From the NCBI GenBank assembly GCA_012026975.1, contig VEPG01000056.1, positions 3,871 through 67,870 on the forward strand: 64,000 nucleotides of DNA, written 5' to 3'. The notes beneath the pieces were generated by a model. That model did not search any database, was not told where the DNA came from, and worked only from the letters and a program-made list of their open reading frames with translations. Shown in pieces: positions 1 through 64,000 of the stretch (positions within the stretch are counted from its first letter, which is position 1; every line of letters begins with the position of its first letter). The DNA is from Desulfuromonas sp. GTDB lineage: Bacteria; Desulfobacterota; Desulfuromonadia; Desulfuromonadales; BM103. The translations under genes were made by a program, and so were the position numbers.

Positions 1-288
1 GAGCGCGGCAGCTACCGGGCAATGGTCCTGCAGCCCGGCGGCGAACTGGTGGCGCTCGGCGGCCCGGGCCGGGAAGCAAGGCTTCCCGATGGGGTCCGCT
101 TTCAGGATCTGGTCCTGCGCGGCCAGGGCACCTTTGCCTCGGGGGAGATTACCCTTCGCATCCACCCGACCGGCTGGCTGGATGAAACCATCATCCATCT
201 GCGGGACGACTCGGGAGGACAGCGCACGCTGCGGATCGCCCCGCTGAGCGGTGCCGCCGAGATCGTTCAGGGCTACCAGGGTTTTTGA
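1..288 (+). CDS. pseudopilin, GspH-like C-terminal fragment (5' end outside window)
   Basis: Frame 1 is open from nt 1; the ORF track shows only the part after the first Met at 22. Stop TGA 286-288 abuts the next pseudopilin gene. The call rests on position ahead of gspI-J-K-L-M-N; the fragment itself has no diagnostic motif. Confidence 0.4.
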   Translation, partial: ERGSYRAMVLQPGGELVALGGPGREARLPDGVRFQDLVLRGQGTFASGEITLRIHPTGWLDETIIHLRDDSGGQRTLRIAPLSGAAEIVQGYQGF

Positions 289-290
289 TC

Positions 291-668
291 ATGACCACCG
301 GCGGATTATGGGCGAAAGGCTTTACCCTGCTCGAAGTCATGGTCGCCCTGGCGATTGTCAGCGTCGCGCTGGTCTCCCTGCTGTCGCTGGGCAACCGTTC
401 CGTGGCCGCCCAGACCCGCCTGCAGCGGCTGACCCATGCCACCCTGCTCGCCCAGCAGAAAATGGCGGAAACCGAGGTCAACTCGCGACGGGGGAAGCTC
501 GAACGGACCTTGCAGCAGGGGACGTTTGCCGTCCCCTACGAGGGCTACCGCTGGCGCCTGGAGTTTGCCGAGACGCCATTGCCGGCGGTGATGCTGGTCA
601 CGGTCACCGTCGCCTGGGGGGATGAGAAGAAAAATGAGGCCGTCGATGTCTCCTCGTTCCTCTTCTGA
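291..668 (+). CDS. gspI: type II secretion minor pseudopilin GspI
   Basis: Prepilin-type N-terminus WAKG/FTLLEVMVALAIVSVAL (GFTLLE methylation motif plus hydrophobic helix). About 125 aa, first of an I-J-K series. ATG 291 is preferred; TTG 285 (ORF track) is also possible. Confidence 0.75.
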   Translation: MTTGGLWAKGFTLLEVMVALAIVSVALVSLLSLGNRSVAAQTRLQRLTHATLLAQQKMAETEVNSRRGKLERTLQQGTFAVPYEGYRWRLEFAETPLPAVMLVTVTVAWGDEKKNEAVDVSSFLF

Positions 669-1311
669 CAGGGGCGCCGACAAGCGCCCGACCGGGCACT
701 CCAGGGGGTTCACGCTGCTGGAGATCCTGGTGGCGATCAGCATTGTCGCCATCGTCCTGACCGCGATCTACGGGATTTTCACCTCGGTCAGCCGGGCGAA
801 GGAGCGGCTCGATGCCGATGGCGAAATCTACCAGCGGGTGCGCGTCATCTACGACCGGGTGGGCCGGGAGTTACGGGGAGTCTGCCCGGTCGGCGGACCG
901 CGGCAGACAGGGGTTTTTCGCACGGGAACGGAGGCTGACGGCACCCCGTTCCTGGAGATCACCACCTCGGCAACGGCCCAACTGGGGGTCCAGCAGACCG
1001 GCATTGCCCTGATCCGCTATACGCTCGTGCCCGATCGGGAGCAGCCCGCGGGAAAGGTTTTGTATCGTTCCGAACAGTCGGCGCTGATCAGTGACGAGGC
1101 CCTCCGGGCAACCGGCCCGATGCGGCTGGCAGCCGGGATCGCGCAGATGGAGTGGCGCTTCCTCGTCCAGAATCAGTGGCGCAGCGAGCTGGATGCCTCC
1201 CGGGACGGCCTCCCCCTGCAGGTTGAACTGGTGTTGACGATGATCGACGGTCGCGGCGAGAAACTCCCGTTCCGCTCGGCCTTCGAGCTGCCGGACATCC
1301 GCTGGAGATAG
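646..1311 (+). CDS. gspJ: type II secretion minor pseudopilin GspJ
   Basis: Prepilin motif HSRG/FTLLEILVAISIVAIVL. About 220 aa. ATG 646 has GAGG 6 nt upstream; in-frame ATGs at 622 and 634 are alternatives. Overlaps the gspI 3' end. Confidence 0.7.
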   Translation: MSPRSSSDRGADKRPTGHSRGFTLLEILVAISIVAIVLTAIYGIFTSVSRAKERLDADGEIYQRVRVIYDRVGRELRGVCPVGGPRQTGVFRTGTEADGTPFLEITTSATAQLGVQQTGIALIRYTLVPDREQPAGKVLYRSEQSALISDEALRATGPMRLAAGIAQMEWRFLVQNQWRSELDASRDGLPLQVELVLTMIDGRGEKLPFRSAFELPDIRWR

Positions 1312-1316
1312 CGCCG

Positions 1317-2276
1317 ATGCCGAGACGCGAACGGGGGATGGTGCTGTTGCTGGTGCTGCTGGTGGTCGTACTGCTGACCACCCTGCTGACCGAATTCGCC
1401 TTCTCGACCCTGGTCGACCTGCGCCTGGCGGAAACGTTCCGGGACAGCACCCGCGCCTACTATCTGGCCAAGGGCGGGGTCAACGCCGGCAGCATGCTGC
1501 TGAAACGGGACCGCAACAATCATGACTCCCTCGATGAATTCTGGCATCAGGGGGTGAACGACTATCCGGTCGGCGACGGGACGGTCACCATCCACATCGA
1601 AGATCTCGGCGGCAAACTGGCGGTCAACGCCCTGGTGAGCGGCAATAATCCCGACACGGTCATGGTCGACCGTTTCTACCGTTTTTTTACGGCACTCGAA
1701 CTGCCGGCGCCGGCCGACCCGGCCGAACTGACCGCGGCACTGATCGATTGGCTGGATAGTGGTGACGATACTTACCGGGAGATCCTGGTCGATGGCCGGA
1801 GCCTCCCGGTCGCCGGGGCCGAATCCGCTTACTACCAAGGGCTTGCCACACCCTATCGCAGCAAGAACGGGCCGCTGCACACCCTGGAGGAATTGGTCAA
1901 CATCAAGGGCTTCACGCCGGAAGTCGTGCAGCGCATCGCCCCTTATCTGGCGGTGAACGGGGACGAGAAGATCAACATCAATACCGCCGGGATCGAGGTG
2001 CTCATGGCCTTGAGCCCGCAGCTTGACCGGGGGCTGGCGCAAAAGATCGTCGATTACCGGGCCACGACCCCGCTCGACACCCTCGATCAGCTGACAGGCA
2101 TCCTTCCGGACGATCAGCTCAGCGCCCTGAAGAGCCAGGCCAACCTCGGCCAGCTCGGCACGACCAGCGACATGTACCGGATCGAGTCGCAGGCCAGTTT
2201 CAATGACGGACGACGGCGCATTGCCGCCGAAGTTGACAAGCAGACGAGCCGGATACTCTTTCTCAAGGTGGACTGA
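1317..2276 (+). CDS. gspK: type II secretion minor pseudopilin GspK
   Basis: N-terminal hydrophobic helix MVLLLVLLVVVLLTTLLTEFAF without the Glu5 of other pseudopilins, as is typical of GspK. 319 aa. Starts 5 nt after gspJ. Confidence 0.7.
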   Translation: MPRRERGMVLLLVLLVVVLLTTLLTEFAFSTLVDLRLAETFRDSTRAYYLAKGGVNAGSMLLKRDRNNHDSLDEFWHQGVNDYPVGDGTVTIHIEDLGGKLAVNALVSGNNPDTVMVDRFYRFFTALELPAPADPAELTAALIDWLDSGDDTYREILVDGRSLPVAGAESAYYQGLATPYRSKNGPLHTLEELVNIKGFTPEVVQRIAPYLAVNGDEKININTAGIEVLMALSPQLDRGLAQKIVDYRATTPLDTLDQLTGILPDDQLSALKSQANLGQLGTTSDMYRIESQASFNDGRRRIAAEVDKQTSRILFLKVD

Positions 2277-2282
2277 ACGTTT

Positions 2283-3680
2283 ATGGCAAATCGATTGATC
2301 GGCGTCGAGATAGCCCCCGGCAAAGTGCGCGTGGCCGTTCTCGGCCAGCACCGCGGCACGGCGACCGTCATCGCCCTGGAGCAGCGCCCCTATGCCGAGG
2401 CAGGCGAATTGCCCGGGTTGCTCGCCGGCATGATCCCCGGCGGTTTCCAGCTTGCCGACCTGGTCTGCACGGCGCTTCCCGCCGGACAAAGCTACGTGAG
2501 AACCTTGCAGTTTCCCTTCCGGGAACGGCGGAAAATTCTCGCGGCGGCACCTTTTGAACTGGCGGCCCGACTCCCGGTCTCGATGGAGGAATGCCAGACC
2601 GCGGTGCTTACCCCCCGGGAGACCGCCGACGGGGCCCAGGTTGTTGCCGCGGCGGTTCCCAGGGCTTCGATCGACGCACTGCTGGCCCCCTTCGATCAGG
2701 ACCGGACCCCGCTGAATCTCATCGACCTGATGCCCTATGCCCTGGCGGGCGGCCTCAGTGAAACGATCGAAACCGCCGTGCTGGTCTGTATCACCGAAAG
2801 GGAAGCCATCGTTGCCTGCATCTCAGCGGGACAGATTGCCGATTATCGCCACTTTCCCCTGTCCGGGGACGAAGTCACCGCGGAGGTCGCCGCCCAGCTA
2901 TGCCGTGAAGCGGCCGGGTGCCAGAGCCGTCTGGAGGTCGATTACGCCCCGGTACTGCTGATCGGTGCTCTGGCAACACCGCTGTTACTCGGCCAATTCC
3001 GCGAGCAAGGCATGCCGGCCGAACTCTTAACCCTGAGAGTCGGGCATCGGGAGATCGCCCCGGACTACCTGCCCGCCGTCGCCCTGGCCTTGCGCGCCGG
3101 GAAAAAGGTTGACGACCGCTGCTTCAACCTGCGTCAGGGACAATACGCCTACCGCGGAGAGGCTGCCGCCCTGAAGAAAACCCTCTATGGCTTCGGTGGA
3201 CTGCTCGGCCTGAGCGTACTGATCTTCGGCTTGTCCCTGGCTCTCGACTACCGGGAAAAGAGCCGCCAGGCCGATGCCCTGCTGCAGCAGATGACCCGGC
3301 AATACCGGGAAACCTTCCCCGGTTCGGCGATCATGACCGACATCCCCCTGCAGATGCAGAGCAAGCTTCAGGAACTGCGCAATCGAGCCGCGGCCCTCGG
3401 CATCGATACCCCGCCGCAGATGCTGCCGATCCTCAAGGAACTGTCCGCCGTCACCGCCAGCACCCCCTTTGAGGTCGAGGACTTGTCATGTGACGCGGGG
3501 GCCTGTTCATTAACCGGCAGCGCCGACAATTTCGATGCCGTCAACCGCATCAAGGAGCAACTTGACGCCTCGGCACGCTTTGGCAAGATCGAGGTCTCCG
3601 AAACACGCAAGGCGATTGACGGCAACCGCGTCGAGTTTCGCCTGCGCCTGCCGTTGCTCGCCGGAGGGGAGAGACCATGA
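2283..3680 (+). CDS. gspL: type II secretion assembly protein, GspL-like (PilM-like N-terminus, one TM, periplasmic C-terminus)
   Basis: Actin/PilM-like start LIGVEIAPGKVRVAVL, a single TM segment FGGLLGLSVLIFGLSLAL, and position between gspK and gspM. Confidence 0.6.
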   Translation: MANRLIGVEIAPGKVRVAVLGQHRGTATVIALEQRPYAEAGELPGLLAGMIPGGFQLADLVCTALPAGQSYVRTLQFPFRERRKILAAAPFELAARLPVSMEECQTAVLTPRETADGAQVVAAAVPRASIDALLAPFDQDRTPLNLIDLMPYALAGGLSETIETAVLVCITEREAIVACISAGQIADYRHFPLSGDEVTAEVAAQLCREAAGCQSRLEVDYAPVLLIGALATPLLLGQFREQGMPAELLTLRVGHREIAPDYLPAVALALRAGKKVDDRCFNLRQGQYAYRGEAAALKKTLYGFGGLLGLSVLIFGLSLALDYREKSRQADALLQQMTRQYRETFPGSAIMTDIPLQMQSKLQELRNRAAALGIDTPPQMLPILKELSAVTASTPFEVEDLSCDAGACSLTGSADNFDAVNRIKEQLDASARFGKIEVSETRKAIDGNRVEFRLRLPLLAGGERP

Positions 3681-4204
3681 TCAAGCGACTTGCTCTGAAT
3701 CAACGTGACAGGACGGCCCTGGTGCTCGGCAGCGCGGTCGTTGCCGTGCTGCTTCAGGTCGGTGGCATCATCGTTGCCAGCACGACGCTCAAGCGCCTTG
3801 ACCGGACGATCGCATCGCGCAGCCAGGCGTTGCGCGACATCGGTCAACTGCGCGGCGAAGCCCAACTCCTCCAGCAACAGCTTCGTCAGGAGGAAGAGAA
3901 GCTGACGCGAAGTGGCGGAACGTCACTGATCACTGTGGTCGAGGGGATGGCCAACCGGATCGGCGGCCAGGGGAACCTCGCCTACCTGCGGCCCGCGGCA
4001 TCGTCAACGCAGGACGGCCTGCGGATGGAGACAATGGAGCTCAAGCTCGAGCGGCAATCCCTCCAACAGGTGTTGCGCCTGCTCTGGGAAATCGACAACA
4101 ACCCGTCGGCGCCGATGTCGGTCACCAGCTTGCGGCTGCAAAGACGCTTCGACAATCATGCCCTGATCGACGCCACCCTGGCCATGAATGCCTACCGGAA
4201 ATGA
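3677..4204 (+). CDS. gspM: type II secretion protein GspM-like
   Basis: 175 aa with an N-terminal TM (ALVLGSAVVAVLLQVGGIIV) followed by a coiled-coil-like QLLQQQLRQEEEKL. ATGA overlap with the gspL stop. Confidence 0.55.
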   Translation: MIKRLALNQRDRTALVLGSAVVAVLLQVGGIIVASTTLKRLDRTIASRSQALRDIGQLRGEAQLLQQQLRQEEEKLTRSGGTSLITVVEGMANRIGGQGNLAYLRPAASSTQDGLRMETMELKLERQSLQQVLRLLWEIDNNPSAPMSVTSLRLQRRFDNHALIDATLAMNAYRK

Positions 4205-4211
4205 GGACCGC

Positions 4212-5129
4212 ATGAGTCGTTTTGGAGAACTTCTGCGCAAGGGCTGGCGCGGAGCACAAAATCAGGCGGGGATCGTCCTGGCCGGAATCGGCGTTTTCCT
4301 GCTGGCTTTTCTGCTCGGCCTCCACCTTTTCTTCCCGACGGCGGCCGTACAGCAGTGGTTGAGCAGCGAAATCTCGGCCCGGGCCCCGCTCAGCGTCCAG
4401 TTTGCCAACCTGTCACTGAGGCCCTTGTTCACCCTTGGCGGGAAGGATGTCGTCGTGGCCTTTGACAATCTCCCCGGGCAGACGATCATGCTTGACGAGC
4501 TTCGCCTGAAGCCGCTCTGGACTTCTCTCGTCAGCGGCGACCCCGGAGTGACCGTGGATGCCAGCTTACTGCAGGGGCGTTTCGCTGCCGCGCTGCGGCG
4601 CGGCGGCAGCCTCGACCTTCACGCGGCGGGAGTGAAACTGACCAACTTCCCGGTCCATCAGGAGACCAGGACCCTGCTTTCCGGCACCATCGTCAAAGCG
4701 GACCTGCGGGGGAGTCTCCCGGCACGGAAAACGACTGAAACCCGGCTCGCCCTGGAGATCGACAACAGTACGCTGACGGTGCTGGGCCAGCCCCTGCCTC
4801 TTGGCAAAATTCTCCTGGAGGGGAGCGGCCAGGGGAGCAACCTGCGCATCGCCACCCTGTCGGCCAGCGGCGGCCAGTTGGCCATCTCCGGCACCGGCAC
4901 CGTGCTGCTCGGCGCCTCGGCCGCCGCCAGCCGCCTCCCCCTCGGCCTGACCCTGCGGCCAGGCGCTTCGACGCCGCCCACCCGTACCGCGCTGCTCGAT
5001 ATCGCCGCCCAACGGCAGGCCGACAACGGCTACCGCTTGAAACTGAGCGGGCCACCCAACCGGTTGACCGTCGAACGGCCGGAGGTAGCACGCGAGCCGG
5101 CTCGCGCACAAGCGGAGAATGAGGAGTGA
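4212..5129 (+). CDS. gspN: type II secretion protein GspN-like
   Basis: N-terminal TM IVLAGIGVFLLAFLLGLHLFF followed by a periplasmic beta-rich body. Last gene of the operon. ATG 4212 has GAGGA 4 nt upstream; the ORF-track start 4188 overlaps gspM. Confidence 0.5.
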   Translation: MSRFGELLRKGWRGAQNQAGIVLAGIGVFLLAFLLGLHLFFPTAAVQQWLSSEISARAPLSVQFANLSLRPLFTLGGKDVVVAFDNLPGQTIMLDELRLKPLWTSLVSGDPGVTVDASLLQGRFAAALRRGGSLDLHAAGVKLTNFPVHQETRTLLSGTIVKADLRGSLPARKTTETRLALEIDNSTLTVLGQPLPLGKILLEGSGQGSNLRIATLSASGGQLAISGTGTVLLGASAAASRLPLGLTLRPGASTPPTRTALLDIAAQRQADNGYRLKLSGPPNRLTVERPEVAREPARAQAENEE

Positions 5130-5168
5130 ACCCTCCAGGACCGTCCGTGCCTGCCATTGAATACGCGC

Positions 5169-5195
5169 AAGGGCCCCGATACCGGGGCCCTTTTT
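5169..5195 (+). terminator. rho-independent terminator after the T2SS operon
   Basis: Stem aagggccccg (5169-5178), loop atac, stem cggggccctt (5183-5192), then a T-run. Lies between convergent genes. Confidence 0.7.
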
Positions 5196-5228
5196 ATCGA
5201 CTGTCAGACGAAAACGGCTTGACCCTTG

Positions 5229-6548
5229 TCAGCGGGGTGCCGACCCGGTCTTGGCCCGCGCCGCTTCGTCCCGACTCAGCCCTCCGACTGCCAGAGCCTG
5301 CCGATAGGCCTTGCGCGCTTCCTCGGGCTGGCCATCGGCGGCCAAGGCATCGCCAAGCCCGAGCCAGGACCGTCCTTCCTGCGGCGCTTGCACCAGCAGG
5401 TTGCGGTAGGTCTGGGCGGCGAGGAAGCTCTCACCGAGCTTCAGGTAGATGCCGGCCAGCAGCCGGTGCAGTTCCGGATCGTCCTCGACGCGCGGCAGGC
5501 CGTTGCCGGTCAGTGCCCTGACGGCGCCGGCCGCGTCGCCGCGATCGAGGAGCAGGCGCGCCGCGCGCTTGCGGAACGGAGTGTAGTCCGGGGCGATCGT
5601 CAGCCCCTGCTTGACCAGAGTGAAGGCTTCATCGGTGCGGCCGCCCATTTCCAGCTGATCGACAAGCAGTTCCCGCGCCGGCAGATGTCCCGGGTAAAGT
5701 TCCAGGGCACGACGCAGCGCTTCCAGCGCCGCGTCGGCGCGGTTGGCGGCATACGCCCGCCGGCCCTCGCGATAAGCCGCTTCCGCCCGACCGTAAGGGG
5801 TTGTCGCGGACGGGGCGGCCGCTGTTTCGAACCCCATCTGCCGCTGCGACGGGCGGTTGGCATTCACCGCGCCGGGAAGCAGATCGGGACGCACGCGGTC
5901 GGGGGGACTGGCCGCTATTCCGGGGGTGCGCGGCGCAGTCGGTGGCGCCGACCAGGAGCCGACCGCGGTCCCGCGGAATCCGGAGGAAGGGAGTGCGGCA
6001 CGAACCGGGGCCGTGGAGGTCACCACCTGCGGCTTATCGGAAAAGTACGTACCTGACGGCCGCGAGAAAACCACGGTCGGTGTCGACGGGACCGGGGCCG
6101 GCGCAAGGGCGCCAGCAGAGGGTGTCACCGCCGCGGGCGAAGCGCCGCCCGCCGGTGCGCTCGAACCGTAGGCCAGCGGCGGCGGTGGCGGCACATCGAT
6201 CGGCACCGGCGGTGTGCGCCGCGGTGCGGCAACCGGCGCTTCGGCAGCCGGCGACGGAGGGCTATTGGCAATGGCGACCAGTTCGGGCGGCGGTTGGGAA
6301 ACCGGCACCGAAGCGCCCGGGCCGAGCACACCCGACAGCCAGCCAAAGAGCCCCCAGAGCAGCAAAAGCCCCGCCACTCCCCCGGCTCCGACCCAAAGGA
6401 GCGGCGGCATGGAACGCAGCATGCCGATGGCGGAAAAGCGGCGACGCGGCGGACGGGACCGCTTGATCGAAGCATTTGCCGGAACAGACGGGCGACCGTC
6501 CCCCTGACGTTGCCGCAGATCCCGCAGCATCTGGTTGACCAGGCTCAT
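5229..6548 (-). CDS. TPR-repeat membrane protein, GspB/MshN-like partner of the ExeA-type ATPase
   Basis: One TM (PPLLWVGAGGVAGLLLLWGLFGW), a Pro/Ala/Ser-rich linker of about 200 aa, and a C-terminal TPR-like half (AEAAYREGRRAYAANRADAALEALRRALELYPGH...). 4-nt overlap with the upstream ATPase gene. Confidence 0.6.
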   Translation of the reverse strand: MSLVNQMLRDLRQRQGDGRPSVPANASIKRSRPPRRRFSAIGMLRSMPPLLWVGAGGVAGLLLLWGLFGWLSGVLGPGASVPVSQPPPELVAIANSPPSPAAEAPVAAPRRTPPVPIDVPPPPPLAYGSSAPAGGASPAAVTPSAGALAPAPVPSTPTVVFSRPSGTYFSDKPQVVTSTAPVRAALPSSGFRGTAVGSWSAPPTAPRTPGIAASPPDRVRPDLLPGAVNANRPSQRQMGFETAAAPSATTPYGRAEAAYREGRRAYAANRADAALEALRRALELYPGHLPARELLVDQLEMGGRTDEAFTLVKQGLTIAPDYTPFRKRAARLLLDRGDAAGAVRALTGNGLPRVEDDPELHRLLAGIYLKLGESFLAAQTYRNLLVQAPQEGRSWLGLGDALAADGQPEEARKAYRQALAVGGLSRDEAARAKTGSAPR

Positions 6549-7462
6549 GCCAATGCACTCCAGAGCAGCCAGAGCAGGAGCACCGCCTCGATAGCGGTGG
6601 CCGCGCCGAGCCAGCGGTGCAGCGGCTCATCCCAGAATCCGCACCGGGCCGGCAGGGCATCCTCGGTATCACGGATGGCGGCGGCTGCGTGTGATGGATC
6701 GATGGCCGTGACCCCCTGGCCGTAAGCGGCCATCAACGCCTTGTGACAGAGGATGTTGACCAGTCGCGGGATGCCGCGGCTCGCGGTGCTGATGGCATCG
6801 AGCGCCGCGGGGCTGAAGAGCTGGCCGCCGCCGTATCCCGCCACCCGCAGACGGTGCTTGACGTAGCCGTCGACTCCAGCCCGGTCGAGCGGCGGCAATT
6901 CATAACTGAAGGTGATCCGCTGGCGGAGCTGGCGCAGGTCGGTCCCCTGTACCAGGACATTGAATTCCGGTTGGGCGAAGACCACGATCTGCAGGAGCTT
7001 CTGCTTTTCGGTTTCGAGGTTGCTGAGCAGGCGCAGCGCCTCCAGGCTTTCGGCCGGCATCGCCTGGGCTTCATCGATACACAGCACGGCCTTCCGGCCG
7101 TGCTGCCGCATAACCACCAGGGCTTCGGTAATCCGCTTGACCAGATCGTGCAGGGTCGCATCGGCAGGAGTCTTGAGAGCAAGCTCCTGGGCCAGGGCCT
7201 TGTGCAGCTCGAAGGGGGTCAGCAGCGGGTTGGGGAGGTAGGCGGTGCGGAAACCCTCGCCGAGGGCGCTCAACAATTTGCGGCAGAGCAGGGTCTTGCC
7301 GGTGCCGACTTCACCGGTGATCTTGAGGAATCCCTCGCCCCCCTGCAGAGCCACCAGCAGGACGTTGAGCGCCTCCTGATGGCCGGCATACCCGTAGAAG
7401 AAATCCGGGTCGGGCGTCAGGGAAAACGGTGCCTCGCGCAGGTTGAAATGAGACAGGTACAT
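6545..7462 (-). CDS. gspA: ExeA/GspA/MshM-family AAA ATPase
   Basis: N-terminus MYLSHFNLREAPFSLTPDP, Walker A GEVGTGKT and Walker B-like VLCIDEAQ. 305 aa. Confidence 0.75.
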   Translation of the reverse strand: MYLSHFNLREAPFSLTPDPDFFYGYAGHQEALNVLLVALQGGEGFLKITGEVGTGKTLLCRKLLSALGEGFRTAYLPNPLLTPFELHKALAQELALKTPADATLHDLVKRITEALVVMRQHGRKAVLCIDEAQAMPAESLEALRLLSNLETEKQKLLQIVVFAQPEFNVLVQGTDLRQLRQRITFSYELPPLDRAGVDGYVKHRLRVAGYGGGQLFSPAALDAISTASRGIPRLVNILCHKALMAAYGQGVTAIDPSHAAAAIRDTEDALPARCGFWDEPLHRWLGAATAIEAVLLLWLLWSALA

Positions 7463-7503
7463 CCGGAACTCCCCCCGCAGGCAAAACGGCGGCGGCCCGC
7501 CGC

Positions 7504-7532
7504 TTGCCAGAACAATCTTGGTATTATATAAT
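7504..7532 (+). promoter_or_regulatory. sigma-70-type promoter for the cytochrome b5-like gene
   Basis: TTGCCA (7504-7509), a 17-nt spacer, then TATAAT (7527-7532). Lies 55 nt upstream of ATG 7588, which has a GGGAGG RBS. Confidence 0.5.
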
Positions 7533-7587
7533 TTTCATCTGCAAAACACTACAGTTTTCATGATCTATCCTGCCGGGAGGCCAAGCC

Positions 7588-7905
7588 ATGACCAGCAATG
7601 AACTTGCCAAGTACGATGGACGTGACGGCCGACCGGCCTACATTGCCGTGAACGGCGCCATCCATGACGTAACCGCCAGCCCGCTCTGGACCGGCGGCAC
7701 CCACCAGGGCGGCCATCAGGCCGGCCGCGACCTGACCGAGGAACTCAAGAGTGCACCGCACGTGCGGGCCGTGATCGAACGCTTCCCGGTCGTCGGCCGG
7801 ATCGAGGAGGCCGCCCCGCCCAAGGCCGCGAGCCACGGCAAGGGGTTGATCATCGGCATCATCGTTGCGGCGATCCTGCTTCTGGCGGTCCTGCTCTCGA
7901 GATAA
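7588..7905 (+). CDS. cytochrome b5-like heme/steroid-binding domain protein with C-terminal TM anchor
   Basis: LAKYDGRDGRPAYIAVNGAIHDVT...GGHQAGRDLT is typical of the cyt-b5-like fold. C-terminal hydrophobic segment LIIGIIVAAILLLAVLL. Confidence 0.7.
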   Translation: MTSNELAKYDGRDGRPAYIAVNGAIHDVTASPLWTGGTHQGGHQAGRDLTEELKSAPHVRAVIERFPVVGRIEEAAPPKAASHGKGLIIGIIVAAILLLAVLLSR

Positions 7906-7930
7906 TTCCGTGACGGGCCCGGGTCCCGTG

Positions 7931-7972
7931 CCTTAAACCTTGCCCCCTGGACCTTGAACCTTGCCCCTCACA
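7931..7972. repeat. six tandem CCTTnnn heptads
   Basis: ccttaaa ccttgcc ccctgga ccttgaa ccttgcc cctcaca. The 14-mers at 7931-7944 and 7952-7965 are 13/14 identical. The tract forms the last ~14 codons and the stop of the radical-SAM ORF. Confidence 0.8.
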
Positions 7973-8880
7973 CAAAAACGCCCCTGAACGCTCCCCCGCC
8001 GGGCCATCTCGGCATCGATGGCATTGAGCACCTCCCACTTGTTCAGCGACCATAAGGGGGCGAGCAGCGTGGCCCGCGGTCCGTCACCGGTCAGGCGGTG
8101 GATCAGCGTTTCCTCCGGCAGCCGCTCCAGGACATCGGCCACCAACCCAACGTACTCATCCTGTTCCAGAATGCCGATCCGCCCGTCCTTGTAAAGCTCA
8201 CCGAGCGGCGTGCCGTCAAGAACATGCAGCAGGTGCAGTTTCACCCCGTCGATCCGCAGCCGTGCCATCTCCGCCACGGTTGCCAGCAGATCCTCCCGAC
8301 TCTCGCCGGGAAGGCCGATGATCAAGTGCACGCAGACCCGCAGACCGCGTTCCCTGGCCCCGGCATAGGCCCGCAGAAAACAGGCATGGTCATGGCCGCG
8401 GCGTAGCCAGGCCAGCGTTCGATCGTGGCTGCTCTGCAGGCCGAGCTCGAGCCAGAAGTAGGTACGGCGGTGATATTCGGCCAGCAGGTCGAGCACGGCC
8501 GCATCGAGACAGTCCGGACGGGTGCCGACCGCCAGTCCGACCACCTCCGGAACGGCAAGCGCTTCATCGTAAAGTGCCCGCAGGGTCGCAGTTGGCGCAT
8601 AGGTATTCGAGAACGGCTGGAAGTAGGCGAGGAACTTCCCGGCGTGGTACTTGCGGGACATGACCTCCTTCCCCTGCTCGATCTGTTCGGCGATCCCCAG
8701 GCGCCGGTCGATCCCGACGGCCCCCGAGCCACCGGGATCGCAGAACAGGCAGCCCGGTAAAACCCTGGCGCCGCCGCGGTTCGGGCAGCCGAAGCCGGCA
8801 TCGACGGAAATCTTGTGCACACGGACGCCGAAAAGGTCCTTCAAATGTTCGGAAAAGAGCCGGTACGGTTTGGCGGACAT
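7933..8880 (-). CDS. radical SAM protein (TIGR01212-like family, accession from memory)
   Basis: The motif region is FGCPNRGGARVLPGCLFCD. ATG 8880 (MSAKPYRLFSEHL...) is preferred. The ORF-track extension to 9003 would overlap the divergent promoter and receiver gene. Confidence 0.7.
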   Translation of the reverse strand: MSAKPYRLFSEHLKDLFGVRVHKISVDAGFGCPNRGGARVLPGCLFCDPGGSGAVGIDRRLGIAEQIEQGKEVMSRKYHAGKFLAYFQPFSNTYAPTATLRALYDEALAVPEVVGLAVGTRPDCLDAAVLDLLAEYHRRTYFWLELGLQSSHDRTLAWLRRGHDHACFLRAYAGARERGLRVCVHLIIGLPGESREDLLATVAEMARLRIDGVKLHLLHVLDGTPLGELYKDGRIGILEQDEYVGLVADVLERLPEETLIHRLTGDGPRATLLAPLWSLNKWEVLNAIDAEMARRGSVQGRFCVRGKVQGPGGKV

Positions 8881-8938
8881 GGCGCGATGATGCCATGCCG
8901 GGCCGCCTTGGACAAGTCGCGAGGACGCCGCTTTAACA

Positions 8939-8966
8939 TTGCAGCCCGGGGTGAGGCTGTTATAAT
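8939..8966 (+). promoter_or_regulatory. possible sigma-70 promoter for the receiver gene
   Basis: TTGCAG (8939-8944), a 16-nt spacer, then TATAAT (8961-8966), 43 nt upstream of ATG 9009. Confidence 0.35.
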
Positions 8967-9008
8967 GGCACTTTGGTATCCGTCGACACCCCTCCAGGAG
9001 CAAGATCC

Positions 9009-9374
9009 ATGGCCAGACTGCTAGTCATCGATGACGAAGGCGATATCCGCCATCTTTATGCCGCCGAGCTTGAAGACGAAGGGTACGAGGTCAGCACCGC
9101 CGGCAACAGCGGCGAGGCCCTGGAGCTGCTGCGCGGCCGCGAATTCGACCTGGTGGTCCTCGATATCCAGCTCGACCAGGAAAGCGGCCTGGATCTTCTG
9201 CAGAAGATCGCCAAGGAACGCGGGCAGCTGCCGGTCATCCTCTGCACCGCCTTCAGCTCCTACCGTGACGATTTTTCTTCCTGGCTGGCCGATGCCTATG
9301 TGGTCAAAAGCTCCGACCTGAACGAATTGAAGGAACAGGTGCGCACCGTGCTGGCGCGCCGGACAAGCCGTTGA
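9009..9374 (+). CDS. single-domain response regulator (CheY-like receiver)
   Basis: MARLLVIDDEGDIRH...DLVVLDIQLDQESGLDLL...ILCTAF receiver signature. GGAG RBS upstream of ATG 9009. No output domain. Confidence 0.8.
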   Translation: MARLLVIDDEGDIRHLYAAELEDEGYEVSTAGNSGEALELLRGREFDLVVLDIQLDQESGLDLLQKIAKERGQLPVILCTAFSSYRDDFSSWLADAYVVKSSDLNELKEQVRTVLARRTSR

Positions 9375-9420
9375 GCGTGCACCTTCTCTCCCAAGCGCCG
9401 GGATACCAAGGAGTGGCCCC

Positions 9421-11943
9421 GTGAAAGCCGTGATCATGGCGGGCGGCTTCGGCACCCGGATCCACCCCCTGACCATCAACCTGCCAAAGCCGATGATTCC
9501 CCTGATCAACCGGCCGATCATGGAACACATCATCGAACTGTTGAAGTGCCACGGCATCACCGCCCTGGTCCTGCTGCTCTACCATCAGCCGGAGATCATC
9601 AAAAAATATTTCGGCGACGGCAGCGAATTCGGCGTTCACATTACCTATGTCACCCCGCTCGAGGATTTCGGCACGGCCGGGGCGGTCAAAGCCGCCGCCA
9701 GGCATCTCGGCGAGCGCTTCCTGATCATCAGCGGCGACCTCCTGACCGACCTGGACCTGAGCGCGGCACTCGCCTTTCATGCCGAGCGGCAGGCCCAGGC
9801 GACCATTACCCTGACCTCGGTGACCGACCCGCTGCAGTTCGGCGTGGTGATTACCGACAAGGCCGGCCGGATTACCAAGTTCCTTGAGAAACCAGGGTGG
9901 GGCGAGGTCTTCTCCGATACCATCAATACCGGCATTTACGTGCTCGAACCGGAGGTGCTCGACCTGATCCCCGATGGCGAGAACCGCGACTGGGCCAAGG
10001 ACGTCTTCCCCCGGATGCTTGCCACGGGAGCGCCGCTCTACGGCTGCCGCCTGGAGGGCTACTGGGCGGATATCGGCAACCCCGAAGCCTACCTCGAAGC
10101 CTGCCGCGACATTTTCAACGGCCGGGTGGCCGTCAGGCTCGACGAACCCCCGCATCGGCCCGGAGAGACCATCCACATCAGCGCCGATGCCCAGATCGAT
10201 GCCGACGCCGAATTGCACGGCATGGTGGTGCTCGGCGACAACACCCGCGTACAGGGCCACGCCCGGCTGACCAACTGCGCAGTCGGTCGCAACTGCCGGA
10301 TCGAAGCCGGTGCGATCCTTGAGGATGCGATCCTCTGGGACAATGTCACGGTACGGGCCGACAGCCGGATCAGCTATGCGGCCCTGGGCAGTAGCGTGCG
10401 GGTCGGCCAGCGGGTATTGATCGAACCGGGGGTGATCGTCGCCGACGAAACCACGATCGGCAACGATGTCCACATCCGTCCGGACGTCAAGATCTGGCCG
10501 CGCAAGGTGATCGAGGACGGCGCCACGGTTTCGACCAACCTGATCTGGGGGGAGAAGTGGCGCAAGAGCCTGTACGAGGGGGCGCTGGTCCGCGGCCTGA
10601 CCAATGTCGAAATGACTCCGGAAGTGGCCGCCCGGCTGGGGACCGCCTACGGAACGACCCTGCCCAAGGGGAGCTTTGTGCTGGCCGGCCGCGACGCCAT
10701 CCGCTCCTCGCGCATGCTCAAGCGCTCCTTTGTCGGCGGCCTGCTGTCAGCCGGGATCAACGTCCACGACGTGCGCATGATCTCCCTGCCGGTCCTGCGC
10801 TACAAACTCACCACCTTCGGCGAAGTTGGCGCCTTTCACTTTCGCCAGTCGCCGGAGGATCCCTCCGCCACCGAGGTGATCTTCTTCGACGGCGAGGGGA
10901 ACGAGATTTCCTCCGCGGCGGCCAAGGCGATCGAGCGCATCTACTTCAAGGAGAATTTTCGCCGCGCCCATCACTCCGAGCCGGGCGCCATCGACGAATT
11001 GCCGCGCATCTACGACTTCTACCGCGAAGGCTTCCTGCGCGCCCTCGACCGCGAGGCACTGAAAAAGGCCGCGCCGCGGATCGTCGTCGACCTCAACCAC
11101 TCGCCGGCCGCCAACCTCCTCCCCGACCTGCTGGCCGATCTCGGCTTCGACGTCACCGAACTCAACTCCCATGTCCACGAAAAGGGGGTCGACAGTTCGC
11201 CGGAAGCCCTCGACCAGGCACTCGACCGACTCAGCCGGATCGTGGTGACGCTGGGCGCCGATGCCGGTTTCTGGCTGGGACCCTCGGGAGAGAAGGTGCG
11301 CATGGTCGATGCATCGGGACGCATTTATCAGAACCGCGAAGCGCTCTGTCTGCTGGCGGCCATGGCCTGCCGCAACAAGCAGGGGGGGAGCGTGGTGGTG
11401 CCGGCAGCCGCTTCCGAGGCCGTCGACGAACTGGCCCAGGCAGCCGGCGTGGTGGTGCAGCGCACCCGCTCGGACGGCCGGTCACTGACCGCGGCCGGCC
11501 GCGACCGCCAGGTGCGGATTGTCGCCTCCCTTGACGGACGCTTCGGCTGGCCGGCGTTCCAGCCGCACTTCGATGGCCTGTTCACCATCGCCAAGACCAT
11601 GGAGTTGTGCGCCCGTACCGGACTGAGTCTGGCCCAGGCGTTCAACATGGTCCCGCAGCGCACCTATCACCATCTGCAGCTGGCCTGTTCCTGGGAGTCC
11701 AAGGGCGGCCTGATGCGGCGCATGAGCGAGGATGCCGTCGATCGCGAGGCCTCGTTCGTGGACGGCGTGCGGGTTGCCACCGCCCGCGGCTGGGTGCTGG
11801 TCCTGCCGGATCAGCACCGGCCGGTGGCGCACATCTTTGCCGAATCGGCCGACCCGGCCGTCGCTGACCAGCTGCGCGACGAATATCGCGACAAGGTCAC
11901 GGCCTGGCTCGAAGAGATGGCGCAGACTGCCACCGGCAAGTAA
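9421..11943 (+). CDS. sugar-1-phosphate nucleotidyltransferase fused to a phosphohexomutase-like region
   Basis: N-terminal GGFGTRIHPLT (GxGxR) nucleotidyltransferase fold plus a left-handed beta-helix-like hexapeptide region. The C-terminal ~450 aa resemble PGM/PMM (GADAGFWLGPSGEKV metal-loop-like). The canonical TASHNP phosphoserine loop is not evident; FRQSP sits at the equivalent place. GTG start with AAGGAG 7 nt upstream. Confidence 0.65.
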   Translation: MKAVIMAGGFGTRIHPLTINLPKPMIPLINRPIMEHIIELLKCHGITALVLLLYHQPEIIKKYFGDGSEFGVHITYVTPLEDFGTAGAVKAAARHLGERFLIISGDLLTDLDLSAALAFHAERQAQATITLTSVTDPLQFGVVITDKAGRITKFLEKPGWGEVFSDTINTGIYVLEPEVLDLIPDGENRDWAKDVFPRMLATGAPLYGCRLEGYWADIGNPEAYLEACRDIFNGRVAVRLDEPPHRPGETIHISADAQIDADAELHGMVVLGDNTRVQGHARLTNCAVGRNCRIEAGAILEDAILWDNVTVRADSRISYAALGSSVRVGQRVLIEPGVIVADETTIGNDVHIRPDVKIWPRKVIEDGATVSTNLIWGEKWRKSLYEGALVRGLTNVEMTPEVAARLGTAYGTTLPKGSFVLAGRDAIRSSRMLKRSFVGGLLSAGINVHDVRMISLPVLRYKLTTFGEVGAFHFRQSPEDPSATEVIFFDGEGNEISSAAAKAIERIYFKENFRRAHHSEPGAIDELPRIYDFYREGFLRALDREALKKAAPRIVVDLNHSPAANLLPDLLADLGFDVTELNSHVHEKGVDSSPEALDQALDRLSRIVVTLGADAGFWLGPSGEKVRMVDASGRIYQNREALCLLAAMACRNKQGGSVVVPAAASEAVDELAQAAGVVVQRTRSDGRSLTAAGRDRQVRIVASLDGRFGWPAFQPHFDGLFTIAKTMELCARTGLSLAQAFNMVPQRTYHHLQLACSWESKGGLMRRMSEDAVDREASFVDGVRVATARGWVLVLPDQHRPVAHIFAESADPAVADQLRDEYRDKVTAWLEEMAQTATGK

Positions 11944-11954
11944 AGAAAGGACCT

Positions 11955-13001
11955 TTGCACTTGTCAGAATTCCGTTGGGATCCGCTCAAGGCCACCTGGG
12001 TTATCACGGCCAACCACCGCGCCCGTGAACCGCGCGACTTTTTCCTCGACCGGCAGCAGATCCAGACCAGCGCCTGCCCGTTCTGTCCGGGGCAGGAGAG
12101 GAAAACCCCGCCCGAAGTCTTCGCCGCGCGCCCTTCGGGATATCCGGCCGATGGCTCGGGATGGCAGGTTCGGGTGGTGCCGAACAAATTTCCGCTGCTG
12201 CGCATCGAGGGTGAGCTGGGGCGGCGCGCCGATGGGCTTTATGAGCTCATGCAGGGGATCGGCGCGCATGAAGTGGTGATCGAGACGCCTGATCATGAAC
12301 GGGCCATGGCCGACTTTTCAACGGCCGAGATCGCCCTGGTCCTGCAGGCCTACCGGGCGCGCCTGCTCGACCTGCGCCGCGACCCACGCTTCCGCTACCT
12401 GCAGGTTTTCAAGAACCACGGTTTCGAGGCCGGGGCACCGCTGCCGCACGCCCACTCACAGATCATGGCCGTGCCGATCACTCCGCCGACCACCAAAACG
12501 GAACTCAACGTCTGCCGCGGCTATTTCCGGAGCAACGACCGCTGCCTGATCTGCGACCTGATCGCCCAGGATCTGGCCGACGGCCGGCGCGTGGTGTATG
12601 ACGACGGCCGTTTCCTGGTGACAACCCCCTATGCCTCCTGCTTCCCTTTCGAGCTGCGCCTTTTCCCGCAACGGCACGGCCACGATTTCGCCCTGCAGGA
12701 CGATGCCGAACTCGAAGCCTGTGCCGCCGCCCTGCGCAACGTCCTGCGGCGCCTGCGCAATCTGCTGCGTGATCCGCCGTTCAACTTCATCCTGCACACC
12801 GCGCCGCCGATGCAGCCGCGCCCGGGACACCCCGATTACTGGTCCTCGCTCCCCTTCGATTATCACTGGCACATCGAACTGGTCCCTCGACTCAGCCGGA
12901 TTGCCGGTTTCGAGTGGGGGAGCGGCTTCTTCATCAACCTCATGCCGCCCGAGGATGCCGCCCGTTTTCTGCGGGGCACCGATCCCGACGGCAGTCTTTG
13001 A
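11955..13001 (+). CDS. galT: galactose-1-phosphate uridylyltransferase family (GalT / NDP-hexose:hexose-1-P nucleotidyltransferase)
   Basis: Zinc site CPFCPG and active-site His-x-His in PLPHAHSQIMA. 348 aa. The start is TTG 11955 or TTG 11961. Confidence 0.7.
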   Translation: MHLSEFRWDPLKATWVITANHRAREPRDFFLDRQQIQTSACPFCPGQERKTPPEVFAARPSGYPADGSGWQVRVVPNKFPLLRIEGELGRRADGLYELMQGIGAHEVVIETPDHERAMADFSTAEIALVLQAYRARLLDLRRDPRFRYLQVFKNHGFEAGAPLPHAHSQIMAVPITPPTTKTELNVCRGYFRSNDRCLICDLIAQDLADGRRVVYDDGRFLVTTPYASCFPFELRLFPQRHGHDFALQDDAELEACAAALRNVLRRLRNLLRDPPFNFILHTAPPMQPRPGHPDYWSSLPFDYHWHIELVPRLSRIAGFEWGSGFFINLMPPEDAARFLRGTDPDGSL

Positions 13002-16000
13002 GCCGCCTCGTGCCCATATCTACTGCGACCCCTCCCGATCTGCCGCTGCTTCCTGAACAGCGCCTGCTGCTCAACGGGGAAACCCGGGCGCGCCTGGCCG
13101 ATGCCGGACTGCTGAAACCGGCCGAAGCCCCGCTCGATCTGCGGACGGCACGCCGGCTCGGGCTCTGGCTCGGGGTCAGCGGCAGCGATCTGCTGCTCTT
13201 CGCCCTGCTCAATGCCGCCTTGCGCAGCATGACCACCGAATATCTCGCCAGACAGGGCTTTCGTCCCGCTTGGGACGGATTTCTGGCCGGCAACCGGCGT
13301 CGGCAGCTGAGCGGCCTGGGCGAGTTGCTCCTGCGCGGATACCAGGCCTATCCCCACCCGGCCGTGTCGGAAAAGTCGCTGCATCGCGACGCCCCGCGCG
13401 ACTCGGCGGCGACAGCGCGCTCGCGTACGGCCGGAGAATTGTTCCTGCTCGAGGTCCAGCTCGACAACCCGGCCATGCAGCCCCATCGCGCGCTGTTCGA
13501 CGACCGTACCCTGTCGGCACGGATCGCCTGGCGCCCGCGGCTGCAGCGTCTCGCCGACCTGCTCGCCGGTCAGGATACCGCGTCGCCGTGGGGGCGCAAC
13601 CTGCGCGACCTGCTGCGCGACCCGCTGCGCGCCGCCCCCGACAACCTCGCCGGCCAGGTCGCCTGGGTACTGGCCGTCTGGGCCACCTGGCTCCCCCCGG
13701 AGTTGCTGCAGATGCTACGGGTGGCCCATGCCATCGCCCAAGAGGAAGCGCAGCTGCGCCTCCCCGGACCGGGGCCGGCCGGGCCGGCGGACTTTGCCGG
13801 TCCAGGCGACACCGAAGGGCCGGCGGCCTTCTCCGCCGACCGCGACTGGATGGCCAATGCGGTACTGATCGCCAAGTCGGTCTCCGTCTGGCTCGACCAG
13901 CTCAGCCGACGCTATCACCTGGAAATCCGCACCCTCGACCGGATCCCCGATGCGGAACTCGACCGGCTGGCCGGCTGGGGGCTCAATGCCCTGTGGCTGA
14001 TCGGCATCTGGGAGCGCTCCGCCGCTTCACGCCGCATCAAGCAGTTGCGCGGCAACCCCGAGGCTGAAGCCTCGGCCTATGCCCTGCACGCCTACCGGGT
14101 CTCGGCGGACCTCGGCGGCGAAGCGGCACTCGCCGATCTCGAGGCCCGCTGCATGCGGCGCGGCATCCGTCTGGCCTGCGACGTGGTCCCCAATCACACC
14201 GGCATCGATTCGGAATGGGTGCTGCACCATCCCGACTGGTTCATCCAGAGCGACGAGCCCCCCTATCCCGGCTACCGCTTCACCGGCCCGGACCTCAGCG
14301 AGCATCCCGCCGTCAGCCTGCGCATCGAGGACGGCTATTGGGATCACCGCGACGCGGCGGTGGTCTTCGAGCACATCGACCACCACAGCGGCCGGCGGCG
14401 CTACCTCTACCACGGCAACGACGGCACCCACATGCCGTGGAACGACACGGCCCAGCTCAACTTCCTCCTGCCGGAAGTCAGAAAGGCGATGAGCGATCTG
14501 ATTGTCGCCACCGCCAGGCGCTTCCGCCTGATCCGCTTCGATGCGGCCATGACCCTGGCCCGCAAACACTTCCGTCGTCTCTGGTTCCCGCCACCGGGGG
14601 GGAGCGCCGGGGTACCGTCACGCTCGGCCTTCTGGATGGAGAACGTCGATTTCGACCGGGTCTTTCCCATCGAATTCTGGCGCGAGGTGGTCGACCGCAT
14701 TCACGCCGAGGTTCCCGACACCCTGCTGATCGCCGAGGCCTTCTGGCTGATGGAGAGCTACTTCGTCCGCACCCTGGGGATGCACCGGGTCTACAACAGT
14801 GCCTTCATGAACCTGCTCAAGCAGGAGGAGAATGCCAAATACCGGCGGATCCTCAAGGATGTCCTCGCCTTCAACCCGGAGATCCTCAAGCGCTACGTCA
14901 ACTTCATGAACAACCCCGACGAGGCGACGGCGGTCGAGCAGTTCGGCATGGGCGACAAGTACTTCGGCGGCGCCGTGCTCCTGGCCACCCTGCCGGGGCT
15001 GCCGATGTTCGGCCACGGCCAGGTCGAGGGGTTCCGCGAAAAGTACGGCATGGAGTACCGGCGGGCCTACTGGGACGAAGCGCCGGACGAGGCGTTCATC
15101 GCCTACCACGAACAGCAGATCTTCCCGCTGCTGCACCGGCGCCACCACTTCTCCGGGGTTGATGACTTCCAGATCTACGACCTGATGACCGGTCACGGCA
15201 TCGATGAGAACGTCTACGCCTTCAGCAACGGCCCGGCCGGCGACCGCACCCTGGTGGTCTACAACAATGCACCCCACGCCACCAGCGGCCGCCTGCACCA
15301 TGCCGCGCCGAAAGCCGCGCGCGGCCGCGAGGGCGAAATCGGTCCCGCCACCAATCTGAAGCAGCAGCTCGGCATCAGCCTTGGCGCCGACAACCGCTAC
15401 TGCCGCTTCCGCGACCTGCGCGACGGCTGCGAGTATCTCCGCCCGGCCAACCGCCTCGGCAGCGGCATGGAGGTCCTCCTCGGCCCTTATCACTACCATG
15501 TGTTTCACGCCTTCCAGACCGTGACCGACCATGACGGCAGCTGGGCCACGCTCTATGCCCAGGTCGGTGACCACCCGGTTGCCGATCTTGACCTGGCTCT
15601 GTTCCGCCTGCGTCATCAGCACCTCTGGACCGCCTGGCAGAAGGTGACGGAACCGGGGCGTCTGCATGCGCTGGCAGGAGTCGTGCTCGGCACCCCCCTG
15701 ACCCTGGCCGCCCACACGCTGGCGGCCGACCTCGATGATGACATCCGGGCCCTGGCCGAACTGTTGAGCGATGCGACGCCGCCGCCAGTCGACGTTCCGC
15801 CCCTGGTCGAGGATCTGGCTCTGCTGGCCGGCTGGCTGACCCGTCGGGAAACCGTTCAGCTGCTCGAATCCTGGCGCGGCGTCGACCATGTGGCCTACCC
15901 TCTGCTCTGCTGGCGGCTCTTCGCGCAACTGCAGCGGCACCTGCCGGCGACCACGGAACCGCTGTGGCCAAGACTGCGTGCCGTCGGCATCGATCTGGGC

Positions 16001-17875
16001 TGGCGCGAGGGGCTCCCCGCCAGCCAGCAGGAGTTTGAGCTGCCGCTCGCCATGCTGCTGCTGGCCAACGACCGGCAGGCGCCGCCACCGGCGCTGGATC
16101 ATCTGGCGTTTGCCGCCATGGTACGTGATCCGGCACACCGATCGCTGCTCGGCATCAACCGGCATGGCGGTGAAACCTGGTTCAACCGTGAACGGATGAA
16201 CGCGCTGGTCGTCGCCCTCGCCCTCCAGGCCGCCCATCGCGCGGCCGACACCGCTCCGGCGGGCAATCGCCCGCTGCTGGCACAGATCACCGGTCGGGCG
16301 GTCCGCCGCATCGAACAGGCCGCGGCGGCGGACTATCGTCTCGAAACCTTTCTGCACCGCGATGATGCGCCCCCGCTGCCGGAGTCACCGCCCCTTCGAA
16401 CCAAGCCCGGCAAAACGCGTCCCCTGCGTATCCTCATGGTTACTTCGGAAGCGGCGCCCTTCGCCAAGAGCGGCGGCCTCGGCGATGTGCTCGGCTCCCT
16501 CCCGCCGGCCCTGCGCGCTCTTGGTCACGATGTGCGCCTGGTCGTCCCCTGGTATCGCGCCGCCCGCCAGGTGACCGGCACCCTGCGCTCCCGGCCGAAA
16601 CCACTTGAGATCGGCATGGGCGGGATGACAGTCAGCGTCCGGGTCAGAGTCGGTGAGTTGGAGGGGGTCCCGGTCTACTTCCTTGACGTGCCGGAACTGT
16701 TCGATCGCGGCGGCCTCTACGGTGAAACCGGGAGCGACTATCCCGACAATGCCCGGCGCTTCGCCCTGCTCGGGCGCGCCGCCCTGGAACTGGCACGGAC
16801 GCTGCGCTTCGCTCCGGACGTGGTGCATGCCCACGACTGGCAGGCCGCCATGGCCGTCATCGATCTGCGCCACCGCCTCTGGGCCGATCCGTTCTTCGCC
16901 GCGACCGGCAGTTTGATGACCATTCACAACCTTGGCTACCAGGGGAGTTTCCCGCCGACGGTGCTCGCCGACCTCGACCTCGACCCCGGCCTGTTCACCA
17001 GCGACAGCCTGGAATTCTACGGGCAGGTGTCGCTGCTCAAGGGCGGCATCCGTTTCGCCGACCACGTCGGCACCGTATCACCGACCTACTGCCGGGAGAT
17101 CCAGACCCAGGCCTTTGGTGTCGGCCTCGATGGTTTGCTCCGGGCGCGCCGCCAGCGCCTGCACGGCATCCTCAACGGTCTGGACGGACAGCGTTGGAAC
17201 CCGGCGCGGGACCCGGCGCTGCACGCCCCTTACACCGCCGACGAACTGGCGGGAAAAACCGCCTGCAAGGCGGCTCTACAAAAGGAATTGGGGCTGCGCG
17301 GCGACCCGCGGCTGCCACTGGCGGCCATGGTCACTCGCCTTGATCCACAGAAAGGCCTCGATCTGCTGCTGGAAGCGTGGCAGCCGCTGCTGGCCCGCGG
17401 CCTGCAACTGGTGATCCTCGGCACCGGGCTGCCCGAATACGAACGCCGCTTCGCTGAACTCGCCGCACAGGCCCCCGGCCAAGTGATCGTGATCACCCGC
17501 TTCGACGACGGCCTGGCCCGACGCATCTACGCGGCCAGCGACCTGTTCCTGATGCCGAGCCGCTACGAGCCGTGCGGCCTCGGCCAACTGATCGCGTTGC
17601 GTTATGGCAGCGTGCCGCTGGTCCATGCCACCGGAGGACTGGTTGACACCATTCGCGACCCGCGAGAGGAACCGGCATCGGCCAACGGTTTCGTCTTCCA
17701 CGAATTCAGCGTCCCCGCGTTCCTGGAGGCACTCGACCGGCTTTTGGCAAACAGGAGTAATCCGGAAACCTGGCAGGCACTGATCCGACGCGGGATGCGG
17801 CAGGATTTTTCCTGGCGGCGCTCGGCCGGCGACTATCTCGACCTTTACCGGACAATCATCAGGGAACGACAATGA
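12998..17875 (+). CDS. glgA: fusion protein: GH13 alpha-amylase-family domain + glycogen synthase (GT5, GlgA)
   Basis: A single uninterrupted frame. The middle region LNALWLIGIWERS...GIRLACDVVPNHTGIDSEWVLHHPDWF is GH13-like. The C-terminal ~480 aa begin LRILMVTSEAAPFAKSGGLGDV (the KxGGL motif of GlgA). The start is uncertain: TTG 12998 overlapping the galT stop as TTGA is preferred, with GTG 13010 or ATG 12914 as alternatives. Confidence 0.75.
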   Translation: MSRLVPISTATPPDLPLLPEQRLLLNGETRARLADAGLLKPAEAPLDLRTARRLGLWLGVSGSDLLLFALLNAALRSMTTEYLARQGFRPAWDGFLAGNRRRQLSGLGELLLRGYQAYPHPAVSEKSLHRDAPRDSAATARSRTAGELFLLEVQLDNPAMQPHRALFDDRTLSARIAWRPRLQRLADLLAGQDTASPWGRNLRDLLRDPLRAAPDNLAGQVAWVLAVWATWLPPELLQMLRVAHAIAQEEAQLRLPGPGPAGPADFAGPGDTEGPAAFSADRDWMANAVLIAKSVSVWLDQLSRRYHLEIRTLDRIPDAELDRLAGWGLNALWLIGIWERSAASRRIKQLRGNPEAEASAYALHAYRVSADLGGEAALADLEARCMRRGIRLACDVVPNHTGIDSEWVLHHPDWFIQSDEPPYPGYRFTGPDLSEHPAVSLRIEDGYWDHRDAAVVFEHIDHHSGRRRYLYHGNDGTHMPWNDTAQLNFLLPEVRKAMSDLIVATARRFRLIRFDAAMTLARKHFRRLWFPPPGGSAGVPSRSAFWMENVDFDRVFPIEFWREVVDRIHAEVPDTLLIAEAFWLMESYFVRTLGMHRVYNSAFMNLLKQEENAKYRRILKDVLAFNPEILKRYVNFMNNPDEATAVEQFGMGDKYFGGAVLLATLPGLPMFGHGQVEGFREKYGMEYRRAYWDEAPDEAFIAYHEQQIFPLLHRRHHFSGVDDFQIYDLMTGHGIDENVYAFSNGPAGDRTLVVYNNAPHATSGRLHHAAPKAARGREGEIGPATNLKQQLGISLGADNRYCRFRDLRDGCEYLRPANRLGSGMEVLLGPYHYHVFHAFQTVTDHDGSWATLYAQVGDHPVADLDLALFRLRHQHLWTAWQKVTEPGRLHALAGVVLGTPLTLAAHTLAADLDDDIRALAELLSDATPPPVDVPPLVEDLALLAGWLTRRETVQLLESWRGVDHVAYPLLCWRLFAQLQRHLPATTEPLWPRLRAVGIDLGWREGLPASQQEFELPLAMLLLANDRQAPPPALDHLAFAAMVRDPAHRSLLGINRHGGETWFNRERMNALVVALALQAAHRAADTAPAGNRPLLAQITGRAVRRIEQAAAADYRLETFLHRDDAPPLPESPPLRTKPGKTRPLRILMVTSEAAPFAKSGGLGDVLGSLPPALRALGHDVRLVVPWYRAARQVTGTLRSRPKPLEIGMGGMTVSVRVRVGELEGVPVYFLDVPELFDRGGLYGETGSDYPDNARRFALLGRAALELARTLRFAPDVVHAHDWQAAMAVIDLRHRLWADPFFAATGSLMTIHNLGYQGSFPPTVLADLDLDPGLFTSDSLEFYGQVSLLKGGIRFADHVGTVSPTYCREIQTQAFGVGLDGLLRARRQRLHGILNGLDGQRWNPARDPALHAPYTADELAGKTACKAALQKELGLRGDPRLPLAAMVTRLDPQKGLDLLLEAWQPLLARGLQLVILGTGLPEYERRFAELAAQAPGQVIVITRFDDGLARRIYAASDLFLMPSRYEPCGLGQLIALRYGSVPLVHATGGLVDTIRDPREEPASANGFVFHEFSVPAFLEALDRLLANRSNPETWQALIRRGMRQDFSWRRSAGDYLDLYRTIIRERQ

Positions 17876-18096
17876 ACGAAGAGGAGAAGCCCCACGCTGA
17901 ACCGGCGGCGGAGGGAAATCCTGCCGCTCAGCCGCCTGGCAACGAAAAATTCCGGGAGCTGGCCGAACTTGAGGGGGAAATCCGCCGTCGCCTGCGCAGC
18001 AACCAGCGTTTTCTGGAAAAATTTCTCGATGAGGATTTCGTCGATGACGAAGCCGGCGAGGAGGACGGAGAAACCGGTGACGATGAAGAGTTGTAA
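17872..18096 (+). CDS. small acidic hypothetical protein (74 aa)
   Basis: ATGA overlap with the glgA-fusion stop suggests translational coupling. Very acidic C-terminus (DEDFVDDEAGEEDGETGDDEEL). No recognisable family. Confidence 0.45.
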   Translation: MNEEEKPHAEPAAEGNPAAQPPGNEKFRELAELEGEIRRRLRSNQRFLEKFLDEDFVDDEAGEEDGETGDDEEL

Positions 18097-18105
18097 CGAA
18101 CGGAA

Positions 18106-18402
18106 TTAAGACTGGTCCCGTTTAAGCCGTTCGAGATGGGCTTCCCATTCAAGCGGCAGCAGCGATTGCTTGGCGCTGTTGCACGTCTTGCAGGCCGGCA
18201 CGCAATTCCCCTTGGAACTGCGGCCGCCGCGCACCAGTGGCACGATATGGTCGAGGGTCAGCTCTTTGGGCGGAACCAGGGCACCACAATAATGGCAGAT
18301 GCCGCTGGCGATCCGGTTGCGCCACCACTGGCTGCCACGCAGTTCACGGGCCTTGGCCCGCTCCCGCCGCAACGTCTCTTCGCTGACCTCAAGCCACGTC
18401 AT
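18106..18402 (-). CDS. HNH endonuclease (small, stand-alone)
   Basis: CHYCG...LDHIVPLVRGG...CVPACKTCNSAK is an HNH/zinc-hook pattern. 98 aa. Confidence 0.75.
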   Translation of the reverse strand: MTWLEVSEETLRRERAKARELRGSQWWRNRIASGICHYCGALVPPKELTLDHIVPLVRGGRSSKGNCVPACKTCNSAKQSLLPLEWEAHLERLKRDQS

Positions 18403-18568
18403 CGTTCGATTTTACGGCAGCCGGTATTTATCGGCAAGCCCACGGCGGAAACTGCCTGCAAAAAGAGAACGGCCCAAATCCCTATGACTTGAGCCGCCCT
18501 CCTGGAGGCAGGAAATGTATCCCCGCAAGTCATGTCTAGCACACTGCATCTTGCAAAGATCTCACATC

Positions 18569-18597
18569 AAAAAACACCCCCGCCGAAACGGCGGGGG
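18569..18597 (-). terminator. rho-independent terminator (minus strand)
   Basis: Minus-strand reading: cccccgccg, tttc-type loop, cggcggggg, followed by TGTTTTTT. Plus-strand stems are at 18577-18585 and 18589-18597, with the A-run at 18569-18574. Confidence 0.65.
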
Positions 18598-18741
18598 CCC
18601 CCTGGGGAAAAAATTCCACTCCCTCTCTTCGCGAACAGGTCAGGCCTGCAAACATCGTGTGAATAACGTTGCCAGCCATTATACATGCCGCATCTCACAA
18701 ATCTCTCACCGCAACCGCTTCCCCAGAAAAAACCGCGCCGT

Positions 18742-19941
18742 TCACTCCTTGAGCCAACCGGCCTTGGCTGCCGGCTGCCGGAATTCATCGATGATCCCGT
18801 TAATCTCTCCGGCGGAAAACTTCTCGCGCGCCAGCTGCCGGGCATATTGGTCAAGCAATTGCCGCGCCTGCGCATGATGGTCCTGGGTGAGCAACAAGCG
18901 GTGAAGCAGGCGGATGATGCCGTCGTGGGTCGGGTTGTAACGCAGGGCGTAGCGCAGCAGCTTGACCGCCTCCTCATAGCGGCGGCTCTCCGCCAGGATC
19001 CGGGCAAACAGCTGACTGGCCTCGAGGTAGAGCTGCTCGAGTTCGTCCTGATAATAGGCCGCGGACTCGCTGCCGAAATCGCCGGGGGCAAAGGTTCCCT
19101 GCCAAAGGCTGAAGGCCGACGAGAAGGCTATTTCGGCCTGCCACAGCTCGCCAATGGTCGCCTGCTGCAGCCCCTTGTCAGCCAGCCGGCGGAATTCATG
19201 GGCATCGACCCGCACATTTTCGAGGCAAATGATCCCGCGGGACAACTGCAGGTGGCGACGCACGTCGAGCTCCGGCAGCTCCTGTTCGAGGGTCTTGCGC
19301 AACCGGGTCATCAGCGAATCGAAATTCGACCGCGCTCGTGAAGGCGGGGAGTCTGGCCAGAAGCCAAGCTGGACCGCCTCTTGCGAAATACGTCCGTCGG
19401 GGGCCGCCAACAGCGCGGCCAGCAGCATGCGCTGGGCGGGGCTGAAACTCTCGGCCCAGGGGACCACTCGTTTGCCGAATTGCAGTTCGCAGCGGCCGAG
19501 GCTGCGGATTTCCAGCAAGGATCTGTCGCCGCCGGCGACAGGCGCAGAAGCGGCGTCAGGTGCATCGCTGCCCCGACGCAGCAGCGCGTTGACCCGGGCG
19601 GAGAGCACCTTGACGGCGAACGGCTTGGTCATGTAGTCATTGGCACCGACTTCCAGCCCGGCCACGACATCGTCGTCATCATCCCGTCCGGTCAGCATCA
19701 GGACCGGAATCTTCTCCATCCAGGGGTCGCGGCGCATTGCCCGACAGACATCCAGCCCGTTCATCCCCGGCAGCGTCAGGTCGAGAATGACCAACTGCGG
19801 CGGATCCTCTTCGATCAGGCGCAACCCGTCCTCGCCGTTATCAACCGTCGATACCCGGCAACTCGGGCGGCTGAGACAGCCGACCAGCAGTTCGCAGACC
19901 GCCGGATCGTCTTCAACAACCAGCAAATGCTTCTGTTCCAT
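18742..19941 (-). CDS. response regulator with SARP-type winged-helix and BTAD/TPR-like C-terminus
   Basis: Receiver LLVVEDDPAVCELL...LVILDLTLPGMNGLDV...MLTGRDD, followed by a DNA-binding-like segment and a helical BTAD-like tail. ATG 19941 has a GGAGAAGGGA RBS. The ORF-track 5' extension to 20241 overlaps pgeF and is rejected. Confidence 0.7.
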   Translation of the reverse strand: MEQKHLLVVEDDPAVCELLVGCLSRPSCRVSTVDNGEDGLRLIEEDPPQLVILDLTLPGMNGLDVCRAMRRDPWMEKIPVLMLTGRDDDDDVVAGLEVGANDYMTKPFAVKVLSARVNALLRRGSDAPDAASAPVAGGDRSLLEIRSLGRCELQFGKRVVPWAESFSPAQRMLLAALLAAPDGRISQEAVQLGFWPDSPPSRARSNFDSLMTRLRKTLEQELPELDVRRHLQLSRGIICLENVRVDAHEFRRLADKGLQQATIGELWQAEIAFSSAFSLWQGTFAPGDFGSESAAYYQDELEQLYLEASQLFARILAESRRYEEAVKLLRYALRYNPTHDGIIRLLHRLLLTQDHHAQARQLLDQYARQLAREKFSAGEINGIIDEFRQPAAKAGWLKE

Positions 19942-19969
19942 GGTCCCTTCTCCCCTTTCCCCCAAGGAA

Positions 19970-20767
19970 CTACTTGCCCGGCAACAGCACAAATCCCACC
20001 TGGCGACCGGTGCGTCCGTTATCGCGACGATATGAATAGAACGTTTCGCGATGGCAACAGGTGCACTCGGCAACGACATCGATCCGTGCGGCCGGTATTC
20101 CGGCCGCCTCAAGCTGCAGTTGGCAGCTGAGGCGCAGGTCGAGCAGCCAGTGGCCGAGGCTGGTCTCCTTCGCAATCTGTTCCCAACCGCCGGCACCGGC
20201 CCGGAAGGCCTCCCGCACCGGCCGGTCGACCTCGTAGCCATGGCCGCCGATCCCCGGTCCGATCGCGGCGCAGAGCCGTTCCGGCCGGCTGCCGAACATC
20301 TCCCGCATCGCCTGCACCGTGCGGCCGATCAGCCCGGCTGCCGCGCCGCGCCAGCCGGCATGCACCACCCCGGCGGCGGGGCCATCGGGATCGTAAAGCA
20401 CAACCGGGTAGCAGTCGGCCACCAGGATGCCGGCCATGACCCCCGGTTGATTGAGGATGACTGCATCGCATTCGACCCGTTGGTAGTGGCTGAAATCTGG
20501 GTTCGGCTGGTCGATGACCAGAATTTCGCTGCCATGGACCTGCTGCACGGTCAACACGAGGTGCGGCGGCAGATCGAAGGCCCGGGCCAGAGTGGCCCGG
20601 TTGGCTTCGACCGCAGCCTGTTGGTCGCCGGTATGAAACCCAAGGTTGAGGGAGTTGAAGGGCGGACGGCTGGTGCCGCCGTTGCGGGTGGTGAACCCGG
20701 CGGCGATGCCGTCTCCGGCCCACGCCGGCTGCAGATAGCCGATTTTTCCTTGACGTACGGTCTTCAT
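19970..20767 (-). CDS. pgeF: YfiH/PgeF-family laccase-domain protein (peptidoglycan editing factor)
   Basis: GFTTRNGGTSRPPFNSLNLGFHTGD...VHGSEI...AGILVADCYPV...HAGWRG are hallmark YfiH motifs. 265 aa. Confidence 0.8.
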   Translation of the reverse strand: MKTVRQGKIGYLQPAWAGDGIAAGFTTRNGGTSRPPFNSLNLGFHTGDQQAAVEANRATLARAFDLPPHLVLTVQQVHGSEILVIDQPNPDFSHYQRVECDAVILNQPGVMAGILVADCYPVVLYDPDGPAAGVVHAGWRGAAAGLIGRTVQAMREMFGSRPERLCAAIGPGIGGHGYEVDRPVREAFRAGAGGWEQIAKETSLGHWLLDLRLSCQLQLEAAGIPAARIDVVAECTCCHRETFYSYRRDNGRTGRQVGFVLLPGK

Positions 20768-20773
20768 GCCAAC

Positions 20774-21784
20774 TCACGGCGGAGGGATAGCCGAAGGATC
20801 GGCCCCGTCCGCATCCAGGGGAGTGTACTTCTTCTCCAGATAATCGAGCACACCTTGCAGTTCCGGCGGCAGCGGTGCGCGAAACTCCAGCGCTTCGCCG
20901 CTCTGCGGATGGATAAAACCGAGCCGCCAGGCATGCAGAAACTGGCGGTCGAGCTGTTCAACCCGCTTGCGCAGCTGCGCGTCGGCCAGCCCCCTGGCGA
21001 GCCCGGCGCTGCCATACAGGGGATCGCCGACCACCGGCAGGTTCATCTCGGCGAGATGCACCCGGATCTGGTGGGTGCGACCGGTCTCCAGCGCCAGGTC
21101 GAGCAGGGTCAGGCGATCGCGGTCATAACGGCGCAGCACCTGCCAGTGGGTCACCGCCCGCCGGCCGCATCGGGTGCTGCTGCTCATCTTCAGACGCTGT
21201 GCCGGATGCCGGCCGATCGGGCGGTCGATCGTCCCCTGCTGGTTCTGCACCAGGCCGTGCACCAGGGCCCGGTAGCGCCGTTGAATAGTGTGCGCCTTGA
21301 ACTGCCGCGCCAGCTGCTGGTGGGTCCGGTCGTCCTTGGTGGCGACCATCACCCCCGAGGTATCCTTGTCGAGGCGATGGACGATCCCGGGACGCAACAC
21401 CCCGCCGATCCCGGAAAGGTCCCGGCAGTGGTGCAGCAGGGCGTTCACCAGGGTGCCGCCCCGGTGACCAGGCGCGGGGTGAACGACCATGTGCGCCGGT
21501 TTGTCGATCACGATCAGGTGTGGATCTTCGTAGAGGATCGCCAGAGGGATCGCCTCGGGCAGGGCATCAACCGGCTCCGGTTCGGGGAGGAGAATGCCGA
21601 TCACCTCGCCGCCGCGCAACTTCAACCCGGCCTTGACCGCCGCCCCGGCAATGCGGACCTGGCCGTCATCGATCAGGCGCTTGAGCTGGGAGCGGCTCAG
21701 TTCCGGAAGCTGTTCGGCCAGAAAGCGATCGAGCCGCTCACCGGCGGATTCCTGCATCGCCCGCAGCTCGCGAGAGCCGCCCAT
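20774..21784 (-). CDS. rluD: 23S rRNA pseudouridine synthase, RluD/RluA family
   Basis: S4-like N-terminus (RLDRFLAEQLPELSRSQLKRLI) and catalytic HRLDKDTSGVMV. An alternative start is Met10 (nt 21757). Confidence 0.8.
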   Translation of the reverse strand: MGGSRELRAMQESAGERLDRFLAEQLPELSRSQLKRLIDDGQVRIAGAAVKAGLKLRGGEVIGILLPEPEPVDALPEAIPLAILYEDPHLIVIDKPAHMVVHPAPGHRGGTLVNALLHHCRDLSGIGGVLRPGIVHRLDKDTSGVMVATKDDRTHQQLARQFKAHTIQRRYRALVHGLVQNQQGTIDRPIGRHPAQRLKMSSSTRCGRRAVTHWQVLRRYDRDRLTLLDLALETGRTHQIRVHLAEMNLPVVGDPLYGSAGLARGLADAQLRKRVEQLDRQFLHAWRLGFIHPQSGEALEFRAPLPPELQGVLDYLEKKYTPLDADGADPSAIPPP

Positions 21785-21785
21785 G

Positions 21786-22055
21786 TTACCAGATGGAGCT
21801 TTCGATCTTGCCGGCCTGCCGGATCATCACGTCGACGATCGCGCGATCGTAAAGATGATCGCGGTCCGGCAGATCGGGCGAGACCCTCCCGTTGAAATGC
21901 TCGCGGCCCTCGGTCAGCTCATCCTTGAGGAGGTCGAACAGATTATCGTTCTTGATGCCGTCCCGCACCTTCTCCTGGTTATAGAGGGCAATGTCGGAAA
22001 CAATGGCGCGCGCCAGCCGGAACGCCAGGTTGGGATTGTCGACCAGTTTGGCCAT
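21786..22055 (-). CDS. conserved-looking small hypothetical protein (89 aa)
   Basis: ATG 22055 is preceded by GGGAGG; the ORF-track GTG start lies inside this RBS. 1-nt gap to rluD. No recognisable family. Confidence 0.5.
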   Translation of the reverse strand: MAKLVDNPNLAFRLARAIVSDIALYNQEKVRDGIKNDNLFDLLKDELTEGREHFNGRVSPDLPDRDHLYDRAIVDVMIRQAGKIESSIW

Positions 22056-22114
22056 AGTACCTCCCACGGAAACCGGACGGAGCGACTCCGCCGGAAGATG
22101 TGTGTGTCAGCTAT

Positions 22115-23311
22115 CTACCCTTTACCCCTGGAGCGCCGCGCTTCTCCGCCGGATTCGGGCCGTTCATCGCGGGCCGTGATGGCTACGCTCAGGGTCAGCC
22201 GCCGACCGTTGCGCACGATCTCGACCGGCACCGTCTTGCCGATCGGCGCATTGGCGACCTGCAGCTGCAGTTCGCGCACTCCGCGCACCGGTTTGCCGGC
22301 AAAGGACAACAGTACATCGCCCCGCTGCAGCCCGGCACGCTCGGCCGGGGTGTCCGGCAGAACCTTGGTGATCAGGGCACCGGTGACCTTGTCGAGACCG
22401 AAGGACTCGGCCAGGGCCGGGTCGACCGGCTGCATGGTGACCCCGAGCCAGCCGCGCGTCACCGCGCCGTGCGCAATCAGCTGTTCGGCAACCTGCCGCG
22501 CCAGATTGATCGGGATGGCAAAACCGATCCCCTGGCCGGCGGCGACGATCGCCGTGTTCATCCCGATCACCTCGCCGTAGACATTCAGCAGCGGCCCCCC
22601 GGAATTGCCGGGGTTGATCGAGGCATCGGTCTGAATGAAATCCTCGTAATCCTCAATGCCGACATTGGCCCGCTCGGTCGCCGACACCACCCCGACCGTC
22701 AGGGTCCCGTCGAGCCCGAAGGGGTTGCCGATCGCCAGAGCCCACTGTCCGACCTTGATCCGGTCGGAATTACCCAGCACGGTCACCGGCAGCGACTGGT
22801 CGCTCTTGATCTTGAGCACCGCCACGTCGGTCTTCGGGTCCAGGCCCAGGACTTCACCGGGGAAGACCCGTTGATCGGGGAGCCGGACCTTGATCTTTTC
22901 GGCGCCCTCGACCACATGGGCGTTGGTCAGGATGATCCCTTCGGCGCTGATGATGAAGCCGGAGCCGAGGCTCTGTTCGCTCTGCGGCACCCGCGGAGCC
23001 CGGAACAGGTCGCCAAAAAAATCGTCAAACAGCGGCCCGAGGCGCGACATGGCCCGAACCCGCTCGGCGCGGATATTGACGACCGCCGGAGCGACCTTGG
23101 CCGCGACTTCGGTGAAAGCCCGCTGGGTCGACAGCAATTCGGCCGGCGGCTGCTCGACCGGCGGCTTGACCTCTGCAGTCCGGATCGATTTTTCAATGGT
23201 TGCCTGCGGCCGCTCATCGCACCCGGCGAGCAACAGGCCAAAAACCAGGGCAACACCGCAAAGAACCTGAAAAAACCTTTGAGGCCTGATTGCTTTCATC
23301 GCTTTACCCAT
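22115..23311 (-). CDS. htrA: HtrA/DegP-family periplasmic serine protease with one PDZ domain
   Basis: Catalytic-triad context TNAHVV, then GNSGGPLLN. C-terminal PDZ (GALITKVLPDTPAERAGLQRGDVLL). The N-terminal signal ends in the lipobox-like LLLAGC. Confidence 0.85.
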   Translation of the reverse strand: MGKAMKAIRPQRFFQVLCGVALVFGLLLAGCDERPQATIEKSIRTAEVKPPVEQPPAELLSTQRAFTEVAAKVAPAVVNIRAERVRAMSRLGPLFDDFFGDLFRAPRVPQSEQSLGSGFIISAEGIILTNAHVVEGAEKIKVRLPDQRVFPGEVLGLDPKTDVAVLKIKSDQSLPVTVLGNSDRIKVGQWALAIGNPFGLDGTLTVGVVSATERANVGIEDYEDFIQTDASINPGNSGGPLLNVYGEVIGMNTAIVAAGQGIGFAIPINLARQVAEQLIAHGAVTRGWLGVTMQPVDPALAESFGLDKVTGALITKVLPDTPAERAGLQRGDVLLSFAGKPVRGVRELQLQVANAPIGKTVPVEIVRNGRRLTLSVAITARDERPESGGEARRSRGKG

Positions 23312-23348
23312 ATCGTCGCAGAGTAGCGAAACGACGTGGTTCTGTCAA

Positions 23349-24098
23349 TCATGCGGGACCAGGCCGCAGCTGTTCGAGCAGCGCCTGGTGCGATCCTTCC
23401 CAGATGGCCGGCAGAACCGGTTCACGGTCGATGCGCCAGGTGGTCAGTAGACAGGTCGGCATCCCCACCCGGCCGGCGGCCAGATCGTGCAGCGTATCGT
23501 TGCCGACCATCAGGCAGGCCCGTGGCGGCAGCTCGAGCTCAGCCAGCAGATCGCGGAAAAACCCGGGGTGCGGCTTGCAGTGCCGGCTGGTCTCGTAACT
23601 GGTCACCGGCCGGAACGGCAGACCGTCCAGACCGCCCCAGGCAAGACGGGCGTCGATCACGGTGCGCGGAAAGATCGGATTGGTTGCCAGAATCACCCGC
23701 CAGCCGCGTTCCACGCAGGCTTCGACCAGGTCTCTGGCCAACGGATGAGGCTTGACCATCGACTGCAGCTCCGGAAGATCCTCACGACAGAAAGCCGCCA
23801 GCCCTTTCTGATAGTCGGGCCAGGCCAACTGCAGCTCCTCGGCCAGCATGGCGCGCAGCAACTCCTCCAGGGAAGATTCGCCGGTGGTATCCCCCAGCAT
23901 GGCCATCACCGCGGCACGCAGCGTGCGCACCGCGCGCCGCGGATCGACGTAAGGCTCCAGGCGGCCGGCCAGCCGACGCAGGTAGAGCGGCACGAAAATC
24001 TGCATGTCGACATCGATCAGCGTGCCATCGAGATCGAACATGACCGCCTGGACCGGCGTCAGATCCAGCGCCGTCGGTGGGGACGTGAAGTTGAACAT
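23349..24098 (-). CDS. HAD-superfamily hydrolase
   Basis: Motif I VMFDLDGTLIDVD, with later GNDTLHD. ATG 24098 is preferred over the ORF-track start 24182. Confidence 0.7.
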   Translation of the reverse strand: MFNFTSPPTALDLTPVQAVMFDLDGTLIDVDMQIFVPLYLRRLAGRLEPYVDPRRAVRTLRAAVMAMLGDTTGESSLEELLRAMLAEELQLAWPDYQKGLAAFCREDLPELQSMVKPHPLARDLVEACVERGWRVILATNPIFPRTVIDARLAWGGLDGLPFRPVTSYETSRHCKPHPGFFRDLLAELELPPRACLMVGNDTLHDLAAGRVGMPTCLLTTWRIDREPVLPAIWEGSHQALLEQLRPGPA

Positions 24099-24145
24099 GA
24101 CGAGAGCATAGCACAGCGGGGAGCATCGGGACCACATCGATGACC

Positions 24146-24173
24146 TTGACATCCCCGCCAGTTCCCTTAATCT
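24146..24173 (+). promoter_or_regulatory. possible sigma-70 promoter for elbB
   Basis: TTGACA (24146-24151), a 16-nt spacer, then TAATCT (24168-24173). Confidence 0.35.
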
Positions 24174-24225
24174 TGTCTGCACGGATTTCCCGCAAGAGGC
24201 GATACTTCACCAAGGAGGAATGACG

Positions 24226-24894
24226 ATGGCGAAGAAGATTGGCGTGGTCCTCTCCGGCTGCGGCGTTTACGACGGCAGCGAGATTCACGAAGCGGTCATC
24301 ACCCTGCTGGCGATCGACCGCAACGGCGCCGAAGCAGTGTGCATGGCGCCGAACATCGCGCAGATGCACGTGGTCAACCACCTGACCGGCGAGGTTGCCG
24401 CCAACGAAACGCGCAACGTCCTGGTCGAAGCGGCGCGCATCGCCCGCGGCAAGATCAGGGATCTGGCCACGGTCAAGGCCGCGGAACTCGACGCGGTGAT
24501 CCTGCCGGGCGGCTTCGGCGCGGCCAAGAACCTCTGCGACTTCGCGGTCAAGGGCCCGGACTGCAGCGTCAACCCCGAGGTGGCCCGCATCATTCGCGAG
24601 ATGGTGGCGGCCAGGAAACCGGTTGCCGCGGTCTGCATCGCCCCGGCGATCCTCTCCCAGGTGCTGGGGAGCGACAGGCTCCCCCATCAGCTCACCATCG
24701 GCACCGACGCCGGCACCGCCGCGGCGTTGACCAGCATGGGCACCCAGCATATCCAGTGCCCGGCCCGCGAGTTCGTGGTCGACAGGGCCAACAAGATCGT
24801 CTCGACCCCGGCCTACATGCTGGCCGGCGGGATCGCCGAGGCCGCCGAGGGGATCGAAAAGTGCGTCAAGACGCTGATCGGGCTAATCGACTGA
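24226..24894 (+). CDS. elbB: DJ-1/PfpI-family protein, ElbB-like (isoprenoid biosynthesis glyoxalase)
   Basis: MAKKIGVVLSGCGVYDGSEIHEAVITLLAIDRNGAE is a typical ElbB N-terminus. ATG 24226 lies 7 nt after GGAGG; ATG 24220 is too close to the RBS. Confidence 0.8.
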   Translation: MAKKIGVVLSGCGVYDGSEIHEAVITLLAIDRNGAEAVCMAPNIAQMHVVNHLTGEVAANETRNVLVEAARIARGKIRDLATVKAAELDAVILPGGFGAAKNLCDFAVKGPDCSVNPEVARIIREMVAARKPVAAVCIAPAILSQVLGSDRLPHQLTIGTDAGTAAALTSMGTQHIQCPAREFVVDRANKIVSTPAYMLAGGIAEAAEGIEKCVKTLIGLID

Positions 24895-24916
24895 GCTGAC
24901 AACCCTTCATTGACGC

Positions 24917-24946
24917 AAAAAGGCGGGCCACCTGGCCCGCCTTTTT
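24917..24946. terminator. bidirectional rho-independent terminator
   Basis: aaaaaggcgggcc, loop acct, ggcccgccttttt. A perfect 13-bp arm pair flanked by an A-run and a T-run, between convergent elbB and the glutamate-synthase operon. Confidence 0.85.
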
Positions 24947-24965
24947 GTGTTACCAGACAGAACGA

Positions 24966-27281
24966 CTAGCTCAACACATCCATCGCCCAGATCCCGCACG
25001 GGCAGATCCCGGCGCAGACCCCGCAGCCGATGCAGACGTGGTCGTCGGAGACGTATTCGAAGCTGCCGTCGGCATTTTCCAGGCGGCGGATCGCTCCCTC
25101 CGGGCAGGCCTCCAGGCACATGGAGCAGTCCCGGCAGGTGCCGCAGGAGAGGCAGCGGCCGGTCTCGGCCAGGGCGTCGGTGGCGCAGAAGCGCCCGCGG
25201 TTCTGCGGCCGGTACAGTTCCTTCGACAGGCAGGAGACCGGGATGACTTCCGGGTGCTTGATCGGTGCCAGCGTCTGGCCGGCGAGGAAGGCGTCGATTT
25301 GCAGGGCGACGTCGGCCCCCTGGCCGATGGCGTGGGTCAAAAGCCCCGGCTGGACGGTATCGCCGATGGCGAAAACTCCCGGCGCGTGGGGCGACTGCAG
25401 ACAGCCGTCGACGGCCATCATGCCGCGATCGGTCAGCCAGGCACGCGGCACGAAGGAGAGGTCGGGACGCTCGCCGATGGCGATGATCACCGTGTCGGCC
25501 TCGAGCAGCTCGCCGGTCTTGCCGTGCACCCCTTTTTCGTCAATCTTGGCGGTGAAAAATGGCCAGATGATCCGGCCGCCGAGCTTCTCGACGTGGGCGA
25601 TCTCGTTCGGGTAGGCGGCCGGGCGCTGGATGTCGATCGCCGTGACCTGCTTCGCCCCCATGGCATAGGCACCCAGGCACACGTCCATGCCGGCGTTGCC
25701 GGCGCCGAGGACCACCACGCGTTCGCCGACCACCGGGCGCTCGCCGCGGTTGATCGCCTTGAGGAAGTCGAGCCCCTTGACCAGCCGCTCATGCCCCGGG
25801 AAGGGGATGACCACCGGGTTGTGGGCACCGCTGGCGATGGCCACCGCGTCGAACTCGCCGCGGATCTTTTCGAACAGCGGCGCATCGACCGGCGTACCGG
25901 TGCGAATCTCGATCCCCAGCGCCTTGATGCGGGCAATTTCGCTGCCGAGGGCATCTTCCGGCAGGCGTTCAGTGGGGATGACCTGGCGCAACTTGCCGCC
26001 GACTTCCTCATCGGCTTCGAAGACCGTAACCGCATGCCCATGCAGGCGCAGCTGCCAGGCGGCGGAAAGCCCGCCGGGGCCGCCACCGATCACCGCCACT
26101 TGCTTGCCGGTCGCCGCCGCCGGCTGCGGCGACGGGGTACTGACCGAGAGCCGGCCGAGTTCCTTCATCCTCACCGGGTGGTCGAGGAACCGCCGGGTGC
26201 AGGAGTCCATGCACAGGTTCGGGCAGACCTCGCCGCAGACGCTCCCCGGGAACGGTGAGTAGCGCAGCACCAGTTCCAGCGCCGCTTCTACCTTCCCCTG
26301 GCGCAGCAGCTTGATGCGGTCCTGGGTGGGGATGTGGCTCGGGCACGAGACCTGGCACGGCGCGCCGTAGCGCCTGTCCTGCCAGAGCGGGATCTTCAGA
26401 CGGTCGGCACCGACGTTGACCAGTCCGGCCACCTGCGCGTAGTCATCCTTGACCAGATCGCCGAAGATGCCGCCATCGCCGACCCACTTGCCGAGGCGAA
26501 ACTCGCGCATGGTGAGATGTGCATGGATCTTGCGCTCCTCGTAGCTCTTGGCCACGATCTTGCGCCACTGCCCGAATTCGCCAAGTTCGCCAAGCAACTG
26601 CGGGCGGCCGATCTTGCCGAGAAAGACCGGCAAATTCTCGTCAAGGAAGGTCTGGTCGGCCGCATCGAGATCAAGCAGCCAGACCTCGTCGGAGAGGCCA
26701 CTGACCGGCCCGCGCACATAGACGGTGCCGCCGACCATGCCTGCGCAGGCGCGATCGCCGAGGATCGAGTCGAGGTCACTGCATCCCCAGCCGCAGACCA
26801 CGGCGATGCCGCCGCCCATGAACTCGAAGGAGAAGGAACCGGTGCTCTTGAGCACCCAGAACTGCGGGGGCTCGAAGGCCGGGTCATGCTTCATCAGCGA
26901 GCCGGAACGGGTGCCGACCCGGCCGCCGACGTAGACCCGGCCGCTGGCCGCGCAGTGGGCGGTGGTATCGCCGCCGTCGCCGAGGATGGTGACCTCGCCG
27001 CCGGCACAGAGCCAGCCGGCATCGGCCGGGGCCGAGCCCTCGACCACGATCTCGGTGCCGTCAAGGGCAAAGGAGCCGACGCGCTGACCGGGGTTCTTCA
27101 CCCGGAACTTGAGGGGCGAGCCGTCCTGGGTCCACAGTGGGCCGCCGATGTCGTGATGCCCCGAGGAGAGGATCTCGAACTCGGTCTGGCCGTTCTCCAG
27201 CTCCGCATAGATCTGCTGCAGCAGCTGCTGGGTGGAGATGCGCTGGTTATTTTGATCGAAACCGATGATTTTTGCAGTCAT
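24966..27281 (-). CDS. glutamate synthase GXGXG (GltB C-terminal-type) domain fused to GltD-like NAD(P)H flavin oxidoreductase and 2x[4Fe-4S] ferredoxin
   Basis: N-terminal GXGXG beta-helix (VVEGSAPADAGWLCAGGEVTILGDGGDTT...GRVYVGGRVGTRSG). Dinucleotide folds VAVIGGGPGGLSAA and VVVLGAGNAGMD. C-terminal CLSCGTCRDCSMCLEACP and CIGCGVCAGICPC. Confidence 0.75.
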   Translation of the reverse strand: MTAKIIGFDQNNQRISTQQLLQQIYAELENGQTEFEILSSGHHDIGGPLWTQDGSPLKFRVKNPGQRVGSFALDGTEIVVEGSAPADAGWLCAGGEVTILGDGGDTTAHCAASGRVYVGGRVGTRSGSLMKHDPAFEPPQFWVLKSTGSFSFEFMGGGIAVVCGWGCSDLDSILGDRACAGMVGGTVYVRGPVSGLSDEVWLLDLDAADQTFLDENLPVFLGKIGRPQLLGELGEFGQWRKIVAKSYEERKIHAHLTMREFRLGKWVGDGGIFGDLVKDDYAQVAGLVNVGADRLKIPLWQDRRYGAPCQVSCPSHIPTQDRIKLLRQGKVEAALELVLRYSPFPGSVCGEVCPNLCMDSCTRRFLDHPVRMKELGRLSVSTPSPQPAAATGKQVAVIGGGPGGLSAAWQLRLHGHAVTVFEADEEVGGKLRQVIPTERLPEDALGSEIARIKALGIEIRTGTPVDAPLFEKIRGEFDAVAIASGAHNPVVIPFPGHERLVKGLDFLKAINRGERPVVGERVVVLGAGNAGMDVCLGAYAMGAKQVTAIDIQRPAAYPNEIAHVEKLGGRIIWPFFTAKIDEKGVHGKTGELLEADTVIIAIGERPDLSFVPRAWLTDRGMMAVDGCLQSPHAPGVFAIGDTVQPGLLTHAIGQGADVALQIDAFLAGQTLAPIKHPEVIPVSCLSKELYRPQNRGRFCATDALAETGRCLSCGTCRDCSMCLEACPEGAIRRLENADGSFEYVSDDHVCIGCGVCAGICPCGIWAMDVLS

Positions 27282-27292
27282 GTGAATCTCCC

Positions 27293-27371
27293 GGTTAAAG
27301 GTTAAAGGTCAAAGGTTAAAGACCAAGGTCATCTCTTGATGCTTTTTACCTTTTACCTTTCACCTTTTGCC
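27293..27371 (-). promoter_or_regulatory. intercistronic heptad-periodic inverted repeat (AAAGGTn x3-5 facing ACCTTTn x3)
   Basis: Plus-strand aaaggt at 27297, 27304 and 27311; accttt at 27348, 27355 and 27362. The same 7-nt spacing gives three 6-bp helices separated by single mismatches. Lies in the 98-nt gap between two glutamate-synthase genes, just 5' of the GGGAG RBS of the downstream gene. Confidence 0.6.
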
Positions 27372-27379
27372 TCGTTTCT

Positions 27380-29014
27380 TTAACAGACATACTGAATTTG
27401 CAGCTTCTCCGCCACGCCGCGGTCGATGGCGGCGAGAGCGTCGGCGCGACCGACGGGGAGCGACGAGTTGCCGATCGGCGCCATCAGCTTCTTCAGCTCC
27501 TGGTCCATGGCCAGGAAGTAGTTGACGATGTTCTGCGCCACCCGCTCGACATCCAGCCGGTGCACCAGCGCCGGCTCCTGGGTGGTGATCCCGACCGGGC
27601 ACATGCCGGTGTTGCAGGCATTGCAACGCCCCATCTCGTTGCCGACGCAGCCGGCCATCTGCAGGATCAGCTTGCCGGTAAAGACGCCGTTGGCGCCGAG
27701 GCAGATCATCTTGAAGGCATCGGCCGCCAGATCGCCGGTCTTGCCCAGCCCCCCGGCCGCCCACAGCGGGATCTGCCCCTGGCGCCCCTGGGCCACGGCC
27801 GCCAGGTAGCAGTCGCGCAGCTTGGAGACGATCGGGTGGCCGGTGTGGTCGAGGGAGACCTCGTGGGCGGCGCCGGTGCCGCCGTCGATGCCGTCGAGGA
27901 AGAAGCCGCCGACGATGTTGTACGGATCGCGCACCAGGTTGTTGAAGACCGACACCGAGGTCGCACTCGCCGCGACCTTGATCGCCACCGGCACGCGGAA
28001 TTTGAAGGCGGCGTTGAAGGAGAGGAACATCTTCTGCACGCTCTCCTCGATGGAGTACAGACCCTGGTGGTTCGGCGGGCTGAGCAGGTCGGCCTTGGGA
28101 ACGCCACGGATCGCCTGGATGTGCTCGGCAACCTTGGCCGCCATCAGCAGGCCGCCGTCGCCCGGCTTGGCCCCCTGGCCGATCTTGATCAGAATTCCGG
28201 CCGGGTCCTCGATCATGTGCGGCATCGCCTTGGCGATGCGGTTCCAGCCGAAGTGCCCGGAGGCGATCTGCAGAATCATGTACTTGAGGTACTTGCTCTT
28301 GAGCAGGCGCACCGGCACCCCGCCCTCCCCCGAGCACATCCGCACCGGCAGGCCGCACTCCTCGTTGAGGTAGGCCGTGGCCATGGCCACGGCCTCCCAC
28401 ATCCGCCAGGAGAGCGCGCCGATCGACATGTCGCCGATGATCACCGGGTAGACCCAGCGCACCGGCGGCGTCTGACGATTCACTTCCAGCAGCCCTTCCG
28501 GAGTCACACCCATTGGCAGCTTCTTTGGCGGCAGGATGCGCCCGAAGGGAGCCAGCAGATCGAAGCTGTGGCGCTGGGCATCCAATGAGGGGTCGGTCAT
28601 CTGCGAAATGCGCGCCACGCGGATCTTGTCGAGGGTGCGCATCACCGCCTCGAGGTTCTTGCGCCCGCCGCGCTTGATCGCCTCGCCGTGCAGGCAGCGG
28701 ATCAGCACCGGGTGACGGGTGTCGATGTTGCGTTCAGGGCGGATCGCCTCGTTGGGACAGACTTTCTCGCAGATGCCGCAGCCGCGGCAGTAGTGCTTAA
28801 TGCTCTTGACCTGGCGGATCACCGGCACGGCCGAGAAGCGCTGCTTCGGCTCGGGGAGCTCGGTCTCCGAGAAGACCATGCGCCGCCGTTCGACCTTGCA
28901 CTCGATGGCCCGGAACGAACAGGCCGCCACGCACGAGCCGCACAGCGTGCAGCGGCTGGCGTCGTAGCGGATCTTCCACGGCATGTCATTGGGGGTAACG
29001 CTCTGGACGTTCAT
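27380..29014 (-). CDS. glutamate synthase FMN-binding (GltB central) domain with N-terminal 2x[4Fe-4S] ferredoxin
   Basis: CTLCGSCVAACSF and CRGCGICEKVCP clusters, followed by a GltS-FMN-type TIM barrel (...GEGG..., IDGGTGAAH). ATG 29014 overlaps the upstream stop (ATGA). The ORF-track extension to 29197 is rejected. Confidence 0.8.
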   Translation of the reverse strand: MNVQSVTPNDMPWKIRYDASRCTLCGSCVAACSFRAIECKVERRRMVFSETELPEPKQRFSAVPVIRQVKSIKHYCRGCGICEKVCPNEAIRPERNIDTRHPVLIRCLHGEAIKRGGRKNLEAVMRTLDKIRVARISQMTDPSLDAQRHSFDLLAPFGRILPPKKLPMGVTPEGLLEVNRQTPPVRWVYPVIIGDMSIGALSWRMWEAVAMATAYLNEECGLPVRMCSGEGGVPVRLLKSKYLKYMILQIASGHFGWNRIAKAMPHMIEDPAGILIKIGQGAKPGDGGLLMAAKVAEHIQAIRGVPKADLLSPPNHQGLYSIEESVQKMFLSFNAAFKFRVPVAIKVAASATSVSVFNNLVRDPYNIVGGFFLDGIDGGTGAAHEVSLDHTGHPIVSKLRDCYLAAVAQGRQGQIPLWAAGGLGKTGDLAADAFKMICLGANGVFTGKLILQMAGCVGNEMGRCNACNTGMCPVGITTQEPALVHRLDVERVAQNIVNYFLAMDQELKKLMAPIGNSSLPVGRADALAAIDRGVAEKLQIQYVC

Positions 29015-30117
29015 TGTTTCCACCGCTGCACCTCCAGTTCGTTGCCGACGGTCACGATCTCGCGTTCGTTCGGGTAGATGTCGCACTCCCAGTCGCGATC
29101 GGGGAGCACCTCGTTGATCCCGCAGACCTCCGAGGAGAAGACCACCGTATCCTCGGTGCGGCCGATCACGATCGGGCGCAGCTTCTTGGCGTCGCAACAG
29201 GTAAAGAGGGTCGAATCGGGAAGGACGCCGATGATGGTGTTCGGCCCGTTGATCTCCAGGTGCGCGAGCGACTGGCGGATTGCCAGGAGCGTTTCGCGAT
29301 CGTCACGCTGCTCCAGCTCCTCGAAGGGGAGCGGGGTAATGACGTGTTTGTAATACGACAGCGGCCAGCCGAGTTCGCGATGGACGTAGTGCAGGGTATA
29401 GAGGAAGCACTGCGAGTCGGACTCGAAACCGATGTAGCCCGGGTGCAGCTTGCGCTGGAACTCGACGTTCTTCAGGTAGAAGGTGTTCTCGCCGTTGGCC
29501 AGCGCCGTGTAGCCCTGCAGGAAGAAGGGGTGGGCGGCGTAGCGGACGATGTCGTAGTTGGTGTTCTGCCGGCACTGGGCGGTGATCACTCTGGCGGTGA
29601 ACTTGCCGTCCGGCTCATGCAGGTTGAAGTAGGTGCCGATATCGCGCGGATCGCCGATCTCCTTCAGCGTCGCCACGTCCGGCCAGAAGGAATAGACAAA
29701 CCCCTGTTCGTCCTTCTCCAGAGCGGCGCGCAGCTTCAGACGCATGTCGAGGAGCAGATTCTCCTTCTCCTGCTGCGTGGCGCTCTTGAAGTACTTCGGG
29801 TAATCGAAGGTCTCGAAGACGTAGTTGGGCATGGCGTTGATATCCAGCCCCGGCTGCGGATTGGTTTCGGGAACCCACTGCAGCACGCGCTGGAAACCGG
29901 CGGCATGCAGCATGTCCTCGGCCAGCTTCAACCCTTCGTCGGTGCAGGCCATCGACAGGGTCGGCAGATGCTTGTGATGGGCAAAGATCCCGCCGAGGTC
30001 GTGCATGACCATGGCGAAACCGGAGTTGTCGTGCCCTTTCTGCTGCGACTGCATGAGCAGCAGGGCCTGGCTGGGGTGCACAAAATTGCGGCTCTTGATG
30101 GCGCCAATCCGGCACAT
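29011..30117 (-). CDS. class II (Ntn) glutamine amidotransferase, glutamate synthase GltB N-terminal-type subunit
   Basis: Begins Met-Cys (MCRIGAIKS), the Ntn nucleophile arrangement. First gene of the three-gene operon. 368 aa. Confidence 0.75.
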   Translation of the reverse strand: MCRIGAIKSRNFVHPSQALLLMQSQQKGHDNSGFAMVMHDLGGIFAHHKHLPTLSMACTDEGLKLAEDMLHAAGFQRVLQWVPETNPQPGLDINAMPNYVFETFDYPKYFKSATQQEKENLLLDMRLKLRAALEKDEQGFVYSFWPDVATLKEIGDPRDIGTYFNLHEPDGKFTARVITAQCRQNTNYDIVRYAAHPFFLQGYTALANGENTFYLKNVEFQRKLHPGYIGFESDSQCFLYTLHYVHRELGWPLSYYKHVITPLPFEELEQRDDRETLLAIRQSLAHLEINGPNTIIGVLPDSTLFTCCDAKKLRPIVIGRTEDTVVFSSEVCGINEVLPDRDWECDIYPNEREIVTVGNELEVQRWKQ

Positions 30118-30188
30118 GTTGATCTCCTTCGTGCAGACTCGTGAGGCGATGGCGGGGGAAGTCCCGACACTGCGCGAAAGAGTTAATC

Positions 30189-30204
30189 AGCAACGACCGT
30201 GCCA
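30189..30204 (-). promoter_or_regulatory. sigma-54 (RpoN) promoter
   Basis: The minus strand reads TGGCACGGTCGTTGCT, a perfect match to TGGCAC-N5-TTGCW, 72-87 nt upstream of ATG 30117. An AT-rich stretch lies further upstream (30210-30400). Confidence 0.8.
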
Positions 30205-30483
30205 GAGATTCTATTAATCACCGAAACGAGTTCGTGCAACAGCTGTAACATATGACAATCAAATATTTTTTTACGAACAACCGACTTGACAACAAGAGAC
30301 TTGGCAAGTTTTGTTGGACTACCCAAGAGAATGGGGTAGGCGAAGATATATACTTTGTCTGTGTAGTCAGTAAACTCAGAACGCATCGATCAGCCAGGAC
30401 TATTCTGACTTTTCTCGCGGACGGCAGCAGAACTCAAGGGCTCCCAGAAATCGAGGGCCGCTCAAAAAACGATCATGCCTGCC

Positions 30484-30524
30484 TAAAAAATCGGCCCCCG
30501 AAACCACTGCTGATTTCGAGGGCC
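30484..30524 (-). terminator. rho-independent terminator after ilvE
   Basis: Arms cggcccccgaaa (30491-30502) and tttcgagggccg (30513-30524) with one mismatch. On the minus strand a TTTTTT run follows (plus-strand A-run 30484-30489). Confidence 0.7.
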
Positions 30525-30546
30525 GAGGACTAGCGTCGGAACGTGG

Positions 30547-31614
30547 CTACAGCGCTTCCACCCACCCGTGCCGGTCGGAAATCCGCCCGTACTGGATGCC
30601 GGTCAGGGTTTCGTAGAGTTTCATGGTGAACGCCCCGGCCTGACGACCGTCGCCGAGGGTGGCGGTGCGATCACGGTAGGTGAATTGTCCCACCGGGGAG
30701 ACCACGGCGGCGGTGCCGGTACCGAAGGCCTCGGTCATCCGACCGCTGGCGATGGCTTCAAAAATTTCATCAACGGAGAGCGCCCGTTCCTCGACCTCGA
30801 CGCCAAGATCGTTGACCAGGGCCAGGATCGAACGGCGGGTGACGCCGTCGAGGATCGTCCCGCGCAGCGGCGAGGTCACCACCTTGCCGTCGATGACGAA
30901 ACACATGTTCATGCTGCCGACTTCTTCCACGTAATTGCGATGCTCGGCGTCGAGCCACAGCACCTGGTCGAAGCCGCGCGATTCCGCCTCCATGGACGCC
31001 TTCAGACTGGCGGCATAGTTCCCTCCGGTCTTGGCCTCGCCGGTGCCGCCCAGCGACGCGCGCACATACTCGTCGGAGATCCAGATCCTGACCGGGCTGA
31101 AGCCGCCCTTGTAGTAGGCGCCGACCGGCGAGAGGATCACGTAACAAAGATAGGTGTCCGACGGATGCACGCCGAGGTAGGGATCGGCGGCGATCATGGT
31201 CGGGCGGATGTAGAGGGCCGTGCCGGGACTGCGCGGCACCCAGTCGGCTTCCAGGCGCACCAGCTGGCGGATGGCGTCGAGGAAGAACCCTTCGTCGACT
31301 TCGGGCATGCACATGCGCGCGGCGCTGCGGTTGAAGCGGCGCACGTTGTCGCCGGCGCGGAACAGGGCGATGCTGCCGTCGTCCCGCCGGAACGCCTTGA
31401 GCCCCTCGAAGATCTCCTGGGCGTAGTGCAGCACGGCACAGGCCGGGTCGAGCGACAGCGGCCCGTAGGGCTGAATGCGCGCCGAGTGCCACCCCTTGCC
31501 GGTGGCGTACTCCATGATGAACATCCGGTCGGTGAACTGCTTGCCGAAACCGAGCTGGCTTTCATCGGCGGGACGGGGCTTGGGGTTGGGCAGAGGGAGA
31601 ATCTTGAGGTCCAT
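30547..31614 (-). CDS. ilvE: branched-chain amino acid aminotransferase (class IV, long form)
   Basis: 355 aa. N-terminal FGKQFTDRMF...W, then EVGSMNMCFVIDGKVVTSPL...ILDGVTRRS, typical of IlvE type II. Confidence 0.85.
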   Translation of the reverse strand: MDLKILPLPNPKPRPADESQLGFGKQFTDRMFIMEYATGKGWHSARIQPYGPLSLDPACAVLHYAQEIFEGLKAFRRDDGSIALFRAGDNVRRFNRSAARMCMPEVDEGFFLDAIRQLVRLEADWVPRSPGTALYIRPTMIAADPYLGVHPSDTYLCYVILSPVGAYYKGGFSPVRIWISDEYVRASLGGTGEAKTGGNYAASLKASMEAESRGFDQVLWLDAEHRNYVEEVGSMNMCFVIDGKVVTSPLRGTILDGVTRRSILALVNDLGVEVEERALSVDEIFEAIASGRMTEAFGTGTAAVVSPVGQFTYRDRTATLGDGRQAGAFTMKLYETLTGIQYGRISDRHGWVEAL

Positions 31615-31713
31615 GGCAGGCGCTCCCGTGGGGAATGATTGCTGGGGATTACACGCTATACGGCGTGCAATTTTTTAACACAGGGAGAGCAAGCGTGCAA
31701 GCCTGAGGGGTGT

Positions 31714-31893
31714 TTACTTCCTGCCGGGAATGTTTTCCGGGGCCCTTTCGATGTGATCGTCGCCGTAGAGCAGGTGGCTGCGATTATACTCTTCTTCCTC
31801 GCGCCGGAATCCCCGCAGAAGTCGCTGGTGGGTTGCCTGGTCTGCCAGTTCGTCGGTGTCGGGAACCGCACCCTTGCGCCCGTGATCTTCCAT
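31714..31893 (-). CDS. small hypothetical protein (59 aa)
   Basis: ATG 31893 is preceded by GGGAGGTG 6 nt upstream. Charged, non-repetitive sequence with no family recognised. Confidence 0.35.
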   Translation of the reverse strand: MEDHGRKGAVPDTDELADQATHQRLLRGFRREEEEYNRSHLLYGDDHIERAPENIPGRK

Positions 31894-32087
31894 GGCAAGC
31901 ACCTCCCGTTAAGAAATGAACGCCTTGTTGCGCACAAGCATATCCCCTTCCCGACAATATTCAAGGTAATTTTTACAATATATAGTAATGGCCGTTCTGA
32001 AAAAGCCCGGGCAGGACTTGAAATCCGGGCGGCTTTACTGATTAACTGAAGCATCCGCTCACTGCACCGGATCGATCGGGAGAGACT

Positions 32088-32384
32088 ATGACGTATCGTG
32101 AGCTACAGAACGCCTTGACGTTATTCGGCCTGGGCGAACGGGCTACTCTCAAGCAGATCAAGACCCGGCATCGGGCGCTGGCCAAATCGCACCATCCCGA
32201 TCGGAACAGCGATGCAGACCCGGACGCAATACGCCAGCTGAACGCTGCCTATCGCGTTCTGCTGGCGTATTGCGAAAACTATCGCTTCTGCTTCAGCGAA
32301 GCGGAGTTTCTCGAACAGACCCCGGGAGAACGGCTGCGCCGGCAGTTTGGCTGGGATCCGGTCTGGGGCGGCAACCCGGAGTAG
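32088..32384 (+). CDS. J-domain (DnaJ-like) protein
   Basis: LKQIKTRHRALAKSHHPDRN carries the HPD tripeptide, followed by AYRVLL. 98 aa, no zinc-finger or C-terminal DnaJ domains. Confidence 0.75.
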   Translation: MTYRELQNALTLFGLGERATLKQIKTRHRALAKSHHPDRNSDADPDAIRQLNAAYRVLLAYCENYRFCFSEAEFLEQTPGERLRRQFGWDPVWGGNPE

Positions 32385-32418
32385 CTTGCCGGCATCGCAA
32401 TCCGGGCAGATCACCCGG

Positions 32419-33549
32419 TCAGAACTCCACCGCCAGTTGAGCCGTTAAGGCGTGCGCCGGGTCCTCCCCCTCGACCCGGGTATTGAGATATTCGACCGCC
32501 AGCAGCGCGTAGTCGCACAGGCCGCAGGAGACGGTGGCGCCGTAGCGGCGGACGTCGGCCTGGTAATCGTCGGCTTTTTCATAACGGCCGGCCAACAGCA
32601 CCTTTTCTGTCGCCTGCCAGGAAAGTTCCAGATTCCATGCTTGCGGGCGGGCACCGGTCAGGTCGCCGCCGGCCTCGACCTGATCCGCCGCGAAGCGCTC
32701 CACCGCGGCCAGATATTCGGCCGTCATCCCCAGCCTGCCATGCCGTATCGCCACGAAAGCGCTCCACCCCGGCACCTCATCACGATAGAACGTTTCATCA
32801 GCCACCAGTTCCGCACCGCTTTCGGCCAGATCGCTGATCCACGAGGCCCCCAGGGTCACCTCCTCGCACGGCGTCACTTCCATAGCCGCCACCCAGCTGT
32901 CGAAACCCTCGCTGCCGTTGTCGGTTGACCCCTTGAAGGCACCGATCGTGGCGCTCCAGCGTTGGCCCGGCAGGGCCAGGACGACAGCGGAGGTATGCGT
33001 CTCACCGAGTTCCAGGGTGAGCGGATCACTGATCATGGCGCTCTCGAACTTGCCGAAGGGCAAATACTGGCGACCAAGATGCAGGGTCGGGGCCAGATCG
33101 AGTACCGGCCAGGGGGAGGTCAGGGAAAACACCGCCTCGTCGACAACCATTGGCTCGGCAGCCTCATCCTCCCACAGGCCGATGACGTGCCCGCCCAGCC
33201 AGGGGGTCAGCTCTGTCTCCAGGCCGACCTGCAATGTGCTCAAGCGCAGATCGTCATCGTCATCCCCCCCTTCGGGATGGAGCAACGCGGCTTCGGCCTC
33301 GATAAGGCCATGCAGGGTAAAGCTGGCTTTGCCGACTTTCCAGGTGAGTGGCGAGACAGATTCTTCCGTTACGGCCTCACGGCGTTCCTGCAGGTTTTCG
33401 ATGCCGGCCCGGGTATCGGCATGGGCAACCAGGATCGGAAGGTCGTCTGCCTGACCTCCCGTTTTGGGGGCCGGGTAATCGGCCAGGACAGGGGTGGCGG
33501 CAATGAGCGCCAGAAAGGCCAAGGGCACGGCTTTCAGGTTGCAGAACAT
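32419..33549 (-). CDS. outer-membrane beta-barrel porin, last gene of the feo cluster
   Basis: Signal peptide MFCNLKAVPLAFLALIAATPVLA, alternating amphipathic strands, and C-terminal LTAQLAVEF with terminal Phe. Confidence 0.65.
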   Translation of the reverse strand: MFCNLKAVPLAFLALIAATPVLADYPAPKTGGQADDLPILVAHADTRAGIENLQERREAVTEESVSPLTWKVGKASFTLHGLIEAEAALLHPEGGDDDDDLRLSTLQVGLETELTPWLGGHVIGLWEDEAAEPMVVDEAVFSLTSPWPVLDLAPTLHLGRQYLPFGKFESAMISDPLTLELGETHTSAVVLALPGQRWSATIGAFKGSTDNGSEGFDSWVAAMEVTPCEEVTLGASWISDLAESGAELVADETFYRDEVPGWSAFVAIRHGRLGMTAEYLAAVERFAADQVEAGGDLTGARPQAWNLELSWQATEKVLLAGRYEKADDYQADVRRYGATVSCGLCDYALLAVEYLNTRVEGEDPAHALTAQLAVEF

Positions 33550-33570
33550 ATGGGCGAAGACTCCATGTTT

Positions 33571-33584
33571 ACGATTTTGAAATC
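33571..33584. promoter_or_regulatory. near-palindromic motif ACGATTTTGAAATC upstream of the porin gene
   Basis: 13 of 14 nt identical to 36508-36521 upstream of feoA. The core GATTTTGAAATC is 10/12 self-complementary. Lies 22-35 nt upstream of ATG 33549. Confidence 0.5.
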
Positions 33585-33616
33585 CAATATCAACAATTAA
33601 GCAAAACTATCTGCCG

Positions 33617-33739
33617 TTATTGGCAGCTGCCGTCGTCGCAGCCGGGGCAGTGCCCCTTCTTCTTGATCACCGAGCGGTAGAAGAGGTAGACGGCGGCGCC
33701 GAGGATCAGCCCCATCCAGAACAGGTCGGCGAGCCCCAT
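33617..33739 (-). CDS. FeoB-associated Cys-rich membrane micro-protein (40 aa; below the ORF-track cut-off)
   Basis: Hand translation gives MGLADLFWMGLILGAAVYLFYRSVIKKKGHCPGCDDGSCQ*. One TM plus a C-terminal CPGCxxxxC. The ATG lies 1 nt after the feoB stop, with GGGAGGA upstream. Confidence 0.65.
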   Translation of the reverse strand: MGLADLFWMGLILGAAVYLFYRSVIKKKGHCPGCDDGSCQ

Positions 33740-33740
33740 G

Positions 33741-35975
33741 TCATCCTCCCAGGCCGAGCAGGCGGCCGCCCTGGTAGATGATCAGGGCCACCCCCCAGGC
33801 GAGCACCGACTGGTAGGCAAAGGCCACGCCGAACCACTTCCATGAGCCGAATTCCTGGCGCATGGCGATGGCCACCACCACGCACGGCATGTACAGCAGG
33901 ACAAAGGCCATCATGGCGTAGGCGGACAGCGGGGTGAAGGCCCCGCGCACCGCACTCTTCAGCGGCGAGTCGCCCTCTTCGTCCTCGGCCGCCAGACTGG
34001 AGACGCCGAAGGTACCGACGAGGTTGGCCCCGGCGTCCTTGAGCGCCCCGCCGAAGGAGACGACCATTTCCTTGAGATCCTCGCCCAGCGTCGGGACCGC
34101 TTCGGCTGCCGCGGTGGCGTCAGCTTCCGCCAAGGCTTCCGGCGCATAGATCTCGCCCATGGTCCCGACCACGATCTCCTTGGCGATGATACCGGTGATC
34201 AGCGAGGAGGCCGCTTCCCAGGTGCCGAAGCCCATCGGTTCGAAGACCGGGGCGATGACGGCGCCGGCCTGGCCCAGATAGGAGTCGCGCTTGCTCTCGA
34301 CCCCCCAGGGGAGGTTGAGGAGGAACCAGACGAACACCGAGACCGCCAGGATGTAGGTGCCGGCCTTGATCAGGAAGTGCTTCCCCTTCTCCCAGGTGTG
34401 CAGGCACAGGCTGCGCAACGACGGCATCCGGTAGGGGGGGAGTTCCATGATGAACATCGGCGTCGCGCCGCGGAACAGGGTGCGCTTGAAGATCATCCCC
34501 ATGACGATGGCCAGGGCGATCCCCAGCACATACAGCGACCAGATCACCGTGCCGGCGGCAGCGCCGAAGAAGCCCCCGGCGAAGAGCACGTAGACCGGCA
34601 GGCGCGCCCCGCACGACATCAGCGGGATGAGCAGGGCGGTCAGCGCCTTGTCGCGCGGATTTTCCAGGGTGCGGGTGGCGTAGATGCCGGGAACGTTACA
34701 GCCGAAGCCGAGCAGCATCGGGATGAACGACTTGCCGTGCAGGCCGATGGCATGCATCGCCCGGTCCATGACGAAGGCGGCCCGCGCCATGTAGCCGCTC
34801 CCCTCCAGGAAGGTGATGAAAAACATCATGGCGAAGATCACCGGGACGAAGACCAGCACGAAGCCGACCCCGGCGATCACCCCGTCCAGCGCCAGCGACA
34901 CCGTCCAGTCCGGAGCGCTGAGCGCTCCGAGGCCGGCCTCGACCCAGCGGCGGAAGGGGCCGGCGATCATACCGTCGAGCCAGTCGCCGAAGGGGGCGGA
35001 GAGGTCGAAGGTCAGCTTGAACATCAGCCACATGGCGGCTAAAAAAATCGGGATGCCGAGGAAGCGGTTGAGGACAATGCGGTCGATCTTCTCGGTCAAC
35101 TCCTCCTTGCGGATTTCCGGGCGTCGCAGCACTTCGCGGGTCAGGCCGTTGGCCAGGCCGTAGCGGGCATCGGCCATCAGCGCCTCGATATCCTCGCCGT
35201 GGGCCCGGCGCAGGTGATGAAGCGCATCGCCGACCACCTCATCGACGTTGACGTTAACCTCCCTGGCGACCTCCGCATCGCCTTCCATCAGCTTGCAGGC
35301 CAGCCAGCGCAGCGGATAGCGGCTGGCCAGCCGCGGGTGGCGCTCGTCGAGGGACCGGCCAATCCAGGTGATGGCATTGTCGATGTCTTCGCCGTAGGCA
35401 AGCTGGCGCGGCCGGTGGCTGTCCAGGGTATCGGCAGTCGCCAGCACGGCAGCCAGCAGCTCCTGCAACCCACGATTTTTGACGGCGGCGGTGGGGATGA
35501 CGGTGATGCCGAGCATCTTCCCGATGCCGGCCGCATCGATCCGGTACCCTTTGGCCTCGGCCTCGTCGAAGATGTTCAGGGCCATGACCGTCGGGATCCC
35601 CAGCTCCAGAATCTGCACCGTCAGGTAGAGATTGCGCTCCAGATTGGTCGCATCGACGACGTTGACCACCAGATCGGGTTTGGCGTGCAGCAGGTAGTCG
35701 CGGGCGATGATCTCCTCCTGGGTGTAGGGGGAGAGGGAGTAGGTGCCCGGCAGGTCGATCAGGCGGATGGTGCGGCCGTTGAAGTCGAACTGGGCCTCCT
35801 TCTTCTCGACCGTCACCCCCGGCCAGTTGCCGACGTGCAGGCGACTGCCGGCGATGGCGTTGATCAGCGTCGATTTGCCGGCGTTGGGGTTGCCGGCCAC
35901 CGCCACGGTAATCGTCCGTTTGGCCACCGGCTGCACCTGTTCCGGCCGGTTCAGATCATGGGCCAGATTGCTCAT
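33741..35975 (-). CDS. feoB: ferrous iron transporter FeoB
   Basis: N-terminal G-domain GNPNAGKSTLINAIAG and DLPGTYSL, followed by a polytopic membrane domain. 744 aa. Confidence 0.9.
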   Translation of the reverse strand: MSNLAHDLNRPEQVQPVAKRTITVAVAGNPNAGKSTLINAIAGSRLHVGNWPGVTVEKKEAQFDFNGRTIRLIDLPGTYSLSPYTQEEIIARDYLLHAKPDLVVNVVDATNLERNLYLTVQILELGIPTVMALNIFDEAEAKGYRIDAAGIGKMLGITVIPTAAVKNRGLQELLAAVLATADTLDSHRPRQLAYGEDIDNAITWIGRSLDERHPRLASRYPLRWLACKLMEGDAEVAREVNVNVDEVVGDALHHLRRAHGEDIEALMADARYGLANGLTREVLRRPEIRKEELTEKIDRIVLNRFLGIPIFLAAMWLMFKLTFDLSAPFGDWLDGMIAGPFRRWVEAGLGALSAPDWTVSLALDGVIAGVGFVLVFVPVIFAMMFFITFLEGSGYMARAAFVMDRAMHAIGLHGKSFIPMLLGFGCNVPGIYATRTLENPRDKALTALLIPLMSCGARLPVYVLFAGGFFGAAAGTVIWSLYVLGIALAIVMGMIFKRTLFRGATPMFIMELPPYRMPSLRSLCLHTWEKGKHFLIKAGTYILAVSVFVWFLLNLPWGVESKRDSYLGQAGAVIAPVFEPMGFGTWEAASSLITGIIAKEIVVGTMGEIYAPEALAEADATAAAEAVPTLGEDLKEMVVSFGGALKDAGANLVGTFGVSSLAAEDEEGDSPLKSAVRGAFTPLSAYAMMAFVLLYMPCVVVAIAMRQEFGSWKWFGVAFAYQSVLAWGVALIIYQGGRLLGLGG

Positions 35976-36199
35976 GGCAGCACCTCCACGGCGATTCCCT
36001 CGGCTTCCTGCTTGCGCAGGGAGAGTTGATAGCTCTTCACAGTCACCTCGATCGGGTCACCCAGAGGGGCGACCTTGGCCACCTTCACCGTTTCCCCGAC
36101 CAGCACCCCCATGTCCATCAGCCGGCGTTTGAGCGGACCGATGGCGCCGATGGCGGTAATTTTGCCGCTTTCGCCGGGCTTGAGTTTCGCAAGGTTCAT
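35972..36199 (-). CDS. feoA: FeoA
   Basis: MNLAKLKPGESGKITAI...RRLMDMGVLVGETVKV is an SH3-like FeoA. ATG 36199. 4-nt overlaps with both neighbours. The ORF-track extension to 36382 is rejected. Confidence 0.85.
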   Translation of the reverse strand: MNLAKLKPGESGKITAIGAIGPLKRRLMDMGVLVGETVKVAKVAPLGDPIEVTVKSYQLSLRKQEAEGIAVEVLP

Positions 36200-36465
36200 T
36201 GTGCCCTCCTGACCATGATCTTCATGGCCATGCCGCGGCTGATGGCGATGCGCGACTCGTCGATCCGCAGCAGCAGCGGACCGGCACCGCGGCTCAGCAT
36301 CTCCACCACTTTGCCGGCCCGGAAGCCCATCTCCTCGATGCGGTTCTCGCCCTTGTGGCGCTCGCCGTCGCACTGACCGCAACAGGCTTTCTTTTCCTCG
36401 ACATTGACATTGACGTGAACAATTTCGGCGTATTCACCCGGACTCAGGAGAGCAAGCGGCATCAT
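36196..36465 (-). CDS. feoA: FeoA-family protein with Cys-rich insertion
   Basis: MMPLALLSPGEYAEIVHV...RIEEMGFRAGKVVEM is a FeoA fold interrupted by EEKKACCGQCDGERHKGE. AAGGAG lies 8 nt upstream of ATG 36465. Confidence 0.7.
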   Translation of the reverse strand: MMPLALLSPGEYAEIVHVNVNVEEKKACCGQCDGERHKGENRIEEMGFRAGKVVEMLSRGAGPLLLRIDESRIAISRGMAMKIMVRRAQ

Positions 36466-36507
36466 GGGAACAACTCCTTTTGCGTGATTCATCGTGCAGA
36501 CCTTTTA

Positions 36508-36586
36508 ACGATTTTGAAATTCGGTTTCATTTAAATAAGCGACAGCGCCGCGGCTGTCAACATAAAAATGATTATCGTTTTCAAAT
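36508..36586 (-). promoter_or_regulatory. feo promoter with flanking operator-like motifs
   Basis: Minus strand: TTGACA (36555-36560), a 17-nt spacer, then TATTTA (36532-36537). A Fur-box-like AACGATAATCATTTTT lies just upstream (36564-36586). The shared motif ACGATTTTGAAATT (36508-36521) lies just downstream of the -10 element. Confidence 0.55.
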
Positions 36587-36642
36587 ATGGGATGGAGGCT
36601 GGCCGCCCAACAGCGCATTGGCGCCGGCAAGACAACGGCGCC

Positions 36643-37287
36643 CTAAGGCGCCGCGGTATCGGCAATCAGTTCGAACAGCTGGGTTTCATCGTTGAAATTG
36701 TAGATTTCACCGGTTTCGATGAGGTAGTGCCACCCCAGGATCTTCAGCTCACCCCGTTCGTAACGTTCCCGGACATACGGGTAGGTCAGCAGGTTTTTCA
36801 TCTGCACCAGGACGTTGACCTGCTCGGTCAGCCACTCACGCTCCTCGGGCGTGTCGCCGGTCATCAGGCGATCGACCCGTCCCTTGACCTCACGGGATAC
36901 TTCCAGCCACTTGCGCACATGAGGCAGGTGGGCCAGCTCTTCATCCGGCTTGTTCAAGGCGGAACAGCCGCCGCAATTGGAGTGGCCGCAGACCACGATG
37001 GTATCGACCCCGAGGGAGAGCACCGCATACTCGACGGCGCTGGTCGTGGCCACGTACTCCTCGGTGCTGCGATAGGGGGGGACGATGTTGGCGACGTTGC
37101 GGACGATGAACAGCTCGCCCGGCGCACTGCCGGTGATCAGATTGGGCACGACCCTCGAATCGGAACAGCCGATAAAAAGGGTGTGCGGCTTCTGCTGTCG
37201 CCCCAGTTCGCGGAACAACTCCCGGTGCCGCTCGAACTCATCGCGGCGGAACTCCATGATGCCGCGGAACAGCCTGTCCATGCGCAT
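36643..37287 (-). CDS. beta-class carbonic anhydrase
   Basis: Zinc-ligand motifs CSDSR and GHSNCGG. 214 aa. Confidence 0.85.
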   Translation of the reverse strand: MRMDRLFRGIMEFRRDEFERHRELFRELGRQQKPHTLFIGCSDSRVVPNLITGSAPGELFIVRNVANIVPPYRSTEEYVATTSAVEYAVLSLGVDTIVVCGHSNCGGCSALNKPDEELAHLPHVRKWLEVSREVKGRVDRLMTGDTPEEREWLTEQVNVLVQMKNLLTYPYVRERYERGELKILGWHYLIETGEIYNFNDETQLFELIADTAAP

Positions 37288-37296
37288 CCTCCCGGG

Positions 37297-38238
37297 CTAG
37301 GACTTACCCTGCCAACGAATCAATTCCGGGGTGGCATCCGGCGAGACGACCCGGCAAAGACACGCCAACAAGTCGGCAATCAATGGATCCTCGAACCGCC
37401 CCGGGAGCAGGGCCACACTCCGGCCACGGCGATGGTCGAACCCCTCGATGCGCCAGCCAGCCAGCCGCCCTGCCTGCAAATGTTCGCTCACCAGAGTTCG
37501 TGACACGAAGGCAACCCCTTCACCAGCAATCACGGACTCGATGGTAAACCGCAGGTCATCGGAAATCATCACCCCTTCAAAATCGGCAAAATCACGACCA
37601 CTACGGGCAAGGTTGCTCCGCAGCATCTCTTTGGAACTGCAGCCATCGCGACGGGCGAACAACCGGTACCCGGTCAATGCGGAAAGCTCGACGATCCCCC
37701 GGGCAGCGTCGGGCACGGCACCGGCGGGCGCCACCAACAGCAGTTCGTCATCAGGCAGAACGAACCGGTCGAGGCCGGCGAATTCCTGGTCTGGGCAGTG
37801 TTCGAGCACCGCCAGGTCGAATTCCTCGTTACGCAGGCTGCGCAGGGCTTCCAACGGCTGCTGGAAGATGAACTTGAGATCGGCCACATCGGCATGGGCC
37901 CGGATGAAATCGCTGAGCACCTGTGACAGATAGGCCATGCCGAAGGTGGGGGTACAGCAAATCGCCAGGCGCTTGGCGCCGCCGAGCCCTTTCAGACTGT
38001 CGAGCAGTTCCCGCTCCTTGCGCAGGATGTCACGGGCCTTGGCCAGGACCAACTGGCCGGCCGGCGTCAGTTCGAGGGTCGGGCCGGAACGATCGAGCAA
38101 TTGGTGATCATACTGTTCCTCAAGAAACTTGATCCGCTGCGACACGGCCGACTGCGTGATATGCAGCACCTCCGCCGCCCGCGAAAAGCTCCCTTCTTCG
38201 ACTGCGACCACCAGGGTCTTCAGATATCGGGTTTCCAC
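37297..38238 (-). CDS. LysR-family transcriptional regulator
   Basis: N-terminal wHTH FSRAAEVLHITQSAVSQRIKFLEE and a C-terminal substrate-binding fold. 313 aa. Confidence 0.85.
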   Translation of the reverse strand: METRYLKTLVVAVEEGSFSRAAEVLHITQSAVSQRIKFLEEQYDHQLLDRSGPTLELTPAGQLVLAKARDILRKERELLDSLKGLGGAKRLAICCTPTFGMAYLSQVLSDFIRAHADVADLKFIFQQPLEALRSLRNEEFDLAVLEHCPDQEFAGLDRFVLPDDELLLVAPAGAVPDAARGIVELSALTGYRLFARRDGCSSKEMLRSNLARSGRDFADFEGVMISDDLRFTIESVIAGEGVAFVSRTLVSEHLQAGRLAGWRIEGFDHRRGRSVALLPGRFEDPLIADLLACLCRVVSPDATPELIRWQGKS

Positions 38239-38268
38239 AATCCCTACAGAACCTCACTGGAATCTAGT

Positions 38269-38287
38269 GCATAAGCCATCGTTATGC
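38269..38287. promoter_or_regulatory. LTTR-box-type palindrome GCATAA-N7-TTATGC (contains T-N11-A)
   Basis: Perfect 6-bp inverted arms, 31-49 nt upstream of the LysR start, in the divergent intergenic region shared with the decaheme operon. Confidence 0.55.
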
Positions 38288-38474
38288 CGCGCATGAAAAT
38301 GTTTCGTTTTACCCTAGCACCGGAGATGCCTAGCATACAACCCATCGAATTGCCGGCAAGGCATTCCCGTGCCTTTTTTAATCCATTAACGGCGGCAACG
38401 AAAGGAGGCTGGAGCTACCCGCATCATTTTAGCATTTCGTCTTATTTAGGGAGCAAATCGTGAAAGGAGAATCC

Positions 38475-39542
38475 ATGGAACGGAAGTCCAGAATCAGCGC
38501 CTCGAGGCTGGTCAGGATCATTCCCCTGCTGTTGCTCGTCGGTGCCTGCGCCACGGGTGTCATCCGGGAGAAGATTCTGAGTCTGCCACAAATCGAGGGC
38601 GCGACTCCGGTGGGGCAAACCGCCTGCCTGGAGTGCCACGAGGACGCTGGCAAACAGATGGCCAAAAGCGTCCACGGCCGCCTCGCCGAGTTCGAACTGA
38701 TGGGCGGCACCGGCGGCTGCGAAGCCTGCCACGGCCCGGGGAGCAAGCACGTCGCCGCCGGGAAGAACGACCAGATCCTCAAGTTCGGGGAGCTTCTCCC
38801 CGAAGAATCCGCCGCAGTCTGCGCCAAGTGCCACAGCAGCGGCAAACTGATGGAGTGGACCCACGGCGAGCATGCTCTAGCCGATGTGGGTTGCGGCGAT
38901 TGCCACGCCATCCACGGCGGCGAGAAATTCGCCCTGAAAAAGCAGGAGCCGGAGCTCTGCTACGGCTGCCACCAGGAGCAGATGGCCAAGGCCAGCTTCC
39001 CCTCGCACCACCCGATCAAGGAAGGGAAGATGGTCTGTTCCGACTGCCACAATCCGCACGGCGAACTGCAGACCGAAGAACTCGCCCGCGACCTCTGCCT
39101 CGAATGCCACGCTCGCTACCAGGGGCCGTTCGTCTTCGAACACGCTCCGGTCGAGGAGGACTGCTCGATCTGCCACGACCCGCATGGCAGTGTGGCCGAC
39201 AACCTGCTGCTGCAGAACGAGCCGTTCCTCTGCCTGCAGTGCCATGAGAGCCACTTCCACACCACGCGCATCGGCAGCACGACCGCCAGTTCGAACCTGG
39301 CGTTTGACGGCAACCAGCTGCAGGGGACGATCCCGGCCAACGGCACCACCATCGCCGCCTCCGGCGACGGCATCCCCTTTACCAACAGCCACGGTGCGGA
39401 TGGCTGGAAAATGGCTTTTGGCACCAAGTGCACCGTCTGCCACAGCGTGGTGCACGGCTCAGATCTGCCATCGCAGACAACCCCGACCATCGGCAACAAC
39501 GGCCAGGGGTTCCCTGACGGCGGCAAGGGTCTGACCCGCTAG
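38475..39542 (+). CDS. decaheme c-type cytochrome, MtrA/DmsE/PioA-like
   Basis: Ten CXXCH motifs in about 355 aa: CLECH, CEACH, CAKCH, CGDCH, CYGCH, CSDCH, CLECH, CSICH, CLQCH, CTVCH. The signal ends in the lipobox-like LLVGAC. ATG 38475 lies 5 nt after AAAGGAGA; the ORF-track GTG 38460 lies in the RBS. Confidence 0.85.
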   Translation: MERKSRISASRLVRIIPLLLLVGACATGVIREKILSLPQIEGATPVGQTACLECHEDAGKQMAKSVHGRLAEFELMGGTGGCEACHGPGSKHVAAGKNDQILKFGELLPEESAAVCAKCHSSGKLMEWTHGEHALADVGCGDCHAIHGGEKFALKKQEPELCYGCHQEQMAKASFPSHHPIKEGKMVCSDCHNPHGELQTEELARDLCLECHARYQGPFVFEHAPVEEDCSICHDPHGSVADNLLLQNEPFLCLQCHESHFHTTRIGSTTASSNLAFDGNQLQGTIPANGTTIAASGDGIPFTNSHGADGWKMAFGTKCTVCHSVVHGSDLPSQTTPTIGNNGQGFPDGGKGLTR

Positions 39543-39569
39543 ATATCTAATCAGGAAGGAGGAGACAAG

Positions 39570-41504
39570 ATGCGATCTATGCAACGACTGCTGGCGGGTC
39601 TCCTGATCGCCACCGCCCTGCCGGCCGCCGTCTGGGCGGCCGAGGTCACCGGCTCCATCGAGGCCGGGGCCGCGGGGGTGGCGATCAAGGATAGCCCGCT
39701 GCGCGTCAACGAATACTCGACGATCCGTCCCGACGACGGCGGCGGGGCCTACGGCAAAGTGGACCTGAAAAGCCACTCCGGCGGCCTGGCCGTCGATGTC
39801 GAAGCGGATGTCTTCGGCAGCCGCGACCAGAAATACGATCTCGGCATCGACGCCAACCGGATCTTCCGGCTCAGGAGCGATTACCAGAAATATCAGCACT
39901 GGCTGGGCCACGACCAGCTCAACTACCTCGACGCGGCGATCCCGCCGGCCCAGGGCGCCCCGGGCAGCACCGTGACCCTCGGCCCGAACGTTGTCCCAGG
40001 GTTTATCGTCCCGAGCACCTACAACCCGGCCACCGGCCAGGTCACCGTGGGCGGCCCCGCTCCGGGCAATCCGGCCACCGACCAGCAGATCGGCCGCGCC
40101 AGCGTCTACGGCGAGGACCTGACACCGGGGGCGGACTTCAACATCCGTTACAGCGAATGGAAAAACCAGGCCGACATCACCCTGCCGCAGCTGCCGAACC
40201 TGACCTTCCATGCCGGCTACCGCCTGCAGAAGCGCGAGGGGATCGAACAGTCGATCGGCATGAGCAAATGTACCGCCTGCCACATCACCGGGCAGGGGCG
40301 TGACGTCAACGAGGAGACCAAGGACCTGTCTGCCGGGGTCACCGGCCGCTTCGGCCAATTGACCGTCGACTACACCTTTCTGGACCGGGAGTTCCGCGAG
40401 CAGGCCGACACACCGCTGCGCTGGTACGATCCGGCACTGTCCCCGGCCGGCGCATACAATGCTCCCGGCGGGGTGCTGACCGCACGCCCCTTCGACAACC
40501 GGCTCTCCTATGAATATACCGACGGGATGCTGGCCTACGATACGACACCCGACTCGGACAAGCAGAGCCATACGCTCAAGGCCCGCTACGATTTCAGCCG
40601 CGACACCAGCATGGTCGGGAGTTGGGTCCATGCCAAGGTCGACAGCGACAAGAGCAGCGAGCCGGGGATTTTCGTCCTGAACGACGATAATCTCGAAACC
40701 GAGTACGACGGCTATGCCTTCAAGCTCGCCACCAAGCTCCTGCCGCAGCTCAAGCTGACACTGCACGGCAAGCTTGAAGAGATCGACGCCGACGATGTCG
40801 CGCTGACCTATTACACCATCGGCACCCTCGCTCAGGGGAATCTCGGGGGCAATCTGCCGACCAACGCCTTTGCGGCCGGCTACGAAGCACTGGCGGCCCG
40901 CGACATCCTGACCCTCGGCGCCGACGCCCTCTACCGCCTGACGCCGAAATCGTCAGTCAAGCTCGGCTACGAGTATCAAGAGGTCGACCGCGATGCAGAG
41001 GACTACGAGAAGACTACCCGTCACAGCATCGAGGCGACCTACCGGGCCAAATACAGCAAGTCGCTGAGCACCCGCGTCAGCTATCGTTACGAGAACATCG
41101 ACGACCCGCTCCAGCACACCGCCGCGGCCGGCTTCATCAACCCGACCACCGGTCTGCCTTACGCCGGTAATCAGGACCCGACACCAACGATCGGTTCCGG
41201 CAGCCTGTACGGCACGCAGTACTATGATCTGCGCCAGACCGACCTGAGCAATCTGCCGGAAGACATCCACGAAGGGAAGGCCTCGGTGACCTGGTCGCCA
41301 CGGCCGAACCTCTCGGCGACCGTCAGCTATCGGATCAAGCTGGAAGAAAACGACCTCGACCGGTCGACCTGGGAGCAGACGACCCACAGCCCGTCGCTCT
41401 CCCTGTGGTATGCGCCGACCGGTGACTTGAGCTTCACCTTCGCCTACAACTACTTTGCCCAGGCGACGGAGGCCAAGTTCTGCCAGGGCTGGTACGATGG
41501 CTGA
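39570..41504 (+). CDS. MtrB/PioB-family outer-membrane beta-barrel, N-terminal 644 codons ending at an in-frame TGA
   Basis: Signal MRSMQRLLAGLLIATALPAAVWA. Long Tyr/Asp/Gly-rich amphipathic-strand pattern. Directly follows the decaheme gene, with GGAGGAG RBS. Lacks a barrel-type C-terminus. The same frame continues after TGA 41502-41504. Confidence 0.75.
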   Translation: MRSMQRLLAGLLIATALPAAVWAAEVTGSIEAGAAGVAIKDSPLRVNEYSTIRPDDGGGAYGKVDLKSHSGGLAVDVEADVFGSRDQKYDLGIDANRIFRLRSDYQKYQHWLGHDQLNYLDAAIPPAQGAPGSTVTLGPNVVPGFIVPSTYNPATGQVTVGGPAPGNPATDQQIGRASVYGEDLTPGADFNIRYSEWKNQADITLPQLPNLTFHAGYRLQKREGIEQSIGMSKCTACHITGQGRDVNEETKDLSAGVTGRFGQLTVDYTFLDREFREQADTPLRWYDPALSPAGAYNAPGGVLTARPFDNRLSYEYTDGMLAYDTTPDSDKQSHTLKARYDFSRDTSMVGSWVHAKVDSDKSSEPGIFVLNDDNLETEYDGYAFKLATKLLPQLKLTLHGKLEEIDADDVALTYYTIGTLAQGNLGGNLPTNAFAAGYEALAARDILTLGADALYRLTPKSSVKLGYEYQEVDRDAEDYEKTTRHSIEATYRAKYSKSLSTRVSYRYENIDDPLQHTAAAGFINPTTGLPYAGNQDPTPTIGSGSLYGTQYYDLRQTDLSNLPEDIHEGKASVTWSPRPNLSATVSYRIKLEENDLDRSTWEQTTHSPSLSLWYAPTGDLSFTFAYNYFAQATEAKFCQGWYDG

Positions 41505-41528
41505 GCGGGCGTCATCGTATCGTCCCAG

Positions 41529-41933
41529 TTGGGGGCGACCTGTGACACCACCCAGTACGACACCGATGTTCACACCATCAGCCTGGCGGCTGACTACGCC
41601 GCCACCGAGAAACTTGACCTGCGCGCCGCCGTCAGCTTCAGCGATGCCAAGGCCGAGTGGAGCAGCCTGTACATCAACTATCCGGCCGGGGTCACCGATC
41701 CGGTCCTTCTGGAGATGTATGACCCGACCGCCCTGTCGAGCATGACCGACTACTCCGACCTGCACTACCAGCAGACCGAGCTGTCGCTGGGCGGGACCTA
41801 CCAGGTCACGCCGCAGTTCTACGTGGCCGCCCAGGCTGCCTACGAGATCTTCAAGGACAAGGATCCCTACGTCTACGGCGATCTCGATGGCGAGTCCTGG
41901 AACGGTTATCTGGGGGTCGGCTACAAGTTCTAG
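41529..41933 (+). CDS. C-terminal portion of the same MtrB/PioB-like barrel (same frame as 39570-41504)
   Basis: No RBS and no ATG; the ORF track starts it at TTG. Ends ...NGYLGVGYKF with terminal Phe, typical of OM barrels. Only 8 sense codons separate it from the TGA. Confidence 0.6.
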   Translation: MGATCDTTQYDTDVHTISLAADYAATEKLDLRAAVSFSDAKAEWSSLYINYPAGVTDPVLLEMYDPTALSSMTDYSDLHYQQTELSLGGTYQVTPQFYVAAQAAYEIFKDKDPYVYGDLDGESWNGYLGVGYKF

Positions 41934-41961
41934 AACGCAACACGTATTGCCTCATGCCATC

Positions 41962-41994
41962 CGGCCCGGCGGGAAACCGCCGGGCCGTTTTTTT
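41962..41994 (+). terminator. rho-independent terminator after the cytochrome/barrel operon
   Basis: cggcccggcgg, loop gaaa, ccgccgggccg, followed by TTTTTTT. Confidence 0.85.
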
Positions 41995-42041
41995 CGGAAT
42001 TATTTTGCCGCTCCTCGCCATCCATGCTAATTTAAAATGTT

Positions 42042-44615
42042 ATGCGCCAAATTAATCAGCCAATATCGCCCGGCACTCAGCCGCGCCTCGCCGACCTGCT
42101 GCACGTCACCCATCCGGCCCGCTATCTGGGCGGCGAGCGCGGCAGCGTGGTCAAGGACTGGTCCGCGGTCGACGTGACCTTCGCCCTCGCCTTCCCCGAC
42201 GTCTACGAGGTCGGCATGAGCCATCTCGGTTCGGCGATCCTCTACCGGGTTCTGAACGACACGCCGTGGATTGCCGCCGAGCGCGCCTATACCCCCTGGC
42301 CCGATCGCGAGGCTCAGCTGCGCGCCAACGGCGAGCCATTGGCCAGCCTGGAGAACGGGCGGTCCCTGGCGGCCTTCGATCTGGTCGGCTTCTCCCTGCA
42401 GTACGAGCTGAGCTACACCAACGTGCTGACGATGCTCGACCTGGCCGGCATTCCGCGCCGGGCCGCCAATCGCGACGGCCGCCACCCGCTGGTGGTGGTC
42501 GGCGGACCGTGCGCCATGAATCCCGAACCGCTGGCCGATTTCATCGACTGCGCGGTGCTCGGCGATGGTGAAGAGGTGGTGCTGGAGCTGTGTGCGGCCG
42601 TACGGGACGCCAAAACCGCCAACCTCGACCGGGCTGAGCTCCTGGCAAAACTGGCGCGCATTCCCGGCATCTACGTACCGGCGTTTTACGATGCCACCTA
42701 CCGTGCCGACGGACGGATCGCGGCAATTACCCATCGCCCCCCTGCCCCGCCGACGGTGCGCCGGCGCATGGTCGCCGATCTCGACGCGGCACCGTTCCCG
42801 GATGAGCCGATCGTGCCGCTGCTGCAAACCATTCACGACCGGGTTGCGGTCGAGGTGGCCCGCGGCTGCACGCGCGGCTGTCGCTTCTGCCAGGCCGGCT
42901 ATCTCTACCGCCCGGCGCGCGAGCGGCAGCCCGACACCCTGCGCCGGCAGATCGACAACGCCCTGCGCCGCTCCGGCTACGACGAGGTCTCGCTGCTCTC
43001 CCTTTCCACCGGTGACTACACCGCCATCGAGCCGCTGCTGCAGAACCTGATGGGGTGCTACGCCGACCAGAAGGTGGCGGTTTCCCTGCCGAGCCTGCGC
43101 GTCGGCTCGCTGACCCCGGCCCTGATGGAGGAGATCAAAAAGGTCCGCAAGACCGGCTTCACCCTCGCCCCCGAAGCCGGCAGCGAGCGCCTGCGCCAGG
43201 TGATCAACAAGGGGATCACCGAAGAGGATCTGCTGACAGCGTCGAAAACCGCCTTCACCCTCGGCTGGCGCATCATCAAGCTCTACTTCATGATGGGGCT
43301 CCCCACCGAAACCGGGGAGGATCTCGCCGCCCTGGTCGACCTGGCCGCGCGGGTCAAGGCGACCGGCCGCGGCACTCAGGGGGGCGCGGACGTCAACGTC
43401 TCGGTCTCCAACTTCGTCCCCAAGGCGCACACCCCTTTCCAATGGGAGGCACAACTGGGCCGCGAAGCGATCCGCGAGCGCCAGGATTATTTGCGCGAGG
43501 GGCTGAAGAAGCGCCGCCTGCGTCTGAAGTGGCACGAGGCGGAACTGTCCGTGCTGGAGGGGGTATTCGCCCGCGGCGACCGGCGTCTCGGTGCCCTGCT
43601 GGAGCGCGCGGTCGACCTTGGCTGCCGTTTCGACGGCTGGCGCGACCATTTCCGCTGGGATCTCTGGCAGCAGGCACTCCAGGAGACCGGCATCGATCCG
43701 GCTTTCTACCTGCGGGCCCGGCAGAGCGGTGAAGTCCTCCCCTGGGACCATCTCGATGCCGGCGTTTCCAAAGCTTTCCTGCTGCGCGAACGGCAGCACG
43801 CCCTGCTCGGCAAGGCCACGGCCGACTGCCGTTTCGGCCAGTGCAGCGCCTGTGGCGTGTGCGACTTCGAAAAGATCCGCACCCGTCTCGCCGACCGCAC
43901 CCGCCTGCCGGCCGCCGTGGAACCGTCGCGGCCGACCGGCGACGAACTTCCTGCCGACCTGCCCAAGCTGCGCCTGACCGTGCGCAAGGGGGAGCGCGCG
44001 GCCGCGCTCAGCCACCTGGAGTTCATGACCGCCGTCCAGCGAGCGGTCAAGCGCGCCGGTATTCCGGTGCGTTGGTCAGGCGGCTTCCATCCGGCACCGC
44101 GCATCGGCTTCGGCGACGCGCTGCCGCTGGGGGTGGCCAGCGAAGCCGAACTGCTCGATCTCGACCTTGCCGCCCCGTGCGAGGCCGCTGCGGCAATGGC
44201 CGCGCTGAACCGCGAACTGCCGGCCGGGATGGCCGTCCTGGCGGCGCAGCCGATTTCCCGGCGGACACCGTCGGCCGCGGCCAGCCTGGCGACCGCCGTT
44301 TACCGCGTGCCGCTCGCTACGACCGCCCCTGCCGATCTACCGGCACGCGTGGAGGCGTTCCTGGCGGAGGCATCGATCGTCGTCGAACGGATGAAAAAGG
44401 GCCGGCCGATCACGATCGATCTGCGTCCCTGGGTTGCCACGCTGAAGGTGGAACCCGACGCACTCTGGCTGACCCTCAAGAGCGGCAGCCCGCTGCCGGT
44501 CGCGTCACACCTCCTTGGCCTGGTCATCGAGGACGTGCGCGCCCTGGGGGTGTGCAAGACCGCGGTGACCCTGCACGAGCCGGCGACCGATTGCGAAAGC
44601 GGCGCGGGCGGGTAG
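42042..44615 (+). CDS. B12-binding-domain radical SAM protein fused to a DUF2344-type C-terminal domain (TIGR03960 + TIGR03936-like, accessions from memory)
   Basis: Radical-SAM cluster CTRGCRFCQAG with an N-terminal B12-like region. 857 aa. The gene pair with downstream rng is a common arrangement. Confidence 0.7.
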   Translation: MRQINQPISPGTQPRLADLLHVTHPARYLGGERGSVVKDWSAVDVTFALAFPDVYEVGMSHLGSAILYRVLNDTPWIAAERAYTPWPDREAQLRANGEPLASLENGRSLAAFDLVGFSLQYELSYTNVLTMLDLAGIPRRAANRDGRHPLVVVGGPCAMNPEPLADFIDCAVLGDGEEVVLELCAAVRDAKTANLDRAELLAKLARIPGIYVPAFYDATYRADGRIAAITHRPPAPPTVRRRMVADLDAAPFPDEPIVPLLQTIHDRVAVEVARGCTRGCRFCQAGYLYRPARERQPDTLRRQIDNALRRSGYDEVSLLSLSTGDYTAIEPLLQNLMGCYADQKVAVSLPSLRVGSLTPALMEEIKKVRKTGFTLAPEAGSERLRQVINKGITEEDLLTASKTAFTLGWRIIKLYFMMGLPTETGEDLAALVDLAARVKATGRGTQGGADVNVSVSNFVPKAHTPFQWEAQLGREAIRERQDYLREGLKKRRLRLKWHEAELSVLEGVFARGDRRLGALLERAVDLGCRFDGWRDHFRWDLWQQALQETGIDPAFYLRARQSGEVLPWDHLDAGVSKAFLLRERQHALLGKATADCRFGQCSACGVCDFEKIRTRLADRTRLPAAVEPSRPTGDELPADLPKLRLTVRKGERAAALSHLEFMTAVQRAVKRAGIPVRWSGGFHPAPRIGFGDALPLGVASEAELLDLDLAAPCEAAAAMAALNRELPAGMAVLAAQPISRRTPSAAASLATAVYRVPLATTAPADLPARVEAFLAEASIVVERMKKGRPITIDLRPWVATLKVEPDALWLTLKSGSPLPVASHLLGLVIEDVRALGVCKTAVTLHEPATDCESGAGG

Positions 44616-44705
44616 TCTATATTAAAATTTAACGCGGAGCACCCTGAGCAGCGGATGCGCTGGCGTTCCCCCATTTCGAATTACAGTTTTTGAAGGAGCT
44701 GCAAC

Positions 44706-46217
44706 ATGACCAAGGAACTGGTGATCAACACCACGTCGCACGAGACGCGTGTGGCGCTACTGGAGAGCGGGCACATCGCCGAGCTCTACATCGAGCGCAG
44801 CCGCGAGCGGAGCATCGTCGGCAACATCTACCGCGGCCGGGTGATCAGGGTCCTGCCGGGGATGCAGGCCGCCTTCGTCGACATCGGCCTCGACAAGGCC
44901 GCCTTCCTGTACGTCGCCGATGTGCTTGACGAGATGGAGGCGGTCGAGCAGTTCATCGAGGCCGGGCAACCCCCACGTCAACCGGGGGAGGAAAACGGCG
45001 ACGAGCGTCCGCCGTTGCCGCCGATCGAGGAACTGCTCCAGGAAGGGCAGGAAATCGTGGTCCAGGTCGCCAAGGACCCGATCGGCACCAAGGGGGCGCG
45101 CATCACCGCGCACATCTCCCTGCCGGGCCGCAATCTGGTGTACATGCCGACCGTCGACCATGTCGGCATCTCACGGCGCATCGAAAACGAGGAGGAGCGC
45201 CTGCGTCTGCGCCACCTGGTGGATATCATGCGCCTGGAGGGGACCGGTTTCATCATCCGCACCGCCGCCGAGGGGAAGAGTGCCGACGAACTGAAGGCCG
45301 ACATGGACTACCTGGTGGCCATGTGGGAACAGATCGACCAGCATCGCGTCGACCGCGGCGCACCGTGCCTGATCCACTCCGACCTCGACGTCACCAGCAA
45401 GGTGCTGCGCGACATCCTCACCGAGGACGTCTCGCGGATCGTGGTTGACAGCGCCGAGGAGTACCGCAAGATTCTCAGCTTTCTTGACACCTTCATGCCG
45501 GGGCAGCAGTTCCGCGTCGATCACTACCAGGAAGACGAACCGATCTTCGATACCTTCGGGCTGGAGGTCGAGATTGCCCGGGCGCTGGGGCGCAAGGTCT
45601 GGCTGAAAAGCGGCGGGCACATCATCATCGACCAGGCCGAGGCCCTGACTGCCATCGATGTCAACACCGGACGCTTCGTCGGCAAGCACAACCTCGAGGA
45701 CACCATCCTCAAGACCAACCTCGAGGCCATCAAGGAGATCGCCTTTCAGCTCCGGCTGCGCAACATCGGCGGGCTGATCATCATCGACTTCATCGACATG
45801 GAGAAGGAGCCGCATCGGGAGAAGGTCCACGGTGCCCTGGAAGAGGCCCTCAAGAACGACAAAGCCAAGACCAACATCCTCAAGATCTCCGAACTCGGCC
45901 TGGTGGAGATGACCCGCAAGCGGGTGCGCGAGAGCATCGGCCGCATTCTCTGTGAGCCGTGCCCCTATTGCGAGGGGAAAGGCTCCGTCAAGAGCAAGAC
46001 CACCATGGTCTACGAGATCTTCCGCGAACTGCAGCGCGAGATGCGCAACTCTCCCGGCTACCGGATGACGCTCAATGTCCACCCGAATATTGCCGCGCTG
46101 CTGTACGACGAGGAACGGAGCGGCATCGAAGAGCTGGAAAAGCGTCACCAGAAGCAGATCGCCATCCACGCCCGCCCCGGCTTCCACGTCGAGCAGTTCG
46201 AGATCCTGGTGGGCTGA
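44706..46217 (+). CDS. rng: ribonuclease G (RNase E/G family)
   Basis: S1 domain NIYRGRVIRVLPGMQAAFVDIG, followed by an RNase E/G catalytic core. 503 aa, without an RNase E scaffold tail. Confidence 0.85.
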   Translation: MTKELVINTTSHETRVALLESGHIAELYIERSRERSIVGNIYRGRVIRVLPGMQAAFVDIGLDKAAFLYVADVLDEMEAVEQFIEAGQPPRQPGEENGDERPPLPPIEELLQEGQEIVVQVAKDPIGTKGARITAHISLPGRNLVYMPTVDHVGISRRIENEEERLRLRHLVDIMRLEGTGFIIRTAAEGKSADELKADMDYLVAMWEQIDQHRVDRGAPCLIHSDLDVTSKVLRDILTEDVSRIVVDSAEEYRKILSFLDTFMPGQQFRVDHYQEDEPIFDTFGLEVEIARALGRKVWLKSGGHIIIDQAEALTAIDVNTGRFVGKHNLEDTILKTNLEAIKEIAFQLRLRNIGGLIIIDFIDMEKEPHREKVHGALEEALKNDKAKTNILKISELGLVEMTRKRVRESIGRILCEPCPYCEGKGSVKSKTTMVYEIFRELQREMRNSPGYRMTLNVHPNIAALLYDEERSGIEELEKRHQKQIAIHARPGFHVEQFEILVG

Positions 46218-46218
46218 A

Positions 46219-46266
46219 ACGTAGAGAACGCATTGACGTAGAGACGCATTGCAATGCGGCTCTACG
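46219..46266. repeat. three copies of a 15-17-nt motif (two direct, one inverted) forming a long hairpin
   Basis: acgtagagaacgcattg (46219-46235), acgtagagacgcattg (46236-46251), and the inverted caatgcggctctacg (46252-46266). Copies 2 and 3 pair over about 11 bp with one mismatch. No T-run follows. Confidence 0.75.
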
Positions 46267-46284
46267 AATTGATCGGGAACAGAT

Positions 46285-47721
46285 ATGACCACCAGACATT
46301 GCCATTGCCTTGCCCTCCTGCTGATTGCCACCCTCTTCACCGCCGCCTGCCAGCGCGAGGAAGCACCGCCGGTTACAGCGGTGAAACCGCAGCCGCCGGC
46401 TGCCGCCGGCAGCGAAACCCGGCCCGCCCCGGTTCCACCCGCGGAAAGTCCCGCCGCATCAATCCCGGCTCAGGCCCCGACACCGCCAGCGGAGCCTGCC
46501 GCGGGCGTTTCCGGCCCGGTGATTTTCATGGAACAGGGGATTGTTCTGGCTCGCGGCGAGACGCTGGCCGATGCCCTGCCGGTCTGGCGGCGCTTCGCCG
46601 CGCAAAAGCCCGCGCTGCTGCTCCTCTCCAACGACCCGGCCCTGCTGCCGCCGCCGCCTGAACTGCAGCCGAGGATTGCCGAGACGCTGGCCAACGCGAC
46701 GGACGCGGCCGTGCGCCAGGCCGGCAATCCTCTGCAGCCGGCGCCGCTCTTCCTCCCGGTGATGAGCGGCGATCTCGCCCTGCGCCAGGGTTGGCTGCGG
46801 GAGCTGATCTGGGCATTCCCGTTTCCCGACTCCGCCCAGGAACTCAATCTGGACAAGCTGCGCGAGCAACTGACCGCCAACCGCCTGGCTGACGCCGACG
46901 AAGCGGCCACCCTGCAGCTGGACGGCAAGGTCTTCAACGGCAAGCTGCGCGGCTTGCCGTTCCGCGCCGGGGCGCTGTCCAACCTGCCGAAGCTGGACGG
47001 CCCGCTGATCGTGCACATCGACCTGAGCTACCTGCAGAAGCTCTACAAGAACGAGATCGCCACCCCGGTCATCCCGCTGGCGGGAAGCGTCCTGCAGCAA
47101 CTCAAGGAACGCAAACTCCCGGTGCTGGCCGTGACCTTCTCCTACAACCACGCCGACGGCAACATCCCGCTGGACGTGCGCTTTCTCGGCGAGTTCATCA
47201 GCGCCCTGACGGAGAAGCCCGAGCGGCTGGGACAACCCCTGCCCAAGCGCTGGGCCGCCCAGAAGGACATCCTCTACCTGGAGAATTTTTTCCAGAAGGA
47301 CGAGATCCGCAAACTGGTCGAACAGCAGGCCCAGGAATCGCCGAAAGCTGCCTGGGTGCAGTACAACCGCTACCATACGGCCGGATTGTTCAAGGAATTA
47401 CAGCCGGCGCTGGCCAACCTGGCGCACAGCGTGGCGTTCGACCGGATGTACGGTCTGGAGTACCTGCAGCTGGCTCAGCGGGCCTTCGAAAACAAGGCTC
47501 CCGACCAGGCGCTGCGCATGATGCAGATGGCCGCCGCCACCTTCCCGGAGAATCCGTTCATCAAGCTGCAGATAGCGCAACTGGCGATGGAGAACGGGGA
47601 CAAGCAGACCGCCGGAAAACTGATCAGGGAACTGCAGAAACTCCCCTGGTCGTCAGTTTACTACCCGGAGATGCCGAAGTATCTGGAAGGATTTCTGGCG
47701 GAGGCGGAGAAGAGCAAGTAG
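46285..47721 (+). CDS. hypothetical lipoprotein with Pro-rich linker and TPR-like C-terminus
   Basis: The signal LALLLIATLFTAAC has a lipobox-like end. Pro/Ala-rich region at about residues 25-75. The C-terminal helical repeats (AFENKAPDQALRMMQMAAATFPENPFIKLQIAQLAMENGDKQTA) are TPR-like. Confidence 0.55.
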   Translation: MTTRHCHCLALLLIATLFTAACQREEAPPVTAVKPQPPAAAGSETRPAPVPPAESPAASIPAQAPTPPAEPAAGVSGPVIFMEQGIVLARGETLADALPVWRRFAAQKPALLLLSNDPALLPPPPELQPRIAETLANATDAAVRQAGNPLQPAPLFLPVMSGDLALRQGWLRELIWAFPFPDSAQELNLDKLREQLTANRLADADEAATLQLDGKVFNGKLRGLPFRAGALSNLPKLDGPLIVHIDLSYLQKLYKNEIATPVIPLAGSVLQQLKERKLPVLAVTFSYNHADGNIPLDVRFLGEFISALTEKPERLGQPLPKRWAAQKDILYLENFFQKDEIRKLVEQQAQESPKAAWVQYNRYHTAGLFKELQPALANLAHSVAFDRMYGLEYLQLAQRAFENKAPDQALRMMQMAAATFPENPFIKLQIAQLAMENGDKQTAGKLIRELQKLPWSSVYYPEMPKYLEGFLAEAEKSK

Positions 47722-47852
47722 GAGCAAGGGGATACTTCTAGCGATGTCCCTCTTTAATCCTTTTAATCACGCGCAGAGGCACTCAACGGGGCGCCTCGCG
47801 GAAAACCTGCAATATTGATGTATACTTAAGGCACTTCTCGGGAGGTGCCCCC

Positions 47853-48641
47853 ATGCGCAAAACTCTCTTCAATATCACCAAGATCTTGCTCTGCCTGCTT
47901 GCCGGCCTGACCCTCCCCGCTTTTGCCGTCGATCGTCCACCGGCCGACTACACCGATCCGGTGACCGGCATGGAGTTCATGGCGATTCCGGGTGGAACCT
48001 TCACGATGGGTGACAATCAAGACAAAACGGCAAGCCCGGCACACGAGGTAACGATCAAACCGTTTTTGCTCGGTCGGTTCGAGGTAACCTTCGAGCAGTA
48101 TGCCAAGTTCTGTTCGAGTACCGGACGACTGATTCCCTCCGATAGCGGTTGGGGGATGGCCGACCGGCCTGTAATCAACGTGTCCTGGCAGGACGCCGTC
48201 GATTTCACCAAGTGGCTGTCGGAAAAGAGCGGCAAGACGTTTCGCTTACCAAGCGAGGCTGAATGGGAGTATGCGGCACGCGACGGAGCAAAGACGCAGT
48301 TCCCGTGGGGGGACGAGATTGGGGTGAATCGGGCCAACTGCAACGGTTGCGGCAGTCCGTGGGATGGCCGCATGACTGCAACGGTCGGTTCCTTTACGCC
48401 AAATAGTTACAGTCTTTACGACATGATCGGCAACGTCTACGAATGGTGTCTGGATGCCCGGCACGATAATTACCTTGGGGCACCGGCCGATGGGTCGGCG
48501 TGGGAGGATGCGAAGGAAAATTTTCACATGACCCGTGGCGGTTCCTGGTACCTGCCACCGGCTGAGATGACCATCATCCGTCGTTGCTGGGCGAATGATG
48601 GACGACGTGAAATCGGGTTTCGGGTCGTTCTTGAAAAATAA
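47853..48641 (+). CDS. formylglycine-generating-enzyme (SUMF1/FGE-sulfatase) family protein, secreted
   Basis: Signal peptide, then MEFMAIPGGTFTMGD...RLPSEAEWEYAARDG...NVYEWC...RGGSW, the classic FGE-family motifs. Confidence 0.8.
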   Translation: MRKTLFNITKILLCLLAGLTLPAFAVDRPPADYTDPVTGMEFMAIPGGTFTMGDNQDKTASPAHEVTIKPFLLGRFEVTFEQYAKFCSSTGRLIPSDSGWGMADRPVINVSWQDAVDFTKWLSEKSGKTFRLPSEAEWEYAARDGAKTQFPWGDEIGVNRANCNGCGSPWDGRMTATVGSFTPNSYSLYDMIGNVYEWCLDARHDNYLGAPADGSAWEDAKENFHMTRGGSWYLPPAEMTIIRRCWANDGRREIGFRVVLEK

Positions 48642-48687
48642 GGTTTGCTTCGGAGCGACCAAACAACACCACGATCCGCGTTTATTT

Positions 48688-51150
48688 TTACTGCAAGGAC
48701 GTTGCCTCCCGCTTCTCACGATTAAAGCTTTCCAGGATTTCCTGAACGGCCTGCTCTTTTTCTTCGGGTGAGTTACCGAGTCCCGTGAGGGGCAGAGTCT
48801 GTCTTTCCCGTTGAACCACACCGTACAAATCTGCCCGATTTTGATCTGCCCGTCTCATTCTGAGAAGCTGGTCGGCAAGATTGTAGCGACTTGAGTATTC
48901 AAGGATTGGAAAAAGATCTGTGTTCAGGTCTGCGTCACGGGCAAAGGCTTTAACGGTCTTTCCGGAAAAGAGATAATGCTTGGACAGCAAATCTGCAGGG
49001 GTTTCGGTGACACTGAGCCGGCCTTGAAAATACCGGGCAAGTCGATATTTGACCCCCTGATAGTGAATCCCGACTTCGTCAACAGAACCGAGCATAAACA
49101 GGTCGGGTCCATTAATAAACAGGTGGACACCGGGGAAAACTTCAGCGAAAGTTCTCAGCAAGACCTTCAGATTTTCCTGAGACAGATCGTAAAGCGGTAT
49201 CCACTGACAGAAAAGTCCTCCCGGATTTAGGCGTTCCCGGACAATCTGGAAGAACTCCAGGGTGAAAAGATTGGCGTTACCGGCCTGCCAGGGATTTGAC
49301 GGTTCAGAGATAACCACATCGTATTTGCCTGGGTGCAACAGCAAAAAATTCCGGGCATCCTGCAAATAGGTCGTGACCCGCGAATCGGATCTGGAATTCA
49401 GATTGACCTCTTGGAAGTAATCCGCTGCCTTCATCACTGCCGGGGAAATCTCCACGCAATCGATCCTTCGCGCCGGATACTGGGCAACTGCGCCGAGAGT
49501 CACGCCGGTGCCAAGGCCTATCACCAAGACATCCTGCGGATTGGGATGAATCAGGATTGGCAACTGCCCGAGCAGAATCTGGGTCGCCATATCCCTGGTT
49601 CCTCCATCGACCTTGCCATTGACGGTAAAGTACCGGACTCCGTTGTTCATATCCTCCATGACTGCGACCGTTGCATCCAAGCCTTCAATACTTTCGAGCA
49701 ACTGCTGACGGGCCAACCGCCCTTGAAAAGCAGTTTTCGGATCTCCCTCTGAAACATAGTAATAGTAGACTCCGCTGTTCATCAATTTGGCATCCCAACG
49801 AAATGGCAAGCCGATCATCACTATCGCCACAACAACCGCTCCCCCCAGCCAGCACTGGGCAGAAGCTACCATCGTTCGATAGAGACCGATGGTTATCGCA
49901 CTCCCAAGTAGCAGCAAAAAGGCTGCCGTCAGCTTGAAACCATTCTGTAATCCAACGGCAGGAACAATCCAAAACGCACCGACCAGGCTCCCCACTACTG
50001 CTCCGAGAGTATTGTAAAGAACAACCTTTCCGACCCGTTCGCCCATGCCTTGCGTATCAGGAGAATGAATCGCCATTGCCGCCGGAAACATGGCCCCAGA
50101 GAGCAGGGCCGGAGGCCCGATGACCAGAAAGACGATCGGCAGCGCCGCAAACACATAAAACCACCAATTCTGGCCTGACATCTGGTTGATGGTCAGAAGT
50201 GCATAGGGAATCTGATCGTAGAAGGGAAGTGTTCCGAGGACGTAAAGGCCGGACAGGATCGCAAGACCGGCGAAAAGGGTCGGGAGATTACGAAATTTCT
50301 TCTGCAACGGCACAAAAGCCGCGCTGCCAATTGCCATGCTGATCAAGTAGACAGAGAGAATGCTCGCAAAGGCATAGGTGGAATTTCCCAGAAATAAGAC
50401 CATCACCCGGTTCCACAACAGTTGCAGGGAGAGGGCACAACTTCCGGCGAGAAAAGTCCCGGCAAGGATCGGTGTGGAGGTGTTCTCTGGCGTCGACGTG
50501 CGTTCCGGTACGACCGGTTCATGAAAATCAAGCGGGCGTCGACTCCACCAAAAGAATACGACCGCAAGCCCCATATTGATAACATAGGCAAAAATCTCCG
50601 TACAGGAAAGCCCCCAGTACGGTATCAGGACATACCCGGCCAGAAATGCGCCGACCGCCGCGCCGACAACATTGACTGCATACAACAAGCTGATCTCTCT
50701 AGGGAAGTCTCCTCGTTTCAGCAGACTGCCGACAACCGGCAAGGTTCCCCCCATGCACAAGGTCGGCGGCAACAGGAGCAGCGAAGAGAAACCTAACAGC
50801 AAAATCGTGGAGAGGGCCGAGGCAATTGAAAATTGCCCATGCAGGGCGACATAACCAGATTCGACCCCGTGCAGGGCCGGTCGGAAGAGCATGGCGGAAA
50901 GGGCGATCCCCAATTCCAGGAGAGCATAGAGGCGCAGGGGATTGCGTATCCGGTCGGCAATCCGCCCGAAGAGCGCGCCACCCAGGGCCAACCCGCCCAT
51001 AAAGGTCGCCACGACAATCCCCACCGCCCAGATCGTCGAGCCGAACGTCAGGGAGAGATACCTGGTCCACAGCACCTCGAGGACCAGTGCGGAAAACCCG
51101 GAGCCACAAAGTGCGACCAATAACGTGTTTTTGTAAGGGGTTGACATCAT
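48688..51150 (-). CDS. fused polytopic membrane (MFS-like) / spermidine-synthase-like methyltransferase-fold protein
   Basis: The N-terminal ~480 aa contain many TM helices. A PABS-like domain follows (VLVIGLGTGVTLGAVAQY...DVVISEPSNPWQAGNANLFTLEFF), then a ~150-aa tail. GC is visibly lower than in the flanks. Confidence 0.7.
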   Translation of the reverse strand: MMSTPYKNTLLVALCGSGFSALVLEVLWTRYLSLTFGSTIWAVGIVVATFMGGLALGGALFGRIADRIRNPLRLYALLELGIALSAMLFRPALHGVESGYVALHGQFSIASALSTILLLGFSSLLLLPPTLCMGGTLPVVGSLLKRGDFPREISLLYAVNVVGAAVGAFLAGYVLIPYWGLSCTEIFAYVINMGLAVVFFWWSRRPLDFHEPVVPERTSTPENTSTPILAGTFLAGSCALSLQLLWNRVMVLFLGNSTYAFASILSVYLISMAIGSAAFVPLQKKFRNLPTLFAGLAILSGLYVLGTLPFYDQIPYALLTINQMSGQNWWFYVFAALPIVFLVIGPPALLSGAMFPAAMAIHSPDTQGMGERVGKVVLYNTLGAVVGSLVGAFWIVPAVGLQNGFKLTAAFLLLLGSAITIGLYRTMVASAQCWLGGAVVVAIVMIGLPFRWDAKLMNSGVYYYYVSEGDPKTAFQGRLARQQLLESIEGLDATVAVMEDMNNGVRYFTVNGKVDGGTRDMATQILLGQLPILIHPNPQDVLVIGLGTGVTLGAVAQYPARRIDCVEISPAVMKAADYFQEVNLNSRSDSRVTTYLQDARNFLLLHPGKYDVVISEPSNPWQAGNANLFTLEFFQIVRERLNPGGLFCQWIPLYDLSQENLKVLLRTFAEVFPGVHLFINGPDLFMLGSVDEVGIHYQGVKYRLARYFQGRLSVTETPADLLSKHYLFSGKTVKAFARDADLNTDLFPILEYSSRYNLADQLLRMRRADQNRADLYGVVQRERQTLPLTGLGNSPEEKEQAVQEILESFNREKREATSLQ

Positions 51151-51210
51151 TATTGATAGTTGTTACACACCCTTGCCGCGAAGACAAGTTGCAGACTGGA
51201 TATTATCGAC

Positions 51211-51251
51211 AAAAAGCCCCTGTCCGGAGCATTCCGAACAGGGGCTTTTTT
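51211..51251 (-). terminator. rho-independent terminator closing the giant-cytochrome gene string
   Basis: aaaaagcccctgt (51211-51223) and acaggggctttttt (51238-51251), with A- and T-runs on both sides. Lies 18 nt downstream of stop 51269. Confidence 0.85.
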
Positions 51252-51268
51252 CGTCTACCGGGTACGGA

Positions 51269-54200
51269 CTACCACGGCGTCGCCGTGTTCCACCCAGGTT
51301 CATCCCCCGCATCCGTCGTAGCGCCGTTGCCATTGGCATCGATGCGACGGTGGCAGTTCTGGGCACTGGTCGTGTAGGCAAGTTGCTTGCTTCCCGTCGA
51401 ATCCAAAGCCGCCCAGGTGGTCCAGTTGGTATCGCTGGCGAACTGGTCGTCCCAGGTATTGAGCCGGGTATCGAGGCAGTTGGTGATCATCAGCCGCGGC
51501 AAGCGTGAGGCATGCGGGGTATGACACTTTGAACAACTGAAGCTGTGGTAGTCGGCGTTGACCGAGGTCCCGGTGATATCGAGATTGGTCAAACCGGTAC
51601 CCGCCGTACCCCATTTGAATTCGGCAGCTGTATACCCATAACGCGTACCGCTTCCGCCCACGCGCGGGGCATTCATCGAAATGTCAGGCGCCGTTGCCAA
51701 GTCTTGCGAGCGGAAGCCACCCATCCAACTCTTGCCGGTATCCTGATAGTCCGTGACCCCCTGGTAAGCCATGTACGGCCGGGTGACGCGGGCGTTGCCG
51801 CTCCCCGTCGGCAGACCGCGCTTGGAGGCGCCGAAGATGTTGCGCGCGGCCGTGGTGTCGTTGGTAAAGCCCTTCACCGAGTTGTTATGACCGATCCAGG
51901 CGGTCTGGATACTGGCCTGAGCATGACACAGGTTGCACAGGCCGTCGTTGGTGGCGTAGGCGTAGGTGGCGTTCGGGCTGGCGTTGTTCTGATCGATCTG
52001 GTAACCGCCATTGCCGGTTGTTGTAAGGCCACCACGCGGCACCGCACCATAGACGTTATCCGTCTGGGCAAAGGTCACACCTGCCTTCGGCGCCCCGTCT
52101 TCCTTGTAACCACTGGGCCGCCAGGTGCCGCGCAGGTAGGGTTTGCCGGAGGCCGTATCGCCAGTCGTCTTATTCAGGTCGTGGACATCGTGGCAGTAAG
52201 AGCAAACCACGAAATCCACAGTCTCCTTGGTGGTCCCCACGGTGGAACCGGTATCGTGGGACGACCAGCGGGCATGTCTTGTCGACGGTTTGGCGCTCAG
52301 GATACCGTTCTTATAGGTGAAGAGGGCGCTGCTCCAAGTGCCGGCGGCGTCGAACCAGCTCTTCTTGTTGTAGCTACCGTAGTTGTAAGTGCCGCCGTTA
52401 TTGGTCCCCCATTCGGAAATATCACCGGCATCGGCCAAAGACCCGTTGTTGTTCTGGTCATGGCAGTTCCAGCACATTTCCGGTTCGGTGGCCCCCGAAG
52501 TTGATGTGCCGCCAATGAAGAGGGCGCCATGTTCACCACTCGAGAGCACGTAGTTGATGCCAACGGTCGTATTATTGGCAATGGTGATAACGCCGGTTCC
52601 GGTCTTATGGAACGGATGGCACTTGCCGCACTGGGAATCCCAATTGGTCGAAGTGGTAATTGTGTCTCCCGTCAGGGCTTTCAAATGCGAGCCATAGACG
52701 GTCGTCTTACCCGTAGCGTTGCCTGTCGGCCAGACCACCACCGGCCCTGAGCCGCCAGGGCCATGACAGCCACTGCAGCCACCACCCTTGAAGCCGTCGC
52801 TGTGCTTGTGGCAGGTGGTACAGCGGGTACCGGTGTTGTGCGTATTGGTTTCGTTGATCCCCCGCCGGTAGTAACCGGCCTTGGTCTGGTTGTGGCAGAT
52901 CTCGCAGATGCCGTTGGTCGCCGTACTGACGCCGTAGCTGTTGGTGGCGTTGCCAGTAAGCGCGGTGAAGGTCACCGCCGTGATATTCGCCGTATCCTGC
53001 GGCGTACCGTAACTGTCGGAGCCAATCGTGGCATCCGTCGAGGTGAGCGGCGCCGAGATGTGGCTGCGGACCATATAGTAGTTGGTGTCGCCGTGTGGGT
53101 CGTGGCAGTCGACGCACTTGTAGTCATAGTTATTAGGCCATGTTTTAGTGCTGCCGGTTATTGCCTTGGTATGCGCTTGGATAGTCGGCGTATCGTGGCA
53201 ACCGGCCTGCAGGCAGAGTCCGTTGGTGTTGGTGGCATAGGCGCCGAGCCGGAACGGATCGGTGGCCGAGGCCGCCGGGGAATGCTGTGCAGCGCTGCTG
53301 TGGCAGGTGTAGCAGCCTGGGGTCGCCGTACCGGTGTAGGAAGACAGGTTGGCAGCCGCATTGCTACTCCAGGTATAAGCCGTCGTGCGGCCATGACCAT
53401 ACGTATTGTACTGACCGGTGAAGGTCACCGGGTTGGGGATCGTGTCGATGGCCGGCTTGGTGGTGCCGGTCTCGGTCGCGGCCAGGCCGCCGCCGTGGCA
53501 GTCGAAGCAGCCGTTGGTCAAGGTGCCGCCCCAGGTCGGGGTCGCCCCGCCGTGGCAGACCGTGGCGGCACAGGTGCCGTCGTCAAGATGGGTGGCACCG
53601 GCGGCATTATAGTTGACCCCGCCGGCAGTGCTGGCGGTGTCGGTGTAGGTGCCCGCACCGCTATTCATATAGAAATTCACCGTCAGATTCTGGTGCAGTC
53701 CGCCGCCGCCACCCGTGGCCGTGTAGACCGATGCCCCACGGCTCCCTGAGACGTTGTAGGTGGCATTGCCGTGGCAATTATCGCAGTCGGTGTAGGTGGC
53801 ATCGTTGTTGGCATGGGCAGCATGACTGCGGCCGACGCTGGCCGCGCTCGGCAGCGGGCCGGTGCCGCCGGTGTTGTGGCAGCTGCCGCAGGTGACCGTC
53901 GCACTCCACTGCGGCGTGGTCACGCCGTTATGGCAGATGACATTGTTGCAGGTGGTGCTGGCACCGACGAGCGCGCCGTTGCGGGCAGCCGCGGCCGCTT
54001 CGTAATTCATTGCGGTGGCGAAGTTCAGGTCATCGGCGCCGTTGATGTGGTTGGCGCCGGTCGCCACACCGCCGCTGGTTGCCGTCGAGTTGTGACAGTT
54101 GAAGCACTCGTTGACGTTGGTGGCGTTCGGCAGCGAGTTGGAAGCCAGATGCTGGCTATGTTTGTTGGTGGCCATCGCCTCCAGATGGCAGATCGCGCAG

Positions 54201-57106
54201 TTGGCCATGCCGGTGGTATTCCAGGCATAGGTGGTCTGCGCCGGAGCGGTGCTTGGCGAAGCATCGGAACGGTGGCAGAAGTTGGTCCCGCAACTGCCGT
54301 AGCTGGTGCGGAAGGTGCCGCCGTAGACCGGTGCCGGCGTCAGGTTGCCGTCGACATTGAAAGTGCCGTTGAGATGGTTGGCCGCCGGCAGGGTGCCGGT
54401 CGGACTCCCCCAGGCGACAGAGGCATTATGACAGCTGGCACAGTTGATGGTCTTGCCGAAGGTGGTTGCGGCATTGGTATGCACCGTGTGCTTGGTGTCG
54501 CTGGTCGGGTTGTTGTGGCAGGCCGAACAGTTCATTGTCGTCGGCAGAGCCGAGGTAAGCACCGTATGGGTCGGAGTGACATACCAGTCCGGGGTGGCTA
54601 CAGGCTCGCTGCCGGCGGCCGCCGTGCCGTACTGGACGTGGCAGTCGACGTTGGAGCAGGTATTGCCGGTGGTCTCGAAGGTGCCCAGGGTGCCGGTTTC
54701 GTCCGCACCGCCCCAGAACACCTTCGGTGCCGCGGCGGTCAGCGTCGTCGTCTTGAAGACATCGGCGGCGGTGGCGCCCATGTGATCGCTGTCGCCAATG
54801 GCGTGGCAGTACTGGCACAGGGCCTGCTGCTTGGTGCTGCTGGCGGCATCGGCCAGCAACTGGTCGACGGTCTGCGCGTAGACCTTGCTGGCCAGCCACT
54901 GCATGTGCAGCTGGTGGGCGCCGACGATGTCGGGCGTAGTGGTGCCGTTGTCGGCGCCGGAAGTGTTCGGCCAGATCTGGCCGGTCGCCGTGCTGCCGTG
55001 GCAGGAATCAGTGGCGCAACCGGTGGCCTCGACCGTGCCGTTGATATGGAAGCTGGCGACAATGGCCGGCGGGTCGGTGGTCGTGGTTACGGTTGAGCCA
55101 TGGCAGTTCTTGCAGGTCGCCGGGAAGGTCTGCGTGTTGTGGGTGGTGTCGGACGGCGGCAAACCATGGCAATAGTTGCTGCAGGTGCCGGCCGTACCCG
55201 GAACATAGGTGGTCCAGTTGGCGGTCCAGGCCGGGGTGGAATCAAGCGCACCGGCATCGCCACCCGGCGTCTTGAAGCCGTGACAGTAGACCGAACAGCT
55301 TAAGGTACCGGAATCGTAGGCTGTCGTGGTGGTGTTGAGCTGGGCCCGGGCACCGAAGGTTAGGTCGGCCGGAGCGGCGATGTTGGTCAGGATATGCCCG
55401 GCGGCATTGACTGTGCCGGGAACGGTATGGCAGTCGGCGCAGGCAACTGCCCCGCCGTTCATCAGGTTGCTGGTGAGCGTCAGGTGGGTCAGGTGCGCGC
55501 CGGCGGCGTTGGCGCTGCGGAACGGCGAGGCCGCGGTCGGGTAGGCATCAGCGGCGACGCCGGAGTCGGTCTTGGCCCGGTTGTGGCAGAAGGTGCAGGT
55601 GCTGGTGTGTGTAGAGCCCCAGGTCGGGCCGGCGCCGGCCGGGCCGCCGTAGAGGGTAGCCGCGTTTGTGCCGCCGTGACAGTCGGTGTTCTCGCACTTG
55701 CCGAGGGTCGGCGTCGAAGTCTGGTTCCAGGCCGTGTCGGCGACATGATCGGCGTTCTTGTCGTAGCGGGCGGTGGCTTTGGCGCCGATGCCACTGACGT
55801 TCATCTCGATGGTGCCGCGACGGTGGCGGGAGGTGTAGGTACCCCCCGGGGTCTGGCTGCCTTCAATGTGGCAGGTGTTGCACTGATAGGCGAAAGTGGT
55901 GCCATGGGTGGCATGGTTCCCCTGGACCGCGCCGGTAGCACCGGTACGGGCGACCCCGTCAAGAACCGGCAGCGGGTGGCAGCCGCCGCAGCCGAGACCG
56001 GTGGTGATCAGGACCGAGTTGGAATCCCACGGGCCGCCGAGCGGCGCCATGTCCGGCGCGAGCACACCGAGCGCCGTGATGCGCGAAATGCAGGTGGTTC
56101 CATCAAGGGCACCCGATGTGATGTCGTAGGTGACCCACAGATACTTCGGGGTGCCCGAGGTCACGGTACGACTGGCGGCGGCGATCGCCGTCAGATCGAC
56201 AACTGTTGATTGGCCGTTCCAGTTGGCGACCGTCGTCGTACCGAGAACCCCGTCGCTGAAGTTGGTGTTCGCATCGATGTGCACCTTAAGGTTGGCAATC
56301 GTGCCGGTGGCCGCGATGTTGACGTCGTCAACCGTCGCCGAAGTGATGACGCAGCTACCGTTACCGGTGGCGTCGGAGTTGATTTGCAGGCGCTGCATCT
56401 GGACGTTGGTCTGGCTGGGCTGCGCCGTGGTCGCCACCGTGGTGTTGCTGGTGACGGTCAGGCTGTCCACCACCGCCGGGGTGAAGGTGATGGCGATATC
56501 ATCGGCATAGAGGCTTGAGGTCGCGCCGTTGGTGGCGCCGGTAGTGCTCGACAGCGAGACGGTGATCTGGTTGACGTTCTTGGGCAGGGTCAACGGGAAA
56601 ACGGTCGCGGTCGTATTGGTGACGTTCGTCCAGGCGCTGTTGGCGCCGACTGTGCCAGTAAAGATATTGACCGTGGTCGCATCGCTGTAGCGCAGATCAA
56701 TGGTAATGGTCCTGGCCGTACTGGCGGCGAGGGTCCACTGTTCCATCGCCCAGACGACAACGTCAGTCTTGGCGGCAATGACACCACCGGCCGAAACGGT
56801 AACCGACTGGGTTGCGGTTCCGGTCGAGGCCTTGGCTCGTCCGGTCACCGTTTCGAGGAACGAACCGGTTCCCGCCAGCGTCGCGTGATTCTGCGCGGTC
56901 GAGACGCTGGCGACGCCGTTGGTCGCCGAACCGAGCGACCAAGTGGCGTTCGGGCTGGGGAAGCCACCGTCGGTCACCATCGCCGCGGCCCAGACGGTCG
57001 AAGAAAAAGTGAGGAGCACCACCGCCAACAGGCCGGCCACGCCAAACCGCCAGCGGCAAGATGTTCTCTTCACGGTCTGCTGCGCTTTTGCACGTCGAAT
57101 ATCCAT
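51269..57106 (-). CDS. giant multiheme c-type cytochrome (CxxxxCH/CxxCH repeat family), about 1945 aa
   Basis: Manual count gives about 23 CXXCH plus about 9 CX3-4CH motifs, starting at CGGCH (nt ~55990). A heme-free beta-rich N-terminal region of about 330 aa precedes them. Signal ...GVAGLLAVVLLTFSSTVWA. ATG 57106 (GAGGG 5 nt upstream) is preferred; the ORF-track ATG 57202 would give a pre-signal N-terminus of more than 70 aa. Confidence 0.85.
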   Translation of the reverse strand: MDIRRAKAQQTVKRTSCRWRFGVAGLLAVVLLTFSSTVWAAAMVTDGGFPSPNATWSLGSATNGVASVSTAQNHATLAGTGSFLETVTGRAKASTGTATQSVTVSAGGVIAAKTDVVVWAMEQWTLAASTARTITIDLRYSDATTVNIFTGTVGANSAWTNVTNTTATVFPLTLPKNVNQITVSLSSTTGATNGATSSLYADDIAITFTPAVVDSLTVTSNTTVATTAQPSQTNVQMQRLQINSDATGNGSCVITSATVDDVNIAATGTIANLKVHIDANTNFSDGVLGTTTVANWNGQSTVVDLTAIAAASRTVTSGTPKYLWVTYDITSGALDGTTCISRITALGVLAPDMAPLGGPWDSNSVLITTGLGCGGCHPLPVLDGVARTGATGAVQGNHATHGTTFAYQCNTCHIEGSQTPGGTYTSRHRRGTIEMNVSGIGAKATARYDKNADHVADTAWNQTSTPTLGKCENTDCHGGTNAATLYGGPAGAGPTWGSTHTSTCTFCHNRAKTDSGVAADAYPTAASPFRSANAAGAHLTHLTLTSNLMNGGAVACADCHTVPGTVNAAGHILTNIAAPADLTFGARAQLNTTTTAYDSGTLSCSVYCHGFKTPGGDAGALDSTPAWTANWTTYVPGTAGTCSNYCHGLPPSDTTHNTQTFPATCKNCHGSTVTTTTDPPAIVASFHINGTVEATGCATDSCHGSTATGQIWPNTSGADNGTTTPDIVGAHQLHMQWLASKVYAQTVDQLLADAASSTKQQALCQYCHAIGDSDHMGATAADVFKTTTLTAAAPKVFWGGADETGTLGTFETTGNTCSNVDCHVQYGTAAAGSEPVATPDWYVTPTHTVLTSALPTTMNCSACHNNPTSDTKHTVHTNAATTFGKTINCASCHNASVAWGSPTGTLPAANHLNGTFNVDGNLTPAPVYGGTFRTSYGSCGTNFCHRSDASPSTAPAQTTYAWNTTGMANCAICHLEAMATNKHSQHLASNSLPNATNVNECFNCHNSTATSGGVATGANHINGADDLNFATAMNYEAAAAARNGALVGASTTCNNVICHNGVTTPQWSATVTCGSCHNTGGTGPLPSAASVGRSHAAHANNDATYTDCDNCHGNATYNVSGSRGASVYTATGGGGGLHQNLTVNFYMNSGAGTYTDTASTAGGVNYNAAGATHLDDGTCAATVCHGGATPTWGGTLTNGCFDCHGGGLAATETGTTKPAIDTIPNPVTFTGQYNTYGHGRTTAYTWSSNAAANLSSYTGTATPGCYTCHSSAAQHSPAASATDPFRLGAYATNTNGLCLQAGCHDTPTIQAHTKAITGSTKTWPNNYDYKCVDCHDPHGDTNYYMVRSHISAPLTSTDATIGSDSYGTPQDTANITAVTFTALTGNATNSYGVSTATNGICEICHNQTKAGYYRRGINETNTHNTGTRCTTCHKHSDGFKGGGCSGCHGPGGSGPVVVWPTGNATGKTTVYGSHLKALTGDTITTSTNWDSQCGKCHPFHKTGTGVITIANNTTVGINYVLSSGEHGALFIGGTSTSGATEPEMCWNCHDQNNNGSLADAGDISEWGTNNGGTYNYGSYNKKSWFDAAGTWSSALFTYKNGILSAKPSTRHARWSSHDTGSTVGTTKETVDFVVCSYCHDVHDLNKTTGDTASGKPYLRGTWRPSGYKEDGAPKAGVTFAQTDNVYGAVPRGGLTTTGNGGYQIDQNNASPNATYAYATNDGLCNLCHAQASIQTAWIGHNNSVKGFTNDTTAARNIFGASKRGLPTGSGNARVTRPYMAYQGVTDYQDTGKSWMGGFRSQDLATAPDISMNAPRVGGSGTRYGYTAAEFKWGTAGTGLTNLDITGTSVNADYHSFSCSKCHTPHASRLPRLMITNCLDTRLNTWDDQFASDTNWTTWAALDSTGSKQLAYTTSAQNCHRRIDANGNGATTDAGDEPGWNTATPW

Positions 57107-57208
57107 GGCTGCCCTCATCCCCTTGCCGCACGTATCGTCAAGACGCTGGTTGATCATCGTTCGTACCATCTTTGCCATTCTGTCGGCCGCGAGTTTCATC
57201 ATCTCCTC

Positions 57209-60200
57209 CTACGGCGCCCAGTCCGGCGTGGGTTTCAGGTGACAGGCCACGTTCGAGCAGGTTTGTGTCCCGGTATCGTAGGTTGGCGGGGTGCCATTGA
57301 GGAACCACACGTTGGCCGGCGCCGCGGCGCCGAGGATGTTGCTCGACGGGTCAAGGTGGTTGGCCTGGTTGGACATGTCGTGACAGACGTCGCAGGCCGG
57401 GTAATTGGTGCCGTTCCAGTCGGCCAGGACGCCATCCGGGTTGCCGGCGGCCATGCCGATATCCTGAACCAGATGGATACCGTGCTTCGGATGGGAGCCG
57501 GTGTTCGGCGGCAGGCTGCCGTGGCAGGTGGTGCAGGTGGCAAAGACTTCGGTGACGCCGTTGATATGCTTGGTCACGTCCTTGAAGGTTGCCGCCCCCG
57601 TATTCATCGTATCGGTATGGCAGTTGCCGCACTGGGCCAGCGTCTCGCTGCCGGTATGGCCGGTGATCAGCGGTGGGGCACCATGGCAGCGGTTGCAGTC
57701 GCCGGTCGCTGTGATGGAACCGGTCAGATAGGCACTCTGGTTCCAGCTGGGCATGGTGTCGACGCCGTTGGCCATGGGGGCGCCGTGGCAGTAGTTGCTG
57801 CAGACGCCGGTGGAGTAGCTGGCCGGGGTGCTGTTGGCTGTCGCCAGGGCGCCCCAATTGTTTTCAGCCGGCAGGCTCGAATCGATGTGCCCGACCACGT
57901 TGACCTTGTTGACATAGGTCGACTGGCCGGCCATGGCCGAAACCGTGGCATTGTGGCACTGGTCGCAGGTGATATCCGCCGAATAGTTGTTGAGCGAATT
58001 GAGGTGGGCCGCATGGGCACCGACCTGGGCGTCGGTATCGGCGGTATCGCCACTGGTGTCGCGACCGGTTTTGGTCGGATCGGACATGCCGTGGCAGACT
58101 GAACAGTTGCCATTGGTGGCGCCGGTCGTCCACACCGCCGAAACACCGCCATGGCAGTTGGTCGTGGAGCAGGTATAGAGCGGCTGGTCCGGGTTGGTCA
58201 GGCTGTTGGTGTTGTATTCGAAGGTATCGATGGTGCCGGTGCCGCCGTTGGCCGCGGCCACGGAGACATCGCGGGTCTTGTTGATATGATAGGTCAGCCC
58301 GCCGGCCGAGATTGCACTGTTATTGCTGGCGGTCAGCACATGGCAGTCGTCGCAGGTATAACCGAACTGCTTGTTGGTATCGGATGGATCGGTGCCGATG
58401 TGCGCCAGATGCGAGGCGGTCAGCGTCGTCGTCGTGCCCGGGCCGCCGTGGCAACCGGTGCAGCCGACGGTGGTCGTCCAACTGATGGATTGATACGTCG
58501 GGGTCGCCTGGCCGGTGCTGTGGCAGTAGACATTGGTGCAATTGGTGCCGTTCCAGTTGTTGTTCGGCGTGGCATCGCTGTCCCAGGTGCCGAGAATGCG
58601 GATATCGCGCGTGCCGTTAACGTGGAAGGTCTTGTCGGCGATCGCCTGATCGTTGGCATCGACCGTACCGTCGTGACACATCTGGCACGGCTTGATCGAC
58701 ATGACCGCGGCGGCGCTGACGTGCGAGGGGTGGCCGTTACTTGCCATCGGACTGCCCGAGGCCGCGTTATTGTTATGGCAGCCGGTGCAGTTGGTCGGCA
58801 GCGTCCCGGTCCAGGTTGCAACCACGTTCGGCGCCCCGGCCGTTGCTTTGCCGTTGTTGTGACAGGCGTTGAAGCCGCAGGTGCCGTTGGTGTAGGCGAA
58901 GCTGCCGTCGGGCGAGGTCGCCGCGGCAGTCCCCGCGGCCGTGTAGGTGCCGCCGCCGGCAAGGCCGACCTCGGCCGCCTGCCGGGTGCTGACCACACCG
59001 CCGGAGTGGGTGGTGGCCGCCGGATTGTGGCAGGTCCCACACTGGAAGATGTAGGCCGTCGTCGTGCTGGTGTTGGTGGTCAGGTTGCCGGTCGCCACCG
59101 TGGCGCTGGCATAGTGCTTGGCATGATTCCCCTCCAGCAGGCTGCTGGCGGTATGACAGCCGTCGCAGTTGATGTTCGGGCCGCCCCAGGTCGGGGTGTT
59201 GGTGCCATGACAGTAGATACTCGAACAGGTACCGTAGGTGGCACTCGGAGCCTTGTTGCCGGTCGTGCCGCTGGCGGCGGCGGTTTTGCCGAAGGCCGTG
59301 TACTTGGCATTGGTGCCGATGCGGGTATCGCCCGTAGCCAGCGCCCAGGCGACGTTGCCGTCGAGATGGGCGGTATCGCTGTAGGCCGGATGACACTTGT
59401 TGCAGGTCAGCTTGACGTTGCCGGTGCTCAGCACATGGGTGTTGTGGCTGCCGGTCTGGGGCGGGGCCGTGGTGCTGGTGCTGTGACAGGCGCCACAGCC
59501 GGCCTGGCTGGTACCGACCCAGGACGGTGAGTTGATCAGGCCGCCGTTACCGGCCCAGTTGCCATGGCAGTAAACCGTACAATTCAGATTGTCGTTAGCC
59601 ACCTTGTTGAGAACCGTGACTCCGTCACTGGCGACAAAGGTGTAGGTATTCGTCAGCAGGGCATCCTGCGGGAAGCTCAGGGTCCCGCCGTTGACCGTGT
59701 TGACGAAGCCCGGCACGTTGGTGCTGTTGGCGGCGACCCCCATCTGGATGGTGTAGCTCACCTCCGGCATGGTGTTGCCCGTGTGACAGGTCTCGCATTT
59801 CATCAGCTTGGTGGTGACGTGCTTGGCATGGGCGCCGGGGGCGGTCGCCGGGTTGGCGAGAGCGCCGGTCGCCGAGGGGGCAAACACCATGTTGCTGCTG
59901 GAGGTCGGCGGGTTGCCGTGGCAACTGTTGCAACCAGGGGAGTTGAAACCCTTCTTATGCGGGTGGCAACCCATGCAGTTGGACTGGTTGGCGTGGTTGT
60001 TGTTGCCACCGTTGGTCAAATTGTTTGCCGTGTTGTAGTTGTGGAACTTGTTCTTGCTGTGGCAGGCCTCGCAGATGCGGTTGGAGGTCGCGTGGCCGCC
60101 CGCGTCATTGCCGAGTTGCGACGTACCCGCCTCGACGGTCAATAACTGCACCGCGCCGGCGCCGATTGGGAAGGTATCGGTCGGCGCAGTCAACGTGGTC

Positions 60201-62386
60201 TTGACCCGCTTGACGTTGGTGGTTGAGCGTACATGACAGGTGGCGCACTCGAATTTCCCGTACTGGGCGCTGGTAATCCCCCAGCCATTGACCGTCTTGC
60301 CGCTCTGGGCGATCGGCCACTTGGTCGAGCCGGTGGTCACCGAGTTGTGCACCATGAAGTCGATTGCGGTGTTGTCGACGGTGATGTTCCCGGTCTGGGT
60401 CTTCACGACCCCGCCGCAATCCGGGTCGGTGCCGGTGACCTTGAAGGAGACCACCGTTGGCGTGGTAAGGCCGAAATTGCTGCTGTCCCAAGGGGTTTCG
60501 GCATCGACGGCATTGATCTGGTAGGTGAAGTTGGCGACGTTGCCGGTCTTGGTGTACAGGCCGGCAAGGTTGACGATCAGACCGCTGACCGTCTGGCCGG
60601 CGGGGATGGTGAGCGTCGATGGGGTCGCGTCGGTGCAGCCGCCGCCGGTGAAATCGACCGTGTTGTCGACGCTGGACGCGATGCTGCTGGTGTTGCCGGC
60701 CGCATCCGTGGCGGCGCCGGCGGGGATCGACGCGATCACCGTGCCGTTGCCGGTGACGGCTACGGTGACGGTATAGACGGTCGGACCACCGGTCACGCTG
60801 GTCACGCTCATGCCGGTCGCCGTGCCGCCGAGGGTGACATCGGTGGTCGCGAAACCGGTGACGTTTTCACTGAAGGTCGCCGTGAACGTAATCGGCGAGG
60901 TGGCGGTCGGGTCCGCCTGCGCCGCGGCCTGTTCGATGGCCACGCTCGGCGGGAGATTGTCGAATGTCACGGTGTTGTCGGTGCTGGTCGAGGCAACGTT
61001 GGGAAGACCGCTCGTCGAACCGGTCGCCACCCCGGCACCGATGGTGGCAATGACTGTACCGCTATCGGTCGCCGTGACGACCACGGTGTAGGAAGTGCCG
61101 CTCCCGGTGACACTGGTGACACTGGCCGGGGCCGTTCCGGCAAGGGTGATATCACCGGCAACAAAACCGGTAACACTCTCCGAGAAGACCACCTTGTAGG
61201 TGATCGTGCCGTTGGTCGGGTCAGCCTGAACAGGCGCGGTGGTGCTCTGGTTGATCGTCACCGTCGGATTGACCAGCGTGGTGAAGGTGACCGTGTTGTC
61301 GGTGCTGGTCGAGGCGTTGTTGGGGTTGCCGAAAACATCCGTGGCCACGCCCGCGCCGATGGCGGCGATGACGGTGCCGGATGTCGTCATTCCGGTCACC
61401 GCCACGTTGTAGGTCGTGCCGCTGCCGGTCACGGTCGCTGTCTTCGTGCCACCGGCCGTCCCCGTAATCGTCACGTCGCCAGTGGCAAAGGTCGTCGTCG
61501 ACTCGCTGAACACCACGGTGAAATTGATCGTCGCGCCGTTGGTCGGGTCCGCCTGGGCACCAGCCTGGTTGATGGTGACATTCGGATTCCAGTTAATGAC
61601 CACCTTGCCGGCAAATCCGGCGCCGCCGGATTTGTTGCCGCCGGACGAACGGTTCCCCGAACCACTGCCGCCGCCGCCGGGACCACTGGCGGGGGTGGTG
61701 CCGGCGCTATTGGCCGCGCCGCCGGCGACACCCGGACCGCCACCAGTGACGGCCGCCGCACCGGCATTGCCGGCCTGGGTCGTGGTGGTGAAGTTACCAT
61801 TCGCCGCAGTGCCGGCCGAGCCGCCGCTGCCACCGCCGGTTTTGGCCACGTCGTTATTGGCGCAAGCACCGTTTCCGCCCGTGAACTTGGTGGTCCCGAA
61901 GCCGGAACCCGCCGCGCCGCCGGCGCCACGCGTACCGCCACCGGCGCCGTCACTGAGACCACCACCGCCGCCGCCAGGAGCCATGATGGTCGTGGCATTG
62001 TTGAAGAAGCTGGCGGTCCCGGCACTACCGGCAGCGCCGGCATTACCTGCCCCGCCGGCACCGACCTGGTAGGGGTAGGAGCCTCCCGAGGTCACGGTGG
62101 CCGTCCCTTTCGAATAGGCACCGCCACCGCCACCGCAGCCACCGTAGTTATCGTTGGTCGCGTCACCGCCACCGCCACCGCCGGCGCCCCAGACTTCAAC
62201 CGAAACCGAGGTAACAGCCGCCGCCCCCGAGGGGGCCGTCCAGTTGCCGGTCGCTACGGTCGAGTAAACCTGCTGCCCCGCCCGGGCGCTCCCGGCCAGG
62301 CCAATCATGCCGAGCGTGACGGTAATGATCGTCACCAGTGCCGTGCGCAGCAGACCATTCATGGCGGATGCATTCTGTCTGTTCAT
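57209..62386 (-). CDS. giant chimeric protein: glycine-rich domain + 3 Ig-like repeats + multiheme (CxxxxCH/CxxCH) region, about 1725 aa
   Basis: Signal MNGLLRTALVTIITVTLGMIGLAGSARA. Gly-rich region VEVWGAGGGGGG...GGCGGGGGAYS... (nt ~61592-62269). Three ~105-aa repeats. About 19 CXXCH plus about 7 CX3-4CH motifs from CATCH (nt ~60247) onward. ATG 62386 has GGAAGGTG 5 nt upstream. Confidence 0.85.
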   Translation of the reverse strand: MNRQNASAMNGLLRTALVTIITVTLGMIGLAGSARAGQQVYSTVATGNWTAPSGAAAVTSVSVEVWGAGGGGGGDATNDNYGGCGGGGGAYSKGTATVTSGGSYPYQVGAGGAGNAGAAGSAGTASFFNNATTIMAPGGGGGGLSDGAGGGTRGAGGAAGSGFGTTKFTGGNGACANNDVAKTGGGSGGSAGTAANGNFTTTTQAGNAGAAAVTGGGPGVAGGAANSAGTTPASGPGGGGSGSGNRSSGGNKSGGAGFAGKVVINWNPNVTINQAGAQADPTNGATINFTVVFSESTTTFATGDVTITGTAGGTKTATVTGSGTTYNVAVTGMTTSGTVIAAIGAGVATDVFGNPNNASTSTDNTVTFTTLVNPTVTINQSTTAPVQADPTNGTITYKVVFSESVTGFVAGDITLAGTAPASVTSVTGSGTSYTVVVTATDSGTVIATIGAGVATGSTSGLPNVASTSTDNTVTFDNLPPSVAIEQAAAQADPTATSPITFTATFSENVTGFATTDVTLGGTATGMSVTSVTGGPTVYTVTVAVTGNGTVIASIPAGAATDAAGNTSSIASSVDNTVDFTGGGCTDATPSTLTIPAGQTVSGLIVNLAGLYTKTGNVANFTYQINAVDAETPWDSSNFGLTTPTVVSFKVTGTDPDCGGVVKTQTGNITVDNTAIDFMVHNSVTTGSTKWPIAQSGKTVNGWGITSAQYGKFECATCHVRSTTNVKRVKTTLTAPTDTFPIGAGAVQLLTVEAGTSQLGNDAGGHATSNRICEACHSKNKFHNYNTANNLTNGGNNNHANQSNCMGCHPHKKGFNSPGCNSCHGNPPTSSSNMVFAPSATGALANPATAPGAHAKHVTTKLMKCETCHTGNTMPEVSYTIQMGVAANSTNVPGFVNTVNGGTLSFPQDALLTNTYTFVASDGVTVLNKVANDNLNCTVYCHGNWAGNGGLINSPSWVGTSQAGCGACHSTSTTAPPQTGSHNTHVLSTGNVKLTCNKCHPAYSDTAHLDGNVAWALATGDTRIGTNAKYTAFGKTAAASGTTGNKAPSATYGTCSSIYCHGTNTPTWGGPNINCDGCHTASSLLEGNHAKHYASATVATGNLTTNTSTTTAYIFQCGTCHNPAATTHSGGVVSTRQAAEVGLAGGGTYTAAGTAAATSPDGSFAYTNGTCGFNACHNNGKATAGAPNVVATWTGTLPTNCTGCHNNNAASGSPMASNGHPSHVSAAAVMSIKPCQMCHDGTVDANDQAIADKTFHVNGTRDIRILGTWDSDATPNNNWNGTNCTNVYCHSTGQATPTYQSISWTTTVGCTGCHGGPGTTTTLTASHLAHIGTDPSDTNKQFGYTCDDCHVLTASNNSAISAGGLTYHINKTRDVSVAAANGGTGTIDTFEYNTNSLTNPDQPLYTCSTTNCHGGVSAVWTTGATNGNCSVCHGMSDPTKTGRDTSGDTADTDAQVGAHAAHLNSLNNYSADITCDQCHNATVSAMAGQSTYVNKVNVVGHIDSSLPAENNWGALATANSTPASYSTGVCSNYCHGAPMANGVDTMPSWNQSAYLTGSITATGDCNRCHGAPPLITGHTGSETLAQCGNCHTDTMNTGAATFKDVTKHINGVTEVFATCTTCHGSLPPNTGSHPKHGIHLVQDIGMAAGNPDGVLADWNGTNYPACDVCHDMSNQANHLDPSSNILGAAAPANVWFLNGTPPTYDTGTQTCSNVACHLKPTPDWAP
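60641..61585 (-). repeat. three tandem ~315-bp coding repeats (Ig-like modules)
   Basis: Repeat consensus: VTINQ..AQADPTNG.I.F.VVFSE.VTGF..GD.T..GTA....V.G.GT.Y.V.VT....GTVIA.I.AG.A.D..GN.N..S.S.DNTV.F. Seen three times at ORF-track residues about 285-390, 390-495 and 496-597. Confidence 0.8.
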
Positions 62387-62408
62387 GTTGACACCTTCCA
62401 AAGCGCCT

Positions 62409-62450
62409 GATTTCAAACTGTTCATTATCATGATCTTACTTTCCGGGCAA
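62409..62450 (-). promoter_or_regulatory. candidate internal promoter with overlapping Fur-box-like operator upstream of the chimeric cytochrome gene
   Basis: Minus strand: TTGCCC (62445-62450), a 17-nt spacer, then TAATGA (62422-62427). GATCATGATAATGAACA overlaps the -10 element. The adjacent GTTTGAAATCA shares GATTTCAAA (plus strand 62409-62417) with the feo-locus motif. Confidence 0.4.
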
Positions 62451-62501
62451 ACTAGTCATCGTCATCTTTCCGTTGCCGGCGCGCCGTACGGCCAGCGTGC
62501 C

Positions 62502-64000
62502 TTACTGCGGCACGCTGGCGTGACAGGCCGAACAGTTGCCCGAAGCCGACACCGTACCCCAGGCCGGGGTCAGGATGCCGTTATGGCAGTCGACGGTGGA
62601 ACAGGTCTTGGCGCCCGAGTTCCAACCCGGTACGACGTTCTTGCCGCTGTCGTAACCGAGACCGGTCGCCTTTTTGTAGTCGCCGGAGACGCGCGACCAC
62701 GAGGTGTTGAGCGACGCGACGGTGGTGATGTCGTCACGAATCTGGGCCTTCGACTTGAAGCCGGAGAGGCTGGCGAAGGTGACCGTCGGTGCACCGTCGA
62801 GGTGCGCGGACGAACTGACCTTGATGACCGCCAGTTCGTTACCGGTGACCGGGGTGTTGCTATCACTGTGGCAAGTGGCGCACAGCGTGTTGCCGGCGTT
62901 GTACTCGACCGTCATCGTGGAGTTGTGACAGGTCTGGCAGCCGAGGGTGTCGGAAGTGGCACTGTTGCCATGTGCCGCCCCGGCATCGGTGGCCGGAACC
63001 GCCGACGACGGCATCAGGCCGTTGCGGTCATCATCATACAAGGTGTCGTAATGGATACCGACAGCGTGCAGGTTGTGCGCATTGGTGGTCGGGCTGTTGC
63101 CATGACAGCTGGCGCAGGACATGCCACCGTTCGGGTTGGTCAAATCCCAAACCGCGGTGTCGGGATAGACGCCGTCATTGATGCCGTCACTATGGCAGTA
63201 GACGCCCGAGCACTTGCCGGTGATTGAGGTAAAGGCTGCCGTGGCGCTGTTGTTGCGCTTGGCGTTGACGGCCGGGATGCCGGCCTCGCCCGTCGAGGTC
63301 AGCTTGGTGTTGGGCGCATTGTTGCGATGCAGGGCCACATCGGCCGGGTGGCACTGGCCGCAGCCCATGAGCAGCTTGCCGGTCGCGTCGTAGCTGACAC
63401 TGTACCAGTAGGTTGCATTGCCATAATCGCTCAGGGAGAGCTTCTTGCCGGTCAGCACCGTCGCCATGCTGGTGTGCGACTTGTGATCGGGATCGGAAGC
63501 TTCGCCGTCCTTGTATTTGCCCGTACCGTGGCAATCGAGGCAGTTGTCGCCGCCTTCGGTCTCGACGATGCCATTGATGTGCTTGGTCACGTCGGTGAAG
63601 CCGTTGTCGGCGGCCACGGTGTTGGTATGGCAGGCGGAGCAGTCGGCATCGTTCGGATGGCCGTTGGCCGGGCTGGGCGGATAGCCGTGGCAGAAGGCGC
63701 AGTCGTGGCTGGCAGTGCCGGTGAAGAACGGGGTGTTCCAGTCGGGGACGTTGAGGGTGCCCGACCAGCCGTGACCGATCTTGCTGCCGTCATGGCAGTA
63801 GCTGGTGGCGCAGGTGCCACCCGGGGCGCCGGAGTAGTTGGTCGCGGAGCTGTTGGTGTTGGCCAGCGTACCGAAAACCAGCTCGGCCGGAGAGGTGCTG
63901 TCGAAGTGGCCGACGGCGTTGACCTTGTTCACGTAGGTGGCCTGGGCCGCCATGTTGTCGACCGTGGTCTTGTGGCACTCGCCGCAGGCGATGTCGGAGG
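62502..64000 (-). CDS. multiheme c-type cytochrome of the same CxxxxCH/CxxCH family, 3' part (5' end outside window)
   Basis: The frame stays open upstream of the ORF-track Met at 63953 to the window edge (...SDIACGECHKTTVDN-MAAQATYVNKVN...). 9 CXXCH plus 3 CX4CH motifs are visible. Paralogous to the last ~300 aa of the 57209-62386 product (STYVNKVNVVGH / ATYVNKVNAVGH; DVTKHING in both). Confidence 0.85.
   Translation of the reverse strand, partial: SDIACGECHKTTVDNMAAQATYVNKVNAVGHFDSTSPAELVFGTLANTNSSATNYSGAPGGTCATSYCHDGSKIGHGWSGTLNVPDWNTPFFTGTASHDCAFCHGYPPSPANGHPNDADCSACHTNTVAADNGFTDVTKHINGIVETEGGDNCLDCHGTGKYKDGEASDPDHKSHTSMATVLTGKKLSLSDYGNATYWYSVSYDATGKLLMGCGQCHPADVALHRNNAPNTKLTSTGEAGIPAVNAKRNNSATAAFTSITGKCSGVYCHSDGINDGVYPDTAVWDLTNPNGGMSCASCHGNSPTTNAHNLHAVGIHYDTLYDDDRNGLMPSSAVPATDAGAAHGNSATSDTLGCQTCHNSTMTVEYNAGNTLCATCHSDSNTPVTGNELAVIKVSSSAHLDGAPTVTFASLSGFKSKAQIRDDITTVASLNTSWSRVSGDYKKATGLGYDSGKNVVPGWNSGAKTCSTVDCHNGILTPAWGTVSASGNCSACHASVPQ

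What the first reader, a model, noticed from the sequence alone, without database searches (positions are those of the whole stretch)
51269..64000. 12.7-kb string of three tandem mega-cytochrome genes with about 70 candidate heme sites
Three minus-strand genes fill this region: one 5'-truncated gene (62502 to beyond 64000), 57209-62386 (about 1725 aa) and 51269-57106 (about 1945 aa). The gaps are 115 nt and about 6-100 nt. A strong terminator closes the string at 51211-51251. My manual motif count in the translations is 9+19+23 CXXCH plus 3+7+9 CX3-4CH; the figures are approximate. All three proteins share the module C..CH…YVNKVN.VGH…C….CH…C..CHG.PP…C..CH…DVTKHING. This module resembles the Geobacter CxxxxCH…CXXCH repeat domain catalogued in TIGRFAMs (I recall TIGR01904). 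Members of that family are almost entirely uncharacterised. Both complete proteins have Sec signals and large heme-free N-terminal beta-rich modules. This suggests surface-exposed or extracellular electron conduits with a binding or adhesion head. No porin or secretion partner is adjacent, and the string continues beyond the window.
Basis: partly seen in the sequence, partly recalled or inferred. Interest (0 to 1): 0.8.

Follow-up and report, generated by a model that had tools for sequence, protein, structure and literature searches.

The report
Three giant secreted multihaem cytochrome genes
A metal-respiring Desulfuromonas genome carries an operon of three very large secreted proteins, each with a haem-free binding-type head and 26-37 haem sites, which most likely carry electrons outside the cell; this kind of protein is already catalogued but has never been studied experimentally.

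Summary
Three minus-strand genes fill 51269-64000. They carry 32, 26 and at least 12 haem-attachment motifs, 70 in all, against fewer than 0.3 per protein in shuffles. A strong terminator closes the string.

The window comes from a GenBank Desulfuromonas sp. MAG, where gene B already carries that name.

The haem part is a tandem array of 100-115-residue three-haem units. Every B motif, plus 23 further histidines, is conserved in relatives down to 30% identity.

Each complete protein has a Sec signal and a haem-free head. B has a glycine-rich domain resembling a phage tail protein, then three Ig-like domains. A has two beta-sandwiches with no Pfam family, found almost only on multihaem cytochromes.

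Two related contigs show the whole operon: a MarR-like regulator, then exactly three cytochromes. In one of them, and ahead of two more distant relatives, a c-di-GMP-I (GEMM-I) riboswitch precedes it, as at Geobacter omcAHG.

The best reading is extracellular electron wires with binding heads, switched on by a cyclic dinucleotide. Haem stacking could not be tested because the AlphaFold model failed.

Giant cytochromes of this kind are already known from genome mining, so this is a new member of a known kind. Interest is moderate.

The parts
51211..51251 (-). Intrinsic terminator that closes the string
   Evidence: 14-bp GC-rich hairpin followed by a U-run. dG -34.3 kcal/mol, z = -7.06, and 0 of 200 shuffles fold as well.
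51269..57202 (-). Gene A (GenBank NJC88024.1, 'hypothetical protein', 1977 aa; 1945 aa if it starts at 57106): secreted 32-motif c-type cytochrome
   Evidence: 23 CXXCH, 2 CX3CH and 7 CX4CH. TIGR01904 66.7 bits against a cut-off of 27. Pfam Cytochrome_C7 and MtrC/MtrF II-IV above cut-off. The ATG at 57202 lies 6 nt after B's stop, with GGAGGAG just upstream. The same tight spacing, 9-12 nt, is seen in L003 and L006.
56987..57106 (-). A: Sec signal peptide (hydrophobic core, then VWA|AA)
   Evidence: Read from the translation. Predicted as a helix in the model. No lipobox cysteine.
55991..56884 (-). A: haem-free head made of two beta-sandwich domains (residues about 75-372 of the 1945-aa form)
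   Evidence: No Pfam hit even at E = 1. The AlphaFold2 model is all-beta, with pLDDT 70-90 over residues 85-370. Weak Foldseek matches (E about 1e-4, TM 0.2-0.27) to surface glycan-binding protein B (SGBP-B), sialidase carbohydrate-binding modules (CBMs), PNGase F and tandem CBM22. Only 62 representative clusters among 1.84 billion proteins match it, and 35 of them carry at least 4 CXXCH. dN/dS is 0.23 against the L003 orthologue.
52565..55990 (-). A: array of about 10 three-haem CxxxxCH/CxxCH modules (residues 373-1514)
   Evidence: Iterated HMM search with one B module finds 10 stretches between residues 362 and 1514.
51272..52564 (-). A: C-terminal region with few haems (5 CXXCH in 430 aa), rich in aromatic residues, conserved among A orthologues (CSKCHxPHAS.LPRLM...NCHR...GWN.VTPW)
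   Evidence: Motif positions. Conserved columns. Only a Paired_CXXCH_1 hit of 28 bits. No relative in the PDB.
57209..62386 (-). Gene B (GenBank NJC88025.1, 'CxxxxCH/CxxCH domain-containing protein', 1725 aa; the ORF can start as early as 62431): secreted 26-motif cytochrome
   Evidence: 19 CXXCH, 2 CX3CH and 5 CX4CH. TIGR01904 160.7 bits in 7 stretches. Exact match to the GenBank protein.
62279..62386 (-). B: Sec signal peptide (...GSARA|GQQ)
   Evidence: Read from the translation. Conserved in orthologues.
61589..62251 (-). B: glycine-rich head domain (Pfam Gly_rich_2)
   Evidence: PF21722 at 41-44 bits against a cut-off of 24.3. PHROG 863, tail category, E = 2.4e-10. No sequence relative in the PDB.
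60662..61582 (-). B: three bacterial Ig-like domains (Big_12); boundaries approximate
   Evidence: PF19078, 3 stretches, 35-49 bits against a cut-off of 27. These repeats dominated the first homology search.
57212..60319 (-). B: cytochrome part (residues 690-1725), about 8-9 three-haem modules
   Evidence: Module search. All 26 motif Cys and His, plus 23 further His, are at least 90% conserved in 10 sequences down to 30% identity. dN/dS is 0.19.
62387..62501 (-). Spacer between C and B (115 nt); no terminator-like site on the minus strand
62502..64000 (-). Gene C, 3' part (498 aa in the window; 795 aa known from Logan contigs; probably 1700-2150 aa in full)
   Evidence: 9 CXXCH and 3 CX4CH in the window, and 20 motifs in 795 aa. 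TIGR01904 82.3 bits. The corresponding first gene of the string is 1778 aa (37 motifs) in L003 and 2140 aa in L006.
47853..48641 (+). Formylglycine-generating-enzyme / PvdO-like gene; possible accessory gene, link not proven
   Evidence: PF03781 169 bits. An FGE-family gene lies next to or near the string in the window, L003 and L006 in three different arrangements. The window and L006 copies are 64% identical. No CxPxR target motif occurs in A, B or C.

Best explanation
The region is the 3' two and a half genes of a three-gene operon in a Desulfuromonas MAG. It encodes three giant Sec-exported multihaem c-type cytochromes of the CxxxxCH/CxxCH family.

Anatomy. Each protein has a signal peptide, then a 300-650-residue haem-free beta-rich head that differs between the three genes. 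After the head comes a tandem array of about 8-12 three-haem modules. Each module reads Cx3-4CH ... CxxCHG.PP ... sHxkH ... CxxCH ... HxNG. It supplies three covalent haem sites and three further histidines, enough for bis-histidine ligation of every haem.

Proposed mechanism (inferred). After haem attachment in the periplasm, the proteins are moved to the cell surface or beyond, possibly by the type II system encoded in the same window. There each chain works as a fixed-length electron wire. Scaling from the published 27-haem model gives roughly 30-45 nm. The head holds the wire onto a target, such as a mineral, a polymer matrix or a partner cell. The direction of electron flow (reduction or uptake) is not determined.

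Proposed regulation (inferred from relatives). The operon is transcribed as riboswitch, MarR-like regulator, then the three cytochromes. It is switched on by a cyclic dinucleotide, probably c-di-GMP, which prevents formation of a terminator.
For: Shown here:
- Motif counts and shuffle controls.
- TIGR01904, Cytochrome_C7 and MtrC II-IV hits above their cut-offs.
- Modular repeat and its consensus.
- In B, all 26 motifs and 23 extra His are at least 90% conserved among 10 sequences down to 30% identity.
- Non-motif His number 43, 28 and 22 against 32, 26 and 20 motifs.
- dN/dS is 0.19-0.35 against the L003 orthologues.
- Sec signals without a lipobox.
- Heads: Gly_rich_2 plus 3 Big_12 in B. B's glycine-rich domain hits a phage tail PHROG at E = 2.4e-10.
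- A's head is modelled as two beta-sandwiches with weak similarity to glycan-binding modules. It is restricted to 62 clusters, mostly multihaem cytochromes.
- The operon MarR + 3 cytochromes is conserved in L003 (B orthologue 75% identical) and L006 (56-58%).
- A c-di-GMP-I (GEMM-I) aptamer lies upstream in L003 (54.6 bits), L001 (61.4 bits) and L008 (55.7 bits), against a cut-off of 35.
- In L003 a terminator hairpin and T-run lie between the aptamer and MarR.
- The window's own terminator, and tight B-A spacing with a Shine-Dalgarno sequence.
- gspJ/K/L genes at window 622-3680.

From the literature:
- GEMM elements precede G. sulfurreducens omcS and omcAHG (PMC1950547).
- The omcAHG operon falls 16-fold without the cGAMP synthase GacA, which that paper ties to metal respiration (PMC6456294).
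- Desulfuromonadia hold uncharacterised extracellular 'nanowire-like' cytochromes. One 27-motif example is modelled at about 350 Angstrom, longer than the periplasm is wide (PMC11492766).
Against: - No experimental data exist for any member of this family.
- Extracellular location is inferred only. There is no lipobox, no C-terminal sorting signal, and no adjacent porin or secretion gene.
- Haem stacking could not be examined. The AlphaFold2 model of the B haem region was unusable (mean pLDDT 28.6). No solved structure is detectably related by sequence or profile.
- The window stops inside gene C, so this genome's own promoter, regulator and riboswitch were not seen.
- L006 has the MarR gene but no riboswitch hit.
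- Similarities of A's head to glycan-binding proteins are weak (TM 0.2-0.27).
- No hematite-binding motif occurs above chance.
Confidence: 0.6

Rival explanations
1. Periplasmic wires or electron stores. The proteins stay in the periplasm. There they bridge the inner and outer membranes or act as a haem capacitor, as proposed for other long Desulfuromonadia cytochromes.
For: Only a plain Sec signal is present. There is no lipobox, sorting signal or adjacent export gene. PMC11492766 describes a large pool of predicted periplasmic wire cytochromes and lists electron storage as one possible reason for very high haem numbers.
Against: Ig-like, phage-tail-like and CBM-like heads are typical of surface or secreted proteins. 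By the 27-haem, 350 Angstrom scale, the chains would be about twice the 170 Angstrom periplasmic width quoted in PMC11492766. The riboswitch-controlled Geobacter precedents named in those papers (OmcS, OmcAHG, PgcA) are described there as outer-membrane or extracellular cytochromes (PMC1950547, PMC6456294).
Confidence: 0.2
2. Primarily adhesins or biofilm-matrix proteins. c-di-GMP control and the binding heads point to attachment as the main role. The haems would make the matrix redox-active only as a secondary feature.
For: Both aptamers whose alignments were shown (L001, L003) have G at the position equivalent to G20. An A-to-G change at nucleotide 20 converts a cGAMP-selective Geobacter riboswitch to c-di-GMP selectivity (PMC6456294). 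c-di-GMP usually drives attachment and biofilm formation (general knowledge). The heads are Big_12 Ig-like repeats and a phage-tail-like glycine-rich domain.
Against: About two thirds of each chain is a haem array under purifying selection, with every motif conserved. That is a costly feature for a purely structural role. This reading overlaps with the best explanation rather than excluding it.
Confidence: 0.1
3. Catalytic redox enzymes. One or more of the proteins reduces or oxidises a soluble substrate at a specialised haem, as octahaem and pentahaem reductases do.
For: A's C-terminal 430 residues are not modular, carry few haems and are well conserved among orthologues, so a distinct function there is possible.
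Against: No hit above cut-off to any catalytic cytochrome family, and no solved relative. The histidine count allows bis-His ligation of every haem, which leaves no obvious open coordination site.
Confidence: 0.05

Closest known systems
CxxxxCH/CxxCH domain c-type cytochromes (NCBIfam TIGR01904, Pfam PF09698), for example Geotalea daltonii FRC-32 'cytochrome c, 26 heme-binding sites' (ACM18430.1)
   Same: All three proteins pass the family model. They share the same paired CX4CH/CXXCH repeat. The Geotalea protein aligns at 33% identity over 72% of B's haem part. Both are Desulfuromonadia.
   Different: The heads are extra. Among the 76 hits to B's haem part, Gly_rich_2 is recorded only for B's eight close orthologues and one more distant protein, P0176. 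The other paralogue on the same contig (NJC88032.1) has no head at all. No member of the family has been studied experimentally, as far as the searched literature shows.
Predicted single-chain 'nanowire-like' extracellular cytochromes of Desulfuromonadia (Soares et al. 2024, PMC11492766), including the G. metallireducens 27-motif protein and G. sulfurreducens OmcA/OmcH/OmcG
   Same: Very high haem numbers in one chain (27-87 motifs reported there). They are predicted to be extracellular and are not in a porin-cytochrome operon. Their architecture is modular, and none has been characterised.
   Different: Sequence relationship to those particular proteins was not tested here because their sequences were not at hand. 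The three-gene operon, each gene with its own head, is not described in the passages I read.
G. sulfurreducens omcAHG operon (GSU2885-GSU2882) and the GEMM-I riboswitch regulon
   Same: Several large outer-surface cytochrome genes sit in one operon behind a GEMM-I riboswitch (PMC1950547, PMC6456294). Relatives of the present operon have the same arrangement.
   Different: The Geobacter elements are GEMM-Ib, which is cGAMP-selective with A at position 20. The aptamers here have G at that position, so c-di-GMP is the more likely ligand. Homology of the proteins was not established. The window itself does not include the upstream region.
GSU1996-type multi-domain cytochrome c7 wires (solved dodecahaem, named from my own knowledge; the group is listed in PMC11492766)
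   Same: Beads-on-a-string arrays of three-haem units. Pfam Cytochrome_C7 matches at 52-91 bits.
   Different: No detectable sequence or profile match to any solved chain. The order of motifs and ligands within the module differs from c7 (own knowledge). These proteins are much larger and carry heads.
Giant ANME archaeal cytochromes with haem-free N-terminal domains (ANME MHC-B and MHC-C; Chadwick et al. 2022, PMC9012536)
   Same: A giant multihaem chain joined to a large haem-free N-terminal domain of a carbohydrate-binding or phage-tailspike-like type, proposed there to recognise a partner's surface.
   Different: Archaeal. The head folds differ (pectin-lyase-like, peptidase M6-like, S-layer domain), and some carry C-terminal membrane anchors. 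No homology is implied.
MtrC/OmcA-type decahaem surface cytochromes and polymerising OmcS/OmcE/OmcZ filaments
   Same: The likely job is the same: moving electrons beyond the outer membrane. Pfam MtrC/MtrF II-IV hits at 40-55 bits.
   Different: No lipoprotein signal. Length comes from one long chain rather than from polymerised 4-8-haem subunits. No sequence match to the solved structures.

Membership tests
CxxxxCH/CxxCH domain c-type cytochrome (TIGR01904 / PF09698) | Score above the curated cut-off of the family model | tested here: met
   A 66.7, B 160.7 and C 82.3 bits against a cut-off of 27. PF09698 also scores above cut-off for B and C.
CxxxxCH/CxxCH domain c-type cytochrome (TIGR01904 / PF09698) | Repeated pairs of CX4CH and CXXCH motifs in tandem domains | tested here: met
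   7, 5 and 3 CX4CH motifs, each followed 20-35 residues later by a CXXCH. About 10, 8-9 and at least 7 modules in A, B and C.
c-type multihaem cytochrome (general) | Export signal, so that haem can be attached outside the cytoplasm | tested here: met
   Sec-type signals in A and B, read from the translations and conserved in orthologues. No dedicated signal-peptide predictor was available.
c-type multihaem cytochrome (general) | Covalently bound haem at the motifs | not testable with these tools
   Needs heme staining or mass spectrometry. Indirect support: every motif is conserved, and cysteines outside motifs are almost absent from the haem regions.
GEMM-I (c-di-GMP-I, RF01051) riboswitch-controlled cytochrome operon | Aptamer above the gathering score upstream of the operon, on the same strand | not testable with these tools
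   The window ends inside gene C, and no aptamer lies in the window. The feature is met in relatives: L003 54.6, L001 61.4 and L008 55.7 bits against 35. It is not found in L006.
MtrC/OmcA outer-surface decahaem lipoproteins | Lipoprotein signal with a lipobox cysteine | tested here: not met
   No cysteine at or near the predicted cleavage sites of A or B.
MtrC/OmcA outer-surface decahaem lipoproteins | Match to the pentahaem domain II/IV model | tested here: inconclusive
   PF22113 scores 40.4 bits (A) and 55.3 bits (B) against a cut-off of 30, but only as partial local matches inside a different repeat architecture. No match to solved MtrC or OmcA chains.
Polymerising nanowire cytochromes (OmcS, OmcE, OmcZ) | Sequence relationship to the solved filament subunits | tested here: not met
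   No PDB chain matched at E <= 0.01 with the single sequences. With the profile, only chance-level hits to reaction-centre cytochromes appeared (E 0.1-0.9).
Multi-domain cytochrome c7 wires (GSU1996 type) | c7-type three-haem domains detectable by sequence against the solved structure | tested here: inconclusive
   Pfam Cytochrome_C7 scores 52-91 bits, but no hit to any solved chain. The fold comparison was impossible because the model failed.
Porin-cytochrome conduit (MtrAB/PioAB, GSU2203/2204 type) | Cytochrome gene adjacent to an outer-membrane barrel gene | tested here: not met
   The nearest barrel gene, with its own decahaem partner and LysR regulator, is at 37297-41910, 10 kb away on the other strand with housekeeping genes between.

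The most novel reading that the evidence does not exclude
The three proteins are 'electro-adhesins'. Each would be a fixed-length haem wire tipped by a different target-recognition head: one resembling a phage tail fibre plus Ig-like domains, one CBM-like, and a third type on gene C's orthologues. Made together on a c-di-GMP signal, they might assemble into a heteromeric conductive fibre or mat that both glues the cell to a specific mineral, polymer or partner cell and wires it electrically. A's head, which has no Pfam family and is found almost only on multihaem cytochromes, would then be a new class of target-binding domain dedicated to electron transfer.
Probability: 0.15. Interest if true: 0.7.

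Novelty: new member of a known kind. Interest (0 to 1): 0.38.

Why it matters
If the proposed function is right, these proteins offer single-polypeptide wires of defined length that carry their own targeting domain. That is a different solution from the polymerised OmcS, OmcE and OmcZ filaments, and it could interest bioelectronics.

No member of the CxxxxCH/CxxCH family has been studied experimentally. A conserved, compact operon with an identifiable regulator and riboswitch gives a defined genetic target for a first study.

The contrast in divergence between the window's organism and that of contig L003 is striking. RNase G is 94% identical, while the three cytochromes are 75% (B), 68% falling to 34% (A) and 42% (C) identical. 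This fits, and adds an example to, the reported fast evolution of extracellular cytochromes (bioRxiv 10.1101/2025.11.06.686851).

It does not open a new kind of biology.

Tried and rejected
1. AlphaFold2 of B's haem region (1036 aa, 10-sequence alignment) gave mean pLDDT 28.6, with nothing above 50. Haem spacing could not be assessed and no fold search was run on this model. Both prediction jobs are now used.
2. Sequence and profile searches of the PDB with A, B, the B-orthologue profile, A's C-terminal region and B's glycine-rich head found no real relative.
3. I tried to extend the contig beyond 64000. The GenBank versions of B and of NJC88032.1 are not in the gene-position index. Two Logan assemblies both break at the same point inside C, 795 aa from its stop. 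The genome scan found only a 50%-identical relative.
4. P0180, which lies on the same contig, might have been full-length gene C. It is not: it is 58% identical over the last 496 aa, so it is a paralogue.
5. Rfam found no RNA family in the window and no riboswitch in L006.
6. The hematite-binding motif [ST][hydrophobic][ST]P[ST] occurs 0 times in each protein, against 0.05-0.34 expected.
7. The CxPxR formylglycine target motif, checked because of the nearby FGE-like gene, is absent.
8. The first homology search with full-length B was swamped by unrelated Big_12 Ig-repeat proteins. It had to be repeated with the haem part alone.
9. A full-text search for 'TIGR01904' found no paper.

Full report
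**1. The observation**

Three long minus-strand ORFs fill 51269-64000:
- A is 51269-57202.
- B is 57209-62431.
- C runs from 62502 past the window end.

- A has 23 CXXCH, 2 CX3CH and 7 CX4CH.
- B has 19, 2 and 5.
- The 498 residues of C in the window have 9, 0 and 3.
- The total is 70.

Residue shuffles of the same proteins give means of 0.29, 0.18 and 0.16 motifs and never more than 3. Within the haem regions, cysteines outside a motif are almost absent. B has none, the 795 aa known of C have none, and A has two.

The terminator at 51211-51251 is a 14-bp hairpin of -34.3 kcal/mol (z = -7.06) followed by a U-run.

The C-B spacer is 115 nt and has no terminator-like site on the coding strand. 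A's first ATG lies 6 nt after B's stop, with GGAGGAG just upstream. The equally tight 9-12 nt spacing in two related loci suggests translational coupling. Both candidate starts of A give the same mature protein.

One detail of the finding is only partly right. The literal YVNKVN.VGH...DVTKHING module is in B and C, whereas A has only a diverged equivalent.

**2. Origin and existing annotation**

Exact look-ups show that the window belongs to a 117,643-bp contig of a GenBank MAG labelled Desulfuromonas sp..
- A is NJC88024.1, 'hypothetical protein'.

A, B and C score 66.7, 160.7 and 82.3 bits against a cut-off of 27. Pfam adds Cytochrome_C7, Cytochrom_c3_2 and MtrC/MtrF II-IV hits.

**3. Anatomy**

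An iterated HMM search seeded with one B unit resolves the haem parts into tandem modules of 100-115 residues. There are about 10 in A (residues 362-1514), 8-9 in B (695-1677) and at least 7 in the known 795 residues of C.

The module consensus is ...C.(3-4)CH...P.W...C..CHG..P...sH.kH...C..CH...H.NG.... That is three haem sites plus three further histidine positions, at 0.25-0.42 probability in the profile. This arithmetic fits bis-His ligation. Non-motif histidines number 43, 28 and 22, against 32, 26 and 20 motifs.

In an alignment of B's haem part with nine relatives down to 30% identity, all 26 motifs are invariant or at least 90% conserved, as are 23 further histidines.

A ends in a different region of 430 residues. 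It has only five CXXCH, many aromatic residues and strongly conserved blocks.

Both complete proteins begin with Sec-type signals and no lipobox.

B's head:
- a Gly_rich_2 domain, which also matches a phage tail-category PHROG at E = 2.4e-10;
- followed by three Big_12 Ig-like domains.

A's head:
- It has no Pfam family even at E = 1.
- AlphaFold2 models it as two beta-sandwiches, with pLDDT 70-90 over residues 85-370.
- These give weak Foldseek matches (E about 1e-4, TM 0.2-0.27) to surface glycan-binding proteins, sialidase carbohydrate-binding modules, PNGase F and tandem CBM22.
- An exhaustive HMMER search of 1.84 billion representatives finds it in only 62 clusters. Of these, 35 carry at least four CXXCH. 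It is therefore a rare head largely dedicated to multihaem cytochromes.

**4. The operon in relatives**

Contig L003 (JGI 3300045051) comes from a close relative: its RNase G is 94% identical. It shows the whole unit: a MarR-like gene of 139 aa, then cytochromes of 1778, 1707 and 1758 aa with 37, 26 and 24 motifs.

Orthology follows gene order:
- C to the first gene, 42% identity;
- B to the second, 75%;
- A to the third, 68% over the first 920 residues and about 34% beyond.

L006 (ENA), whose B orthologue is 56-58% identical, has the same order: MarR, then 2140, 1696 and 1643 aa. So the string is three genes and gene C is probably 1700-2150 aa.

dN/dS against L003 is 0.19-0.35 for the heads and haem arrays. 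The genes are therefore functional but evolve far faster than housekeeping genes. This matches what is reported for extracellular cytochromes (PMC11492766; bioRxiv 10.1101/2025.11.06.686851).

A further headless paralogue, NJC88032.1 (1703 aa, 58% identical to C's C-terminus), lies six protein accessions beyond C on the same contig.

**5. Regulation**

Rfam finds a c-di-GMP-I (GEMM-I) aptamer above the gathering score, on the coding strand, in three places:
- upstream of MarR and the string in L003;
- upstream of a MarR-like ORF and a single 49-motif cytochrome in L001;
- directly upstream of a B-like cytochrome in L008.

In L003 a hairpin and T-run lie between the aptamer and MarR. That is the layout of a transcription-terminating expression platform.

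Both aptamers whose alignments were shown (L001, L003) have G at the position equivalent to G20. In Geobacter an A-to-G change at nucleotide 20 converts cGAMP selectivity to c-di-GMP (PMC6456294), so c-di-GMP is the likelier ligand here.

GEMM elements precede omcS and omcAHG in G. sulfurreducens (PMC1950547). The omcAHG operon falls 16-fold when cGAMP synthesis is removed, in a study that ties this signalling to metal respiration (PMC6456294).

The window's own upstream region lies outside the 64 kb and could not be retrieved. L006 has no aptamer.

**6. Surroundings**

Downstream of the terminator lie a fused MFS/spermidine-synthase gene, an FGE/PvdO-like gene, a TPR gene, RNase G and a radical-SAM gene.

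The FGE-like gene recurs beside or near the string in all three loci, in different arrangements. No CxPxR target motif is present, so any link is unproven.

However, the window does hold two relevant units:
- a LysR + GSU2203-family decahaem + GSU2204-family barrel unit at 37297-41910;
- gspJ/K/L at 622-3680. This is a candidate export route, by inference only.

**7. Mechanism**

The best-supported reading is secreted, fixed-length haem wires with target-binding heads, made in response to a cyclic dinucleotide.

What is shown here:
- the family, the motifs and their conservation;
- the modules, the export signals and the head types;
- the operon structure, and the riboswitch in relatives.

What is inferred:
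- haem occupancy and stacking;
- extracellular location and the export route;
- the target of the heads and the direction of electron flow.

Scaling from the published 27-motif model of about 350 Angstrom (PMC11492766) gives roughly 34-41 nm for B and A. That is about twice the periplasmic width quoted there. This favours a surface or extracellular location over the periplasmic rival.

The decisive structural test failed here. The AlphaFold2 model of the haem part had pLDDT 28.6, and no solved relative exists.

**8. Comparison and verdict**

The proteins are members of the CxxxxCH/CxxCH family, and both defining features are met. They are not members of the MtrC/OmcA, OmcS/E/Z or porin-cytochrome families, because defining features were tested and not met.

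Giant single-chain cytochromes with 27-87 motifs are already described from Desulfuromonadia genomes, and 113 is quoted as the record (PMC11492766). Giant cytochromes with haem-free, tailspike-like N-terminal domains are described in ANME archaea (PMC9012536).

What this locus adds:
- a conserved three-gene operon, each gene with a different head;
- a cytochrome-dedicated head with no Pfam family;
- a probable c-di-GMP switch.

It is a good, well-defined target for first experiments on an unstudied family, but it is not a surprise to a specialist. Verdict: new member of a known kind, interest 0.38.

Noticed in passing
window 37297-41910: A complete known unit: a 'multiheme cytochrome-associated' LysR regulator (37297-38238, minus strand), a GSU2203-family decahaem (38460-39542, plus) and a GSU2204-family barrel (39570-41504, plus). 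The barrel ORF ends at an in-frame TGA (...FCQGWYDG*AGVIV...). The same frame then runs 134 aa further to ...GVGYKF, a typical outer-membrane-protein C-terminus. NCBIfam calls the family a '(seleno)protein', so this is a probable selenocysteine read-through.
   Followed up: partly
window 622-5129: Type II secretion genes: gspJ (622-1311), gspK (1317-2276), a GspL-like gene (2283-3680) and two unassigned ORFs that may be gspM/N. This is a possible export route for the giant cytochromes, but it is 46 kb away.
   Followed up: partly
window 47853-48641; L003 23441-24382; L006 20164-20946: A formylglycine-generating-enzyme / PvdO-like gene lies next to or near the cytochrome string in all three loci, in three different arrangements. 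The window and L006 copies are 64% identical. No CxPxR target motif is present in the cytochromes, and the role is unknown.
   Followed up: partly
outside the window, same GenBank contig (NJC88032.1 = P0180): A fourth CxxxxCH/CxxCH cytochrome of 1703 aa lies six protein accessions beyond gene C. It has no head domain and is 58% identical to C's C-terminal 496 aa. It may start a second cluster.
   Followed up: partly
L004 and L005, position 1 (inside gene C, 795 aa before its stop): Two independent Logan assemblies (SRR8717395, SRR8536199) break at exactly the same point inside gene C. This suggests a repeat that short reads cannot cross, perhaps shared with the paralogue NJC88032.1.
   Followed up: no
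window vs L003: RNase G is 94% identical between the two organisms. The three cytochromes are only 75% (B), 68% then about 34% (A) and 42% (C) identical, and the distal half of A is essentially remodelled.
   Followed up: yes
window 12210-12298: ARAGORN calls an 89-nt tRNA-Ile (anticodon TAT) here, but Rfam finds no tRNA or any other family in the window at gathering score. It is probably a false positive.
   Followed up: no
window 12914-17875: A 1653-aa ORF that joins an alpha-amylase-type domain to a glycogen/starch-synthase (GT5 + GT1) domain. It follows an 840-aa sugar-nucleotidyltransferase/phosphomutase fusion at 9421-11943. Together they form an unusual fused glucan-metabolism pair.
   Followed up: no
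L012 22141-22216 (minus strand): Another c-di-GMP-I aptamer (49.9 bits) lies about 8 kb from a distant CxxxxCH/CxxCH cytochrome, but on the opposite strand. Its target gene was not examined.
   Followed up: no

What the first reader, a model, noticed from the sequence alone, without database searches (positions are those of the whole stretch)
57209..60247. Regular triad periodicity: one Cx3-4CH followed by two CxxCH, repeated about six times
In the 57209-62386 product the motif order after the first five CXXCH is: CTVYCH, CGACH, CNKCH | CSSIYCH, CDGCH, CGTCH | CGFNACH, CTGCH, CQMCH | CTNVYCH, CTGCH, CDDCH | CSTTNCH, CSVCH, CDQCH | CSNYCH, CNRCH, CGNCH …, ending in CSNVACH. One triad occupies about 95-110 aa. 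The same alternation is visible in the other two genes (CENTDCH, CATDSCH, CSNVDCH, CGTNFCH, CNNVICH, CAATVCH, CLQAGCH; CATSYCH, CSGVYCH, CSTVDCH). Both 3- and 4-residue spacers occur. CX4CH is a known but rare heme-attachment variant, for example in tetraheme cytochrome c3. Whether these sites are loaded, and by which maturation system, is unknown. If they are, each triad is a triheme unit and the proteins are modular polymers of it.
Basis: partly seen in the sequence, partly recalled or inferred. Interest (0 to 1): 0.6.

Follow-up and report, generated by a model that had tools for sequence, protein, structure and literature searches.

The report
Triheme repeat modules in giant cytochrome
The regular "one long, two short" pattern of heme-binding motifs is real and marks six tandem three-heme modules in a secreted 26-heme cytochrome, but the protein is an ordinary member of an already named, though never experimentally studied, family of giant "heme-wire" cytochromes.

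Summary
The 1740-aa product of 57209-62431(-) has five CxxCH, then six units of Cx3-4CH + CxxCH + CxxCH spaced 113-123 aa apart, then CxxCH, CxxCH and a terminal Cx4CH.

The units align as true repeats, with Cx3-4CH..W..CxxCH..HxxH..CxxCH..H conserved. NCBIfam TIGR01904 "CxxxxCH/CxxCH domain c-type cytochrome" matches seven times (E 5e-48). This is therefore a known, widely annotated family; 57 of 101 sampled genomes of the same order carry it.

New evidence that each unit holds three hemes:
- Across eight orthologs (58-84% identical), all 52 Cys and all 53 His of the heme region are invariant, against 39% of all residues.
- There are 27 non-motif His for 26 motifs.
- In 719 triads from 120 homologs, 718 carry at least three non-motif His.
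- Cx3CH and Cx4CH swap at the same site among orthologs.

The genome has only System II maturation: three CcsA and three ResB paralogs, no CcmE or CcmF. No paralog is specific to this family.

AlphaFold models were mediocre (pLDDT 59-68) and matched nothing in the PDB. Homology to cytochrome c7 or c3 could not be shown.

Verdict: real, well-formed, new member of a known kind. Heme loading is untested.

The parts
57209..62431 (-). Gene for the 1740-aa, 26-motif multiheme cytochrome (P0001). An alternative start at 62386 gives MNRQ...
   Evidence: ORF list, translation. TIGR01904 160.7 bits in 7 stretches. Pfam hits PF09698, PF14522, PF22113, PF21722 and PF19078. The N-terminus reads as a Sec signal peptide (...LAGSARA/GQQ), judged directly from the sequence.
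60632..62431 (-). Heme-free N-terminal part: signal peptide, glycine-rich domain and three Ig-like (Big_12) domains
   Evidence: Pfam Gly_rich_2 at aa 61-281 and Big_12 in 3 stretches. There is no CxnCH motif before aa 729.
59783..60379 (-). First heme block: five canonical CxxCH (aa 729-883), resembling MtrC/MtrF domain II/IV
   Evidence: PF22113 E 7.5e-15, best stretch aa 685-827. Motif positions.
59264..59617 (-). Triad 1 (aa 939-1056): CTVYCH, CGACH, HNTH, CNKCH, AHLDG
   Evidence: A TIGR01904 stretch maps to aa 936-999.
58916..59263 (-). Triad 2 (aa 1057-1172): CSSIYCH, CDGCH, HAKH, CGTCH, TTHSG
   Evidence: Orthologs carry CSIYCH or CSVYCH at this site.
58577..58915 (-). Triad 3 (aa 1173-1285): CGFNACH, CTGCH, HPSH, CQMCH, FHVNG
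58208..58576 (-). Triad 4 (aa 1286-1408): CTNVYCH, CTGCH, HLAH, CDDCH, YHINK. This is the best TIGR01904 stretch (aa 1270-1344).
   Evidence: It is the best-predicted part of both AlphaFold models.
57839..58207 (-). Triad 5 (aa 1409-1531): CSTTNCH, CSVCH, HAAH, CDQCH, VGHID
57548..57838 (-). Triad 6 (aa 1532-1628): CSNYCH, CNRCH, CGNCH, KHING
   Evidence: A TIGR01904 stretch maps to aa 1531-1594.
57212..57547 (-). C-terminal cap (aa 1629-1740): CTTCH, CDVCH and a terminal half-unit CSNVACH..W. The same ending (...2222L) is found in most family members.
   Evidence: A partial TIGR01904 match (24.4 bits) lies at the extreme C-terminus.
51269..57202 (-). Downstream paralogous cytochrome gene (1977 aa, 32 motifs). 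Its regular triads lie at about 53252-54694 and 55334-55732.
   Evidence: TIGR01904 66.7 bits in 5 stretches.
62502..64000 (-). 3' end of the upstream 2743-aa, 61-motif cytochrome gene, which runs out of the window

Best explanation
The gene encodes a Sec-exported multiheme c-type cytochrome of the TIGR01904/PF09698 "CxxxxCH/CxxCH" family, from an uncultured Desulfuromonadales bacterium.

After a heme-free binding or stalk region and a five-heme MtrC-like block, the chain is built from six ancient tandem modules of about 115 aa. Each module carries three covalent heme sites: C-x3/4-CH (consensus C-[SAT]-N-[TV]-Y-C-H-[GS]), CxxCH and CxxCH. Each also carries three conserved distal histidines, an HxxH pair and an H-[VI]-N. 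Each module most likely wraps three low-spin bis-His hemes. A Cx3CH site is a Cx4CH site shortened by one residue.

Hemes would be attached in the periplasm by the System II (CcsBA/ResBC) machinery, the only maturation system found in the genome. The modules would then line up to give one continuous chain of about 26 hemes. That chain would carry or store electrons outside the cytoplasmic membrane, probably at or beyond the cell surface, together with seven neighbouring giant paralogs.

Shown here: the repeat, family membership, conservation of the motifs, the histidine budget and the lyase inventory. Inferred: heme occupancy, bis-His ligation, the linear wire geometry, the cellular location and the electron-transfer role.
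For: - Family: TIGR01904 scores 160.7 bits against a cut-off of 27, in 7 stretches. PF09698 is above its cut-off. The 120 best homologs are named CxxxxCH/CxxCH cytochromes from Geobacter, Geotalea, Anaeromyxobacter and Nitrospirae.
- Repeat: the triads align at 24-33% identity with all motif residues conserved. Forty-eight triads of the genome keep C,C,H/W/C,C,H/C,C,H invariant. In an 89-sequence family alignment the motif residues C38, H39, C59, C62, H63, C95, C98, H99 and the non-motif H76 and H117 are invariant; the first Cys of the long motif (C33) and H79 are nearly so.
- Heme at the long motif: 52/52 Cys and 53/53 His are invariant in eight orthologs at 58-84% identity, against 39% of residues overall. 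There are 27 non-motif His for 26 motifs. Of 719 triads, 718 have at least 3 non-motif His and 503 have exactly 3. Cx3CH and Cx4CH swap at one site among orthologs.
- Module phase: indels and the lowest pLDDT sit just upstream of each Cx3-4CH.
- Maturation: there are three TIGR03144 CcsA and three ResB-like genes, and no CcmE or CcmF-length hit. Another cytochrome family in this genome also has Cx4CH and Cx3CH and sits next to ccsBA.
- Context: the gene lies in a string of eight giant cytochromes with 227 motifs on one strand. A decaheme plus an MtrB/PioB porin lie at 38460-41504. The three-gene synteny is kept in a relative.
- Taxonomy: RNase G is 95-97% identical to Desulfuromonadales MAGs.
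Against: - No experimental datum on any family member was found in the held literature.
- The AlphaFold2 models are of only moderate confidence (pLDDT 59 and 68). No coordinates were available, so His-heme geometry could not be checked.
- Foldseek found no PDB neighbour, so the fold is unverified.
- The cellular location is inferred only from the signal peptide, the N-terminal Ig-like and Gly-rich domains, and analogy.
Confidence: 0.78

Rival explanations
1. The Cx3-4CH sites carry no heme. They would form a disulfide or another metal site, so each unit is a diheme module with a structural Cys pair.
For: No heme occupancy data exist for this family. Long-spacer motifs are much rarer than CxxCH in characterised cytochromes. 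The TIGR01904 model alone says nothing about loading.
Against: The His after the second Cys is invariant in all orthologs and in all 48 own-genome triads. The minimum number of extra His per triad is 3, not 2, in 718 of 719 triads. CX4CH is a proven heme site in class III cytochromes c3 (established knowledge).
Confidence: 0.06
2. Each triad is a diverged cytochrome c7/c3-type domain. The protein would then be a homolog of the Geobacter c7-domain polymers (GSU1996 type) rather than a separate fold.
For: Pfam Cytochrome_C7 (PF14522) scores 90.8 bits and Cytochrom_c3_2 scores 47.8 bits. The triad profile weakly hits basic cytochrome c3 2bq4 (E 0.005) and the c3-built Hmc 16-heme proteins. c3 also uses CX4CH.
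Against: hhalign of the 89-sequence triad profile against this genome's own PpcA-like c7 aligns only 13 columns around one CxxCH, with probability 58%. No c7 or GSU1996 chain is among the 60 PDB sequence matches that were listed, of 121 reported. PF02085 falls below its cut-off, 19.9 against 22.9. The units are 113-123 aa, against about 70-80 aa for c7. Foldseek gave no hit, although the models were weak.
Confidence: 0.15
3. A dedicated heme lyase paralog, the divergent CcsA on contig C76 with its short ResB partner, is needed to load the Cx3-4CH sites. This would parallel the specialised CcsA1 and NrfI enzymes of Wolinella.
For: Three CcsA paralogs exist. The C76 copy is divergent: 34% identity, 155 bits against a cut-off of 187.6, and a WWD motif altered to W-F-S-W-N. 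Its presence correlates with presence of the family across 101 genomes (50/7/20/24, odds ratio 8.6, p 8e-6).
Against: Twenty genomes have the paralog but no TIGR01904 protein, and seven have the family without it. The correlation is confounded by phylogeny and by overall cytochrome richness. No lyase gene lies in the cytochrome string. Long-spacer motifs also occur in an unrelated cytochrome encoded next to the canonical ccsBA.
Confidence: 0.1
4. The proteins stay in the periplasm and act mainly as electron stores (capacitors), not as surface-exposed wires.
For: Very high heme counts have been proposed to serve electron storage (PMC11492766, PMC10734462). No secretion system or porin gene lies in the cytochrome string itself.
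Against: The N-terminal glycine-rich and Ig-like modules are typical of surface or binding proteins. An MtrB/PioB porin with a decaheme partner lies about 10 kb away. Published predictions place comparable Desulfuromonadia clusters outside the cell (PMC11492766).
Confidence: 0.2

Closest known systems
CxxxxCH/CxxCH domain c-type cytochromes (NCBIfam TIGR01904; Pfam PF09698 GSu_C4xC__C2xCH)
   Same: Direct member, with seven above-threshold domain matches. It has the same long-spacer motif consensus, the same giant secreted architecture and the same taxa (Desulfuromonadia, Anaeromyxobacter, Nitrospirota).
   Different: The curated domain (73 positions) covers only the Cx4CH and the first CxxCH up to HxxH. 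The full repeat found here adds a third CxxCH and an HxN histidine, giving a unit of about 115 aa with three hemes and six His. No member has been studied experimentally, as far as the held literature shows.
Cytochrome c7-domain polymers of Geobacter sulfurreducens (e.g. dodecaheme GSU1996), as cited in PMC11492766
   Same: A single polypeptide built from tandem triheme modules, thought to form a linear heme wire or electron store.
   Different: The modules here are 113-123 aa rather than c7-sized. Each starts with Cx3-4CH and carries six conserved His. Homology to c7 could not be shown.
Tetraheme cytochrome c3 (class III) of sulfate reducers
   Same: It uses CX4CH as a true covalent heme site with bis-His ligation. 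There is weak profile similarity (2bq4, E 0.005).
   Different: c3 is a small, single-domain, four-heme protein. PF02085 is below its cut-off here. c3 is matured by a different system in its native hosts (my own knowledge).
MtrC/OmcA/UndA surface decaheme and undecaheme cytochromes
   Same: The first five-heme block matches MtrC/MtrF domain II/IV (PF22113). The triad profile hits UndA. A similar extracellular electron-transfer role is presumed.
   Different: Those proteins have a staggered-cross 10-11 heme core with beta-barrel domains, not a long array of triheme repeats.
PCC3 giant multiheme cytochromes of Fe(II)-oxidisers (PMC5566968, PMC10734462)
   Same: Very large, repeat-rich, Thr/Ser/Ala/Gly-rich cytochromes with about 35-40 aa per heme. 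CX3CH and CX4CH are counted as sites, and the proteins are modelled as long linear wires.
   Different: PCC3 is defined by a cluster holding a porin, a periplasmic cytochrome and a five-helix inner-membrane protein. That layout is not present around this string. Homology to PCC3 proteins was not tested.

Membership tests
TIGR01904 / PF09698 CxxxxCH/CxxCH domain cytochromes | HMM score above the curated cut-off | tested here: met
   TIGR01904 scores 160.7 bits against 27, in 7 stretches. PF09698 scores 30.0 against 21.7.
TIGR01904 / PF09698 CxxxxCH/CxxCH domain cytochromes | A CxxxxCH motif followed within a few tens of residues by CxxCH, repeated several times in one protein | tested here: met
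   There are seven long-spacer motifs. Six are followed by CxxCH after 20-35 aa. The family-wide median spacing is 29 aa.
TIGR01904 / PF09698 CxxxxCH/CxxCH domain cytochromes | Covalent heme c at both motifs | not testable with these tools
   Only indirect support is available: invariance of Cys and His among orthologs and the histidine budget.
Cytochrome c7-type domain polymers (GSU1996-like) | Each module is homologous to triheme cytochrome c7 | tested here: not met
   hhalign of the triad profile against the genome's own PpcA-like c7 aligns 13 columns only, with probability 58%. No c7 or GSU1996 chain appears among the 60 listed of 121 PDB profile hits. The PF14522 hit spans 110 aa for 62 profile positions and is carried by the motifs.
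Cytochrome c7-type domain polymers (GSU1996-like) | Structural superposition on the c7 heme core | tested here: inconclusive
   Foldseek against the PDB gave no hit for either model, but the models have pLDDT of only 59 and 68.
Class III cytochrome c3 | Match to PF02085 above the gathering score | tested here: not met
   19.9 bits against a cut-off of 22.9, and only at aa 1570-1639.
PCC3 porin-cytochrome cluster | Adjacent porin, periplasmic multiheme cytochrome, extracellular multiheme cytochrome and a five-helix inner-membrane protein | tested here: not met
   The string holds only giant cytochrome genes, followed by a fused MFS/spermidine-synthase gene. The nearest porin (MtrB/PioB-like, with a decaheme) lies about 10 kb away on the other strand.
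Polymerising cytochrome nanowires (OmcS/OmcE/OmcZ) | Sequence or fold relationship to a filament subunit | tested here: not met
   Only a motif-level hit to OmcS (E 0.0046, one stretch). No Foldseek hit.

The most novel reading that the evidence does not exclude
The roughly 115-aa unit (Cx3-4CH, W, CxxCH, HxxH, CxxCH, HxN) and its 173-aa five-heme variant would form a distinct heme-packing fold with no solved relative. Because the fold can be lengthened in steps, a single polypeptide would serve as a wire of tens of nanometres, needing no polymerisation; paralogs in this genome reach 61 motifs. Wire length would be tuned by gain and loss of whole modules. The near-identical 1458-bp four-module duplication in the neighbouring gene, and the 1778-aa versus 2743-aa orthologs in close relatives, would be examples of that tuning.
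Probability: 0.3. Interest if true: 0.55.

Novelty: new member of a known kind. Interest (0 to 1): 0.3.

Why it matters
Giant CxxxxCH/CxxCH cytochromes are common in metal-respiring and sediment bacteria; 57 of 101 sampled genomes of this order carry them. Yet no member has a structure, a measured heme count or a tested function.

A precise module definition (three hemes, six histidines, about 115 aa, with boundaries in the variable linker before each Cx3-4CH) gives a small, expressible unit for structure determination and spectroscopy. It also gives a rule for counting hemes in such proteins.

For this particular gene the result is mostly a clean annotation. It does not open a new kind of biology.

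Tried and rejected
- AlphaFold2 on three triads (aa 1173-1531), with 56 rows of homologs and own-genome paralogs: pLDDT 59, pTM 0.46. Foldseek against the PDB gave only noise, E above 4.
- AlphaFold2 on one unit (aa 1266-1394), with 89 diverse triads: pLDDT 68, pTM 0.56. Foldseek against the PDB gave zero hits. Model coordinates are not exposed, so His-His distances could not be measured.
- A first alignment of overlapping double triads (A1) aligned out of register and was discarded. A 61-row alignment was too large for the predictor.
- Full protein against PDB sequences: nothing better than E 0.97. The triad profile against the PDB gave only CxxCH-driven hits.
- hhalign against the genome's own c7: motif only.
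- Dedicated-lyase idea: the phyletic test showed association but no specificity.
- Looking for relatives of the neighbouring fused MFS/spermidine-synthase gene in genome contigs returned nothing.
- The literature searches found the family used only as an annotation marker. No paper describes the triheme unit or tests heme loading. One search had an invalid term.
Full report
**What is there.**
The finding lies in a 1740-aa ORF on the minus strand, 57209-62431. Coordinate 60247 is the first Cys of the first CxxCH. A regular-expression scan of the translation gives 26 C-x(2-4)-CH motifs, and only four other cysteines in the whole protein.

- Five CxxCH lie at aa 729-883.
- Six units follow, each with the order Cx3-4CH, CxxCH, CxxCH. 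The long motifs sit at aa 951, 1069, 1185, 1298, 1421 and 1544.
- The protein ends with CTTCH, CDVCH and CSNVACH, 15 residues before the stop.

The next gene (51269-57202, 1977 aa, 32 motifs) shows the same unit in 5 of 8 intervals. The third gene runs out of the window. Its in-window C-terminal part is not triadic, but the full 2743-aa gene is.

**Is it more than chance, and is it a true repeat?**
- Shuffling the long and short labels among the motif positions reaches the observed regularity with p = 4e-4 for gene 1 and 3e-3 for gene 2.
- The six units align with each other at 24-33% identity. Every motif residue is conserved, together with a Trp, an HxxH pair and a further His.
- Forty-eight such units cut from seven genes of the same genome align with invariant C,C,H / W / C,C,H / C,C,H, with HxxH in at least 90%, and with an H-[VI]-N in about 70%.
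- An 89-row alignment of diverse family units gives this consensus: HVN...C-x-N-x-Y-C-H-S-x-G...W...CxxCHG...HxxH...CxxCH..T....T.I.....HVNK..DV.
- At DNA level the gene has no self-similarity above 51%. The repeats are therefore old, and the periodicity survives a proper repeat alignment.

**What it is.**
- NCBIfam TIGR01904, "CxxxxCH/CxxCH domain c-type cytochrome", matches at 160.7 bits against a cut-off of 27. It matches in seven stretches, which map to the six units plus the C-terminal half-unit.
- Pfam PF09698, "Geobacter CxxxxCH...CXXCH motif", is also above threshold.
- A homolog search returned at least 262 relatives. The named ones are "CxxxxCH/CxxCH domain-containing protein" from Geotalea, Geobacter, Anaeromyxobacter, Kofleriaceae and Nitrospirae.
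- In 101 sampled genomes of the same order, 57 carry the family (33 of 51 genera), with ORFs up to about 4400 aa.
- The window's RNase G is 95-97% identical to those of Desulfuromonadales MAGs.

The pairing of a long-spacer motif with a CxxCH is thus a catalogued domain. The curated model covers only the first two motifs of each unit, up to HxxH. The third CxxCH and the following HxN lie outside it, or at the start of the next match.

**Family-wide architecture.**
I coded each motif as L (3-4 spacer) or 2, in the 120 best homologs. Successive L motifs are separated by exactly two CxxCH in 727 cases and by four in 365 cases. Other numbers are rare.

The family therefore has two module types:
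- a three-heme unit with a median length of about 115 aa;
- a five-heme unit with a median length of 173 aa.

Most members end, like this one, with L2222L at the C-terminus.

**Are the long motifs heme sites, and is the unit triheme?**
No tool can show heme. Four lines of sequence evidence point the same way.

1. Among eight orthologs with identical motif architecture and 58-84% identity, all 52 Cys and all 53 His of the heme region are invariant. Only 39% of all residues are. The long-spacer sites are conserved exactly like the canonical ones.
2. The heme region has 27 non-motif His for 26 motifs.
3. In 719 triads from 120 homologs, 718 have at least three non-motif His and 503 have exactly three. 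HxxH is present in 94%, and a His after the third motif in 99%. A diheme unit would need only two. Pentads likewise have at least five non-motif His in 362 of 364 cases.
4. Cx3CH is a Cx4CH shortened by one residue. The consensus is C-[TSA]-x-Y-C-H-G against C-[SAT]-N-[TV]-Y-C-H-[GS], and the two swap at the same site among orthologs (CSSIYCH against CSIYCH or CSVYCH).

CX4CH is an established heme site in class III cytochromes c3. Published surveys count CX3CH and CX4CH as heme sites (PMC11492766, PMC5566968, PMC10734462).

**Module boundaries.**
Insertions and deletions in the triad alignments concentrate in the segment between HxN and the next Cx3-4CH. The AlphaFold models are least confident there (pLDDT about 40 at the T4/T5 junction). 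They are most confident from the third CxxCH through HxN, at 81-89.

**Structure and relation to known folds.**
- The full protein has no PDB relative by sequence.
- The triad profile hits only CxxCH-driven partial matches: reaction-centre tetraheme subunits, UndA, cytochrome cf, NrfA, Hmc, and c3 2bq4 at E 0.005. None spans a whole unit.
- hhalign against the genome's own PpcA-like c7 aligns 13 columns.
- The two AlphaFold2 models reached pLDDT 59 (three units) and 68 (one unit). Foldseek found nothing in the PDB.

I therefore say the protein probably works like the c7-domain polymers described for Geobacter (PMC11492766). I do not file the unit as a c7 or c3 domain.

**Maturation.**
- The genome (2.83 Mb, 116 contigs, 91% complete) has three PF01578 genes of about 280 aa. 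All are best matched by TIGR03144, the System II CcsA/ResC type, at 299, 251 and 155 bits.
- It has three ResB-like genes, two of them adjacent to a CcsA.
- It has no CcmE and no CcmF-length hit. System II is thus the only system present.
- None of these genes lies in the cytochrome string.

The divergent copy on C76 (34% identical, WWD motif altered to W-F-S-W-N) is a conserved ortholog group in 70 of 101 genomes of the order. It co-occurs with the family (50/7/20/24, odds ratio 8.6, p 8e-6). However, 20 genomes have it without the family and 7 have the family without it. The association is confounded by lifestyle and phylogeny, so it gives no good evidence for a dedicated lyase. A "doubled CXXCH" cytochrome encoded right after the canonical ccsBA also carries one Cx4CH and one Cx3CH. 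This fits a general machinery that accepts these spacers.

**Context and likely role.**
- The protein starts with a Sec-type signal peptide, read from the sequence. A glycine-rich domain and three Big_12 Ig-like domains follow, then a five-heme block like MtrC domain II/IV (PF22113), then the triads.
- It sits in a co-directional string of eight giant cytochrome genes (C42:55142-105986) with 227 motifs in all.
- The three-gene core is syntenic in a relative whose ortholog is 82% identical.
- A decaheme and an MtrB/PioB-type porin lie at 38460-41504.
- The genome holds 61 ORFs with three or more heme motifs, up to 83 in one ORF.
- The ratio is about 38-40 aa per heme, similar to proteins proposed as molecular wires (PMC5566968).

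The most likely function is a long, single-polypeptide heme chain for electron transfer or storage at or beyond the cell surface. Location and function are inferences.

**Novelty.**
The family is named, and the modular wire idea is published (PMC11492766, PMC5566968, PMC10734462). Earlier notes of this scan describe the same triheme modules in other genomes, which agrees with what I found independently.

What this analysis adds is a sharper unit definition and a histidine-budget argument for three hemes per unit. I rate it a new member of a known kind, of modest interest.

Noticed in passing
L014:2302-3509 and +1458 (G000:C42:66375-74603; only its 3' end is in the window at 62502-64000): The upstream 2743-aa, 61-motif cytochrome gene holds a 1458-bp direct tandem duplication, equal to 486 aa or four triads, at about 98% identity over at least 1.2 kb. 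The orthologous gene in a close relative (L107:4553-9889) is only 1778 aa. This suggests recent module expansion, or possibly an assembly artefact.
   Followed up: partly
G000:C42:55142-105986 (window 51272-64000 and beyond): Eight giant multiheme cytochrome genes lie head to tail on one strand, with 227 heme motifs in about 50 kb. Elsewhere in this 2.8-Mb genome, contig C75 carries ORFs with 83 and at least 78 motifs.
   Followed up: partly
homologs P0013-P0015, P0019, P0020, P0052, P0064 and others: A second module type exists in the family: one Cx3-4CH followed by four CxxCH, with a median length of 173 aa and at least 5 extra His. It dominates in 18 of 120 homologs, including Anaeromyxobacter proteins.
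   Followed up: partly
G000:C76:28678-30782: A divergent System II pair lies here: a CcsA with an altered WWD motif (W-F-S-W-N) and a short, 354-aa ResB-like partner. The CcsA is conserved at 61-84% identity in 70 of 101 genomes of the order. Its substrate is unknown.
   Followed up: partly
G000:C108:16292-19791 (L001): The canonical resB-ccsA operon is followed directly by an 11-motif "doubled CXXCH" cytochrome. That protein itself starts with CVTVDCH and ends with CYVGCH.
   Followed up: partly
window 38460-41504 (+): A decaheme (paired-CXXCH) cytochrome is followed by an MtrB/PioB-family porin, about 10 kb from the giant cytochrome string and on the other strand.
   Followed up: partly
window 48000-52000: GC content drops to 53-57%, against about 63-65% around it. 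The low-GC stretch lies over the fused MFS/spermidine-synthase gene (48688-51150, -), next to an FGE-sulfatase-family gene (47853-48641, +). In the relative L107 the cytochromes are followed instead by TPR, GT2 and FGE-sulfatase genes.
   Followed up: partly
window 57212-57256 (aa 1725-1740) and the C-termini of most homologs: Family members typically end with a lone Cx4CH followed by a Trp a few residues before the stop. This looks like half a module used as a C-terminal cap.
   Followed up: no

Follow-up and report, generated by a model that had tools for sequence, protein, structure and literature searches.

Introduction

How long extracellular cytochromes are held and aimed is poorly understood, and lipid anchors, porin complexes, and polymerization have received most of the attention. 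The 'cytochromome' survey recognizes, within the Desulfuromonadia, an uncharacterized cluster of long multiheme cytochromes (MHCs) with 27 hemes, which are predicted to be extracellular and have a modeled length of about 350 Å (PMC11492766). Other extracellular or giant MHCs are joined to non-heme domains, namely OmcZ of Geobacter sulfurreducens with its Ig-type β-sandwich domains (PMC9473688) and the S-layer-domain fusions of ANME (PMC9012536). A separate body of structural work concerns a composite fold found at the receptor-binding tips of phages, including those of myocyanophage Pam3 (tail fiber gp24; PDB 7ypx and 7yfw), S16 (gp38), and Bxb1 (tail tip), in which a TNF-like β-sandwich leads into extended glycine-rich strands arranged as a lattice. 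The TG domain of the ALK/LTK receptor tyrosine kinases, which binds a protein ligand, belongs to the same composite fold class, as the Pam3 paper also remarks (PMC9608196).

Here, a gene from a 64,000-nucleotide stretch of a Desulfuromonas sp. contig (VEPG01000056.1; this whole stretch is called the window) is described, whose product joins such a predicted fold to a 26-heme cytochrome. A sequence-only reading of this DNA knew of no description of the architecture, and a search of the literature on Gly_rich_2 (PF21722) and on MHCs with glycine-rich or Ig-like domains agrees with it: no paper describing a glycine-rich head on an MHC was found.

Gene and Domain Organization

An uninterrupted ORF at 57209..62431 on the minus strand encodes 1740 residues counted from the first ATG. 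The ATG at 62386, corresponding to M16 of this longest ORF, is the likely start, as a GGAAGG Shine-Dalgarno sequence lies 7 nt upstream and the corresponding Met opens the orthologs P0122 and P0123. From this start, the gene spans 57209–62386 (minus strand), and its product has 1725 residues and a mass of ~168 kDa before heme attachment. Residues are numbered below along the longest ORF. The domain order is signal peptide, Gly_rich_2 domain, three Big_12 units, Cys-pair β module, and 26-heme body. The features of the gene and its operon partners are as follows, all on the minus strand:

62502..64000, minus: MHC-A, upstream multiheme cytochrome of the same operon; frame open to the window edge, 12 heme motifs visible
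62279..62386, minus: start codon and Sec-type signal peptide (aa 16–51); predicted cleavage ARA/GQQ
61583..62278, minus: head, predicted TNF-like β-sandwich with glycine-rich lattice, Gly_rich_2 (aa 52–283; Pfam PF21722, AlphaFold2, Foldseek)
61268..61582, minus: Ig-like repeat 1, Big_12 (aa 284–388; Pfam); its subtype is unlike that of the orthologous unit
60953..61267, minus: Ig-like repeat 2, Big_12 (aa 389–493; Pfam)
60641..60952, minus: Ig-like repeat 3, Big_12 (aa 494–597; Pfam, best stretch aa 491–588)
60362..60640, minus: small β module with the invariant Cys pair C599 and C672 (aa 598–690)
57209..60361, minus: multiheme body (aa 691–1740 and stop; 19 CxxCH and 7 Cx3-4CH motifs)
51269..57202, minus: MHC-C, downstream multiheme cytochrome (longest ORF 1977 aa, 32 heme motifs; Pfam and TIGR01904)

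The signal peptide ends in LAGSARA, cut before GQQ, and its hydrophobic core and A-x-A/G(Q/R)Q junction are common to the orthologs. No lipobox Cys is present in it, which sets the protein apart from the lipoproteins MtrC, OmcA, and MtrF, and neither a C-terminal sorting signal nor a membrane anchor was seen in the protein. The region is GC-rich and contains long spurious ORFs on the opposite strand.

The sequence-only reading had anticipated most of this layout. It described a protein of about 1725 residues with a signal peptide, a ~225-aa glycine-rich region (nt ~61592–62269), three tandem ~105-aa Ig-like repeats (60641–61585), a third, Cys-paired β module, and only then a heme region with about 26 motifs. 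These elements correspond to the start at ATG 62386, the PF21722 domain at aa 52–283, three Big_12 units, the module at aa 598–690 with its invariant pair, and exactly 26 motifs, with the first CxxCH at aa 729. The domain searches and structure prediction that it proposed recovered both Gly_rich_2 and Big_12, and the head folds at a pLDDT of 92.

The Glycine-Rich Head

The head comprises 232 residues, 32.6% of which are Gly. Residues 61–281 align with positions 5–225/226 of Pfam Gly_rich_2 (PF21722), i.e., with the whole profile, at 41.4 bits (cut-off 24.3; E 2e-10). An AlphaFold2 model of the head has a pLDDT of 91.8 and a pTM of 0.90, and in this model the domain is a TNF-like β-sandwich with a lattice of glycine-rich strands, as in the solved Gly_rich_2 members. 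Foldseek matched the model to the Pam3 tail fiber (7ypx_A, E 7.6e-8, TM 0.62), to the Bxb1 tail tip (TM 0.57–0.59), and to ALK/LTK (E 1e-3 to 1e-2, TM about 0.3, 13–17% identity), as well as to 234 viral models at E<=1e-3, annotated tail fibers among them. In a profile search against solved entries, RemZ was the best match (E 2.4e-13, chain residues 2–228), and the Pam3 fiber was found at E 2.5e-9. PHROG 863, of the category 'tail', also matches the head (E 5e-10). The profile, PHROG, and Foldseek matches bear out the earlier impression that the region recalls phage tail-fiber or surface proteins, and homology of the glycine-rich module to phage tail-fiber tips and surface adhesin domains is supported.

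Gly_rich_2 is a large family with about 13,000 cluster representatives, among them many stand-alone and multi-copy proteins. The relatives considered here were taken from an exhaustive HMM search; a word-indexed profile search recovered nothing but short Gly_rich_2 proteins consisting of that domain alone, and the cytochrome family escaped it. In 36 sampled cellular relatives, the domain is part of multi-domain proteins; a T9SS sorting domain is present in nine of these, and Ig-like, invasin, or SdrD domains in others. Among the best 148 relatives, out of 1.84 billion representatives searched, heme motifs occur only in the present cytochrome family.

Gly accounts for 45 of the 56 invariant columns of the head, while the non-Gly positions vary. 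This pattern, a conserved Gly scaffold with variable other positions, is the sole and indirect sign that the head may bind a receptor or ligand through a variable tip. Its rate of evolution is about double that of the body, a difference that could stem from relaxed constraint and not from adaptation to targets. No demonstrated ligand for Gly_rich_2 in any cellular protein was found in the literature. The hematite-binding motif [ST][hydrophobic][ST]P[ST] occurs 0 times against 0.3 expected, so mineral binding by that route is unsupported. Phage host receptors and ALKAL, the ligands known for this fold, are cell-surface receptors or proteins, and by analogy a cell or matrix target would be favored over a mineral.

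The Ig-like Stalk and the Cys-Pair Module

The three Ig-like units match Pfam Big_12 (PF19078) in three tandem stretches at 35.3 bits (cut-off 27). The sequence-only reading took these repeats to be near-identical, and hence prone to recombination and copy-number variation. This view does not hold: the units share 52–69% amino acid and 61–66% DNA identity, their longest exact common word is 23 nt, and Tandem Repeats Finder detected no period of ~315 nt. Nor did the suggested comparison across relatives reveal any variation in copy number, as exactly three units occur throughout the family and in the outgroup P0230. The one sign of exchange concerns Ig1. Ig2 and Ig3 are closest to the orthologous Ig2 (88% to P0122) and Ig3 (72–74%), respectively, whereas Ig1 is 80–81% identical to the units of P0230 and at most 57% identical to Ig1 of its own family. 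At the DNA level, Ig1 is 74–75% identical to the repeats of L008 and shares only short matching patches with L005 and L006. Since Ig1 is closer to the P0230 units than to its own family's Ig1, these comparisons indicate that, in this lineage, Ig1 was exchanged for a different Big_12 subtype by a module swap.

The small β module that follows contains C599 and C672, which are invariant in all eight family members and are probably linked by a disulfide bond. No Pfam family truly matches this module at E<=10; a single match, to TetR_C_3 (E 0.27), is at chance level. AlphaFold2 modeling of aa 590–900 with nine sequences, covering the module and the first heme region, placed about eight strands in the module at a pLDDT of 64–73, in a model that is poor overall (pLDDT 40.8).

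The Multiheme Body

The body consists of 1050 residues, whose 26 heme motifs comprise 19 CxxCH and 7 Cx3-4CH. TIGR01904 matches it at 160.7 bits (cut-off 27) over seven stretches, which identifies it as a c-type cytochrome of the Geobacter CxxxxCH/CxxCH type (NCBIfam TIGR01904; Pfam PF09698). Cytochrome_C7, MtrC/MtrF II-IV, and GSu_C4xC__C2xCH are the further Pfam matches, and that of the MtrC/MtrF domain II/IV model is only partial (55.3 bits, four stretches). An identity as an MtrC/OmcA/MtrF decaheme protein, a type whose two pentaheme domains alternate with two β-barrel domains, was rejected, given the 26 heme motifs, the lack of alternating β-barrels, and the lack of a sequence match to any MtrC, OmcA, or MtrF chain in the PDB. 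The filament chains of OmcS, OmcE, and OmcZ in the PDB gave no sequence match at E<=0.01 with the single protein or at E<=1 with the family profile. More generally, no solved structure matched the heme body in a PDB sequence search, in which the only marginal matches were reaction-center cytochrome subunits (E 0.06–0.3).

Family, Operon, and Integrity of the Fusion

The full-length architecture is collinear in eight clusters at 90% identity, which come from separate metagenome assemblies (Logan, JGI, and ENA) and are 55–100% identical. The dN/dS values are all below 1 (glycine-rich domain 0.45, Ig1 0.36, Ig2 0.20, Ig3 0.18, β module 0.36, heme body 0.20). A scan of genome contigs returned only distant matches (28–35%) to the heme body, in Myxococcota and other MAGs, and the lineage lies outside the species representatives reachable by patterns. 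Using the head as a query for homologs returned more than 1500 Big_12 proteins; such Big_12-rich matches swamp the result, which is uninformative on the fusion.

The body opens with the motif HNS..TGSTKW...GWG...YGKFECATCH, and in six distant relatives the corresponding motif (L/M)HNS...GGWG..GKYG.F.C.TCH directly follows the signal peptide. Elsewhere, the same motif is preceded by 650–750 residues of non-heme head, of three different kinds represented by this family, P0230, and L012; the other heads on related bodies are fn3 or an unknown domain with Big_12. Because distant relatives have the body bare or with other heads, head and stalk are best described, from these sequence comparisons, as an exchangeable cassette grafted in after the signal peptide and ahead of a conserved heme body. 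The earlier suggestion that the N-terminal modules had been grafted onto a multiheme body is thereby upheld.

The surrounding genes form a conserved operon. In the two relatives whose flanks were read (L005 and L006), the order MarR, MHC-A, glycine-rich MHC, MHC-C is kept. The MHC-A counterparts there have 1778 and 2140 residues, respectively, each gene lying directly upstream of the glycine-rich cytochrome, and the syntenic MHC-C genes encode 1758 and 1643 residues. The MHC-C ORF of the window lies 6 nt from the gene under study; its first heme motif is at aa 405, and the non-heme N-terminal region before it has no Pfam family match at E<=10. Genes for glycosyltransferases, PMT_2, and TPR proteins are conserved neighbors in L005 and L006. 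The window also contains GspI/J/K/L-type secretion genes, 52–62 kb from the cytochrome gene, and genes for an MtrA-like decaheme cytochrome and an MtrB/PioB porin with no adjacent outer cytochrome. Identity as a phage tail fiber or receptor-binding protein was rejected: the neighbors encode multiheme cytochromes, an FGE-sulfatase-like protein, and housekeeping functions, and the orthologs lie in the same chromosomal operon.

Proposed Role and Alternatives

The fusion suggests a wire that may be directed toward a particular surface or fastened to it. The preferred reading, with a probability of roughly 0.55, is that of a secreted, elongated extracellular electron-transfer protein, in which a heme wire would bear a TG head on an Ig stalk as a specific binding tip docking one of its ends to a surface. 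The protein would be exported by the Sec system and receive its hemes in the periplasm, and would then be transferred to the cell exterior, plausibly via a type II secretion system, although this route is a guess; both giant cytochrome partners of the operon would probably take the same one. Outside the cell, the heme body would form a wire tens of nanometers long in one polypeptide. The TG head, kept away from the body by the stalk, may attach the wire at one end to a surface of defined protein or glycan, whether on a partner cell, on the envelope of the producer itself, or in the biofilm matrix, and would thereby position the electron conduit. A bolder version, here doubtful, has the head as a receptor-binding tip drawn from the phage-fiber domain pool that docks the 26-heme wire onto a surface molecule of another cell, making it a connector for direct interspecies electron transfer; head swapping and the faster-evolving head would then set partner specificity, much as fiber-tip exchange sets phage host range.

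The head might instead serve as an anchor. TG domain and stalk would bind LPS, EPS, or an outer-membrane conduit on the outside of the producer; the body would project outward as a tethered wire, and its free C-terminus would contact the electron acceptor. Having no lipobox, sorting signal, or membrane anchor, the cytochrome must be retained in some way; a surface glycan could be made by the glycosyltransferases, PMT_2, and TPR proteins encoded nearby, and the MtrAB-like pair of the window lacks an adjacent outer cytochrome. However, the TG domain is distal in its characterized relatives, being the tip of the phage fiber (PMC9608196) and the N-terminus of RemZ, opposite the C-terminal CTD (PMC10994853). 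Anchoring is regarded as less likely than the preferred reading. An assembly role, in which the TNF-like domain drives trimerization or association with the operon partners so that chains of 26–32 hemes bundle into a thicker cable with no external ligand, appears unlikely. TNF-like folds and phage fibers are indeed trimeric, as is Pam3 gp24 (PMC9608196). Moreover, three giant cytochrome genes are adjacent in the window, L005, and L006, and MHC-C also has about 400 residues free of family matches before its first heme motif. Yet the TG domains of ALK/LTK are not known to be constitutive trimers, and the abundance of Gly_rich_2 proteins that stand alone or carry several copies points to a general binding module. 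[quoted passage not shown]

A role of the head as pro-domain or export aid, in which a protease would remove it outside the cell and leave the heme body as the working molecule, is improbable. The precedent is OmcZ, whose 50 kDa precursor loses its C-terminal Ig domains to OzpA and becomes a 30 kDa filament subunit (PMC9473688), but the operon contains no subtilisin-like protease gene in the window, L005, or L006. A 640-aa, four-fold-type head under purifying selection in all eight members would be costly if disposable, and the head is evidently unnecessary for export, since headless relatives exist. Finally, an artifact is extremely improbable, whether an assembly chimera or frameshift fusing two genes or a glycine-rich stretch that is meaningless low-complexity sequence. 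The GC-rich setting and the spurious opposite-strand ORFs would lend themselves to it; against it stand the collinear architecture in eight clusters from separate assemblies, a third-position GC (0.82) in line with that of the window's other genes, dN/dS values below 1, the end-to-end match to a curated Pfam domain, and the confidently predicted fold. The possibility raised by the sequence-only reading, that head and heme parts belong to separate genes joined by misassembly, is ruled out by these eight clusters together with the conserved operon.

For the problem of how such cytochromes are held and aimed, the family suggests a different solution, i.e., a conserved heme wire with exchangeable heads of adhesin or phage-fiber type. 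If the head binds a defined ligand, it would offer a molecular handle on how extracellular and interspecies electron transfer is made specific for a partner or surface, and a natural blueprint for directing conductive proteins to a target. It would also give the large, uncharacterized Gly_rich_2 family a first functional context. Even if the head proved to be only a spacer or pro-domain, the family would still illustrate neatly how domains are shuffled in surface cytochromes.

Comparison with Known Systems

The head resembles the tips of Pam3-type fibers not only in its predicted fold but also in its place at one end of an elongated molecule and in its conserved Gly scaffold with variable non-Gly positions. 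Unlike these tips, it is not set among phage genes, lacks the N-terminal helical bundle that attaches to the baseplate, and has no chaperone encoded next to it; it is itself N-terminal, fused to Ig domains and a 26-heme cytochrome. In the adhesin homolog RemZ, an N-terminal Gly_rich_2 domain likewise heads a long, multi-domain secreted protein. RemZ, however, has no hemes and is exported by the T9SS via a C-terminal CTD, whereas the present cytochrome has no CTD and comes from the Desulfuromonadales, which are not known to have a T9SS. The similarity to ALK/LTK is weak at the TM value given above, and these are eukaryotic receptors with no link to electron transfer.

Among cytochromes, the 27-heme MHCs of the Desulfuromonadia, such as the Geobacter metallireducens representative, are similar as described in the survey (PMC11492766): they come from the same taxon, have 27 hemes against 26 and a body of 131 against 108 kDa, and are single-polypeptide wires outside a porin-cytochrome operon. 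Glycine-rich, Ig-like, and adhesin-type domains go unmentioned in the main text of the survey. OmcZ shares the appended Ig-type β-sandwich domains; unlike the present protein, it has eight hemes and C-terminal Ig domains that OzpA cuts off before polymerization, and its sequence does not match. The ANME fusions are archaeal and use an S-layer domain rather than TG and Big_12 domains, being proposed to span the S-layer. Like the present protein, they join a giant MHC to a non-heme cell-surface domain that would fix its position at the envelope.

Domain Organization of the Gly-Rich-Headed Cytochrome

A single minus-strand ORF (57209..62431) encodes the Gly-rich-headed cytochrome and comprises 1740 aa counted from its first ATG. 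The true start is likely the ATG at 62386 (M16); a GGAAGG motif lies 7 nt upstream of this codon, and the equivalent Met is the start in the closest orthologues. With the start at M16, the length is 1725 aa, as quoted in the sequence-only reading of this DNA. The third-position GC of the gene (0.82) is similar to that of other window genes, and the long opposite-strand ORFs are the usual by-product of a genome at about 64% G+C. Curated models recognize the following parts of the protein:

aa 61–281, Gly_rich_2 (PF21722), full profile covered
Three stretches, Big_12 (PF19078)
Heme body, Cytochrome_C7, MtrC/MtrF domain II/IV, and GSu_C4xC__C2xCH
Seven units, TIGR01904 CxxxxCH/CxxCH

The signal peptide of the protein is of the Sec type and lacks a lipobox. 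Its extreme N-terminus is formed by the TG (TNF-like plus glycine-rich) domain, and glycine makes up 32.6% of the Gly-rich region. Between the TG domain and the heme chain lie three Ig domains and a β module (aa 598–690), the cysteines of which (C599 and C672) are invariant across all relatives. The first heme motif is found at aa 729, and there are 26 in all (19 CxxCH and 7 Cx3-4CH). The ORF, the curated-model matches, the glycine content, and the Cys pair all agree with the anatomy and coordinates proposed from sequence inspection. Overall, that proposal was essentially right as an observation and partly right in its interpretation.

Conservation of the Fusion and Its Operon

A full-length protein search, with clusters at 90% identity, yielded eight clusters (P0121–P0127 and P0129) with the same Pfam string of PF21722, PF19078, and cytochrome families. 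They share 55–100% identity with the query, are 1665–1738 aa long, and are collinear with it from the signal peptide to the C-terminus. Since these clusters stem from separate Logan, JGI, and ENA assemblies, the concern that the head and heme parts had been joined by misassembly is removed. Operon order was compared in two relatives with readable flanks (loci L005 and L006), where a MarR gene is followed by a giant cytochrome, the Gly-rich cytochrome, and another giant cytochrome, with an FGE-sulfatase-like gene nearby. The window contains the same cytochrome trio, the upstream cytochrome gene continuing past the window edge. Against the L005 orthologue (75% identical), every module has a dN/dS below 1 (Gly-rich, 0.45; Ig1, 0.36; Ig2, 0.20; Ig3, 0.18; β module, 0.36; heme body, 0.20), the values being rough because synonymous sites are near saturation. 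An assembly chimera and meaningless low-complexity sequence were set aside on the grounds of this collinearity, the shared operon, and the dN/dS values. Housekeeping proteins encoded in the window share 90% clusters with proteins labelled “Desulfuromonadales bacterium”, which marks the organism as an uncultured relative of Geobacter and Desulfuromonas.

The neighboring genes are as follows:

51269–57202 (−), downstream cytochrome MHC-C, 1977 aa, 32 heme motifs; ORF gap to the gene under study 6 nt
48688–51150 (−), 820-aa protein directly downstream of the cytochrome operon
47853–48641 (+), FGE-sulfatase-like gene (L005, 23441–24382; L006, 20164–20946)

MHC-C has about 330 non-heme residues from the signal region to its first heme motif (aa 405), which matched no Pfam family even at E ≤ 10 and which thus represent a second “head” in the same operon. 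In the 820-aa protein, a spermidine-synthase-like methyltransferase domain is joined to a membrane region that is MFS-like, though by a weak match. The FGE-sulfatase-like (formylglycine-generating enzyme family) gene adjoins the three-cytochrome operon in all three loci, and L005 and L006 also have glycosyltransferase (GT2, PMT_2) and TPR genes; a conserved modification or glycan system tied to these cytochromes may be hinted at here. Elsewhere in the window, an unusually large glucan-metabolism enzyme is encoded at 12914–17875 (+), a 1653-aa fusion of alpha-amylase catalytic and starch/glycogen-synthase (Glyco_transf_5 plus GT1) domains.

The Head Is Related to Phage Tail-Fiber Domains

AlphaFold2, given 81 aligned sequences of the family and Gly_rich_2 homologues, produced a confident head model (pLDDT 91.8, pTM 0.90) with about nine β strands and long extended glycine-rich stretches. 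In the PDB, the top Foldseek match was the cyanophage Pam3 tail fiber (7ypx_A, E 7.6e-8, TM 0.62), followed by two mycobacteriophage Bxb1 tail tip chains (TM 0.57–0.59) and then by the TNF-like/glycine-rich domains of ALK and LTK (E about 1e-3 to 1e-2). Predicted viral structures gave 234 matches at E ≤ 1e-3 (best TM 0.84, 39% identity), including annotated tail fiber proteins of Escherichia phage Goslar, Achromobacter phage Mano, and Xanthomonas phage FoX6. At the sequence level, the head profile matched RemZ of Flavobacterium johnsoniae (E 2.4e-13), the Pam3 fiber (E 2.5e-9), and PHROG 863, category “tail” (E 5e-10). In the Pam3 fiber domain, the glycine scaffold is conserved and the distal tip varies, and its resemblance to S16 gp38 and ALK has been pointed out (PMC9608196). 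In the head family, likewise, the Gly scaffold is fixed and other positions are variable, glycine occupying 45 of the 56 invariant columns. The description of the head as reminiscent of phage tail-fiber or surface proteins is therefore sound: as judged from the sequence-profile, PHROG, and Foldseek matches, the relation is one of homology and goes beyond similar composition.

When 1.84 billion cluster representatives were searched exhaustively with an HMM of the Gly-rich domain, 13,380 proteins matched at E ≤ 1e-3 and 4,642 did so at E ≤ 1e-10; long proteins and multi-copy ones are frequent among them. Among the best 148 of the 13,380, CxxCH was present only in the family’s own representative. 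In a sample of 36 such proteins, nine carried T9SS sorting domains, other partners were Big_1, Big_7, ASH, DUF11, CARDB, PKD, invasin, and SdrD, and none was a cytochrome; these partner domains are typical of secreted surface proteins.

The Head as a Grafted Module

Five distant loci (27–39% identity) emerged when metagenomes were scanned with the family profile; all match the heme body only, and in four of them the matches begin from about residue 650–690. The ORFs of distant relatives share a conserved body opening, (L/M)HNS..T.S.KW..GGWG...GKYG.F.C.TCH. In six relatives (one in L009, three genes in L010, and two in L011), this motif directly follows a hydrophobic signal peptide. The window protein has it at aa 695–733, behind a 640-aa head. 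In the outgroup protein P0230, the motif comes after an unrelated stretch of about 240 aa, three Big_12 units, and a β module of another kind; the head that precedes it in L012 spans about 750 aa and contains fn3 domains. The body is thus a conserved unit that can stand bare or carry a head, of which there are at least three different kinds. The six bare relatives bear out the suggestion that the head was grafted onto a multiheme body, and the position of the motif places its insertion between the signal peptide and the heme body. The heme-body relatives at L010 2288–15800 and L011 9689–21716 are adjacent giant genes with 35, 56, and 59 heme motifs and up to 2526 aa, each with the HNS...GGWG...CxxCH motif right after the signal peptide.

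The Ig stalk proved less volatile than had been supposed. Its repeats had been called near-identical and prone to copy-number variation, yet the three units share only 52–69% of residues and 61–66% of bases, their longest common exact DNA word is 23 nt, and a period of about 315 nt is absent from the Tandem Repeats Finder output. Exactly three units are present in all eight family members and in the nearest outgroup, so no copy-number variation was seen. The best matches of Ig2 and Ig3 are their orthologous positions. Ig1 is 80–81% identical to the units of P0230 and 72% identical to those of an unrelated Big_12 protein, versus at most 57% to the orthologous Ig1 in its own family. Its DNA is 74–75% identical to the L008 repeats over 290 nt, versus short patches only for L005 and L006. 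Modules have thus been exchanged within the stalk too, and the Ig1 pattern indicates an old swap instead of ongoing repeat instability.

Among outgroup cytochromes, P0230 (L008 10001–14722), with 35% identity and 23 heme motifs, is the nearest. Its Big_12 units are 97–99% identical in protein and only 87–91% in DNA; near-identical repeats therefore do occur in the wider family, where their identity is maintained by selection, not recent duplication.

Proposed Function and Alternatives

The maturation of c-type cytochromes and the outer cytochromes of Shewanella and Geobacter provide the general basis for the proposed export, heme-attachment, and transfer steps. The protein would be exported by Sec, receive its hemes in the periplasm, and then leave the cell, with type II secretion as a plausible route. 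Pseudopilin/assembly genes of that system (GspI-, GspJ-, GspK-, and GspL-like) lie at 285–3680 (+); they are candidates for exporting the giant cytochromes, yet more than 45 kb distant from them. Outside the cell, the heme body may form a wire of roughly 30 nm, by analogy with 27-heme models (PMC11492766), to which the head on its stalk would add perhaps 15–20 nm, as estimated from typical domain sizes.

To our knowledge, every characterized relative uses the TG fold as a tip that binds a protein or cell-surface receptor. By this analogy, the most economical reading is that the TG head attaches the wire by one end to a defined surface, which could be a partner cell, the producer’s own envelope, or the matrix. 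A mineral target seems less likely, as the window protein contains no hematite-type motif and we know of no mineral-binding member of the fold; the acidic stalk (pI about 4) and the very few charged residues of the head (12 of 232) decide nothing on the target. Self-anchoring by the head, a possible though less favored arrangement, is the same as targeting except for the end that faces the cell. It is rather unlikely that the head instead serves to oligomerize the protein via its TNF-like fold or to associate it with the two operon partners. Its removal after export as a pro-domain has a precedent in the Ig domains of OmcZ (PMC9473688) and is still considerably less probable, and an artefactual fusion is the only rival effectively excluded, its likelihood being negligible.

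At 38460–41933 (+), an MtrA-like decaheme cytochrome gene (360 aa, 10 CxxCH, Paired_CXXCH_1) directly precedes an MtrB/PioB-type porin that is split into two ORFs (39570–41504, profile 17–399 of 635; 41529–41933, profile 514–598), so that the porin may contain a stop codon, a frameshift, or a sequencing error. This pair has no outer cytochrome gene next to it; hence, the giant cytochromes 10–20 kb off could be the extracellular partners of the porin.

Comparison with Known Systems

All parts of the protein belong to known families (Gly_rich_2, Big_12, and CxxxxCH/CxxCH cytochromes), as found with each defining test that could be run. Their combination, in which a tail-fiber-type TG head and its Ig stalk form an exchangeable cassette on a 26-heme body that is conserved, appears to be undescribed. 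In agreement with the initial impression of an unfamiliar architecture, our literature search found no paper naming PF21722 and none combining multiheme cytochromes with glycine-rich and Ig-like domains. A 2024 survey of Desulfuromonadia cytochromes describes long 27-heme cytochromes, predicted to be extracellular and about 350 Å in modelled length, and also “novel beta-sheet domains”; its main text does not contain “glycine”, “Ig-like”, “immunoglobulin”, or “adhesin” (PMC11492766). Every component comes from a common family, and the architecture is real, conserved, and suggestive; it makes the positioning of extracellular cytochromes a directly testable question.

Identity as a phage fiber was rejected, phage context being absent from the window, L005, and L006. 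An MtrC/OmcA-type decaheme identity was likewise rejected, as the heme count and signal peptide are wrong and the PDB yielded no sequence match. The protein is also not demonstrably a polymerizing nanowire subunit. Precedents for it include the ANME S-layer fusions, which likewise join a giant cytochrome to a non-heme surface domain (PMC9012536), and the Ig domains of OmcZ (PMC9473688).
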